From contig JADLAJ010000074.1 in assembly GCA_020848255.1 (NCBI GenBank), positions 1-41,147 of the forward strand: a DNA stretch of 41,147 nucleotides. The letters are read 5' to 3'. Position numbers and translations under genes: made by a program. Positions 1-41,147 of the stretch are shown piece after piece (the first letter of the stretch is position 1; every line of letters starts with the position of its first letter). The notes beneath the pieces are model-generated. The model had not been told where the DNA came from and did not search any database. It saw only the letters and a program-made list of their open reading frames with translations. This DNA comes from Chitinophagales bacterium (GTDB taxonomy: Bacteria > Bacteroidota > Bacteroidia > Chitinophagales > JADIYW01).

Positions 1-188
1 AATTCATTGAGGATAGGCAACAAAAAAGCCGCCGTTTTGCCGGTACCGGTTTGTGCAGAGGCTATTAAATCTTTGCCGGCACGGATAATAGGGATTACCT
101 GTTCCTGTACGGCTGTTGCCTGTTTGTAATTCATGGCATCAATCCCTTCCATCAGTCGCTCGTCAAAGCCAAATTCGTTAAAGTTCAA
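1..188 (-). CDS. DEAD-box ATP-dependent RNA helicase, N-terminal ~62 codons only (gene runs off the left edge)
   Basis: My own minus-strand translation from 188 gives (L/M)NFNEFGFDERLMEGIDAMNYKQATAVQEQVIPIIRAGKDLIASAQTGTGKTAAFLLPILNE. This is the Q-motif region followed by motif I (AxTGTGKT). There is no in-frame ATG nearby, so the TTG at 188-186 is only a tentative start. The ORF is not in the supplied track. Confidence 0.75.
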   Translation of the reverse strand, partial: MNFNEFGFDERLMEGIDAMNYKQATAVQEQVIPIIRAGKDLIASAQTGTGKTAAFLLPILNE

Positions 189-443
189 TTTTTTAAAATG
201 TTTTAAGTGTACAATGAATGATAAAGATACGGATTTTACATGAGTTTAAGAAGCAGCGAGATGGAGAGTATTCCTTGGAATAATAACAACCATCATTTAT
301 GCTTTTGTTATACGTTTTAAAGAGAGATATACTAAACTGCTAATACAATTCCTTTGCTTGTCTTTTAATATTAATCTGCCTATTGACAAATTGAAATAAT
401 AATGTAATATTTGAACGTTCATGTAAATCAGACCCAATATCCT

Positions 444-803
444 ATGAAGGTAATTCATTTTGAAATTCCTGCTCAAGATCCTGAGCGGCTTAGAAAATTT
501 TATGACAAAATCTTTAACTGGAAATTCAGTCAGTGGCAAGATGTTGGTTTCTGGGTGGCACTTACCGGCCAGCCTTCTGAATTTGGTATCGATGGAGGTA
601 TAATTGATGTAAGAGAACTCGATATACCACTTTGCAGTGTTATAGAAGTAACAGATATAGATGATACAATGAGCAAAATAAGACAAAAAGGAGGCAGAAT
701 TACAGTGCCCAAGTTTTTTGTGAAAGGAGCGGGTTATTTAGCCTATTTCAAAGACCCGGATAATAACATTTTTGGTTTAAGACAAGTAGACCCTAACGCA
801 TAA
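444..803 (+). CDS. VOC (glyoxalase/bleomycin-resistance/dioxygenase) family protein
   Basis: Track ORF 411..803. I prefer the internal ATG at 444 (MKVIHFEIPAQDPERLRKFYDKIFNWKF...). Size, the N-terminal beta-alpha pattern and the C-terminal GYLAYFKDPDNNIFGL fit small VOC proteins. Confidence 0.75.
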   Translation: MKVIHFEIPAQDPERLRKFYDKIFNWKFSQWQDVGFWVALTGQPSEFGIDGGIIDVRELDIPLCSVIEVTDIDDTMSKIRQKGGRITVPKFFVKGAGYLAYFKDPDNNIFGLRQVDPNA

Positions 804-817
804 TAATTTTAAGAAGA

Positions 818-1183
818 ATGAACAGAGTAGTGAATTTTGATTTTCCAACGGATAATCCTGAGAAATCGAAAGCCTTTTTTACAGATGTGTTTGGCTGGAA
901 ATTTACAGAATGGTACAATGAAGATTACTGGCTGGTAGAAACCGGCGATAAAATCAAACGTGGGATTAACGGAAGTATGATTAAACGCCGGCATCCGGAT
1001 CAAAAGACAAGTGTAATGGTGCAGGTGGAAAACATCGATATCACAATTAAAAAAATTAAGGAAGAAGGAGGGCGTATTGTGCTGGAGAAAAAAACAATTC
1101 CGAAAGTTGGATACATGGCTTATTTTAAAGACCCGGAAGAAAATATGCTTTGTATTATGCAGTTTAACCCGGAAGCAAAATAA
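818..1183 (+). CDS. VOC family protein, tandem paralogue of the preceding gene
   Basis: 121 aa (VVNFDFPTDNPEKSKAFFTDVFGWKF ... GYMAYFKDPEENMLCIMQ), colinear with the upstream ORF and 14 nt downstream of it. Confidence 0.75.
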   Translation: MNRVVNFDFPTDNPEKSKAFFTDVFGWKFTEWYNEDYWLVETGDKIKRGINGSMIKRRHPDQKTSVMVQVENIDITIKKIKEEGGRIVLEKKTIPKVGYMAYFKDPEENMLCIMQFNPEAK

Positions 1184-1199
1184 TGTCTATTTTTATTTC

Positions 1200-1595
1200 A
1201 TGAAATACATATTTTATATTTCGTTTTTATTTTTTGCGATAAGTGTATCCGCAAAGCCAAAGAAAGCCGTGCAAGCAGATACGGTTAAGCGCATAATGAA
1301 ACAATATTATTTCGTGATGTTAACGAAGGGAAATAACCGTACGCAGGATTCCGCCACAGCTGCTCAAATACAAAAAGCACATCTGGAGAATATCGGCAGG
1401 CTGGCAAATGCAGGCAAGATTATTGTTGCAGGTCCGTTTGGAGATGATGGGAACTGGCGAGGTATTTTTATTTTCGATGCAGCATCCAAAGAAGAAGTAG
1501 AACAATTACTTCAAACAGACCCAGCTGTTTTTGCCGGCCGGCTGGCATATGAAATTCACCCTTGGTGGACGCAAACAGGTACAATGTTTAAGTAG
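1200..1595 (+). CDS. YciI-like (YCII-related) domain protein with an N-terminal signal peptide
   Basis: Track ORF 1077..1595 overlaps the previous gene. The internal ATG at 1200 gives MKYIFYISFLFFAISVSAKPKK (signal-like), then KAHLENIGRLANAGKIIVAGPFGDDGNWRGIFIFD...EVEQLLQTDPAV, which is typical of YciI-like proteins. Confidence 0.65.
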   Translation: MKYIFYISFLFFAISVSAKPKKAVQADTVKRIMKQYYFVMLTKGNNRTQDSATAAQIQKAHLENIGRLANAGKIIVAGPFGDDGNWRGIFIFDAASKEEVEQLLQTDPAVFAGRLAYEIHPWWTQTGTMFK

Positions 1596-2478
1596 GACTA
1601 TTTTGTTTTTTATTACTCAAATAGGCATGAATAAAAACGGCTGATAAAATAATCGCCACACCGCAATAAAACTTCCAGTTCAACTCCTTGTTTTCCTGCA
1701 ATAATAAAACAGCTAAGATAATTCCGTAAATGGGTTCCAGATTATTAATCAGAGAAGTGGTAAACGCGTTACTTGCTTTCAATGCACGTAAAAATAAATT
1801 GTACGGAATAACGGTACAAAAAACAGAAAGAATCAACAGGTAAATAAAATCTTTTCCATCCGGCAAATGAAAACTCCCGGGATTAAATTTTATATACAAA
1901 GGAAGACAAAGAGATAGAAACACCCAGCCACTCAGCATCTGCACAAATGTAATAGTGTTTGGCGGCAAATCCTGTGTATACTTTTTATTAAAGATATTAA
2001 AAAGCGCTGCGAGAAAAGCTGCTATAATACCCAGTAAAAATCCAAATTTGTAATGTAAATCCAGCGACTGATTGATAAGTAGAATGCCGGGAATGACTAT
2101 CAATCCTAAAATTACATTTGATTTATCAAAAGCTGTTTTATTGATGAGCGGTTCCAGAACAGCAACAAATAAACTAACACTGGCAATGCAGCTTACGGCG
2201 ATAGAGGCATTCGAATATTTTATGGAGCCATACCAGGCCACCCAGTGAACGGATAATAAAATACCGATGCTGCTCAAAATCAGTAACGTTTTTTTGTCCA
2301 GTTTCTGGGTGTGCTTTAATAAACCGGGAATGAATAACATGGAAATACTTACCATAAAAACACGGTACCATACCAGCGGAAATTCACCAATAGAAATAAG
2401 CTTTCCTAAAATAGCTGTCAGCCCCCAAAGAAAGGTGGCGACGTTCATCTGAAGATAAGCTTTGCTGCGAAATTGCAT
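1588..2478 (-). CDS. EamA/DMT-superfamily transporter
   Basis: 296 aa with about ten hydrophobic segments in two halves, the pattern of a duplicated EamA domain. Its 3' end overlaps the convergent YciI-like gene by 8 nt. Confidence 0.7.
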   Translation of the reverse strand: MQFRSKAYLQMNVATFLWGLTAILGKLISIGEFPLVWYRVFMVSISMLFIPGLLKHTQKLDKKTLLILSSIGILLSVHWVAWYGSIKYSNASIAVSCIASVSLFVAVLEPLINKTAFDKSNVILGLIVIPGILLINQSLDLHYKFGFLLGIIAAFLAALFNIFNKKYTQDLPPNTITFVQMLSGWVFLSLCLPLYIKFNPGSFHLPDGKDFIYLLILSVFCTVIPYNLFLRALKASNAFTTSLINNLEPIYGIILAVLLLQENKELNWKFYCGVAIILSAVFIHAYLSNKKQNSPT

Positions 2479-2569
2479 GCTGCAAAAGTAAAAAATCGTT
2501 TTTTATGGTCTATCAGATGTGTATTATATCTAAATTATGCTTAATTTTAGTTGACCAATAATTTAAATC

Positions 2570-2911
2570 ATGGAAAAAAAGTATAAAACATTCTGGAGTT
2601 TTTATCCGTATTACCTGACTGAACACAGCGACCCGGTTTGCAGAGCAACACATTATATCGGAACTACCGGTTTATTTCTCGTAGTAGCAGCTGCTGTTTA
2701 TTTTGGAAATGCTAAGCTTTTATTTTTATTACCGGTAGTTGGTTATGGTTTTGCCTGGCTTGGACATTTTGCCTTTGAAAAAAATAAACCGGCTACTTTT
2801 CAATATCCTCTTTATAGTTTAGGCTCAGATTTTGTAATGTATTTTCATTTTTTGACCGGACAAATTAACCATAGGCTCGAAGAAGCTAAAAAAACGGTGG
2901 CTATGCACTAG
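2570..2911 (+). CDS. DUF962 (Mpo1-like) membrane protein
   Basis: 113 aa. FYPYYLTEHSDPVCRATHYIGT ... GYGFAWLGHFAFEKNKPATFQYPLYSLGSDFVM matches the conserved DUF962 core as I remember it. Confidence 0.7.
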   Translation: MEKKYKTFWSFYPYYLTEHSDPVCRATHYIGTTGLFLVVAAAVYFGNAKLLFLLPVVGYGFAWLGHFAFEKNKPATFQYPLYSLGSDFVMYFHFLTGQINHRLEEAKKTVAMH

Positions 2912-2932
2912 TGAGATAATTTGTTTCGGCGA

Positions 2933-4219
2933 TTATAAGTCTTTCAGCAAAATATCATTTGTAATTCTGCTTTTATTTATCCCCAGTTTGATAGATTCAT
3001 CTAATGCCGTTTTGGCTTTTTCTTTGTCATCTTTCAGTGCATACCCTCTTGCACGCATAAAGGCCTGTTCCGGATTGTAAGGGTCGGAGTGCTGGTAAAT
3101 GTATAAAATCAGTTCTAATGCTTTAATATCATTGGCCTGAAATGCCTGGTTAGCATAAGTATATCCGGCGAGTGATAAGAAACCTAACAAGCGGTTGTAA
3201 ATACCCGTCGGATCAGTTTTAGAAGCTGACCATAATTGTTCTATTTCTTTTTTCCAGTACAGTGTGTCTTTTGAAAAAAAGTTAGTTTGATATTGTGTTT
3301 TTAATTGCGATTCTTTTATAAACGTTGCCTGCAGTTCCTGAACTTGTTTTTTGAATATGGGGTTTCCGGAAATAAAATCTTTCTGCTTAGTGAAATAGGT
3401 AGTTGCTGTAAGTGTCTGCAGAAAATGGATGCTCTTATTGCAGGTCTGATATGCGTCTGTCAATTGACCGGCTTGCATCAATTTATCGGTTTGTTTTTTA
3501 TAATACCCAAAACATTTTGTGGCAAAAATTCTGTCCATAGGAATTTCTTTTTTCTGCATTTTTTTTAAGATCAGCCATCTGAAAGCATCTTCGGCTGTTG
3601 TCGTATCCGGCCAGGCATGTTTACCATTAAACTCTATCTGAAAATGCTTCGGATTATTTTGCTGTTGCGATGCAAACGCCAGTAAATCCGTGTAGTTCAT
3701 ATCCTGTTTCCCGTTAAAGCCCAGCAATTCTGTATTGTTATTTTGTACATTCATTACAGATCCGCCATAAATACAATAAGCAATGTTATTGTTTAAACCG
3801 GTATTGTAAATTGCTGCTTTTGCACCACCGGAAAACCCCCAAAGTGCAATATTCTTTCCAGCAATGCTGTATGATGATTTCAGTTCGTTTAGGAGCGTGG
3901 AAAAATTTGAACTGATGGTATTAAAGTCAGTTCCATTCGAAGAATTAATGTTTCCAATGAGGGTAATTCCATATTTATCTGCCAGATTTTTATACATCAT
4001 TACGGGTAGTTCGCCGTTACCGTGTGGGTCGAAAAATATAAACACCAGCGAATCTTTCCGCTCACTGTTTACAGGAACATAAATAGCATAAGATAAAGAA
4101 GTGTCATTTTTAAGTGTAAGATGATTGTATACTTTGCCACTCTCTATCTTCTGTTGCTGGCTACAAGCTTGTAAGAGCAACAAAAATGTAAGGCAGTAGA
4201 AAATCAGTATCTTTTTCAT
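2933..4219 (-). CDS. Lipoprotein with an alpha/beta-hydrolase (esterase-like) N-terminal half and a helical/TPR-like C-terminal half
   Basis: Lipobox-like LLLLQAC. A GxSxG nucleophile elbow is present (LWGFSGGAKAA). The C-terminal ~200 aa look helical-repeat-like. Confidence 0.55.
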   Translation of the reverse strand: MKKILIFYCLTFLLLLQACSQQQKIESGKVYNHLTLKNDTSLSYAIYVPVNSERKDSLVFIFFDPHGNGELPVMMYKNLADKYGITLIGNINSSNGTDFNTISSNFSTLLNELKSSYSIAGKNIALWGFSGGAKAAIYNTGLNNNIAYCIYGGSVMNVQNNNTELLGFNGKQDMNYTDLLAFASQQQNNPKHFQIEFNGKHAWPDTTTAEDAFRWLILKKMQKKEIPMDRIFATKCFGYYKKQTDKLMQAGQLTDAYQTCNKSIHFLQTLTATTYFTKQKDFISGNPIFKKQVQELQATFIKESQLKTQYQTNFFSKDTLYWKKEIEQLWSASKTDPTGIYNRLLGFLSLAGYTYANQAFQANDIKALELILYIYQHSDPYNPEQAFMRARGYALKDDKEKAKTALDESIKLGINKSRITNDILLKDL

Positions 4220-4356
4220 CCTGATTCAAAGGTAATAAATTTACAATTGCAACACTTTGTTCAATCAAATGCATTTAAACAGGCTTAAATATGAAAAAAT
4301 TAACACTTTAAGGATTGTTAACATTTTGCCACTCAAAGCAGTTGTAAATTTAAAGT

Positions 4357-5859
4357 GTGAATAAGAATCTCATCCTTTTTACTTCTGTTTTATTGTTCCT
4401 CGGTTTATTCGGTATCGGGATTGTGCAGATATTTTGGTTGAAAGGAGCTATTAAATCCAGAGAACAGGATTTTGATAAGGCCGTTTTTGAAGCCATGAAT
4501 GATATGTCTACGAAAATCGAAGACTTGTCTTATCATCCGATTGTTTCCAAAATGCTTCAATCTCAGAAAGTGCATGCCAACGAGAATGGCGAAATAATTA
4601 TTGAGATGTCTGATGCGGAAGGCAACCAAAGTGAATATAAGCTGAAACAGGAAGCATATCCGTCTGTAAACAGTTTTAGCAATGGAAATCAGTATGATGG
4701 TGTCGGTCCTTTGTTGCAAAACCCCAATAGTGGCAATTCAGATAATTCATATCCGATAGAGATTGATAATTTGCAGGAATTTATGGCGCAGCAAATGACG
4801 AGTTTGCAGCCTATTACCGAAATTCTGGATACCTCTAAACTGAAAGAAATTATTGACGGTTCCTTGAAAGCACACGGTATTAAAACCCGTGTTCGTTATG
4901 GTGTAACAGAATATGCACCGAATAATTTTGTGTTGCTTTCTAAAAATGCTCCTTTGTCGGAATTATTCAAAACACCCTATTCTGTTGATTTATTCCGCAG
5001 AAGTATGTTTGATGACAGTAAAACACTCAAGCTTCTATTCCCGGACAGAAAGAAATTCCTGTATACCTCCATGTCACCAATGATTTTATCGTCTTCCATT
5101 TTCTTTTTGATGGTGGTGGCAGCATTTATACTTTCGTTTCAGATAATATTCAAGCAAAAGAAATTGTCTGATATGAAAACGGATTTCATTAATAACATGA
5201 CACATGAATTAAAAACGCCGATTGCCACCATTTCCATTGCAAGTGAAATGCTGAAAGATAATTCCATTTCAGAATCAAAAGATAACAGAGAGAAATACGC
5301 CAGTATTATTTTTGATGAGAACAAACGATTGTACAATCATGTTGAACAAGTATTACAGATTGCACGGTTGGAGAAAGGAGAGTTGCAATTGAATTTGGAA
5401 GATCGCGACATCCATACCATTATAGCTGCTACAGCCGGCAGATTTAATCTGATACTGGAAGAACTGAATGGTAAAATTGAACTGAACCTGCGCGCAGAGC
5501 ATCCTATTTTAAAAGTGGATGAAATGCATTTTACCAATGTTATTAATAATTTGATTGATAACGCAATAAAATATAACGATAAAGCACCCTTAATAAAAAT
5601 TAACACATTCAATATCATAACAGGCATACAAATTGAGGTAGAAGATAATGGAGTTGGTTTATCGAAAGAGGATCAGCAGAAAGTATTTGAGAAGTTCTAT
5701 CGCGTTTCGAGAGGAAATGTACACGACACGAAAGGGTTTGGTTTGGGATTGAGTTATGTTCAATCCATCATTGACAAACACAATGGGAAAGTGTGGGTGG
5801 AAAGCAAATTAAAAGAAGGTTCCAGATTTATAATTCAAATACCGGGAAATATACAATAA
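4357..5859 (+). CDS. Sensor histidine kinase (HisKA + HATPase_c)
   Basis: GTG start. Two TM segments flank a ~220-aa extracytoplasmic region. H-box MTHELKTPIATI, N-box LIDNAIKYN, G-boxes VEDNGVGL and GFGLGLS. Confidence 0.9.
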   Translation: MNKNLILFTSVLLFLGLFGIGIVQIFWLKGAIKSREQDFDKAVFEAMNDMSTKIEDLSYHPIVSKMLQSQKVHANENGEIIIEMSDAEGNQSEYKLKQEAYPSVNSFSNGNQYDGVGPLLQNPNSGNSDNSYPIEIDNLQEFMAQQMTSLQPITEILDTSKLKEIIDGSLKAHGIKTRVRYGVTEYAPNNFVLLSKNAPLSELFKTPYSVDLFRRSMFDDSKTLKLLFPDRKKFLYTSMSPMILSSSIFFLMVVAAFILSFQIIFKQKKLSDMKTDFINNMTHELKTPIATISIASEMLKDNSISESKDNREKYASIIFDENKRLYNHVEQVLQIARLEKGELQLNLEDRDIHTIIAATAGRFNLILEELNGKIELNLRAEHPILKVDEMHFTNVINNLIDNAIKYNDKAPLIKINTFNIITGIQIEVEDNGVGLSKEDQQKVFEKFYRVSRGNVHDTKGFGLGLSYVQSIIDKHNGKVWVESKLKEGSRFIIQIPGNIQ

Positions 5860-5885
5860 AAATTAATCACAATAAATTAAACAAC

Positions 5886-6593
5886 ATGAACACAGTTATC
5901 AAGAAAAAAGTTTTGCTCGTAGAAGATGATCCTAATTTAGGCATGCTTTTACAGGAATATCTAAAGCATAAAAACTTTGAAGTAGAATTGAAGAGAGACG
6001 GTGTGGAAGGATTATTTGCTTTTCGTAAAAACACGTATGATATTATTTTGCTGGATGTGATGATGCCTAAAAAAGACGGGTTCACGGTTGCTGAAGAAAT
6101 CAGAAAAGATGATAAAGAAGTTCCGATTATTTTCCTGACAGCAAAATCACTGAAAGAAGACAAAATCAAGGGATTGACGATTGGTGCGGATGATTATATC
6201 ACCAAACCGTTCAGTATGGAAATTCTGGAATTGAAAATGAATGCAATTTTACGCAGAACGGAAAAACATGAAGTGCAAACAGCACTCGATGAATATACTG
6301 CCGGTGATTGTGTGCTGGATTACAAAAATCATAAACTGAAAGTGAAAGGCAACGAGATAAAATTAACGACTAAAGAAAATGAATTGCTTCGTTTGTTCTT
6401 CGAGAAGAAAAACCAGATTCTGGAAAGAGAACTGGCACTTAAACATGTCTGGCAGGACGACAGTTACTTCACTGCCCGCAGTATGGACGTGTTTATCTCT
6501 AAAATCAGAAAATACCTGAAAGATGACGAGCGTTTGCAAATCCTGAATATTCACGGACAAGGCTATAAACTGGTAGAAAACCAGATGGCTTAG
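5886..6593 (+). CDS. OmpR/PhoB-type response regulator (receiver + winged-helix)
   Basis: Track ORF 5793..6593 overlaps the kinase. The ATG at 5886 gives MNTVIKKKVLLVEDDP...LLDVMMPKKDGF...LTAK, followed by a Trans_reg_C-like C-terminus (LTTKENELLRLF...GYKL). Confidence 0.9.
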   Translation: MNTVIKKKVLLVEDDPNLGMLLQEYLKHKNFEVELKRDGVEGLFAFRKNTYDIILLDVMMPKKDGFTVAEEIRKDDKEVPIIFLTAKSLKEDKIKGLTIGADDYITKPFSMEILELKMNAILRRTEKHEVQTALDEYTAGDCVLDYKNHKLKVKGNEIKLTTKENELLRLFFEKKNQILERELALKHVWQDDSYFTARSMDVFISKIRKYLKDDERLQILNIHGQGYKLVENQMA

Positions 6594-6628
6594 ACGATTA
6601 ACGTTTTTTCGATGAACAATTGTCAATT

Positions 6629-6668
6629 AAAGTTCGGAGCAATATATCGTTCCGAACTTTTTATTTAT
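6629..6668 (+). terminator. Rho-independent terminator after the two-component operon
   Basis: Perfect 10-bp stem aaagttcgga (6629-6638) / tccgaacttt (6651-6660) with a 12-nt loop, followed by ttatttat. Confidence 0.75.
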
Positions 6669-6690
6669 GTATACCTGATTTTTTCATCCT

Positions 6691-6718
6691 TAATTGTCAA
6701 TTGTTAATTGTCAATTGT
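6691..6718. repeat. Perfect tandem duplication of the 14-mer taattgtcaattgt; a third partial copy lies at 6617-6629
   Basis: Read directly: 6691-6704 equals 6705-6718. Each copy contains the palindrome CAATTG. The related copy caattgtcaatta sits just upstream of the terminator stem. Confidence 0.8.
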
Positions 6719-6725
6719 ATATTTG
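6718..6725 (+). promoter_or_regulatory. Bacteroidota -7-type promoter motif (TAnnTTTG), 4 nt upstream of the dcd ATG
   Basis: tatatttg matches TAnnTTTG exactly, and TTG triplets lie 15-25 nt upstream. This is a motif match only. Confidence 0.3.
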
Positions 6726-6729
6726 CATT

Positions 6730-7266
6730 ATGATTTTAACGGATAAAGGAATTTTAGAAGAAATGCAGAAAGGCACTATCATTATAGAGCCTTATGACAG
6801 AGTATGTCTGGGTACAAATTCTTACGATGTGCATCTTAGCAAGTATTTTGCAACATATGACAGCAACGAATTAGATGCAAAAAAGCACAATACTATTACT
6901 CATTTTGAAATACCGGAGGACGGTTTTGTCCTGCAGCCGGGAACCTTGTATCTAGGTTCCACATTAGAATACACAGAAACACATGCACATGTGCCGTTTC
7001 TGGAAGGAAAATCCAGTATGGGTAGATTAGGTATCGATATTCATGCTACCGCAGGAAAAGGGGATGTGGGCTTCTGCAATCACTGGACGCTGGAGATTTC
7101 CTGTATACAGCCGGTGCGTATTTATGCAGGTATGCCGGTTGGTCAGCTGATTTATTTTGTAGTGGATGGAGATATTGAAAATGCATACAATAAGAAGCCA
7201 AATGCCAAATATAATCAACGCTCACCCAAACCTATGGAAAGCATGATGTGGAAGAATTTTAAGTAA
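6730..7266 (+). CDS. dcd: dCTP deaminase
   Basis: The internal ATG at 6730 gives MILTDKGILEEMQKGTIIIEPYD... The conserved core FLEGKSSMGRLGIDIHATAGKGDVGFCNHWTLEI is present. 178 aa is the typical length. Confidence 0.9.
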   Translation: MILTDKGILEEMQKGTIIIEPYDRVCLGTNSYDVHLSKYFATYDSNELDAKKHNTITHFEIPEDGFVLQPGTLYLGSTLEYTETHAHVPFLEGKSSMGRLGIDIHATAGKGDVGFCNHWTLEISCIQPVRIYAGMPVGQLIYFVVDGDIENAYNKKPNAKYNQRSPKPMESMMWKNFK

Positions 7267-7334
7267 ATCTTACTATTTCGTGTATGTTGTTTCTTATGAA
7301 TTATATTCACTAATATTGTGTTACAACCACCTAC

Positions 7335-8393
7335 ATGAACACCTTTAACAGAGAACAACTTCTTGACGATTTAAAAAACTGGAACCAACTAATAAGAAAG
7401 TATCAGGTTCCAAGCACGAAACAAGCTGTATTACAATTAGCAAACAGCTTTGTTTTTTATATCATTTTACTCGCGCTGCAATTCTATTTATATGATAAGT
7501 CATTCTTCTTTTCTGCCATTGTCGCGTTATTAAACGGATTTATTTTATCCAGAATTTTTATTATTCAGCACGATTGCGGCCACAGCTCGTTTACAAAATA
7601 TAAAACACTGAACGAAATCATCGGTACTGTTTGCAGTATTTGCACGCTGATTCCGTATCGTTACTGGGCAAAAAACCATAGTTTTCACCATGCACACAAC
7701 GGGCAGCTGGAAGTGAGTGATATCGGAGATATAGAAGTGTTTACCACAGAACAGTATGCAAATGCCAACTGGAAACAAAAATTATATTACCGCATTTACA
7801 GAAATCCATTGTATCTATTTACTATCGGAGGTTTTATCTATGTGGTGGTTTATAATCGCTTTGCTTTTGTAGACAGCGACTATTTCAAGAAAGTAAAGAA
7901 AAGTGTGAATCTGAGTAATGTGCTGTTCGTTGTTTCGTATACCGCGTTTGCTTATATTTTTGGGGTAGAGCGATTCTTAGTAGTGCAGTTTACCAATTTA
8001 TTCTTCTTTGGAATTTATGCACTCTGGTTTTTTTACATCCAGCATCAGTACGAACATATCTTTAAAGCAAAAAAGGAAGACTGGAATTATGTGGTAGCTG
8101 CTGTGAAGGGAAGTACCTATTATAAGTTGCCACGTGTGTTTCACTGGCTTTCGGGAAATATCGGTTATCATCACATTCATCATTTAAGTCCGGCTATTCC
8201 GAATTATAATTTACCGAAATGCCATAAAGAGAATCCTGTTTTCTTAAAGCATACGAATACCATTACCTTCTGGCAAAGTTTGAAAACATTGCGTTCTAAT
8301 CTATGGGATGAACAACAGCAAAAAATGGTTTCTTTTGGAGAATATAAGAGAAATAAGAAAGCGATATTTAAAACTAAGCAACGAAGTTGCTAA
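7335..8393 (+). CDS. Membrane fatty-acid desaturase family protein
   Basis: Three histidine boxes (HDCGH, HSFHHAH, HHIHH) plus hydrophobic segments. Confidence 0.85.
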   Translation: MNTFNREQLLDDLKNWNQLIRKYQVPSTKQAVLQLANSFVFYIILLALQFYLYDKSFFFSAIVALLNGFILSRIFIIQHDCGHSSFTKYKTLNEIIGTVCSICTLIPYRYWAKNHSFHHAHNGQLEVSDIGDIEVFTTEQYANANWKQKLYYRIYRNPLYLFTIGGFIYVVVYNRFAFVDSDYFKKVKKSVNLSNVLFVVSYTAFAYIFGVERFLVVQFTNLFFFGIYALWFFYIQHQYEHIFKAKKEDWNYVVAAVKGSTYYKLPRVFHWLSGNIGYHHIHHLSPAIPNYNLPKCHKENPVFLKHTNTITFWQSLKTLRSNLWDEQQQKMVSFGEYKRNKKAIFKTKQRSC

Positions 8394-8397
8394 TTAT

Positions 8398-9030
8398 TTA
8401 CTCGTTAATGGTAAAGCCATTCAGCAATTCTTCCATGTCTGGTTTATATTCATTCAATAAACTCTGAGAAGTGTATGTGATAAATTGAATAGTTCCGTGT
8501 TCATACGCATAATAATATCCTAAGTAAGAGAATTTGACACCTTGTGTGGTACCGTTCATTTGCATACAAAATACTTTTTTACCATTTACCATGCGATATT
8601 CTTCCATCACCACCTTAATATCAGGAGCAATGCTCTTTGCATTGTCAATGGCTAATCCTTTTAAGGTGTTTAGAGGCACTTCAATTCTTTCGGTAATAAT
8701 CATCCCATAGGCATCTTTACCTTTGAGTTCAAAGGTATATTCAGATTCAGCATCACTTTCTGATTTTTTAAAACTCCATTTTTTAGGATTTAAATAAATA
8801 CCTAAATCCGTTACCGTTTTGCTTTTCAGGAAAAATGAAGCGTCTTTAGACTTAGAAAAGGTAATTGAGTTTGTTTTAATTTCTTTTTCTTCTTTAACTT
8901 CTGCATTGGAATAATCCCATGTCTTGTTATCATACAAAATAACTTCATCGCCACTTTCTGTGACCGCTTTTATCTGAGCAGAACAATATAAAACATTAGC
9001 AAAGCAGCATAATAAAATAAATTTTTTCAT
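8398..9030 (-). CDS. Secreted hypothetical protein
   Basis: N-terminal signal peptide MKKFILLCCFANVLYCSAQ. I recognise no other motif. Confidence 0.5.
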   Translation of the reverse strand: MKKFILLCCFANVLYCSAQIKAVTESGDEVILYDNKTWDYSNAEVKEEKEIKTNSITFSKSKDASFFLKSKTVTDLGIYLNPKKWSFKKSESDAESEYTFELKGKDAYGMIITERIEVPLNTLKGLAIDNAKSIAPDIKVVMEEYRMVNGKKVFCMQMNGTTQGVKFSYLGYYYAYEHGTIQFITYTSQSLLNEYKPDMEELLNGFTINE

Positions 9031-9048
9031 CTTAATATGGATTTTAGA

Positions 9049-10752
9049 TTATGATTTTAATGCCAGAATAAAGCCTAGTACTAATAATGGTGTAAACACA
9101 AACCATTGTAATCCTGCCGCTGCAAGAATAGAACCTCCTATAATACAGCATCCTCCGAAAATAGTATTTTGAATTCCGTGTCCGATAGGCTTTTTCTTTT
9201 CTACCAGTTCATTTTCAAAGCGTTTAAAAGCTTCAGATAAAACCAGTGGTGATCGGGTGATAATGTCCATAAACTCCGGTGCACTTTGTAATTGTGTTTT
9301 TAATAAATCTATCGGATTGACTTCACCCAGCAGCATTTTTCGGATATGTTTCTTACTCACTTTTTGAATATCAAACCCGGGCATAATTACATTGCCTACA
9401 CCTTCATAGGTAATAATTGCTTTAACCATCAAAACGAGTTCTAATGGATAATACATGCGATATTTTGAACCCAAAGCAACAGATTCCAGAATTAGTTTAG
9501 CTAATGAAAAGTCCTTAAAATTTGGTGCTTTGAGCCATTTATTTCCAACAGAGATGAATTCTCTTCTAAATCCTTCTACATCTGTTCCTTTGCCTTTTCG
9601 TGCAAGCAGTGTCAGGTAACGAGCTGCTCCAGCAGGATCACCGGTTACCAAACTATTGAAATAATAAAGCATGGTTTTACGTGTGTTTTCTTCAAAACGT
9701 CCTACCATACCAAGGTCAATAAATCCAACCTGCGGACCATTGGGGCCATCCATAATCATCAAGTTGCCGGGATGTAAATCTGCATGGAAAAATCCATCGT
9801 GATACAACATCTGGATAATGGCATAAGCGCCGTAGTCAACAATTTTTCCTCGGTCTTCTTCGTTGTAACGTTCGTATGCTCTGGCATCGGGTTTTATTCC
9901 CCGGATAAACTGCATGCATATCAAATCGCTGGTAGAATATTCTCTGTATATTTTTGGAAAGTGAATTTCCGGGTGTTTAATAAAGTTAATAGCAAATTCC
10001 TCTGCATTATCTGCCTCTAAACGGAAGTCAACTTCTCTGTTAGTATAATCACAGAACTCGGTAAACATATTTTTGGGTTGCAATTGAGGAATAAATAATT
10101 CCAGAAAACTACCCATTACTTTTATGATTCTGCTGTCTGTTTGTATCAGTTCCCGTGTGCCGGGTTTAATTAATTTCAACACTACTTCTTCACCGGTTCT
10201 TAAGGTGGCACGATGTGTTTGCGCAATAGAGGCGGAGCCCAGCGGATTTTGTTTGACTTCGGTAAAAACTCGATGAATGGGCTGACCAATTTGTTCTTCC
10301 ACTAATTCGGCAAAACGGTCGTAGCTGATGGCCGGTAAAGTATCTAATAATTTTTTAAGTTCATCCGTAATGTCTTTTGGCAACATATCTTCCCGTAAAC
10401 TCATAATCTGCCCTAATTTGATATAGGTCGCACCCAGCATCTCCAAACGTCGTCTAAGCTGAACGGCAAAAGGCTGTTTAATCAATTTCTTTTTCAACAA
10501 GGGCCAGTGCAGCCATAAAAACAGACGAAGAAAGATGTCTTTTGAAATGCTGAATTTTGCTTTGGTAGCCCGTCGGTGTCGAAGATATGCATAACCCCCG
10601 CCTAAAAGCAACCCGGTAAGATGTCTGTTCGTGATTAAAAAACGAACAAATAAAGAACTTGGTTTGCGTTCAATATATTGTTCAAATACTCTGCTGGCAT
10701 CCTGATCCTGGGGATGTAAGTCTGCATTTTCTTCTGTTTCCGTTGCTTCCAT
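9049..10752 (-). CDS. ABC1/UbiB (AarF) atypical kinase family protein
   Basis: 567 aa. Has LGATYIKLGQIMSLREDMLP, an ASIAQTH...VLKLIKPG kinase-like N-lobe, HADLHPGNLMI and IDLGMVG catalytic/DFG-like motifs, and C-terminal TM helices. Confidence 0.85.
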   Translation of the reverse strand: MEATETEENADLHPQDQDASRVFEQYIERKPSSLFVRFLITNRHLTGLLLGGGYAYLRHRRATKAKFSISKDIFLRLFLWLHWPLLKKKLIKQPFAVQLRRRLEMLGATYIKLGQIMSLREDMLPKDITDELKKLLDTLPAISYDRFAELVEEQIGQPIHRVFTEVKQNPLGSASIAQTHRATLRTGEEVVLKLIKPGTRELIQTDSRIIKVMGSFLELFIPQLQPKNMFTEFCDYTNREVDFRLEADNAEEFAINFIKHPEIHFPKIYREYSTSDLICMQFIRGIKPDARAYERYNEEDRGKIVDYGAYAIIQMLYHDGFFHADLHPGNLMIMDGPNGPQVGFIDLGMVGRFEENTRKTMLYYFNSLVTGDPAGAARYLTLLARKGKGTDVEGFRREFISVGNKWLKAPNFKDFSLAKLILESVALGSKYRMYYPLELVLMVKAIITYEGVGNVIMPGFDIQKVSKKHIRKMLLGEVNPIDLLKTQLQSAPEFMDIITRSPLVLSEAFKRFENELVEKKKPIGHGIQNTIFGGCCIIGGSILAAAGLQWFVFTPLLVLGFILALKS

Positions 10753-10818
10753 AGTTTGAGAAAAAATAATTTTGTAATATACTACATAGCTGTAATTTCT
10801 CCAATCTTTTTAAGAAAA

Positions 10819-10857
10819 TAAAAAAGCCCCGCTGTTTTATTGCGGGGCTTTTTTTAT
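10819..10857 (-). terminator. Strong rho-independent terminator closing the T9SS operon (sequence is bidirectional)
   Basis: GC stem gccccgc (10826-10832) / gcggggc (10842-10848), flanked by an A-run on one side and a T-run on the other. It lies 15 nt past the PorP/SprF-like stop codon. Confidence 0.85.
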
Positions 10858-10871
10858 GTCGGTTGGAAGAA

Positions 10872-12599
10872 TTAAGGTTTCTCAATTCTGATTCCAACGA
10901 TTTCTACTTTACGCTGCTTAGAAGCCGCAATACCAAATTCAGATTTAGATCTGTCTTTACCGCTGTCGCTTATTTCTTTTGGTGACATTGTTTCACCAAA
11001 CGGAATTGCTAATGCAGATTTAGCTAGTATCTTGAAGTTATCACCTAAACGGGCATCAAAGAATTTGATAATACTGCTGATACGACGTTCAGATAATTTT
11101 TTATTGTATGCTTCTGTAGCTAAAGGAGAAGTATATCCTCTGAATTCCAGCGTAATTACATAGCCACTGTCTACCAGACTTGATAATTCTCTGGCAACAT
11201 CATCTACTCGGGAATAGTTTTTATCTATTTGAGAGAAGAATGAACCTACTTCAGTATTTCCATCTACAGATTTTGAAGTAAATACAGGTTGTCTTGTTTT
11301 GTATGAGGTATATAAGTCAGCGTAATTAGCATCACTGCTTTCTTTCGGCATATCATTATCGAAGTATAATTCGATAGGTAACATTGACATGATTTTCTCC
11401 GTAGTGTTTTTAATTACAATAGTCGGATTATCTGTTTTTAATACTACCGGTTTCAATACTAATTCAATAGAATCAATATATTGATGAGGTACCGTATCTG
11501 CCGGAATAATCTGATTAAGTACTGTGTCCACTAAGTTGTTTGTTGAATCTTCGTATCTGATACGAACTTTGGTTTCTACATTAGCAGGAACATAAACAGG
11601 ACACTTAGGACATTTCTTGGTTTTTACTTCGCCAAACTCGTAGTTTAATGCCAATTCAAATGCACCCTGAGATTTTGTTGCTTTTCTGATACCGGACACA
11701 TTGAAATCATACGCAGCACCTATACGTAATGTTTTGTATAAAAATGACAAGTATGCAATTGCCGCATCGTTACCAATAGCTCTGTAACCTGCTCCGAATC
11801 CTACTCCGAAATCTTTTTTCTCACTGAATCGAACTTCAGCTATTGCATTTACCAATACTTGATTAGCTTTTTTCTGATTTTGGAAGAAAACCCCCGGCTG
11901 AACATTCCAGTTGTCTTTTATTGCAACTTTTGCTTTTGCATATGCTGAGTGTCTTGCTGGTAATTTAGAAGAAGTAAAGAACAGAAAGTTCTGATTTGGC
12001 TGATGAAGATTAGAGGTAGAACCACCAATATCCAGTGTGCTTTTTTCCTTAATCTTGGTTCTGAAGTTTAATCCCAGCGTAAAATTAGGATAAGAAACAT
12101 TGTTGTTGGAGAATGTCTCACCGTTTGGTAAATTCGGGTCAAATGAAGAACCATTGTATTGATTGTCAAACTGCAAGCCTAACGCATCTAATGATTTTAC
12201 CGTGATACCTGCTGTAATACCTAAGGTTAGTAACTGTTTGTCACTGTTAAAGTATTTACCAAAGTTCATGGTTAGATTCGGATTGAAAATACTTAAGTTT
12301 CCGTCACCTGCTTTGTCGTACAGAAAGCTTACGCCACCGCCCAATAACCATCCTTTCGGGAATTTTTTAAGTACCCGGTCATAAGATGCCGTGGTGGTAG
12401 AGTAGGGAACCGGCAAGGTACGCCATTGGTCTCTGTATAGCCCCGCCAAACGATTGGCTTTTCCGTATTCTGTAACGCCCGCCAGTGCAGGGTTCAAATA
12501 AAGAGGGTTGTATTGTATTTGACTAAAATGCGGATCCTGAGCTAACGCAAATTTAGCTGCTGATACTACTAATAAGCCTAAAATTAAATACCTTTTCAT
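10872..12599 (-). CDS. PorP/SprF-family T9SS membrane protein fused to a C-terminal OmpA-like domain
   Basis: Signal peptide, then QDPHFSQIQYNPLYLNPALAG (the PorP/SprF signature start) and a beta-barrel-like region to about aa 325. A KCPKCP linker follows. The C-terminal ~170 aa have an OmpA_C-like pattern (LYFDNDMP ... ITLEFRGYTSPLATEAYNKKLSERRISSIIKFF ... RKVEI). Confidence 0.8.
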   Translation of the reverse strand: MKRYLILGLLVVSAAKFALAQDPHFSQIQYNPLYLNPALAGVTEYGKANRLAGLYRDQWRTLPVPYSTTTASYDRVLKKFPKGWLLGGGVSFLYDKAGDGNLSIFNPNLTMNFGKYFNSDKQLLTLGITAGITVKSLDALGLQFDNQYNGSSFDPNLPNGETFSNNNVSYPNFTLGLNFRTKIKEKSTLDIGGSTSNLHQPNQNFLFFTSSKLPARHSAYAKAKVAIKDNWNVQPGVFFQNQKKANQVLVNAIAEVRFSEKKDFGVGFGAGYRAIGNDAAIAYLSFLYKTLRIGAAYDFNVSGIRKATKSQGAFELALNYEFGEVKTKKCPKCPVYVPANVETKVRIRYEDSTNNLVDTVLNQIIPADTVPHQYIDSIELVLKPVVLKTDNPTIVIKNTTEKIMSMLPIELYFDNDMPKESSDANYADLYTSYKTRQPVFTSKSVDGNTEVGSFFSQIDKNYSRVDDVARELSSLVDSGYVITLEFRGYTSPLATEAYNKKLSERRISSIIKFFDARLGDNFKILAKSALAIPFGETMSPKEISDSGKDRSKSEFGIAASKQRKVEIVGIRIEKP

Positions 12600-12633
12600 A
12601 TGCGCTAATATAGTTTATTTTTTTAAATAATTT

Positions 12634-15600
12634 TTATCTCAACAAGGATACATTTCCTTTTATAGTGATTTTTTCTCCCTGTGAGCATTCGCCAACAAAA
12701 TAGTAACCGTAAGAATCCACCGTAGCTGGTTGGCCTTTGTAACTTCCGTCCCAGCCTACAGAAATGTCTGTGCTTTCAAATACCTGATTTCCCCATCTGT
12801 CAATTATAATTAATTTCATTGATTTTAAGATAATAGATGTGCGAGGAATAAATAAATCATTAACTCCATCTCCATTTGGTGTAAATGCATTTGGGATAAA
12901 AATATTTTCTTTGCTACATGTTACTTCGTTTAATTCTACGAATACCGAGTCTGTAAAGCTGCAGCTGGTTTGTCTGTTTGTTGCTGTAACATAAAACCAT
13001 GTAGACTGCGATAAAACAGCTGTTGGGTTTTGTAAAGCAGGATTGCTTACTATATCAGCAGGTGTCCAGTTGTAATTTAAAGCTTCGCTTGTTAATACAC
13101 CTAATTGTACTTGTTGTCCGATATTAACAATAGGCTGATCAGCCGTTGCGTCAATGGAAGGTAAGTCGTTGACAATTAAATTGAGAAGAACAGTAGAATC
13201 ACATCCTGTAGTGTTTTGCAATACTATGGTGTATTCCCCTGTTTCTGTAAATGTTTCATTTCCTACAATGAAGTTTTCACCACTGCAAATATTTTTTGTT
13301 ACACTAGTTGTAGAAATACTGTTTACAGTCAGGTTTAAATTTACGGTAGAATCGCATCCATTACTGTTTTCCAAAACAACCTGATAAATACCACTTATTT
13401 TAAAAGTTTGATTACCTATGGTTACAGAATCACCTTCACATAGGATTTTATTTAGATTTGTAGCCGTATTCTCATCGACAACTAAGCTTAGATTTACAAT
13501 GGAATCGCAGCCGGATGACGCTTCTAATATATTAGTATAATTTCCAGTTTTTGTATAAACACTATCACCAACGGAATAGGCATCACCCTGGCATAACTTA
13601 AAGCTGATATTGTTGGTTACAGGTTCACTGACTGTTAAATCTAAATTTACGATAGAGTCGCAACTTTCTGATGTTTGAAGATTAACAGTGTATTGTCCGC
13701 TTTCACTAAATACCTGACTTCCTACTGAAATAGACTGACCTCTGCAAATTGATTCTTTTAATTCTGTTAGTTTAATCGGATTTACTTGTAAATCTAAATT
13801 TACAACAGAATCGCAGCCAAATTGAGTTTGCAAGGTTACTGCATAATTTCCGGATTCCGTGAATTCTTCGTTACCTACTGTAAAGCTTTCCCCTTGACAA
13901 ATAATTCTGAATATATTTGTTCTGGTACTCGGGTTAACTTTTAAATCTAAGTTGACTATCGAATCACAGCCACGTGATGTTTGTAATACAACCGAAAATA
14001 AGCCAGGTGTAGAGAATGACTGGTTTCCTACCGTATAACTTTCACCTTCACATATAGTCTGGTTTATATTAACCGTTTGTGTAGGTTTAATTCTTAAATC
14101 TAGAATTATAGTACTGTCACAACCAAATGTAGATTTCAATTTAACCGTGTATAAGCCTTCAAATCTGAATACTTCGTTGCCTATTTTAATCGAATCACCA
14201 TCGCATATAGTTGTTACAAATGTATTTACAGTTGTATCTAAAACAGTTAAATTTAGATTGATTATTGAGTCACAACCTTTAGAAGTTTGCAGAACAACTG
14301 AGTAATTACCACCGGATTTGAAAACTTCATTTCCAATTTTTACAGAATCGCCTAAGCAAATTACCTGAGGAAAATTTATAGTTTTTGTAGGATTGATAAA
14401 CAAGTTTAAAGTTACTGTTGAATCGCAGTTTTTAGAACTCAATAATGATACTACAAATGTACCGGTAGTCGAGAATACCTGAGTGCCAACAATAATGCTG
14501 TCACCCTGACAAATGGTATCTGTTATAATAGTTGCTTTCTTCGGATTTACGGTTAGGTTCAGGTTAACGGTAGAATCGCAAAATAAAGATGTTTTTAAAA
14601 CAACGGAATAGTTACCTGTAGCAGTAAATACCTGATTGCCTATAGTTACACTCTCACCTTCGCAGATGGCTCTTGTAAGGTTGGTAGTTTTAACTGGATT
14701 TACGGTTAAATTTAGAGTTACAACCGAATCACACAATTGAGAAGTTTGAAGTGTTACTGTAAAGCTGCCTGTGGCATTAAATGTTTGATTCCCTACAGTT
14801 ACGGATTCACCCTGACAAATTGTTCTGTTAACGGTAGTTTGTTTTTTAGGATTAACCAATAAGTTTAACGTAACGGTAGAATCACAAAATTGAGATGTTT
14901 GTAATGGAATGGTAAAGCTGCCTGTAGTGTTAAATGTTTGATTTCCTACAGTTACAGATTCACCCTGGCAGATTGTTCTGTTTAGTGTGGTTTGTTTTTT
15001 TGGATTAACGGTAAGCTGTAAATTTACTATGGAATCACAACCAGCTAAGGAGCGTAATGTATCAGTGAAATTTCCTGTTTGATTGTAGGTGCTGTTTCCT
15101 ACTGTAACAGATTCGCCCTGACAAATTACACGGGTTATATTATTTATTATTCTTGATGTAACTGTCAGGTTGAGATTGACTGTAGAATCGCAATTAGCAG
15201 ATGTTTTTAATACAACCGTGTAGTTTCCGCTGGAAGAGAATACTTGATTTCCCACAGTAACGGACTGTCCCTGACAAATATTTCTTGTTATGTTTGTTGT
15301 TTTAACAGGATTTACGGTTAAGTTTAATGTAACTGTAGAGTCACAAAGTTTAGAGGTTTTTAAAGTGACCGTGTATGAGCCTGAGGTATTGAATGTTTGA
15401 TTACCCACTGTTACAGATTCACCCTGACAGACGACTCTGGTTAACGTAGTTGTCTTAGTCGGGTTTACTGTAAGATTTAACGTTACAATGGAGTCACATG
15501 TTTGAGTAGTGGTCAACCGAATTGTAAATACACCATTCGTATTGAAAGTTTGAGTACCAACCGTTACAGATTCACCCTGGCAGATTGTTCTGAATAGATT

Positions 15601-18600
15601 TGTAGTTTTTGTTGGATTTACGGTTAAATTAAGATTTACCACTGAGTCGCAACCTGCTCCGGATCTCAGCGTATCTGAATAATTTCCTGTTTGTGTGTAA
15701 TTTTTAGTTCCAACCGTAAAAGATTGACCCTCACAAATACTTCTGGATATATTATTTATTATTCTTGCTGTTACAGTTAAATTTAAATTTACAACAGAAT
15801 CACATAATTGTGAAGATTGTAATGTGACAGAAAAATTACCTGATGTAGAGAAAGTCTGATTTCCGATTGTAAATGATTGACCCTGGCAAATACTTCTAAC
15901 AAGGTTAGTTGTTTTGACAGGATTAACGGTTAAGTTTAAAGTAACTACGGAATCGCATCGTTCGCTGGTTTGTAAAGTCACAACAAAAGTTCCGTTTGTA
16001 TTAAACGTTTGTGTTCCAACAGTAACCGATTGTCCCTGGCATATGCTTCTGGTTATTTGCGTTGTTTTTGTCGGGTTAACTGTTAAATTTAAGGTTACTA
16101 TAGAGTCACACAACTTAGAGGTTAATAAGTTAACAACAAAGGTTCCGTTTGTATTAAACGTTTGCGTCCCAACAGTAACCGATTGTCCCTGACAAATGGT
16201 TCGGTTAACCGTATTGGTTTTTGTTGGATTAACCACCAGATTTAAAGTAACCACTGAATCACAAAAATTCGATGTTTGTAAAGTTACTGTAAATGTTCCT
16301 GGTGTATTAAAAGTTTGAGAACCCACCGTAACACTTTGACCTTGACAAATTTCTCTGTTTAAAGTGGTTGTCTTTTTTGGATTAACCGTGAGGTTTAAAT
16401 TTACCGTAGAGTCGCAACCCTGAGAAGACTGTAATACAACCACGAAATTTCCAGTATTTGAGAATGTTTGATTTCCTACCGTCACAGATTCACCCTGACA
16501 AATTACACGCACTAAATTTGTTGTTTTTTTAGGCAGTACATTTATAGTGGTTTTAAACGAATCTACAGGATTGCAATTTGTTGGGTCAAATACTTTTAAC
16601 GTGATGGTATAAGTGCCTGCTGTAAGATAAGTATGAGCAGGGGAATTTAAGATAGAGGAATCACCATCCCCAAAATACCATTTTACGGTAACAGGTGTAG
16701 TCGTAGTGGTATAAGAGAAATTTAATGTTTGTGGCGCGCATATAAGTGAAGGAACACCAATTAACCCGGTTATTTGCAAAGAGGGCAAATCGAATTTGAA
16801 TTTAAATCCGGCCATATTGCAATTGGAGGAATTATTAGTGTTACTGTATGCACCTGTAGTTGTTGGAAAGCCATCCGTTCCGCCACAACTCGCACAAACC
16901 GCTTCATATACAACGCCATTTTTATCAAATCTACTGGTACCTCCATCTACGTGGTCACCTTCTGTACCGGCACCTTGCTCTCCAAAGTAAGTTGCATATT
17001 TTAAGCTCGTTGCATTAGTACCTAAGTTGATCAGATAAAAATCTTTTCCATCAGTGTTAGACTTATATGCGTCTGTGGTGGTTGGCATGTTATTGGTATT
17101 TCCACCATTTGCGAAGTCATCAAAATTTATACCGCCACCCCAGCCTACGGCATACACATTACTGCAAATATCAACTAATAATGCAGTAGGTGATATGTTT
17201 ACATACTGGTAATTGGTCGTACCGAATACTGTAGAATATCCTGTTGCATTCAGATTATTATTCAATCTATGTATAAACTGCTTTCCTCCGGTATTGCTGT
17301 AAGTTCCAGCCGTTACCGGATATGTACCAAGTGTTTGACCAAAAATATACACGTTATCGTTTTTGTCCAAATCCATTATATATGACTCATCAAATGATGA
17401 TGTTCCTAAGTAGGTGGCAGCAGTTACTGTTGTTGCAGTTGGATTTAATTTCGCAACATATCCATCCGCAGAACCACCGATGAATGCTGTGTTTAAGCCG
17501 GCTGTACGGCCTGGTAAATTGTTACTCAGCGTACCACCACACACAAATATGTTATTAGCGGCATCTAAAGACAAACTGTAAGCTGCGTCAGCACCAGAAC
17601 CACCGTAATAAGTAGACCAGTTTAATGCAGATAAATTTGAATTAAATTGTGCGACAACACCATCAGATGAACCGGAATTTGTTGGTTGTGCTTTTCCTGT
17701 GGTTCCCGGAATATTGGTGGATGTTGTGGTTGAAACAATATAAATGTTTCCAGAATTATCAACGGCAATATCACCACGGGAATCGTCACCATAATTATTT
17801 ACCAAAGTAGCGTTTAAGCTTAATCCATCTGTTCCCGATCCACCAAAAAATGTAGAGCCGATTAATGCAGAGCCAGCAGCGTTTAGTTTTGTAACTGCAA
17901 TATCCGAACCATTTGGAAATGATATACTTGCCAATAGTGCAGATGTACTGGTGCCGCCATTATGTGTTTTGTCATATCCGCTGGCAGATGTTGGGAAATT
18001 GGTAGAGCTGGTTGTTGAAAGTATAATTAATTCATTTTGTTGGGTACAATACAAACTCTGCAATAACTCATTTGAACTACCACCCAGATAGGTGGAATAA
18101 ATTCTGGTACTTCCGGTGCTGTTGAATTTTGTTATGACAACATCTGTTAAGTTGGATCCGGAACCTCCACCAAAAGCAGTTTGAAATGCACCTACTGTAC
18201 TTGGATATCCAGATGCTAATGCAATACCACCTAAGAACATATTGCCTTGTGCATCATTCGTTGAAGAGGAACCCCAGTTGTCTGCATTACTTCCTGAATA
18301 TGTGGAGAATATAAGAGATGGGTCAATTATCAAATCATATTCTTTATTATACTTTGTAATATTAAATGTTAATACATTGTTCTTAAGTGAATAGCTACAG
18401 GCAACTTCTTTTTCTTGATTATTAATTATTTGATATGAATATGGTTTTAATTCATAAACAGTGTTTATAGATGTTGTTATTTTTAACCTTCCATCGCTTA
18501 GTACTGCTATATCGTCAACACCGTCATATTTAAATTGTATATCCGTTACTTTTCCGTTTTTATGAACAATATAATCACTTTTAAAATTTTGGTCTTCACT

Positions 18601-19092
18601 GTAAATTTTAAAATCGATATTATCGTAAACGTTCTTGTATTTTAATACTTTGCATACCGGCACGTTCGATTTCCATTTAGATACATCACTTCCGATAAAG
18701 TAATTATTGTAGTAACTCTGTATTTTTTCCTGTTCGATTACAGGATTTATATTGGCGTTTAACCATTTTACTTTATAAGCATGTCCTTTAATAATTTTTT
18801 CATTGTTTTCTAAGTAATCAGGATTCGTTACTTTAGTATTGTTTACATCCAGATATTTAGGCTGCTTTTCGCCGTGCGCTTTATCGTGTAAACTTTCCTG
18901 AAATAAATAAGTAAGTGTATTGTTTTCCAGAAATAACCATCCGCCGTGTAAGTCAGCTTTGTATTTTACCGGTGATTCCCACTGTCCTGCATTCTGTACA
19001 AATTCAAGATTATTATTTTCATTTGATCTTGAATAGGAAAGAAAACTATTGCTTAAGAATAACAAAATTGCAAAAAATGTAAATTTATTCAT
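12634..19092 (-). CDS. Giant T9SS cargo/adhesin (2152 aa): SBBP-type beta-propeller repeats + PKD + 22 x 51-aa Cys-pair repeats + gliding-motility/CHU_C (type-B) C-terminal domain
   Basis: Signal peptide. SBBP-like motifs (YSTYLGGSSNE, GSTFFGGSGTDG, WSTYYGGSGADAAYS). PKD motif WYFGDGDSS...HTY..GTYT. C-terminal IPNAFTPNGDGVNDLF...DRWGNQVFE...GWDGSYKGQPA...YGYYF is the CHU_C/TIGR04131-type sorting domain. Confidence 0.9.
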   Translation of the reverse strand: MNKFTFFAILLFLSNSFLSYSRSNENNNLEFVQNAGQWESPVKYKADLHGGWLFLENNTLTYLFQESLHDKAHGEKQPKYLDVNNTKVTNPDYLENNEKIIKGHAYKVKWLNANINPVIEQEKIQSYYNNYFIGSDVSKWKSNVPVCKVLKYKNVYDNIDFKIYSEDQNFKSDYIVHKNGKVTDIQFKYDGVDDIAVLSDGRLKITTSINTVYELKPYSYQIINNQEKEVACSYSLKNNVLTFNITKYNKEYDLIIDPSLIFSTYSGSNADNWGSSSTNDAQGNMFLGGIALASGYPSTVGAFQTAFGGGSGSNLTDVVITKFNSTGSTRIYSTYLGGSSNELLQSLYCTQQNELIILSTTSSTNFPTSASGYDKTHNGGTSTSALLASISFPNGSDIAVTKLNAAGSALIGSTFFGGSGTDGLSLNATLVNNYGDDSRGDIAVDNSGNIYIVSTTTSTNIPGTTGKAQPTNSGSSDGVVAQFNSNLSALNWSTYYGGSGADAAYSLSLDAANNIFVCGGTLSNNLPGRTAGLNTAFIGGSADGYVAKLNPTATTVTAATYLGTSSFDESYIMDLDKNDNVYIFGQTLGTYPVTAGTYSNTGGKQFIHRLNNNLNATGYSTVFGTTNYQYVNISPTALLVDICSNVYAVGWGGGINFDDFANGGNTNNMPTTTDAYKSNTDGKDFYLINLGTNATSLKYATYFGEQGAGTEGDHVDGGTSRFDKNGVVYEAVCASCGGTDGFPTTTGAYSNTNNSSNCNMAGFKFKFDLPSLQITGLIGVPSLICAPQTLNFSYTTTTTPVTVKWYFGDGDSSILNSPAHTYLTAGTYTITLKVFDPTNCNPVDSFKTTINVLPKKTTNLVRVICQGESVTVGNQTFSNTGNFVVVLQSSQGCDSTVNLNLTVNPKKTTTLNREICQGQSVTVGSQTFNTPGTFTVTLQTSNFCDSVVTLNLVVNPTKTNTVNRTICQGQSVTVGTQTFNTNGTFVVNLLTSKLCDSIVTLNLTVNPTKTTQITRSICQGQSVTVGTQTFNTNGTFVVTLQTSERCDSVVTLNLTVNPVKTTNLVRSICQGQSFTIGNQTFSTSGNFSVTLQSSQLCDSVVNLNLTVTARIINNISRSICEGQSFTVGTKNYTQTGNYSDTLRSGAGCDSVVNLNLTVNPTKTTNLFRTICQGESVTVGTQTFNTNGVFTIRLTTTQTCDSIVTLNLTVNPTKTTTLTRVVCQGESVTVGNQTFNTSGSYTVTLKTSKLCDSTVTLNLTVNPVKTTNITRNICQGQSVTVGNQVFSSSGNYTVVLKTSANCDSTVNLNLTVTSRIINNITRVICQGESVTVGNSTYNQTGNFTDTLRSLAGCDSIVNLQLTVNPKKQTTLNRTICQGESVTVGNQTFNTTGSFTIPLQTSQFCDSTVTLNLLVNPKKQTTVNRTICQGESVTVGNQTFNATGSFTVTLQTSQLCDSVVTLNLTVNPVKTTNLTRAICEGESVTIGNQVFTATGNYSVVLKTSLFCDSTVNLNLTVNPKKATIITDTICQGDSIIVGTQVFSTTGTFVVSLLSSKNCDSTVTLNLFINPTKTINFPQVICLGDSVKIGNEVFKSGGNYSVVLQTSKGCDSIINLNLTVLDTTVNTFVTTICDGDSIKIGNEVFRFEGLYTVKLKSTFGCDSTIILDLRIKPTQTVNINQTICEGESYTVGNQSFSTPGLFSVVLQTSRGCDSIVNLDLKVNPSTRTNIFRIICQGESFTVGNEEFTESGNYAVTLQTQFGCDSVVNLDLQVNPIKLTELKESICRGQSISVGSQVFSESGQYTVNLQTSESCDSIVNLDLTVSEPVTNNISFKLCQGDAYSVGDSVYTKTGNYTNILEASSGCDSIVNLSLVVDENTATNLNKILCEGDSVTIGNQTFKISGIYQVVLENSNGCDSTVNLNLTVNSISTTSVTKNICSGENFIVGNETFTETGEYTIVLQNTTGCDSTVLLNLIVNDLPSIDATADQPIVNIGQQVQLGVLTSEALNYNWTPADIVSNPALQNPTAVLSQSTWFYVTATNRQTSCSFTDSVFVELNEVTCSKENIFIPNAFTPNGDGVNDLFIPRTSIILKSMKLIIIDRWGNQVFESTDISVGWDGSYKGQPATVDSYGYYFVGECSQGEKITIKGNVSLLR
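13159..16524 (-). repeat. 22 tandem 153-nt (51-aa) coding repeats
   Basis: I counted the units in the translation. Consensus is T.N..R.IC.G.S.TVGNQ.F...G.Y.V.L.....CDS.V.L.L.VNP.K. Adjacent units share about 50-nt stretches with 1-2 mismatches (for example around 15975-16025 and 16128-16178). Confidence 0.9.
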
Positions 19093-19224
19093 TGTTTATT
19101 GTTTTTTAATAGTTGTAAACGCTAAAGACGATTGTCGTTAACATTCAATAATTTTAAAAAAATACTAATAACTTGTAGGGAGATTATGGAAACTAGATTT
19201 TAAAAGTTTTATGGTATTTAAATG

Positions 19225-19232
19225 CAAATATA
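19225..19232 (-). promoter_or_regulatory. TAnnTTTG promoter-like motif upstream of the 2152-aa adhesin gene
   Basis: The minus strand reads tatatttg, about 130 nt upstream of the ATG at 19092. This is a motif match only. Confidence 0.25.
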
Positions 19233-19278
19233 GCAGTTTTGAACAGTATGTTAAAATTTTACAGAAAAAAATCTAAAT

Positions 19279-22200
19279 TTATCTTAATAAGGTCACATTT
19301 CCCTTGATATATATTTGTCCACCTTGTATACATTCACCCTTTAAATAGTAACCATACGCTTCAAATTGAGCAGGTTGTCCTTTGTAATTGCCATCCCAGC
19401 CATCAGTAACTGTATCAGTTTCAAATACTTTATGCCCCCAGCGGTCATATATTTCCAGATGCATTGTTTTCAGAATTGTGGTACGTATGTATAATTTATC
19501 ATTCACGCCGTCACCATTTGGTGTAAAAGCGTTTGGAATAAAAATATTCTCCTTAGTACAAGGCAGGAAATCACGCTCGATAAAAACAGAATCAATTGAA
19601 ATACATTGTGTATTCGGATTGGTGGCCGTTACCACAAACCAGGTAGGTGATGAGATAAAAGCTGTTGGATTTTGAATACTTACATTGCTGACTAAATCAG
19701 CTGGTGTCCAGTTGTATGATAAGGATTCTGTTGTTATAACATCTAATTGTATTTGTTGGTCTGGTAGCGCGGATGTTCTGTCAGAAACAGCATCGATTAC
19801 CGGCAACGGATTTACTGTTAAAGTCAGATTTACAGTACTGTCGCACCCTTCAGATGAAGTTAATCTGATAGCATAATTCCCTGCCTCGTTAAATGTCTGA
19901 TTACCTATAGTCACAGATTTCCCCTGACAAATTTCTGTTCTGATTGCAGAAGATTTTTTTGGTAAAACAGTTAATGATAAACTAACCAAACTGTCGCAAC
20001 CAGCTGAAGACGCCAATAAAATGGTATAGTTTCCTGAAGCCTTAAATACCTCTGTGTTAATGGTAACGCTATCACCTTCACAAATAATGCTGCTCACATT
20101 TTGTCTGGCAGTATCTAAAACCGTTAAGGATAAATTTACGGTACTGTCGCAGCCCGCTGTTGCTTTTAATCGAATAAGATAATCACCGGCCTCATTGAAA
20201 GACTGATTCCCCACAACATAATTTTGTCCTAAGCATATGGTTCTGCTGATATTCTCTATTAAAGTATCCCGTTCATTCAGATTCAGATTTACAATACTAT
20301 CACATCCACTAGAAGCCTGAAGCGTTACGGAATAATTTCCGGAAGTTGAAAAACTCTGATTTCCGATGGTAATAACTGTGCCTGTACATACAGTATAAGT
20401 CAATGTAGTGTTTTTGGTAGGGTTAACAGTAAGTGCAAGATTTACTATACTGTCGCATCTTTGCGCACTTTGTAAAGTAACGGAATAATTTCCTGAAGTG
20501 TAAAAAGTTTGACTGCCAACTGTCACAGAATCACCCTGGCAAATTGTTCTAGGTAAGTTGTTAGTTTTAATTGGATTTACGATTAGCGTGAGATTTACAA
20601 TACTATCACAGCTTTGTGCGCTTTGCAGGGTTACAGCATAATTTCCGGCAACTGAAAAAGTTTGATTTCCGATGGAAACCGATTGTCCCTGACATATGGT
20701 TCTGGTAATAGTGGTCGATTTTTTCGGATTTACTTTTAGTGTTAGATTAATGGTGGAATCACAACCTTTTGTGCTTTGAATTTTGATTGTAAAATTTCCC
20801 GAAGTTGAAAATGTTTGATTACCAACAGTAACTGATTGCCCCTCACAAATTGTTCTTGAAATATCAGCTGTTTTATTCGGATTGACAATCAGGTTTAAAT
20901 TGATAACAGAATCACAACCTGCATTGGAGCGCAGTGTATCAGAATAATTTCCTGTTTGAATATACGTGTGATTTCCTACGATTATACTTTGTCCCTGACA
21001 AATTTCTCTTGAAATATTATTTATAATTCTGTTAGTAACAGTAAGGTTTAATGTTACAATTGAATCGCAATTACCGGGTGTTTGAAAGGTTATATTAAAG
21101 GTGCCGCTGGTGGAGAAAGTTTGATTTCCAATGGTAACAGACTGCCCCTGGCAAATCGTTCTGTTAACTGTAGATGTTTTTCTTAATCCAACAGTTACCG
21201 TTAATGTGGTAGAATCCACAGGGTTACAGTTCTGTGGGTCTCTTAAAATAAATCGAACAGTGTAATTGCCGCCAACAGTATATGTATGTGATGGAAATTG
21301 AGTTGTTGATGTTATACCATCTCCAAAATCCCAAAAGTATTGTGTACCCGGCTGCGTAGCAGTGTAGGTGAAATTAACAGCTAATGGTGCGCATCCGCTG
21401 GGTGGATTTGCCGTTGCCGTAATTATCTGCAATCCGTTTAAGTCGAATCTGAATTTGAAACCAGCCATATTGCAATTGGAGGCATTGTTGTTGGGACCTG
21501 CAACACCAGAGGTAACAGGAAAAGAGTTCGATCCGCCACAGCTTGCACAAACCGCTTCGTATACAATTCCATTTTTATCAAATCTGCTGGTACCGCCGTC
21601 TACGTGGTCACCTACGCCGCCACTTTCACCAAAGTAAGTAGCGTATTTAAGTGTAGTGGCATTAGCACTTAAATTAATTAAATAAAAATCATTTCCATCC
21701 GTAATGCTTTTTAGTGCGTCATTAGTTACAGGCATATCAAAAGTATTTCCACTGTAATTAACATTATTACCACCCCATCCAACTGCATAAATATTACTGC
21801 ATACATCTACCAATAAAGCAGTTGGAGTGATATTTATGGTACTTGCGTTTACACTTCCAAAAACTGTAGAAAAAGAAGTAGTGTTTAAGGCATTGTTTAA
21901 TTTGTGAATAAACTGTGGAGCATTAGAATTTGAATACACACCTGATGTAACCGGATAAATACCTAAAGTTTGACCGAATACATAAATATTATCGCTGTTG
22001 TCTAAGTCAATAATGTACGCCTGATCGTAATCACCAGTTCCAAGATAGGTGGAAGCCAGAATACTGTTTCCGTTGTTGTCAAATTTTGCAATAAATCCGT
22101 CAGTGGTCCCACCTTTGTATGTAGTATTTAAACCATTTGCTCGGCCAGGTAAATTAGTACTGCCTGTTCCACCGCATATGAAAATATTATTATTCTTATC

Positions 22201-23670
22201 AAGCGCCATACTATATGATGCATCAGCCAGAGAGCCTCCAAAATAAGTTGCCCATGATAATGAAGAAAGATTAGAGTTGAATTTTGCCAGTAACCCATCA
22301 GAGGAACCGCCCCCAAAGCTGGCTTGTGCTTTTCCTGTTGTGTTTGGAATATTTGTAGAAGTTGTGGTGGAAGTAACATATATGTTTCCTGCATTATCCA
22401 GTGCAACATCACTTCTGGATTCATCCCCATAATTGAATGCAGTTGCATCATCTAAATTCGTACCGTCATTTCCGGAACCACCTAAAAAAGTAGAACCAAT
22501 TAAAGCAGAACCGGCAGCATTTAGTTTTGTAACTGCCAAATCGGAGCCATTGGGTAAATTAATATCATAGGCAATGAGAGGCGACCCTCCGTTAAACGTT
22601 CTGTCATAGGCATTTGCTGTTGTAGGAAAATCCGTAGAGCTGGTTGTCATAACAGCCACCAGTTCATTGGCAGGAGTACAGATTAAACTGGCTAATAATT
22701 CATTGGAACTACCACCTAAATAAGTAGAATATAATTTTGTTGTTCCATTGCTGCTGAATTTTGTAATGGCAATATCTGAAGGTTCGTTACCTGAACCACC
22801 GGCAAAACTTGTTTGAAAAGCACCGGTTGTAGCTGGATAGGAAGAGCCTAAGGCAATACCGCCCAAAAACATATTGCCTGCATTATCATGTGTAGCAGAA
22901 GAACCCCAGTTGTCTGAGAAACTTCCGGAATAAGTTGAAAACACTAAGGTTGGGTCAATTATTAAATCGGCATCTTTATTATATCCGTTGGGTAATTCAA
23001 AAGATAAATCAGAATTATTGAGTTTGTAATTACAAGCCACTTCTTTTTGTTCGCCATTAATAATTTGGTAAGCATAAGGCTTTAATTCATAAACGGTATT
23101 TATGGAAGTGGTAATTTTTAACTGTCCGTTTTCTTCTACTGCAATTGCATCCACACCATCATATCGAAATTTTAAATCCTGTACATTTCCGTTTTTGTGA
23201 ATGATGTAATCTGATTTCATCGTAGAGGCTTCACTGTATATTTTGAAATCAATATTTTGATAGATATTATTGTAATTAATGGTTTTGTAAATGCCAACTT
23301 TAGATTGCCATTTACGCTCGTTATTTCCGATAAAATAATTATTGTAATATGGTTGCTGGTCGCTTTCCGACACTTTCGAATCAATATTTGCATTCAGCCA
23401 TTTTATTTTATATGCATGACCTTTTACTACAGAGCTAATTTCTCCGGTTTTTTTTTCTTTTGCTGCATGAAGATGCGTGTTTTCAATAAATTTATAGGTT
23501 AATGCGTTTTTTTCCAGAAATACCCAGCCGCCATGTAAGTCAGCTTTGAATAATACAGGCGTTTCCCATTGTCCGTTATTTTTTACATAGTCAATTCTGC
23601 TGTCAATATTTGTTTTAGCAAAACAGAATATATTTAAAATGGTCAATAAAATTAAAAGCAACTTTTTCAT
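19279..23670 (-). CDS. Giant T9SS cargo/adhesin paralogue (1463 aa): SBBP repeats + PKD + 9 x 51-aa Cys-pair repeats + CHU_C (type-B) C-terminal domain
   Basis: Colinear with the 2152-aa protein over the N-terminal ~830 aa. Carries the same 51-aa repeat family. C-terminal IPNAFTPNGDGVNDKL...DRWGHKVFE...GWDGNYKGQPA. Confidence 0.9.
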   Translation of the reverse strand: MKKLLLILLTILNIFCFAKTNIDSRIDYVKNNGQWETPVLFKADLHGGWVFLEKNALTYKFIENTHLHAAKEKKTGEISSVVKGHAYKIKWLNANIDSKVSESDQQPYYNNYFIGNNERKWQSKVGIYKTINYNNIYQNIDFKIYSEASTMKSDYIIHKNGNVQDLKFRYDGVDAIAVEENGQLKITTSINTVYELKPYAYQIINGEQKEVACNYKLNNSDLSFELPNGYNKDADLIIDPTLVFSTYSGSFSDNWGSSATHDNAGNMFLGGIALGSSYPATTGAFQTSFAGGSGNEPSDIAITKFSSNGTTKLYSTYLGGSSNELLASLICTPANELVAVMTTSSTDFPTTANAYDRTFNGGSPLIAYDINLPNGSDLAVTKLNAAGSALIGSTFLGGSGNDGTNLDDATAFNYGDESRSDVALDNAGNIYVTSTTTSTNIPNTTGKAQASFGGGSSDGLLAKFNSNLSSLSWATYFGGSLADASYSMALDKNNNIFICGGTGSTNLPGRANGLNTTYKGGTTDGFIAKFDNNGNSILASTYLGTGDYDQAYIIDLDNSDNIYVFGQTLGIYPVTSGVYSNSNAPQFIHKLNNALNTTSFSTVFGSVNASTINITPTALLVDVCSNIYAVGWGGNNVNYSGNTFDMPVTNDALKSITDGNDFYLINLSANATTLKYATYFGESGGVGDHVDGGTSRFDKNGIVYEAVCASCGGSNSFPVTSGVAGPNNNASNCNMAGFKFRFDLNGLQIITATANPPSGCAPLAVNFTYTATQPGTQYFWDFGDGITSTTQFPSHTYTVGGNYTVRFILRDPQNCNPVDSTTLTVTVGLRKTSTVNRTICQGQSVTIGNQTFSTSGTFNITFQTPGNCDSIVTLNLTVTNRIINNISREICQGQSIIVGNHTYIQTGNYSDTLRSNAGCDSVINLNLIVNPNKTADISRTICEGQSVTVGNQTFSTSGNFTIKIQSTKGCDSTINLTLKVNPKKSTTITRTICQGQSVSIGNQTFSVAGNYAVTLQSAQSCDSIVNLTLIVNPIKTNNLPRTICQGDSVTVGSQTFYTSGNYSVTLQSAQRCDSIVNLALTVNPTKNTTLTYTVCTGTVITIGNQSFSTSGNYSVTLQASSGCDSIVNLNLNERDTLIENISRTICLGQNYVVGNQSFNEAGDYLIRLKATAGCDSTVNLSLTVLDTARQNVSSIICEGDSVTINTEVFKASGNYTILLASSAGCDSLVSLSLTVLPKKSSAIRTEICQGKSVTIGNQTFNEAGNYAIRLTSSEGCDSTVNLTLTVNPLPVIDAVSDRTSALPDQQIQLDVITTESLSYNWTPADLVSNVSIQNPTAFISSPTWFVVTATNPNTQCISIDSVFIERDFLPCTKENIFIPNAFTPNGDGVNDKLYIRTTILKTMHLEIYDRWGHKVFETDTVTDGWDGNYKGQPAQFEAYGYYLKGECIQGGQIYIKGNVTLLR
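19801..21177 (-). repeat. 9 tandem 153-nt (51-aa) coding repeats of the same family as 13159-16524
   Basis: Unit boundaries were counted from the translation. The first unit starts at TSTVNRTICQGQS and the last ends at LTLTVNPLP. Confidence 0.85.
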
Positions 23671-23837
23671 ACACAGCTATATTTTACAATGGTAATTGTT
23701 TGCAATTTTAGAATAATAAATTTCAGGGCTTATGAATCAGAAAATAGTCCTTACACCGACTTCATGTACGAAGATAATAGAATTAACAGTTTAAAAAAAG
23801 AGTTCTTAGACTAAAAATTAAGAAAGTAGCAGTTTTT

Positions 23838-26800
23838 TTACCTGAGTAAAGTTACATTTCCTTTCAGTGAAATCTTTTCACCCTGAAGGCATTCGCCGCT
23901 AAAGTAATATCCATATGCATCAAATGGTGCAGGCTGTCCTTTATATGAACCATTCCATCCATCTGTAATATTATCAGTTTCAAATACTTTATGTCCCCAT
24001 CGATCGTATACTTCCAGGTGCATTGATTTAAGAGTGGCAGTTCTCACTTTAAATGTATCGTTCACCCCATCTCCGTTTGGAGAAAATGCGTTAGGAATAT
24101 AAATGGAAGAAGGTATACACTCATATTGAATTACCTGAACCGTTACAGTATCCTGTGTACGGCATTGATTATTGTTAGTAACAACAACTGTATACAATGA
24201 GGTTTGTGCAGGCGAGGAGACAGGATTGTAAATGCTTATATTGGATACTAAATCTGCTGGTGTCCAGTTGTAGGAATAGCCTTGCCCTTGCGTAGCAGAA
24301 AGTTGTACCTGCTCTCCGCGATAGATGATTGGTTTGTCTACAGAGGCATCAATACTCGGCGGAATGTTAAGTGTAATTTGAAGGCTGTCGTTTACATCGC
24401 AGCCATATAAATTATCAATATGAAAATATACTGTTTGTGATGAAGATGGTGTAATTTCAACGGATGAAATATTGTTCGTTTCAATAGTATCATTATTTAG
24501 ATACCAGATAATGCCATACTGAGAAGCCGTTTGTACATTTAAATTTAATGTTGCTTTTTCACCTTCACAAACAGCTGCATTTTGACGGATATATTTTATT
24601 GACCGGTTTCCTAATTGTATACTATCCATAACCGAACAGAATTTATATTTCGCTCTGAAGTAATACCATTTTTCACCCTGAGGTTGTGTAATTTGCAAAG
24701 TTAGATTAGTTCCAATCAGATGAGATAAATCCCTGCTGTCAAACCATTCTGTTTCAGTAGAAAAATCAACAAAAGCATATGCAAAGACTGTATCCGAACA
24801 AAAATTATTAGGGGATGATAAACTAACAGATGGCAAACTATCGTTATAGAAAACAGTAATACTGTCCGTGATTTCACAATTTCCTGAAAAAGCTTTCAAA
24901 TAGTATGTTTTTTCAGCTGAAGTCTGAGGTATTTCAACATTTTGAGAGATAGCGAAAATATCAGTAAATGCAGCATTGTAAGACCATTTTACGGAATCAT
25001 AATTTGTAACAGTTGCATTAATTCTTACCGAATCGGCACATACAAAGAAAGAATCATTTAATGAGATTTGAGGAATGTTTGTCTGTGTTCTGACAAGAAT
25101 ACTATCTGTTACAGAACAAAAACCATAAGATGCTTTTACGTAATACTTTTGAACAGCATTTATTTGAGTGGTGTTTAATGTTGACAAATTAGAAAGTATC
25201 GGTATAAAATTAGGATTTGCAGACCATATAATATAATCTGCATTGCTGATGGTTGCATTTATAAGAATATTATTACTGCAAAAAAACAAACTGTCCGCTA
25301 ATGAAATAGCTGGTGCTGTGTTGTTGAAATTGACAACAATACTATCCGTAACAAAACAATCTCTGTAAAATGCTTTAATATAGTAGGTTTGTCTTGGTTG
25401 TTCCTGTGATACAAAAATAGTTTGTGATGTTCCGATAATTCCTGTAAAATCAGGAGAAGCAGACCAGATTAATGAAGTGAATTTTCTTACCGTTGCAGAT
25501 ATCTGTATAGTGCTTCCGCCGCAAATAACTATAGAGTCATTTAATGAAATTAGAGGCAAAGTGTCTTGAACAGTTACTCTTATACTATCCGTATTGTAAC
25601 AAGTTTTGTAGTTGGCCTTGATGTAATATTTTACAGTCTTTGGTACCTGTATTGTATTGTAAGTATAAGTGTTAGATAAAACAGGAACAAAGGATGGAGA
25701 CGTTGACCATACAATATTATCACTGTAATTAACTGAAACATTTAAAGCCACCTGGTTGGAGCATTGTAACAGATTATCAGCTAAAGTAATTTGTGGAACT
25801 GTATCATTGTAAACAGCAACAATACTGTCAATAGCTTCACAGCCCTGTGCCGTAATTTTGACATAATATTTTTGTGTCGCAACAGTTTGACGAATGCTGA
25901 TATTTGCAGTAGTTCCGATAACAGGAGAGAAAATGTTGGAGGTTGACCAGATAACGGTTTGCCCTGGCGACAAAGGCACGCTTAAGCGTATAGAATCATT
26001 GCATACTCTTAAGGTATCTGTTGCATTTATCTGAACCGTATTGATGGTTTTTACCTGCACGCTATCCTTTTGAACACAGGTGTCCCCGTTAGATAAGAGC
26101 GTTTTTATGGTAACATAATAAGTAATATTTGTATTGGTGCTGGTTGTAGGGTTTTGAATATTAGGATTATTTAATCCGGTTGAAGGAGACCATGAAAAAA
26201 TATTATTTCCACTAATTTCTAAAGATAGTTGCGCAGCTCCGGTGTTCGTGCATTTTGTTAGAATACGGTTTAAAGTATACGGTGCTTTTGGAAATAATTT
26301 TATTGTTTTGCTCAGTGTGGAAGTACACCCGTTGGAAGAGGTGACGGTAAGTGTTGTTGTAAATGCAGTATCTGTCCCGTTGTATAAAACTACAGGATTC
26401 TGCAGTATGGAAGAGTCACCATTAGAGAAATTCCATTTCCAAGCAATTACATTTAAAGAATCGGTGCTTCTGTCTGTAAATCTTATCTGGTCATTTCTGG
26501 ATAAGCAGCTTGCAACATCCGTAATAAAATCAGCCTGTATTTTTTTGTATTGAATTGAGATAAGCTGTGTGTACTGCGCCAGGCAGGTATTGGTAATACT
26601 GTTTAAACTGATGAGCGTGACGGTATATTTCCCGGTATCTGCATAGGTATGAGTTGGATTTGCTGCTACAGAAGAATCTCCATCGCCGAAATACCATTTA
26701 TAATCAGTGGCACCACTGCTCTGATTTTGAAAACTCACCGTAAAGTCATTACATTGAATACTGGGTGCAAAGAAACTGCTGACCACCTGTAAATTACAAT

Positions 26801-27686
26801 CTATAATATTAAATTGAAAATCACGTGTAGTATGTGTCAGTAATTCGCCATTTCTGTATTCATCCACACAAACGCCCACCACAAACTGTCCCGTAGTGTT
26901 TGGTGTCCCGGTGAGCAATCCTGTTACCGGATTAATTCTTAAAGGAACTCCTCCCAGCATATCATTTTCACTGTATGCCGAATCCCAAACGACATTCTCA
27001 AAAGGAGGAGTTTCCTCAATGTAATAATTCAAGGGGTCGTCTGGGAATGCACCGGAATAGGGCGTACATAAGCTATATACCAGTGAGTCGCCATCCGCAT
27101 CAATCGCACTATTATCATAGATTATTGGCTTGTTTACGCAAATATATACAGGCGGATAATTTACAAAATAAGGAGTTGTGTTGATAGTATTTTGACCGTT
27201 AAAATTGGATGGAGGAATATTTATAGTATAAGTTGCTCCCCAGTCCATAACCCCAAATCCTCTGGAATCATAGGTTAAGTTAAGGATGGTATTGTTTCTG
27301 CAGCATCGCTGATAATAGATGGTGTACCCCAAATCATTCGGTGGCAAAATAAGCGTATCCCTGTATCTCGTCCAGTTCACACAAACAGGAGTCTCAATTC
27401 TTGCGCAGGCATCAGGAAGTCCCGGATCTAAAATACTGTCAAAAGGTTTATTTGGGAAACTATATGTTTCGGAAACACCATCCCAGATTCTGATGATGGC
27501 AGGATCATCCAATGGTGGAACTCCATTTATACAATCCCTGTATACATACAATTCTATTTCATACTTGTCGTTTCCCAGGTATTTGTAATTCATCACACCG
27601 CCAACAATATGTGTAGCTTTTGCCGATGAAAAGCAAGCGCAAATAAAAAATATTATAATTAGTTTGATGTAAAAATTTTTAACCAT
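23838..27686 (-). CDS. T9SS cargo protein (1282 aa from the ATG at 27686, 1294 aa from the TTG at 27722): distinct N-terminal domain + 2 PKD + ~7 x 80-aa modules + CHU_C (type-B) C-terminal domain
   Basis: Signal peptide MVKNFYIKLIIIFFICACFSSAKA. PKD motifs YKWYFGDGDSS...HTYADTGKYTV and WKWNFSNGDSS. C-terminal IPNAFSPNGDGVNDTF...DRWGHKVFE...GWNGSYKGQPA. Confidence 0.88.
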   Translation of the reverse strand: MVKNFYIKLIIIFFICACFSSAKATHIVGGVMNYKYLGNDKYEIELYVYRDCINGVPPLDDPAIIRIWDGVSETYSFPNKPFDSILDPGLPDACARIETPVCVNWTRYRDTLILPPNDLGYTIYYQRCCRNNTILNLTYDSRGFGVMDWGATYTINIPPSNFNGQNTINTTPYFVNYPPVYICVNKPIIYDNSAIDADGDSLVYSLCTPYSGAFPDDPLNYYIEETPPFENVVWDSAYSENDMLGGVPLRINPVTGLLTGTPNTTGQFVVGVCVDEYRNGELLTHTTRDFQFNIIDCNLQVVSSFFAPSIQCNDFTVSFQNQSSGATDYKWYFGDGDSSVAANPTHTYADTGKYTVTLISLNSITNTCLAQYTQLISIQYKKIQADFITDVASCLSRNDQIRFTDRSTDSLNVIAWKWNFSNGDSSILQNPVVLYNGTDTAFTTTLTVTSSNGCTSTLSKTIKLFPKAPYTLNRILTKCTNTGAAQLSLEISGNNIFSWSPSTGLNNPNIQNPTTSTNTNITYYVTIKTLLSNGDTCVQKDSVQVKTINTVQINATDTLRVCNDSIRLSVPLSPGQTVIWSTSNIFSPVIGTTANISIRQTVATQKYYVKITAQGCEAIDSIVAVYNDTVPQITLADNLLQCSNQVALNVSVNYSDNIVWSTSPSFVPVLSNTYTYNTIQVPKTVKYYIKANYKTCYNTDSIRVTVQDTLPLISLNDSIVICGGSTIQISATVRKFTSLIWSASPDFTGIIGTSQTIFVSQEQPRQTYYIKAFYRDCFVTDSIVVNFNNTAPAISLADSLFFCSNNILINATISNADYIIWSANPNFIPILSNLSTLNTTQINAVQKYYVKASYGFCSVTDSILVRTQTNIPQISLNDSFFVCADSVRINATVTNYDSVKWSYNAAFTDIFAISQNVEIPQTSAEKTYYLKAFSGNCEITDSITVFYNDSLPSVSLSSPNNFCSDTVFAYAFVDFSTETEWFDSRDLSHLIGTNLTLQITQPQGEKWYYFRAKYKFCSVMDSIQLGNRSIKYIRQNAAVCEGEKATLNLNVQTASQYGIIWYLNNDTIETNNISSVEITPSSSQTVYFHIDNLYGCDVNDSLQITLNIPPSIDASVDKPIIYRGEQVQLSATQGQGYSYNWTPADLVSNISIYNPVSSPAQTSLYTVVVTNNNQCRTQDTVTVQVIQYECIPSSIYIPNAFSPNGDGVNDTFKVRTATLKSMHLEVYDRWGHKVFETDNITDGWNGSYKGQPAPFDAYGYYFSGECLQGEKISLKGNVTLLR
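24348..26027 (-). repeat. About seven divergent ~80-aa (~240-nt) tandem modules
   Basis: Each module has the form ..C....(I/L)...V......(I/V)WS.(S/N)..F..(I/L).......(I/V).Q.....YY(I/V)KA....C...DSI.V........(I/V)(S/T)L. The last two modules are degenerate. Confidence 0.7.
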
Positions 27687-27723
27687 TCTGAGGAATTGAC
27701 AAATTGAAATTAACGATTTCAAT

Positions 27724-27731
27724 CAAAAATA
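27724..27731 (-). promoter_or_regulatory. TAnnTTTG promoter-like motif upstream of the first adhesin gene of the locus
   Basis: The minus strand reads tatttttg, 37 nt upstream of the ATG at 27686. This is a motif match only. Confidence 0.3.
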
Positions 27732-27777
27732 GCTAACATTTCTCTGTAAAGTAGCATCTTTGTACTCAAATCAAGCT

Positions 27778-28719
27778 ATGTTCAAACGAATAAAACAAAA
27801 CAGCAAAGAATTTGGATTTGGAAATGATACCGTTGGTAAAAGTCAGCGTATTTTAAACAAAGATGGGTCTTACAATCTAAACAGAGTAGGATTATCTGTT
27901 TTTGACCGCTTCAGTTTTTTCCACTGGATGATTAATACTAAATGGTCTACATTTTTTTTACTGGTTATAGCAGGGTTTTTTCTGTCGAGTGCTTTGTTTG
28001 CATTTGTATACGATATATGTTTAGGAGCGGAACATTTTCATGGCATCGAATCCACTACATCTGCAGGGAATTACTGGGAACTTTTCTTTTTTAGTGCACA
28101 AACAAGCACAACCGTTGGTTATGGCCGTATAAACCCGGCCACCAATATTGCCAGTTTTATTGCCGTGTTGGATGCCCTTTCAGGGGTATTGTATTTTGCT
28201 ATCGTAACTGGTTTGTTATATGGGAGATTTTCAAAGCCGGTTCCTAAAATAATTTTTTCAGAAAAGGGTGTAATTGCTCCTTACAAAGACGGATCTGCCG
28301 TAATGTTCAGAATTGGAAATAAATTAAATCAACAATTGCAAAATGCTCAGGTAAGACTTATAGTTTCTTTAATTGCAGATATGGACGGTCAGCCGGTTCG
28401 CCAGTTTTATGAGCTGGATTTAGAACGAAAAGAAATCATATATTTTGCCTCTTCCTGGACTATCGTTCATGCAATTGATGATAAAAGTCCGTTTTTTCAA
28501 ATGTCACAGACTGATTTTGAAAACAGTGAACCGGAATTTGTTATGCAGTTAAAAGTATATGATAGTTCTTACAGTCAGGATACGTTTACAAATACTTCAT
28601 ACCGAAAAGAAGAAATCATCTGGAATGCAAAATTTGAAAAAATATTAGTAAGTACAGATAGCTTTAGTTATATTGATTTTACTAAGTTTAATGACATAAA
28701 TCATATATCAAATACTTGA
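27778..28719 (+). CDS. Prokaryotic inward-rectifier (KirBac-like) potassium channel
   Basis: The ATG at 27778 is preferred over the TTG at 27760. Two TM helices flank a pore helix and the selectivity filter TTVGYG. The C-terminal ~170 aa are a beta-rich cytoplasmic domain, as in Kir channels. Confidence 0.8.
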   Translation: MFKRIKQNSKEFGFGNDTVGKSQRILNKDGSYNLNRVGLSVFDRFSFFHWMINTKWSTFFLLVIAGFFLSSALFAFVYDICLGAEHFHGIESTTSAGNYWELFFFSAQTSTTVGYGRINPATNIASFIAVLDALSGVLYFAIVTGLLYGRFSKPVPKIIFSEKGVIAPYKDGSAVMFRIGNKLNQQLQNAQVRLIVSLIADMDGQPVRQFYELDLERKEIIYFASSWTIVHAIDDKSPFFQMSQTDFENSEPEFVMQLKVYDSSYSQDTFTNTSYRKEEIIWNAKFEKILVSTDSFSYIDFTKFNDINHISNT

Positions 28720-28770
28720 CATATGTCAAAAATAGGTGCTGTAAAATTTGATAAGCTGTAAAATAAGTCA

Positions 28771-28778
28771 TACCTTTG
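28771..28778 (+). promoter_or_regulatory. TAnnTTTG promoter-like motif upstream of the Cys-rich lipoprotein gene
   Basis: tacctttg lies 50 nt upstream of the ATG at 28829. This is a motif match only. Confidence 0.3.
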
Positions 28779-28828
28779 TTCCACTAAACTACGTAGAATT
28801 ATTATTTTTTTAATTTAAAACCAATTTT

Positions 28829-30007
28829 ATGCAAAAGTTCTCTTTAATTACTTTTGCATGTTGCTTAATGTTAGCATTTACAGCATGCAAGAAAGAGACT
28901 CTGCTAGAAACCAACCAAGATTTAAGCCCTAAAAAAAATCTTATTACTAACCAATCGTCAGCCAAGCTTTTAAAAGAAGTGATGGAAGCAGCATCTGATG
29001 AACAAGACTCAACCGCTCTTGCTAACTTATTGTTGAAACCCAACAAAAAAAGCGCTCAGGATGCAGCATCTGCTTGTTTTGCTCCCATTCCGGGCATTTG
29101 CGGTTCTCCGCTGATTTACAGCAACAGCTGTTACTACAAGTACCAGATTTGGAATGATCCGAACAACCTTTATGTTGATTTGTATTTCCCATCGTCTGTA
29201 ATCGGTTGGAAGCGTGACTGCAACGGCAGAACCTGCCAGTATTACGTAACGCCTTGTATAAGTCTGGACTTATATAATTCAAATGGTACTAAAATTGGTA
29301 GTCTTAACGTAGCTTCTTCCAACATTTCTGTTACAGAAACAAGGATTTCATACAGTATTAGCGCATTAAAAGCGCAGTACAAGACATTGGCATGTGTCAA
29401 ATTGAGTGGTTTATTCTATATTATGAAAAAATGCAGTGGATGTTCAGCATCCCGTGTATCTACAGTTTGCATTACCCCACAGCAATTTTGTCTGCAACAA
29501 TGCCCATCAGTTTGCCCTACCGTAAACAATGTAAGTGTTGACAAAGTTAAAATCTGCGGTAGCGGTGTTGTTAAAGGTACAGTTGCTGTTAACGGTGATG
29601 CTTCAAAAACATCTACTACCTGGACTTTAGATGGTCAAACGTTCTCCGGTAATTCAGTTTCAATTGATTTTCCGGCTAATAATACATGTAGTCCGCTTAC
29701 AAAAACAATAAGTGTAAAAGTTGTTTGCACAACAGACCAGTCTGTTTTATCTCAAAGAGATTTTACAGTGGTAATAAATCCGGTACTTACGGCTTCAGTA
29801 TCCACTGATTTTGTGCTTTGTCAGGCATACATAGATGCTTCTTGCCCATCAGATTTCACTAATTACTCTTGGAATTTTGGCTCGCAAAGCGGTAACGGAA
29901 ATGTTATTCCATTGTCATCAAACAGACAAGTACTTAATTATACTGTTTCTGAAGATGGATGCAGTGTTTCTGGAAGTGTAAATGAGTTATATTGTGAACC
30001 ACTTTAG
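28829..30007 (+). CDS. Cys-rich putative lipoprotein, function unknown
   Basis: Lipobox-like LAFTAC, followed by roughly 20 further cysteines in 370 aa. I recognise no family. Confidence 0.55.
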   Translation: MQKFSLITFACCLMLAFTACKKETLLETNQDLSPKKNLITNQSSAKLLKEVMEAASDEQDSTALANLLLKPNKKSAQDAASACFAPIPGICGSPLIYSNSCYYKYQIWNDPNNLYVDLYFPSSVIGWKRDCNGRTCQYYVTPCISLDLYNSNGTKIGSLNVASSNISVTETRISYSISALKAQYKTLACVKLSGLFYIMKKCSGCSASRVSTVCITPQQFCLQQCPSVCPTVNNVSVDKVKICGSGVVKGTVAVNGDASKTSTTWTLDGQTFSGNSVSIDFPANNTCSPLTKTISVKVVCTTDQSVLSQRDFTVVINPVLTASVSTDFVLCQAYIDASCPSDFTNYSWNFGSQSGNGNVIPLSSNRQVLNYTVSEDGCSVSGSVNELYCEPL

Positions 30008-30030
30008 GCTCTGAAATACTATTTTATAAA

Positions 30031-30062
30031 AAAGCCGCCAACATACGTTGGCGGCTTTTTTA
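30031..30062 (+). terminator. Rho-independent terminator
   Basis: Stem gccgccaac (30034-30042) / gttggcggc (30047-30055), 4-nt loop, then ttttttat. Confidence 0.85.
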
Positions 30063-30120
30063 TGCTTATTAACTCGCAATTAAATTTTAAAAGGATGCAT
30101 AGTGTACTAAGTATTCGCTG

Positions 30121-30128
30121 TATTTTTG
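30121..30128 (+). promoter_or_regulatory. TAnnTTTG promoter-like motif 4 nt upstream of the prfC ATG
   Basis: tatttttg is followed by taac and then ATG (30133). This is a motif match only. Confidence 0.3.
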
Positions 30129-30132
30129 TAAC

Positions 30133-31737
30133 ATGTCAGCCATTTTAGACGAAATACACAGAAGAAAAACATTTGCCATTATCTCGCACCCGGATGCAGG
30201 AAAAACGACCTTAACGGAAAAGTTTCTGTTATATGGAGGTGCTATACAAACGGCGGGCGCTGTAAAGTCCAATAAGATAAAAAAATCAGCTACTTCAGAC
30301 TTTATGGAAATCGAGAAGCAGCGTGGTATTTCCGTGGCGACTTCCGTAATGACATTTGAGTATCAGAATACCTTAATCAACCTTTTAGATACACCGGGAC
30401 ACAAGGATTTTGCGGAAGATACCTACCGAACGCTGACGGCGGTGGACAGTGTGATTTTAGTGGTGGATTGCGTAAAAGGGGTGGAGATGCAGACAGAGCG
30501 TTTAATGGAAGTATGCCGTATGCGAAACACACCGGTAATCGTTTTTATCAATAAAATGGACCGCGACGGGAAAGACCCCTTTGATTTACTGGATGAACTT
30601 GAGCAAAAATTATTTATTAAAGTGCGTCCGCTTTCCTGGCCCATCGGCGGCGGTAAGCTATTTAAAGGCGTATATAATTTGTATGATCATCGTTTGAATC
30701 TATTCAGAGCTTCATCAACTAAAGTGGAAGAAGAGTTTGTAAGTATTGATAATTTGAATGATGCTGAACTGGATAAACAGATAGGAGAACACGATGCAGA
30801 AAAACTACGGGAAGATGTTGAACTGATTGATGGTGTGTATGAAACATTTGATGAAGCAAAATATAAAACAGGGGAAATTGCTCCCGTTTTTTTTGGTTCG
30901 GGAGTCAATAATTTCGGAGTTCGGGAATTACTCGAAACCTTTATACGGATTGCGCCCTCTCCTCGAGGCAGAAACACAGATACACGTGTTGTGCAGCCTA
31001 CAGAAGAAAAAATGACCGGTTTCATATTTAAAATACATGCGAATATCGACCCGAATCACCGAAGCAGAATTGCCTTCTTACGGGTTTGTTCCGGTAAGTT
31101 TGAACGAAATAAATTCTTCTATCACACACGTCTGAAAAAAGAACTTCGGTTTAGTAATCCGGTCACCTTTATGGCTTCCGACAAAAATATTGTAGAAGAT
31201 GCCTATCCAGGAGATGTGATCGGGATGAACGATACCGGAAATTTTAAAATAGGTGATACATTGACGGAAGGAGAGCAAATGTATTTTAAGGGTATTCCAA
31301 GCTTTTCACCGGAGATTTTTAAGGAAATGGTAAATACTGACCCCATGAAAACCAAACAATTGGAGAAAGGTATTCGTCAGCTGACCGAAGAAGGTGTGGC
31401 GCAGTTATTTACCGTACATACCACCCAGGCAAAAATAATTGGTACAGTGGGAGAATTGCAATTTGAGGTAATACAATACAGATTATTGCATGAATATGGT
31501 GCATCTTGTCAGTTTAAACCGCTGCAATATTATAAAGCTTGCTGGCTGACAAGTGAAAATACGGCAAAACTGACGGAGTTTATCCGAACAAAATCCAATT
31601 ATATTGCGTTTGATAAGGACGACAAGCCTGTTTTTCTGGCAAGTTCAGAATGGATATTACGATTAACCCAGCAGGATTATCCTGAAATTCATTTCCACCT
31701 GACCTCTGAATTTAACAGGGATGAAGTTGTGGCGTAA
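30133..31737 (+). CDS. prfC: Peptide chain release factor 3
   Basis: [44 protein letters not shown] and NKMDR GTPase motifs. At 534 aa it is colinear with RF3. Confidence 0.93.
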
Positions 31738-31774
31738 TATACCCAAGCAAGACGATTAACATAAATCAAATAAC

Positions 31775-32212
31775 ATGAACAAGCGCGTAGAAATATTCAG
31801 AACACAAATAGGACAAGATAAATGGCTGTTTGATTATCCGTTAATGGATTGGATGAATGCGAAAGTGCTGGAAGTAGATGAAGGAACGGTAAAAATGCAG
31901 TTTACCGTAGAAAAATATATGCTGAACCCGATTGGAATACTGCATGGCGGTATTGCTGCGGCCATGCTGGATGAGCTCATGGGAGCAGCAGGATTTACGA
32001 TTGGTCGTCCAACCGGCTATGCCACTATTAATATGAATATAGATTACTTAAACAGTGCAAAAGCCGGAGAGAAAGTAATCGGTGAAGGTGTCATAATACG
32101 TGCCGGCAAAAACATTATGCATGCAGAGGCAAAGCTTTTTAACGAAGAAAATAAACTGCTGTCTAAAGCAAGTTCTAATTTGATAGCAACTTCGGTGCCT
32201 ATTCCGTTCTAA
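31775..32212 (+). CDS. PaaI-family hotdog-fold thioesterase
   Basis: 145 aa. NPIGILHGGIAAAMLDELMG is the characteristic PaaI/4HBT class II motif. Confidence 0.8.
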   Translation: MNKRVEIFRTQIGQDKWLFDYPLMDWMNAKVLEVDEGTVKMQFTVEKYMLNPIGILHGGIAAAMLDELMGAAGFTIGRPTGYATINMNIDYLNSAKAGEKVIGEGVIIRAGKNIMHAEAKLFNEENKLLSKASSNLIATSVPIPF

Positions 32213-32306
32213 ATAAGCAATTTTCAGGTTTGATTTTATTACTTGATTGACTCTAGTGCAGTTAAATGAAATAACTAGCTTTTTTTGTAAACGTATTTGT
32301 CTGTTT

Positions 32307-32340
32307 AAAAAAAAAATACGGAGTGGCGAAACCACTCCGT
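32307..32340 (-). terminator. Rho-independent terminator of the small repeat-peptide gene
   Basis: Stem acggagtgg (32318-32326) / ccactccgt (32332-32340). On the minus strand a 10-nt T-run follows (plus-strand A-run 32307-32316). It lies 55 nt past the stop codon. Confidence 0.75.
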
Positions 32341-32395
32341 GTAAGAACTAAACTACTAACTATTTATTATTATAGTGGGGGGGAGAAAAAACTTA

Positions 32396-32599
32396 TTAAT
32401 TTCCAGTTGGATCAATTACTTTATTTCCAGTTGGATCAATTCCACCTTTGTTTCCAGTTGGATCGATACCACCTTTGTTTCCGGTTGGATCAATAACAAT
32501 CTTGTTTCCTGTTGGATCTATTCCTTTATTTCCTGTTGGGTCAATTCCTTTTGAAGAATTAACTAATAATGATAAGATAAGTGCTACAATAATTCCCAT
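32396..32599 (-). CDS. Small secreted repeat protein (67 aa from the ATG): hydrophobic leader + six IDPTGN(K) heptapeptide units
   Basis: MGIIVALILSLLVNSSKG-IDPTGNK-G-IDPTGNK-IV-IDPTGNK-GG-IDPTGNK-GG-IDPTGNK-V-IDPTGN-stop. All nucleotide differences among the six units are synonymous, which argues for real translation. A TTG at 32641 would add 14 aa. Confidence 0.65.
   Translation of the reverse strand: MGIIVALILSLLVNSSKGIDPTGNKGIDPTGNKIVIDPTGNKGGIDPTGNKGGIDPTGNKVIDPTGN
32399..32545 (-). repeat. Six imperfect 21-nt coding repeats separated by 3-6-nt spacers
   Basis: The units on the coding strand are attgatccaactggaaat, attgatccaactggaaataaa, atcgatccaactggaaacaaa, attgatccaaccggaaacaaa, atagatccaacaggaaacaag and attgacccaacaggaaataaa. 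Confidence 0.9.
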
Positions 32600-33072
32600 T
32601 TTGCGTTTTTTTTGTAATACAAATATGGGTATAATTTGCAATATGAAAGTTACAGTTTATGCATAGGTGTGACTCTTCATATAATAGGGTATTTATGATT
32701 TATGAATTTCAAATAATTGAAAATCATACAGTTATATGTTGTTTTTTCGGGTTTTTATTTCATTTTTTGTGACAAAGGTTTTTACTGTTGGGTTTTGTGA
32801 ATAATGTTCTTTAAGCAGTATTTTTCTTTAATCCGGGTTGTAATGTTCTATCAGGGACTAATGAAAACGCAGTTATGTTGGGCATTTACTGGTTTCATCA
32901 AGAAGTAAAATACTACTTTACACAACGAAGTTGTATTTAAAGCAACTCTAAATCAATAGCACTGATTTAGCTCTTGTGACTTTGTTGTAATAGTGTTATA
33001 TTGCTCAATATATTTATAACTATCTTATTAATAGAGAGTTGTTTTTTATTTATTAAACTAAAATGTGACAAA

Positions 33073-34566
33073 ATGGATGCCTTAAAAGAGCTGGTAAAAA
33101 TTGTTAACAGGAAGCGATTATCTAAAATTGATGTCTTTGATAAGACATTTTTGAATCAGAATAACAGTAATTTATATTACACACTTTACGAAGGTTTGGA
33201 GTCAGGTAAAATTATTGATGATGTTTCTGCGGCAAAATATTTGTACGACAGCGAAGACAAGGATGCAAAATTCAGAAAGTTAAAATCAAGATTTAAAAAT
33301 AAAATTCTAAAGTCTGTATTGTTATTTGATATAGAGGAAATCTTTAATAATGAGAGAGGCAGAGTTTATTATGAATGCCTTACAAATAACCAGATAATTG
33401 AAATAATTATACAACTATCAGGAACAACAAAGCTCGTGTATGAATTGGTTAAAGAAGATTACTCAAAGGCTTTAAAGTACAACCTGTACGATATACTGAA
33501 GAATTATTCATATTACCTGATATCCTACTACAGTTTGAAAGGAGATAAAAAATCATTGGTTGAAGAAGAAAGTAAATATTTGGTCTATCTTGATTTAGCT
33601 CAGAAAGAACAATTTGCCAAGTATTTGTATATGAAAATTGCTGTAGATTTTAACAGACCCATACCCATTACAAATGAATTATTATCAGATGTAAAACATA
33701 ATTTAAGCAGATTTTTTACTTTGAGGAAAGAGATTAATAATCCGGAAATTGATTTCTATTATTTTTATCTGGCATTCTTATATTATGAAAGCAATAATGA
33801 ACTGGATCAGATTCTTTCTATTTGTGACGAAGCTGAGCAGTTAATGAAACTTAATCCGAATATTGTAACAAACACCAGAAGAATGGTAATGCTATTGTAC
33901 AAAGTAAAGGCATTGTTACATTACAAGCAATTTGACACTGGAATAAAATTATTGAATAATGATGATACTATTGTAATTCCGGAGACCAGTATGAATTGGT
34001 ATATTCTGAAAGAGACGGAATTTAAACTGTATCTGCAAGATGATAAAATACAGGAAGCATACAATGTTTATGAACAAGTCATAAACAATAAATCATTTAA
34101 GCGACAGGTTGCTGAACTAACAGAAAAATGGAAAATATACCATGCTTATTTGGTTTTTATGGATAGTTTTCTAAACAAAGGAGAATATAAATTTAGCTTA
34201 CCAAAGTTTTTAAATGATGTTCCAATAAATTCAAAAGATAAATCGGGCTATAATTTTGCTATACGTGTCATTGAAATTTTATTTAATGCCGCACGAAAAG
34301 ATTATAATCTCATTTTCTCCAAAATGGATGCCTTGCGAGTGTATCGAACCCGTTATTTAAATGATAATACCTACAAACGAAACCATTTATTTTTAAGTGT
34401 TTTGTTAAAGGCAGAAAAATCAGGATTCAGTAACAAAGAAATGGCAAAAGCAGACTGGCCGGAAATTGCGGAATTGCGCAAACATAATAACTACATCATC
34501 GCTGACTGGGAAATCATTCCATACGAAACGCTCTGGGATATTTTTGTGGAGTTGGCGAAGAAGTAA
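33073..34566 (+). CDS. Hypothetical 497-aa cytoplasmic protein, probably all-helical/TPR-like
   Basis: The ATG at 33073 is preferred over the TTG at 33001. No signal peptide. Composition is rich in K/E/L/Y/N with a helical-repeat-like periodicity. I recognise no catalytic or DNA-binding motif. Confidence 0.6.
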   Translation: MDALKELVKIVNRKRLSKIDVFDKTFLNQNNSNLYYTLYEGLESGKIIDDVSAAKYLYDSEDKDAKFRKLKSRFKNKILKSVLLFDIEEIFNNERGRVYYECLTNNQIIEIIIQLSGTTKLVYELVKEDYSKALKYNLYDILKNYSYYLISYYSLKGDKKSLVEEESKYLVYLDLAQKEQFAKYLYMKIAVDFNRPIPITNELLSDVKHNLSRFFTLRKEINNPEIDFYYFYLAFLYYESNNELDQILSICDEAEQLMKLNPNIVTNTRRMVMLLYKVKALLHYKQFDTGIKLLNNDDTIVIPETSMNWYILKETEFKLYLQDDKIQEAYNVYEQVINNKSFKRQVAELTEKWKIYHAYLVFMDSFLNKGEYKFSLPKFLNDVPINSKDKSGYNFAIRVIEILFNAARKDYNLIFSKMDALRVYRTRYLNDNTYKRNHLFLSVLLKAEKSGFSNKEMAKADWPEIAELRKHNNYIIADWEIIPYETLWDIFVELAKK

Positions 34567-34606
34567 TACACAATCGTAAATAGAATAATACTGAATTGAT
34601 GATTAT

Positions 34607-35446
34607 TTATTGATAATATGTATATTCTTGATAAGAACGAACTATATTTGAATTGTAGTTCGTTAATATTAATGTACTATTTACTATATTTTCATTCATA
34701 GTATAAAAATATTTCGAGTATGAATTATTTGAGTAATTAGAACTGTCAATTAAAAATGTATTAGGTTTTACAATATAATAACCATCTATTCCTAAATAAT
34801 AAACAACATCATTTAAAACACTACCACCACCATGGTCTGTACATGGTAATTGATTAGGAATCATATTGTTATTTACTATGTTAGTAAATGTAAATGAAAC
34901 AGTATCAGCTTTATTGACATATATTCCTAAAAATTCTCTCCATTTAGAGGAATAACCATTACAATTATACACATCATATTTAAAGTTATAAAATGAAATA
35001 TTCGTTTGTAAAAAAATACCAATATCGAATATTGAGTCTGTTTTATCATTTTTTAAAAAGATTACAGTAGCTAATTCTTGAGAACCACTCAATGTATCAA
35101 TCTTTATAATTGATGTAATTTGCTTACCGATTGTAGAAATTAAATATTGCTTACCTTCAAAATTATTATAAAAATAAACGGTGTTGTTTGCTCTTTCAAT
35201 ATTTATATAACTATTGAAATTTGTGTCAATACCTTGAAATCTACCATGTAAATCTATAGATATTAAGAGACCTGTAGTTGTATCATAATTAAAATAATAC
35301 CGGCTAATAGTATTAGAGGAATCGCTCTCGTAGTACGTCAATGATTTTATTTTATTATGAAGGACGTTTTGTTTATTTTGATTATTACATTCCTTTTTGC
35401 ACGAAAGTGCAAAAAGGAATGATAGAATTATTAATAACTTTTTCAT
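34607..35446 (-). CDS. Hypothetical lipoprotein (very AT-rich gene)
   Basis: Signal/lipobox MKKLLIILSFLFALSC. Asn/Tyr/Ile-rich. Sampled GC is about 18% (11/60 nt at 34681-34740). Confidence 0.55.
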   Translation of the reverse strand: MKKLLIILSFLFALSCKKECNNQNKQNVLHNKIKSLTYYESDSSNTISRYYFNYDTTTGLLISIDLHGRFQGIDTNFNSYINIERANNTVYFYNNFEGKQYLISTIGKQITSIIKIDTLSGSQELATVIFLKNDKTDSIFDIGIFLQTNISFYNFKYDVYNCNGYSSKWREFLGIYVNKADTVSFTFTNIVNNNMIPNQLPCTDHGGGSVLNDVVYYLGIDGYYIVKPNTFLIDSSNYSNNSYSKYFYTMNENIVNSTLILTNYNSNIVRSYQEYTYYQ

Positions 35447-35452
35447 GTTTTT

Positions 35453-36094
35453 TTATTTATGACCGTTAAACCAAGTAAGAATATCAGGTCGCGTTTGTGC
35501 ATTGTTTGATACATCATGATTTGCGTTAGTATATAGTTTAATGATATGTTTGCTGGTTGTTGTTGCATATGTTGCAGATGCTGGTATAGCTGGTCTGGTT
35601 GTGCTACTGTAAGTTCCAATTAAACCACCTGTGGAAGCAAGTTTTGTATTCATCGTGCTTGTCGCTTTACTGTATGGTACTAACCAATCATCAGTTCCAT
35701 GTATTATAAATGTTGGAACAATGCGAGATGTATCTAAAGCAACACATGGGCTCACATTATTAAACTCTGTAGTTACCGACGGAGCAGTAATTATTTGGCG
35801 AATACAACTTTGTGCCAATCTAAATGTGTTTGTAATTCTTTTGTTTGTATTATATGATGCTGTAAAAGGAGCAACTGCGGGAATTAACCAATTCAATCTT
35901 ATTCCTGCAACTGTGCAAGTTAATGGATTAACGAATCCCGTTATTGTCAAATTTACATTTGGATCGTTTGGATCATAAATACCGTAAAATGGAAAATGTG
36001 TTAGTGTTGTTGTATTTGGATTAGAAACAATTAAATCTGTTCCACATGTAAATGGAAATGGTGGTAATTTCATCCAATTAGTTAATTGGTTCAT
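35453..36094 (-). CDS. Hypothetical protein with only the C-terminal alpha/beta-hydrolase-like motifs (possibly truncated)
   Basis: FIIHGTDDWLVP (acid-residue motif) and TNANHD (His motif) are present. I cannot find a GxSxG nucleophile or a signal peptide. The upstream neighbour ends only 31 nt away. Confidence 0.4.
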   Translation of the reverse strand: MNQLTNWMKLPPFPFTCGTDLIVSNPNTTTLTHFPFYGIYDPNDPNVNLTITGFVNPLTCTVAGIRLNWLIPAVAPFTASYNTNKRITNTFRLAQSCIRQIITAPSVTTEFNNVSPCVALDTSRIVPTFIIHGTDDWLVPYSKATSTMNTKLASTGGLIGTYSSTTRPAIPASATYATTTSKHIIKLYTNANHDVSNNAQTRPDILTWFNGHK

Positions 36095-36125
36095 ATTTGT
36101 AAAGGTATATTTTTTGTATAGTTTT

Positions 36126-36929
36126 TTACGGATTCCTGAATAACTGAATCGTGTAATCCAGTAATTTTTGGTCGCCGTAGGGGCCGTGTCCCGGCACTAC
36201 AAATTTTACCGGCGGATAGGCCTTTTTCACCTTTTCCACAGTGGCCGACCAGGCAGCTACATTTGCATCACCGAGGTAGCCTTTGCTGGCATCCAGTGTT
36301 TTTATCAGACAACCGCCAAACAAAACATCATCTTCTGGAAAGTAGCCCACCACATTGTCTCTGGTATGTCCTTCGCCGAAAAAAGTAGCCGTAACGAAAG
36401 TGTTGCCGAGGTTCAAGAGCAAGGAATCGCTGAAGCTGTTTTTGGGCACTGCCATTTTGTTTTCTTTGGCGTATTCCACGGTTTTGCTGTTGGCATAAGA
36501 AGGAATCTTATTGTCATCAAAGGCTTGGAGGCCGCCGAGGCAATCGTCGTGGAAATGCGTGGGAATGACGGCCTTGATGCTGCAGTGCAGTTTTTCCTGT
36601 ATCCATTTTATAAGTACAGCCGAAGTTTTATCGGTAGTAGGTGTGTCGAAGATAATGATTTCAGTGCCCTTGCGCACGATGAGGCCGTTGCAGGGAACAT
36701 TGCCGAATTCATCGGTTTGTTTATAAGAGGTATGTACAAAAGTATTTTGGGTGATTTGCGTAATGATTAGCTGTTTGGATTTGTACACCTTTTTGGGGTT
36801 GAAGACTTCTTTTTGTTGCGCACTGCCGTTCAGATAGCACATTAAGAACATAAAAACCAACACTAACTGAAAAACGTATTTCGGGATTTTTGATGTTGTG
36901 GTTTTTACAAAAGAGTTGGTGTGGTTCAT
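36126..36929 (-). CDS. Subclass B1 metallo-beta-lactamase
   Basis: Signal peptide plus the complete B1 zinc-ligand set in the right order: HFHDD (H116/H118/D120), GEGHTRDN (H196), GGCLIK (C221), VPGHG (H263). Confidence 0.88.
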   Translation of the reverse strand: MNHTNSFVKTTTSKIPKYVFQLVLVFMFLMCYLNGSAQQKEVFNPKKVYKSKQLIITQITQNTFVHTSYKQTDEFGNVPCNGLIVRKGTEIIIFDTPTTDKTSAVLIKWIQEKLHCSIKAVIPTHFHDDCLGGLQAFDDNKIPSYANSKTVEYAKENKMAVPKNSFSDSLLLNLGNTFVTATFFGEGHTRDNVVGYFPEDDVLFGGCLIKTLDASKGYLGDANVAAWSATVEKVKKAYPPVKFVVPGHGPYGDQKLLDYTIQLFRNP

Positions 36930-37051
36930 TGCTTGTTTTTTTTGTTTTTTGAGTGATAAATGTACAAACTATTTTTGCAAAAACCGTTCGAGACCGGGTG
37001 ATTTAGTACACATGAGTTGTCTTTTGGGAAACAAGCAAAAGGATGAAGACT

Positions 37052-37120
37052 TGTGCTGTAAGCACACAATATTGGTAGAAATAAAATAGTAAACGGAAAT
37101 GGTGCTGTAGGCACCATATA
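37052..37120. repeat. REP-like 69-nt repeat, left copy (two short hairpins)
   Basis: tgtgctgtaagcacacaatattggtagaaataaaatagtaaacggaaatggtgctgtaggcaccatata. The hairpins are gtgc-tgtaa-gcac and ggtgc-tgtag-gcacc. Confidence 0.8.
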
Positions 37121-37130
37121 TCAACGGAAT

Positions 37131-37592
37131 TTAAATCATTTCTTTGAAAATGTATTGTTCATCATATTCAACATCAAATTTTTTCAGGAAATCCATATAT
37201 TCATCTCTGAATGTCTTTTTTGAATGATGTTGTTCCTGATTTTCAATATATGCAATCACATCTTTTACCTGAGATTTTCCATAGGAAAATGCACCGTAAC
37301 CTTCCTGCCATTCAAATTTTCCTTTTATAAATCCTTTTTGATTAATCCATTTTGAAGAACTTCCTTTTATGTCTTGCATTAAATCAGAGATGGATTGCGT
37401 GGGACGCATTCCGATTAAAATATGAATATGATCCGACATTCCGTTTATGGCAATCAACTTGTGTTTATTGTTTTGTACAATACCTGTCATATACCTGTAT
37501 AACTCATCTTTCCAGGAGGAATGAATGATTGCATCTCTGAATTTTACTGCAAAAACAAATTGAATGTGTATTTGTGTGTAGGTATTTGCCAT
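37131..37592 (-). CDS. Y1 HUH transposase, IS200/IS605-like or REP-associated tyrosine transposase (RAYT)-like
   Basis: 153 aa. HUH motif in SDHIHILIG and the catalytic Tyr motif YIENQ (YxxxQ). There is no tnpB-like second gene. Confidence 0.85.
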   Translation of the reverse strand: MANTYTQIHIQFVFAVKFRDAIIHSSWKDELYRYMTGIVQNNKHKLIAINGMSDHIHILIGMRPTQSISDLMQDIKGSSSKWINQKGFIKGKFEWQEGYGAFSYGKSQVKDVIAYIENQEQHHSKKTFRDEYMDFLKKFDVEYDEQYIFKEMI

Positions 37593-37612
37593 GTTATATG
37601 TCTTTATATATC

Positions 37613-37674
37613 GTCCCTACGGGACTTTATTCTTTTTGCAATAAATTTCTACCTATATTTTATTCCTACGGAAT
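37613..37674. repeat. Two short hairpins with CTAC loops just upstream of the transposase start
   Basis: gtccc-tac-gggac (37613-37625) and attcc-tac-ggaat (37662-37674). Confidence 0.6.
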
Positions 37675-37915
37675 AATTTTTGTTCGTATAAAATTGATAA
37701 ATTCCATACTTACAATAGAATAGTTATGCAAGAATTTTGCATTGATTTGTATAATCAATGAGGATAAATATATTAATTTCAATTCTATTGCTACTATGTT
37801 TTCATCAAAAATTTCATCAGGCGGAAATTTTTCCTGATGTGTTATTATAAACTACGCTTTATAAACTTGTAAGAGCTTATGAAGGATTGAATTTAGTGTA
37901 ATTTCCTTTTTTCTG

Positions 37916-37984
37916 TGTGCTGTAAGCACAATATATTGGTAGGAAAAAATAGTAAACGGAAATGGTGCCATAGGCACCCAATAG
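37916..37984. repeat. REP-like 69-nt repeat, right copy (direct orientation, roughly 85-90% identical to 37052-37120 by eye)
   Basis: tgtgctgtaagcacaatatattggtaggaaaaaatagtaaacggaaatggtgccataggcacccaata. Confidence 0.8.
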
Positions 37985-38083
37985 TATTATTTATGCTTTT
38001 CAAACGACACAGCATAGTTTTATAAAAAAATAATCAAGCACAAGCACGCAAATTAAAGGCTGCATGTTTGCGCAAGATGGGGG

Positions 38084-38626
38084 TTAATGTTGAAATGCTC
38101 CAGTTCCTTGGTTATAGGTTAAACTGTCTAAATAAGTAAGAATATTTATTAAACCCGGATATTCTTTATTAAAGTCACTTAAAATGTCCTTGGAATTAGT
38201 GCTATGCCAATCTGCAGGGTCATGGGTAGCATGAACATTTCTATGTCTATTCCTAACAATCTCATTTAAGAATGTGATGTCTTTATTTGTAAATCTACCT
38301 GCATTATAACCTAGGACAATGTCGAAGTTAAGAAGTCTCAAAACTTCTGCTCGGATATTTGAGTATTCAGGGTTATTAATTTTTTTAAGTTCTGATTCTA
38401 AAGCTGTCAATTGTTGAGCATTGTCACCTCGCATTCTTGCACAATTGTATATTATAAGCTTTAGGCTTCCTTCAAGAAACCTAGTTGCTAGAGCATAAAT
38501 AGTTATGTTCAATAAAGATTGAACTCTTATTGACCCGTGGCTGTCAGCTTTGACAGAAAGTGCAACTGCTACATTTCTATCTAAGTCAACTTTAAAAGTT
38601 TCTATGTCTGGACAATTAAAGGGCAT
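38084..38626 (-). CDS. HEPN-like protein (putative RNase effector)
   Basis: 180 aa and apparently helical. It contains NEIVRNRHRNVHATH, that is R-x4-H (RHRNVH), positioned as in HEPN domains. It starts 4 nt after the DUF262 stop codon. Confidence 0.6.
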   Translation of the reverse strand: MPFNCPDIETFKVDLDRNVAVALSVKADSHGSIRVQSLLNITIYALATRFLEGSLKLIIYNCARMRGDNAQQLTALESELKKINNPEYSNIRAEVLRLLNFDIVLGYNAGRFTNKDITFLNEIVRNRHRNVHATHDPADWHSTNSKDILSDFNKEYPGLINILTYLDSLTYNQGTGAFQH

Positions 38627-38630
38627 AACC

Positions 38631-39722
38631 TTACTTTAAATTTAGAAAGTAATTTCTTGCAAGGTCTATTCTACCTTTAACGCTGGTTTCGCCAGATGTT
38701 CCAGAAGTTACATGTTTTTTATAATCATCGTCGTGAATAAGTCTTTGGTAGTTTTCTTTAATGTTTTTAAGTTCTTTACCAGCTATAATCGTTTGAGCAA
38801 TAGCAACCATTAGAGAGTCACAAATTGATTTGTTTATTGAACGTGTTGTTTTAAAAGCCCGTTCGCCTATTTCTGTATAAATTATATTTACTGTTTTTTC
38901 AAAAATCGTTTGGTTTGATTCAATAAACGAATTATTATTCTTGTTGTCTTTCTGATAGTTAGACAGGAATAATTTCATTGAAGGTGCGTAGTTTTGAACA
39001 CCGTGTAACAGTGCAAAAAACCTTAATACTAACTCTGCATCTCTTAATCGTTTATCAGGTATGTTTTTATCAAGTAATTTTCTCCAATTAGTGTTTTTAT
39101 TTAAATCAAGAAGTTGTTTGTTGAATATCCCAGTGTAAACACAATTTCTGATTTCTTGGTCAGTCAGAGGCATGCCACCAGTGTTTAATCTGTGAAATAA
39201 GTCATGTACAACTTCCGGTCGAGAATTGATGTCCTCGATTATTGTTGTGTTTAAAACAGCATTTCTAATTCGCTTTTTAAATTTATCATCTAATTCTGCA
39301 TAGGTCTGATTATTCCAAGCTCTGTCTTTTAAGTTTCTCAAAGAGAAAATTGTTTCATTCTCGTCACTAATAAACTTACCTGTCATAAAGTAATAAGCAG
39401 ATTTTAATCTTTGTTGTCCATCTATTACAATATAATTCTCATCTTCTTTACTTTTACCTAGAAAAATACTTGGAATAGGTAGTCCAATGATAAGTGAATC
39501 AATAAACAAACTTGCCCTGTTTATATCCCAAACAAAATCTCTTTGGAATTCAGGTTTCAAATTGATTTCTTCATTATCAACTTTTAGCTTCAATACTTCA
39601 ACTGTATTTGCTACGTTATATGAAACAATTTTTTGAAGTTCTTCAATAGAAGACTCTTCTACTTCTTCCATTTCTTCGTTTTCAAATTCAAGCTCGTCTG
39701 TGTTTTTTAATTCGTCAGTCAT
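38631..39722 (-). CDS. DUF262 (ParB-like/GmrSD N-terminal) domain protein lacking a DUF1524/His-Me nuclease domain
   Basis: PEFQRDFVWD, IVIDGQQRL and FHRLNTGGMPLTDQEIRN are the hallmark DUF262 motifs. The acidic N-terminus and the ~170-aa C-terminal region show no nuclease motif that I can see. Confidence 0.8.
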   Translation of the reverse strand: MTDELKNTDELEFENEEMEEVEESSIEELQKIVSYNVANTVEVLKLKVDNEEINLKPEFQRDFVWDINRASLFIDSLIIGLPIPSIFLGKSKEDENYIVIDGQQRLKSAYYFMTGKFISDENETIFSLRNLKDRAWNNQTYAELDDKFKKRIRNAVLNTTIIEDINSRPEVVHDLFHRLNTGGMPLTDQEIRNCVYTGIFNKQLLDLNKNTNWRKLLDKNIPDKRLRDAELVLRFFALLHGVQNYAPSMKLFLSNYQKDNKNNNSFIESNQTIFEKTVNIIYTEIGERAFKTTRSINKSICDSLMVAIAQTIIAGKELKNIKENYQRLIHDDDYKKHVTSGTSGETSVKGRIDLARNYFLNLK

Positions 39723-39898
39723 ATTGTTTTATTTTTTGAATATTTAATTTATTCTTTGTTATTTTATCTTTATGTGTAACTTATTTAGATATTCTGTAAA
39801 GTTGCACGATACGAACTAACAGAAGATTTTATATGCGCAACTTTAGAGTATATTATTCAAATATACTTTTATATTATTAAAAATTAAAATGTAATCGT

Positions 39899-40831
39899 TT
39901 ATTTTAATTCCAAAAACCTCAAATTTCTTTTCAACCCCTCATACTTCGTTCTCTTCACCGCAGAGTTCCGGAAGAGTTCATTAAAAACGTCTTCGGTAAT
40001 TTCCTGCCATTCGCGGCGGTTCATGCTAAGCAGCTTTGGGTTTGGTGTAAATTTGGGTTCATTATGTACTTTGGAAAAACGGTTCCAGGGGCATACGTCC
40101 TGGCAAACATCGCAGCCAAACATCCAGTCGTCAAATTTATCTTTATAGCTTGTGGGTATCGCGTCTTTCAACTCTATTGTAAAATAGGAAATGCATTTGC
40201 TACCGTCCACCACTTTGTTTTCTACAATGGCGCCGGTAGGGCAGGCGTCCATGCAGGCGGTGCAGGTGCCGCAGTGGTCGGTGGCAAAAGGTGCGTCGTA
40301 TGCCAGATCGGCATCCACAATAATTTCTGCTAAAAAGAAAAAAGAGCCTTGAGTTTTATTGATTAACAAGGAATGTTTGCCCACCCAGCCTATGCCGGCC
40401 TTGCTGGCCCAGGCACGTTCCATCACGGGCGCGGAATCTACAAAACATCTGCCGTGTATCTCACCAATTTCCTGCTGCATGTTGCGCAATAAGATTTTCA
40501 GTTTGTCTTTTACCACGTGGTGGTAGTCTTCACCGTAGGCATATTTGGACAGTTTCGATGCCTCACTGTTTTGTTTTTGGTCGGTGTAGTAGTTGTAGCT
40601 AAGAGAGATAACGGATTTGGCGCCGGGTACCAGTATTCTCGGGTCAAGGCGCATGTCGAAATGGTTTTCCAGGTAGTGCATCTCGCCCTGATAGTTGCGT
40701 TTCAGCCATTCTTCCAATTTGGGTGCTTCTTCTTCCAGAAATTCAGCTTTGGCAATTCCGCAGTGGCTGAAGCCAAGTTCTGTAGCCCATTGTTTTATTT
40801 GTTTGCTATATTTTTCTTTGTCAGCCAGCAC
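39899..40831 (-). CDS. queG: Epoxyqueuosine reductase
   Basis: GTG start. Two ferredoxin-type clusters ([23 protein letters not shown]) and N-terminal similarity to QueG ([13 protein letters not shown]). Confidence 0.88.
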
Positions 40832-40904
40832 CCTGTAAAATTAGCATAGAATATTTATCATTCAAGTTATTAATCCACCTTTGTAAACTTTTGACATCTA
40901 TTTA

Positions 40905-41009
40905 CACACCCCTCAGTCCCCTCTCAAGAGGGGAAGCCGGATAGTGCGATTATTTCTGACGGCTGAATGCAACGGATTTCCCCTCCTCGGAGGGGATTAA
41001 GGGGTGGGT
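40905..41009. repeat. REPIN-like inverted doublet of GC-rich hairpin units
   Basis: Left unit: cacccctcag-tcccctc-tcaa-gagggga (hairpin 40917-40934). Right unit in inverse orientation: tcccctc-ctcg-gagggga-ttaaggggtg (hairpin 40979-40996). A spacer of about 35 nt separates them. Confidence 0.7.
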
Positions 41010-41013
41010 AAAA

Positions 41014-41147
41014 CTACCACACAATCCCAATCTTTCCAATGGTTTTGCGGGATTCCAGATCGTCGTGTGCCTGGTAGATGTCTTTGGCGGCATACATTTT
41101 TCCAACATGCGGATCGATCTTTCCTTCGTGCAGCAATTGTATCACAC
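41014..41147 (-). CDS. C-terminal 44 codons of an MDR-superfamily (zinc-type alcohol dehydrogenase/quinone oxidoreductase-like) protein; gene runs off the right edge
   Basis: My own translation gives VIQLLHEGKIDPHVGKMYAAKDIYQAHDDLESRKTIGKIGIVW-stop, which resembles MDR C-termini (..ES.K..GKIVL). Not in the supplied ORF track. Confidence 0.55.
   Translation of the reverse strand, partial: VIQLLHEGKIDPHVGKMYAAKDIYQAHDDLESRKTIGKIGIVW

Follow-up and report, generated by a model that had tools for sequence, protein, structure and literature searches.

The question raised by this locus is whether two adjacent genes, one for a DUF262 protein and one for a putative HEPN ribonuclease, make up an anti-phage module, and whether such an arrangement is new. 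The pair lies in a 41,147-nt stretch of DNA from a Chitinophagales bacterium (GenBank assembly GCA_020848255.1, contig JADLAJ010000074.1), which was analysed at its full length and is called the window here. An initial annotation described the pair as a candidate uncharacterised defence or toxin module and knew of no experimental characterisation of the arrangement. The reading as a DUF262 sensor/NTPase with a separately encoded HEPN RNase, operating by a defence logic, turned out to be well supported. The word 'uncharacterised', however, has to be given up, as the arrangement has been validated against phage T4 under the name PD-T4-2 (Vassallo et al. 2022, PMC9519451). The pair is a divergent representative of an anti-phage module of two genes that is already known, and not the first of its arrangement.

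The two genes, named A and B, and the elements around them are laid out as follows:

39723..39898, minus strand: intergenic region between queG and A, 176 nt, GC 19% (sequence, composition)
38631..39722, minus strand: gene A, a 363-aa DUF262/ParB-fold protein of the NsnA / PD-T4-2_A type, without a nuclease domain (ORF list, Pfam, PADLOC, AF2)
38627..38630, minus strand: A-B spacer GGTT, 4 nt from the stop codon of A to the start codon of B (TAA-GGTT-ATG; sequence)
38084..38626, minus strand: gene B, a 180-aa all-helical protein and putative RNase effector (ORF list, AF2, profile searches)
38045..38066, minus strand: candidate terminator hairpin, 18 nt 3' of the B stop codon, with a 7-pair stem and a weak T tail (consensus scan)

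Both ORFs are real genes, with homologues in 1394 clusters for A and 139 clusters for B. The spacer of exactly four nucleotides and the RHRNVH motif of the downstream ORF on the same strand were found as first described. In most relatives, the A/B junction is a 1-nt stop/start overlap (e.g., 4928-6001 and 6001-6543, ORF coordinates, loci L001-L011). The promoter of the pair presumably lies in the intergenic region between queG and A, inside which a 17-nt inverted repeat is found (39789-39805 / 39837-39853). The promoter itself was not located, because a scan for the sigma-70 consensus returned 12 matches where 13.3 were expected, with no enrichment over shuffles. The hairpin 3' of B is a terminator candidate of low confidence, and Rfam at gathering thresholds returned zero RNA families across the whole window.

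The flanks proposed earlier were both confirmed: queG lies on one side of the pair and a Y1_Tnp/IS200-like (RAYT) gene on the other, the order beyond A being the 180-aa putative HEPN gene B, non-coding DNA and then the Y1_Tnp gene. The pair had also been called AT-rich by comparison with queG. Its GC of 31-34% is indeed below the window mean of 35.8%, and its GC3 of 0.24 compares with 0.27-0.41 for other genes, but the difference is mild. The contrast with queG exaggerates the oddness of the pair because queG (GC3 0.56) and an MBL-fold gene (GC3 0.54) are themselves GC-rich outliers in the window. A strong foreign-DNA composition was therefore rejected; the other genes of the window are only a little less AT-rich than the pair, and the outlier is queG. 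A location in a defence island, for which a check had been proposed, was likewise rejected for the source genome, where the pair is chromosomal and its neighbours are housekeeping genes and the RAYT element. In other genomes, approximately every second neighbourhood sampled carries integrases, group II intron reverse transcriptases, an OLD-family nuclease or conjugative-transposon genes.

Two domains were delimited in protein A:

39135..39578, minus strand: DUF262 (ParB/Srx-fold NTPase) domain of A, aa 49-196 (Pfam, invariant columns)
38634..39134, minus strand: all-helical C-terminal domain of A, aa 197-363 (AF2 helices 199-359; PADLOC alignments)

Pfam assigns the first part to GmrSD_N/DUF262 (2.6e-28, aa 49-196), and the motifs on which the DUF262 assignment had been based are present, namely PEFQRDFVWD (aa 57-66), IDGQQRL (aa 100-106) and FHRLNTGGMPLTDQE (aa 176-190). 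Across 31 homologues, PxFQRxFVWD, DGQQR and FxRLNTGG are invariant, the invariant columns of A being P57, F59, Q60, R61, F63-D66, D101-R105, F176 and R178-G183. In agreement with the earlier description, Pfam finds neither a DUF1524/His-Me domain nor any other recognised nuclease domain in A, and it returns no match for the C-terminal domain. The PADLOC results were obtained by scanning individual proteins against the PADLOC HMMs. The top match of A is NsnA (1.9e-69, model positions 21-379 of 385), and PD-T4-2_A is matched at 1.9e-62 (model positions 7-361 of 363); both alignments are full-length and span the C-terminal domain. Among the six HEPN-paired DUF262 proteins tested, A has the best PD-T4-2_A score. 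The C-terminal domain sits where NsnA, DndB, GmrSD and SspE have a DNA-binding domain described as 'ParBDB' (PMC12065111) and, judged by this position, it is probably DNA-binding.

The AF2 model of A (pLDDT 86.2) finds BrxU (7p9k) as its best fold match in the PDB, followed by SspE and the CTP-binding ParB/Noc/KorB proteins. BrxU is the best PDB match by sequence profile as well, in a match that is restricted to the first 60 residues of the BrxU chain. A shares with GmrSD, BrxU and SspE the DUF262 NTPase domain with its DGQQR motif. However, these type IV restriction and phosphorothioate-sensing enzymes are single polypeptides that contain a DUF1524 His-Me DNase/nickase domain, which A lacks, having a HEPN protein as its partner. 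An identity with GmrSD, BrxU or SspE was rejected, since DUF1524 is absent (the Pfam match covers aa 49-196 only) and the C-terminal half of A is all-helical.

The assignment of B depends on one motif in particular:

38231..38248, minus strand: Rx4H motif of B, R127-H128-R129-N130-V131-H132, putative catalytic site (sequence, conservation)

The RHRNVH motif stands within NEIVRNRHRNVHATH (aa 121-135). Its conservation in homologues, which had been named as a point on which the HEPN reading could fail, was confirmed: all of 34 diverse homologues have R127 and H132, and N126, H128 and N130 are equally invariant. As a single sequence, B has no match in Pfam, PADLOC or NCBIfam, and the PADLOC model PD-T4-2_B matches neither B at E<=1 nor any of the 34 homologues at E<=10. 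Weak matches to PF18735 were obtained for 20 of the 34. Of 1.84 billion representatives, a profile of the B family matches just 16 clusters (50% identity), and it reaches distant relatives (P0129-P0134, E 6e-18 to 5e-6) that exceed the gathering cutoff of PF18735 (HEPN_RiboL-PSP). P0129, P0130, P0131 and P0133 each lie immediately 3' of a DUF262 gene, which is full-length (359-363 aa) except beside P0131, where the contig is short and the gene call has 238 aa. When the B family was compared by hhalign with the distant relatives and three plasmid partners, the Rx4H motifs were aligned (99.3%, E 1.7e-20). The direct comparison of the B profile with five Pfam-validated plasmid/phage HEPN partners was not significant (E 0.19), nor was that with single plasmid HEPN sequences, so the HEPN assignment of B rests on the intermediates and the motif. 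An HMM built from the B family and the intermediates found three of the five validated partners (30.5, 11.8 and 10.6 bits). When the distant relatives of B and the plasmid/phage HEPN partners are aligned, R127 and H132 are the sole invariant columns.

The AF2 model of B (pLDDT 85.8) was compared with PDB and BFVD by Foldseek, and the matches were rich in HEPN proteins while staying below significance (best E 0.05, TM 0.34-0.58); the top ones are HEPN toxins of HEPN-MNT toxin-antitoxin systems (HepT structures). The B profile gave a chance match only against PDB sequences, and none of 72,556 plasmids was matched by B in tblastn. The check by HEPN models and structure that had been proposed for B is answered in part: no model matches directly and the folds are sub-threshold, but the profile link to HEPN_RiboL-PSP proteins is there. 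Together, the motif, the weak PF18735 matches, the profile link and the sub-threshold folds support a place for B in the HEPN superfamily with a conserved Rx4H. Through the intermediates B falls into the RiboL-PSP family, with its Rx4-6H motif conserved, and it is putatively a divergent member of the RiboL-PSP branch and an RNase effector. By its sequences, the B family is a distinct and narrow HEPN subfamily for which Pfam, PADLOC and NCBIfam offer no model. The HEPN sites of characterised HEPN proteins cleave RNA.

The synteny on which the initial reading depended was found in all loci examined: A directly precedes B in 19 of 19, which come from Bacteroidota, Bacillota, Spirochaetota and Pseudomonadota, and no third conserved gene stands next to the pair in these 19. 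The identities of A and B co-vary across the loci (Spearman 0.90). Synteny is obligate in the loci examined, and A and B co-diverge. The branch of DUF262-HEPN modules that contains B is distributed over the same phyla, mainly over Bacteroidota. The same architecture, with a DUF262 gene and a Pfam-significant HEPN gene, was found on E. coli and Salmonella plasmids, on a Hymenobacter plasmid, in a P2-like coliphage and in an Akkermansia prophage.

The closest characterised system is PD-T4-2 of E. coli ECOR65, given as 'DUF262, HEPN' in Table S1 of Vassallo et al. 2022 (PMC9519451). PD-T4-2 shields E. coli from T4, and its deletion in native ECOR65 brings back T4 plaquing. In the same study, PD-T4-2B was assigned to HEPN_RiboL-PSP by HHpred (97.8%, Table S3). 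Common to both loci are two co-directional genes, of which the first encodes a nuclease-less DUF262 protein of ~360 aa and the second, directly behind it, a small RiboL-PSP HEPN protein, and the total sizes are similar (1540 nt for PD-T4-2, 1639 nt for the A-B pair). The likeness of A lies in its full-length match to PD-T4-2_A, and that of B in the family to which HHpred assigned PD-T4-2B and which B reaches through the intermediates. Unlike its counterpart, B stands outside the PD-T4-2_B model and below the Pfam HEPN cutoffs, in a narrow subfamily of its own. Phage protection was shown only for the ECOR65 system, whereas the A-B pair is known from sequence, in a chromosomal housekeeping context and in an uncultured host that, by the taxa of the closest homologues, is probably Bacteroidota-like. 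Compared with the features of the PD-T4-2 class, the pair has an A of the right type without DUF1524 and genes that are adjacent, co-directional and conserved together; what it lacks is a match of B to PD-T4-2_B. That model is narrow. It also misses the HEPN partners from an IncX1 plasmid, the Hymenobacter plasmid and the P2-like phage, and scores merely 4e-4 on those from a small E. coli plasmid (L020) and the Akkermansia phage.

With this gene structure and tight coupling, these domain identities, conserved NTPase and Rx4H motifs and no third component, the locus likely belongs to the DUF262/ParB plus RiboL-PSP-type HEPN class of two-gene anti-phage modules, whose validated example is E. coli PD-T4-2. 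The defence function of the pair would follow from homology to PD-T4-2. The statement in the initial annotation that surveys of the HEPN superfamily had noted HEPN/ParB neighbourhoods was correct, as Anantharaman et al. 2013 (PMC3710099) listed "RiboL-PSP-HEPN in operon with ParB". This is the same type of gene neighbourhood, for which a role in defence or genomic conflict was predicted computationally. That study was comparative genomics alone, and the B subfamily escapes the Pfam models derived from it.

No published mechanism for PD-T4-2 was found in the literature, and the sensor/effector model therefore draws by analogy on GmrSD, BrxU, SspE and the logic proposed for Menshen. By this analogy, A would be the sensor or switch, a ParB-fold NTPase with an intact DGQQR and a helical, probably DNA-binding C-terminal domain, and would recognise invading, possibly modified, phage DNA. 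B would be the small HEPN effector, whose dimer would form a composite Rx4H RNase site and which would be kept inactive until licensed by A. Once active, B would cleave RNA (tRNA or mRNA), so that phage production would be halted with or without host death. DARNA/PD-T7-3 is a HEPN defence protein that is activated by a phage nucleic-acid cue and then cleaves tRNA; DARNA and ApeA are HEPN defence RNases with Rx4H, but they are single-protein systems with different C-terminal domains. In Menshen (NsnABC; Millman 2022; PMC12065111), NsnA is proposed to sense DNA and an RNase usually serves as the effector; the system requires the ABC ATPase NsnB (DUF3696) and the inPIN-effector NsnC. A is of the NsnA type, with ParB-DUF262 and a helical C-terminal domain. 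NsnB and NsnC are absent, however, and the RNase here would couple directly to the DUF262 protein. The A-B pair is not Menshen, because no ABC-ATPase/DUF3696 or NsnC-like gene lies nearby and no third gene is conserved in the 19 loci. A minimal two-component ParB-switch immunity, in which the DUF262 NTPase would itself license the RNase on sensing phage DNA, with no ATPase transducer of the Menshen kind in between, is a tentative reading that leans towards the doubtful.

The pair could also be read as a toxin-antitoxin or addiction module, in which B is a HEPN RNase toxin and A its proteinaceous neutraliser, and which stabilises mobile elements or plasmids instead of sensing phages. The tight coupling of the genes would fit such a module, as would the closest, sub-threshold folds of B, which are toxins of HEPN-MNT systems. 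The architecture adjoins a replication gene on IncX1 plasmids, and a 3.9-kb E. coli plasmid carries the DUF262-HEPN pair, a VbhA antitoxin gene, a replication gene and little else. Yet A is twice the size of B and has intact NTPase motifs, unlike a simple antitoxin, an MNT-type nucleotidyltransferase is absent, and PD-T4-2, the sole tested relative, was isolated and validated as phage defence. We regard this reading as unlikely. HEPN-MNT (HepT-MntA) itself resembles the locus in its small helical HEPN protein with Rx4H, HepT being the closest solved fold to B; it was rejected, as the partner is a DUF262 protein and no NTase domain is present in A or the neighbouring genes. Toxin-antitoxin and abortive-infection functions can coexist.

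T-even phages have modified cytosines. T4 was the phage used to select PD-T4-2, and the systems selected in this way, taken together, are generally protective against T2 and T6 too (Vassallo et al. 2022, PMC9519451). This would suit a DNA-targeting, type IV-restriction-like system in which modified phage DNA is cut or nicked by A, alone or in complex with B, and B is a non-catalytic or nucleic-acid-binding accessory. BrxU/GmrSD and SspE are the best structural and sequence relatives of A, and ParB/DUF262 was handled as a DNase domain by Anantharaman et al. 2013 (PMC3710099). It is nevertheless improbable, more so than the toxin-antitoxin reading, given that no recognised nuclease domain, DUF1524/His-Me or other, is present in A and that the Rx4H of B is invariant in all relatives, which argues for a catalytic HEPN site. 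A Menshen remnant, in which NsnB and NsnC have been lost and the small gene after A is unrelated, is suggested by the top match of A to NsnA, but it is highly improbable and effectively refuted by synteny: the neighbourhood contains no ABC-ATPase/DUF3696 or NsnC-like gene, all 19 loci have B after A with nothing else conserved, and the NsnA model does not separate Menshen from PD-T4-2, because it also gives the HEPN-paired DUF262 proteins of plasmids and phages higher scores than PD-T4-2_A does.

As a likely member of the PD-T4-2 class, the A-B copy brings no new principle over PD-T4-2. Its value lies elsewhere. Current defence-finder models would probably miss the pair, and PADLOC PD-T4-2_B and the Pfam HEPN families overlook a whole branch of DUF262-HEPN modules, for which the B-family alignment is a possible seed for a new model. 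A compact pair with candidate catalytic residues (DGQQR in A, R127 and H132 in B) is well suited to the study of how a ParB-fold NTPase controls an RNase. If the minimal two-component reading is true, the pair would be a tractable model of the way in which DUF262 NTPases signal to their effectors, and PD-T4-2-like systems would be systematically under-counted outside Proteobacteria.

The two genes lie on the minus strand of the window. Both open reading frames of the initial annotation were recovered, as was every motif quoted from their products. Their surroundings are as follows:

38631-39722, minus strand: gene A, an ORF of 363 aa (the DUF262 protein)
38084-38626, minus strand: gene B, an ORF of 180 aa (the Rx4H protein, a putative HEPN)
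39899-40831: queG, GC3 0.56, flanking the AT-rich stretch formed by the pair and the RAYT gene
37131-37592, minus strand: RAYT gene (Y1_Tnp/IS200-like), Pfam 3.5e-31
36126-36929: MBL-fold gene, GC3 0.54, also flanking the AT-rich stretch

The four-nucleotide gap claimed between stop and start is exact (TAA-GGTT-ATG). The homologue clusters, 1394 for A and 139 for B, indicate that both are real genes. The pair had also been described as AT-rich, and its composition (GC 31–34%, GC3 0.24) does fall below the window mean (GC 35.8%) and the other genes (GC3 0.27–0.41); however, queG is itself an outlier, and the strongest GC3 deviations in the window belong to queG and the MBL-fold gene rather than to the pair. 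The spacer between queG and A (19% GC) contains a 17-nt inverted repeat (39789-39805 / 39837-39853, 88% complementary, 31-nt loop), which could be a queG terminator or an operator of the pair.

The description of A as a DUF262 protein lacking DUF1524 was borne out by a Pfam scan, in which residues 49–196 matched GmrSD_N/DUF262 (2.6e-28) and DUF1524 was not found. The PADLOC models NsnA (1.9e-69) and PD-T4-2_A (1.9e-62) each cover A end to end, and 31 homologues all keep the NTPase-type motifs FQRxFVWD, DGQQR and FxRLNTGG unchanged. In a confident AlphaFold2 (AF2) model (pLDDT 86.2, pTM 0.82), the N-terminal half is alpha/beta and the C-terminal half entirely helical. The PDB structures it matches best are those of BrxU, SspE and the CTP-binding ParB/Noc/KorB proteins, and BrxU is the sole PDB sequence-profile match. 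Taken together, the PADLOC, model and PDB results show that A is a ParB/DUF262-fold NTPase without a nuclease domain, carrying a helical domain at the position of ParBDB, the proposed DNA-binding domain named in the 2025 Menshen study (PMC12065111).

The assignment of B is less direct. The HMM searches proposed for both proteins succeeded for A, but B as a single sequence gave no match in Pfam, PADLOC or NCBIfam. Among 34 aligned homologues (down to 50% identity), N126, R127, H128, N130 and H132 are invariant, so that the Rx4H motif (R127 and H132) is conserved. PF18735 (HEPN_RiboL-PSP) was matched weakly by 20 of the 34 (best 4.6e-4), and other HEPN models by a few. A search of 1.84 billion representatives with the B-family profile returned 16 clusters only; the distant matches (P0129–P0134, E 6e-18 to 5e-6) each exceed the Pfam gathering cutoff for HEPN_RiboL-PSP. 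When the B family was compared, profile to profile, with these relatives and three plasmid partners, the probability was 99.3% (E 1.7e-20, 161 columns) and the Rx4H motifs were superposed. Comparison with just five Pfam-validated HEPN partners from plasmids and phages was not significant (E 0.19). An HMM built from the B family and its intermediates recovered only the Hymenobacter one of these five (30.5 bits); two E. coli plasmid partners outranked all decoys (11.8 and 10.6 bits), and two were missed. The structure check suggested for B gave a confident, all-helical AF2 model (pLDDT 85.8, pTM 0.82), with HEPN toxins or HEPN-family proteins as most of the top PDB matches (HepT/MntA 7ae6, 7ae2, 7bxo, 6m6w; SO_3166 5yep; 1ylm; 1wwp; 1jog) and a MAE_28990/18760-like HEPN as the top viral match, but all were below significance (E 0.05–2, TM 0.34–0.58). 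On the strength of the intermediates and the catalytic motif, B was placed in the RiboL-PSP HEPN family as a divergent branch, which upholds the HEPN-type Rx4H site originally read in B.

The arrangement had been regarded as uncharacterised, which does not hold: DUF262 plus HEPN is already known and validated as defence. Vassallo et al. (2022) listed PD-T4-2 from E. coli ECOR65 as "DUF262, HEPN", a 1540-nt system of two ORFs, the second without a protein ID, in which PD-T4-2B was identified by HHpred as HEPN_RiboL-PSP (97.8%). PD-T4-2 shields E. coli K-12 from T4, and its deletion from ECOR65 restored T4 plaquing. Earlier, Anantharaman et al. (2013) noted "Ribo L-PSP-HEPN ... operon with ParB" and "MAE_28990 ... 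operon with a ParB nuclease". The Menshen study counts PD-T4-2 among DUF262-centred systems; a mechanistic study of PD-T4-2 was not found in the literature. The window pair shares with the DUF262 plus RiboL-PSP-HEPN class its architecture, its A component, the pairing and, through intermediates, the HEPN family of B. However, the PADLOC model PD-T4-2_B does not match B. This model is narrow, as it also fails on, or only just picks up, each of the five plasmid/phage HEPN partners that were scanned, and PADLOC-type pipelines would probably not call the locus. Three other assignments were rejected: Menshen (NsnB and NsnC absent), GmrSD/BrxU/SspE (DUF1524 absent) and HEPN-MNT (nucleotidyltransferase absent).

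Scanning the B alignment against a genome collection gave 19 loci, in Bacteroidota (Flavobacteriaceae, Mucilaginibacter, Hymenobacter, Bacteroides and others), Bacillota (Clostridia, Paenibacillus, Fictibacillus), Leptospira, Alteromonas and an alphaproteobacterium. The synteny expected of a functional pair was found throughout: an A homologue lies immediately upstream of B on the same strand in 19/19, usually with a stop/start overlap of 1 nt, and no further conserved gene adjoins the two. Across loci, A and B rise and fall together in identity to their window counterparts (Spearman 0.90, p 9e-7), which indicates that the genes travel as a unit. This synteny effectively refutes the view of the pair as a Menshen remnant. 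The distant relatives P0129, P0130, P0131 and P0133 also lie directly downstream of a DUF262 gene (three genes of 359–363 aa; the one beside P0131 is called at 238 aa on a short contig); one of these loci adjoins an integrase and another an R-M system. Two copies may be pseudogenes or assembly errors: a degraded-looking one (L018, 4855-6435), with A over several reading frames and a partial B match at 41% identity, and one (L019, 4927-6201) with A split by a frameshift and B truncated by the contig end.

In the source genome the pair is not in a defence island; further out it is flanked by housekeeping genes (ABC-F, ADH, RF3, thioesterase). Among neighbours sampled in other genomes, about half belong to mobile elements or are defence genes. 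Six related contigs, among them the MAG GCA_964269645.1, share the arrangement queG–A–B–Y1_Tnp–MBL-fold gene. Even so, the neighbourhood shows plasticity, with REP-like repeats around the RAYT gene and a 1.5-kb insertion. Two direct copies of a ~68-nt unit, about 88% identical (37052-37120 and 37916-37983), bracket the RAYT gene; each has a pair of short palindromic hairpins, TGTGCTGTAAGCACA and GGTGCyrTAGGCACC, and they look like a REP/BIME-type arrangement. The insertion, a segment of 1,518 nt (34567-36084), lies 2 kb from the pair and is a strain-specific indel; it is absent from five contigs (L023–L027) that are otherwise 95–97% identical and in which the MBL-fold gene and a 497-aa gene are about 40–80 nt apart at this site. 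It holds two very AT-rich ORFs (GC3 0.18–0.19) of 279 and 213 aa, neither with a significant Pfam match; the former looks lipoprotein-like by its N-terminus. The MBL-fold gene (window 36126-37124; L023 9502-10500) is a 332-aa call in four related contigs and is split into 63-aa and 267-aa ORFs in the window and L026, reflecting either a frameshift/stop polymorphism or a call over-extended upstream of the likely real start. Three consecutive giant ORFs (2152, 1463 and 1282 aa) occupy 12634-27686 on the minus strand.

A tblastn search with A found the DUF262-HEPN architecture on IncX1 and small E. coli/Salmonella plasmids, a Hymenobacter plasmid, a P2-like coliphage and an Akkermansia prophage, with Pfam-significant HEPN partners (PF18735 5e-18 to 8.5e-13; PF18737 7.6e-18). 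In the temperate phages Peduovirus P24B2 (140-2015) and Akkermansia phage Chambord (1267-4077), the module adjoins a DNA methyltransferase gene; the HEPN is of the MAE_28990 type (239 aa) in the former and of the RiboL-PSP type (178 aa) in the latter. The HEPN partner is evidently swapped among related DUF262 proteins. The 3.9-kb E. coli plasmid pLR-27_3 encodes only DUF262, HEPN, a VbhA-family antitoxin and a replication protein, and on IncX1 plasmids of E. coli/Salmonella, such as p573-5, the pair directly follows the replication initiator gene, which hints at a role in plasmid maintenance or exclusion. Such plasmid contexts lend support to a rival explanation, that the pair is a toxin-antitoxin or addiction module; another is that A targets DNA and B is an accessory. 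The defence logic first proposed, a DUF262 protein with a HEPN RNase, is supported by homology to PD-T4-2. By analogy with GmrSD, BrxU, SspE and the proposed NsnA model, we infer a sensor–effector mechanism in which the ParB-fold NTPase and helical domain of A would sense phage DNA and A would in turn license B; a dimer of B would form the Rx4H RNase site, and RNA cleavage would block phage production, by either abortive infection or direct protection. The A–B locus is a divergent addition to a known and validated class of DUF262-HEPN systems.
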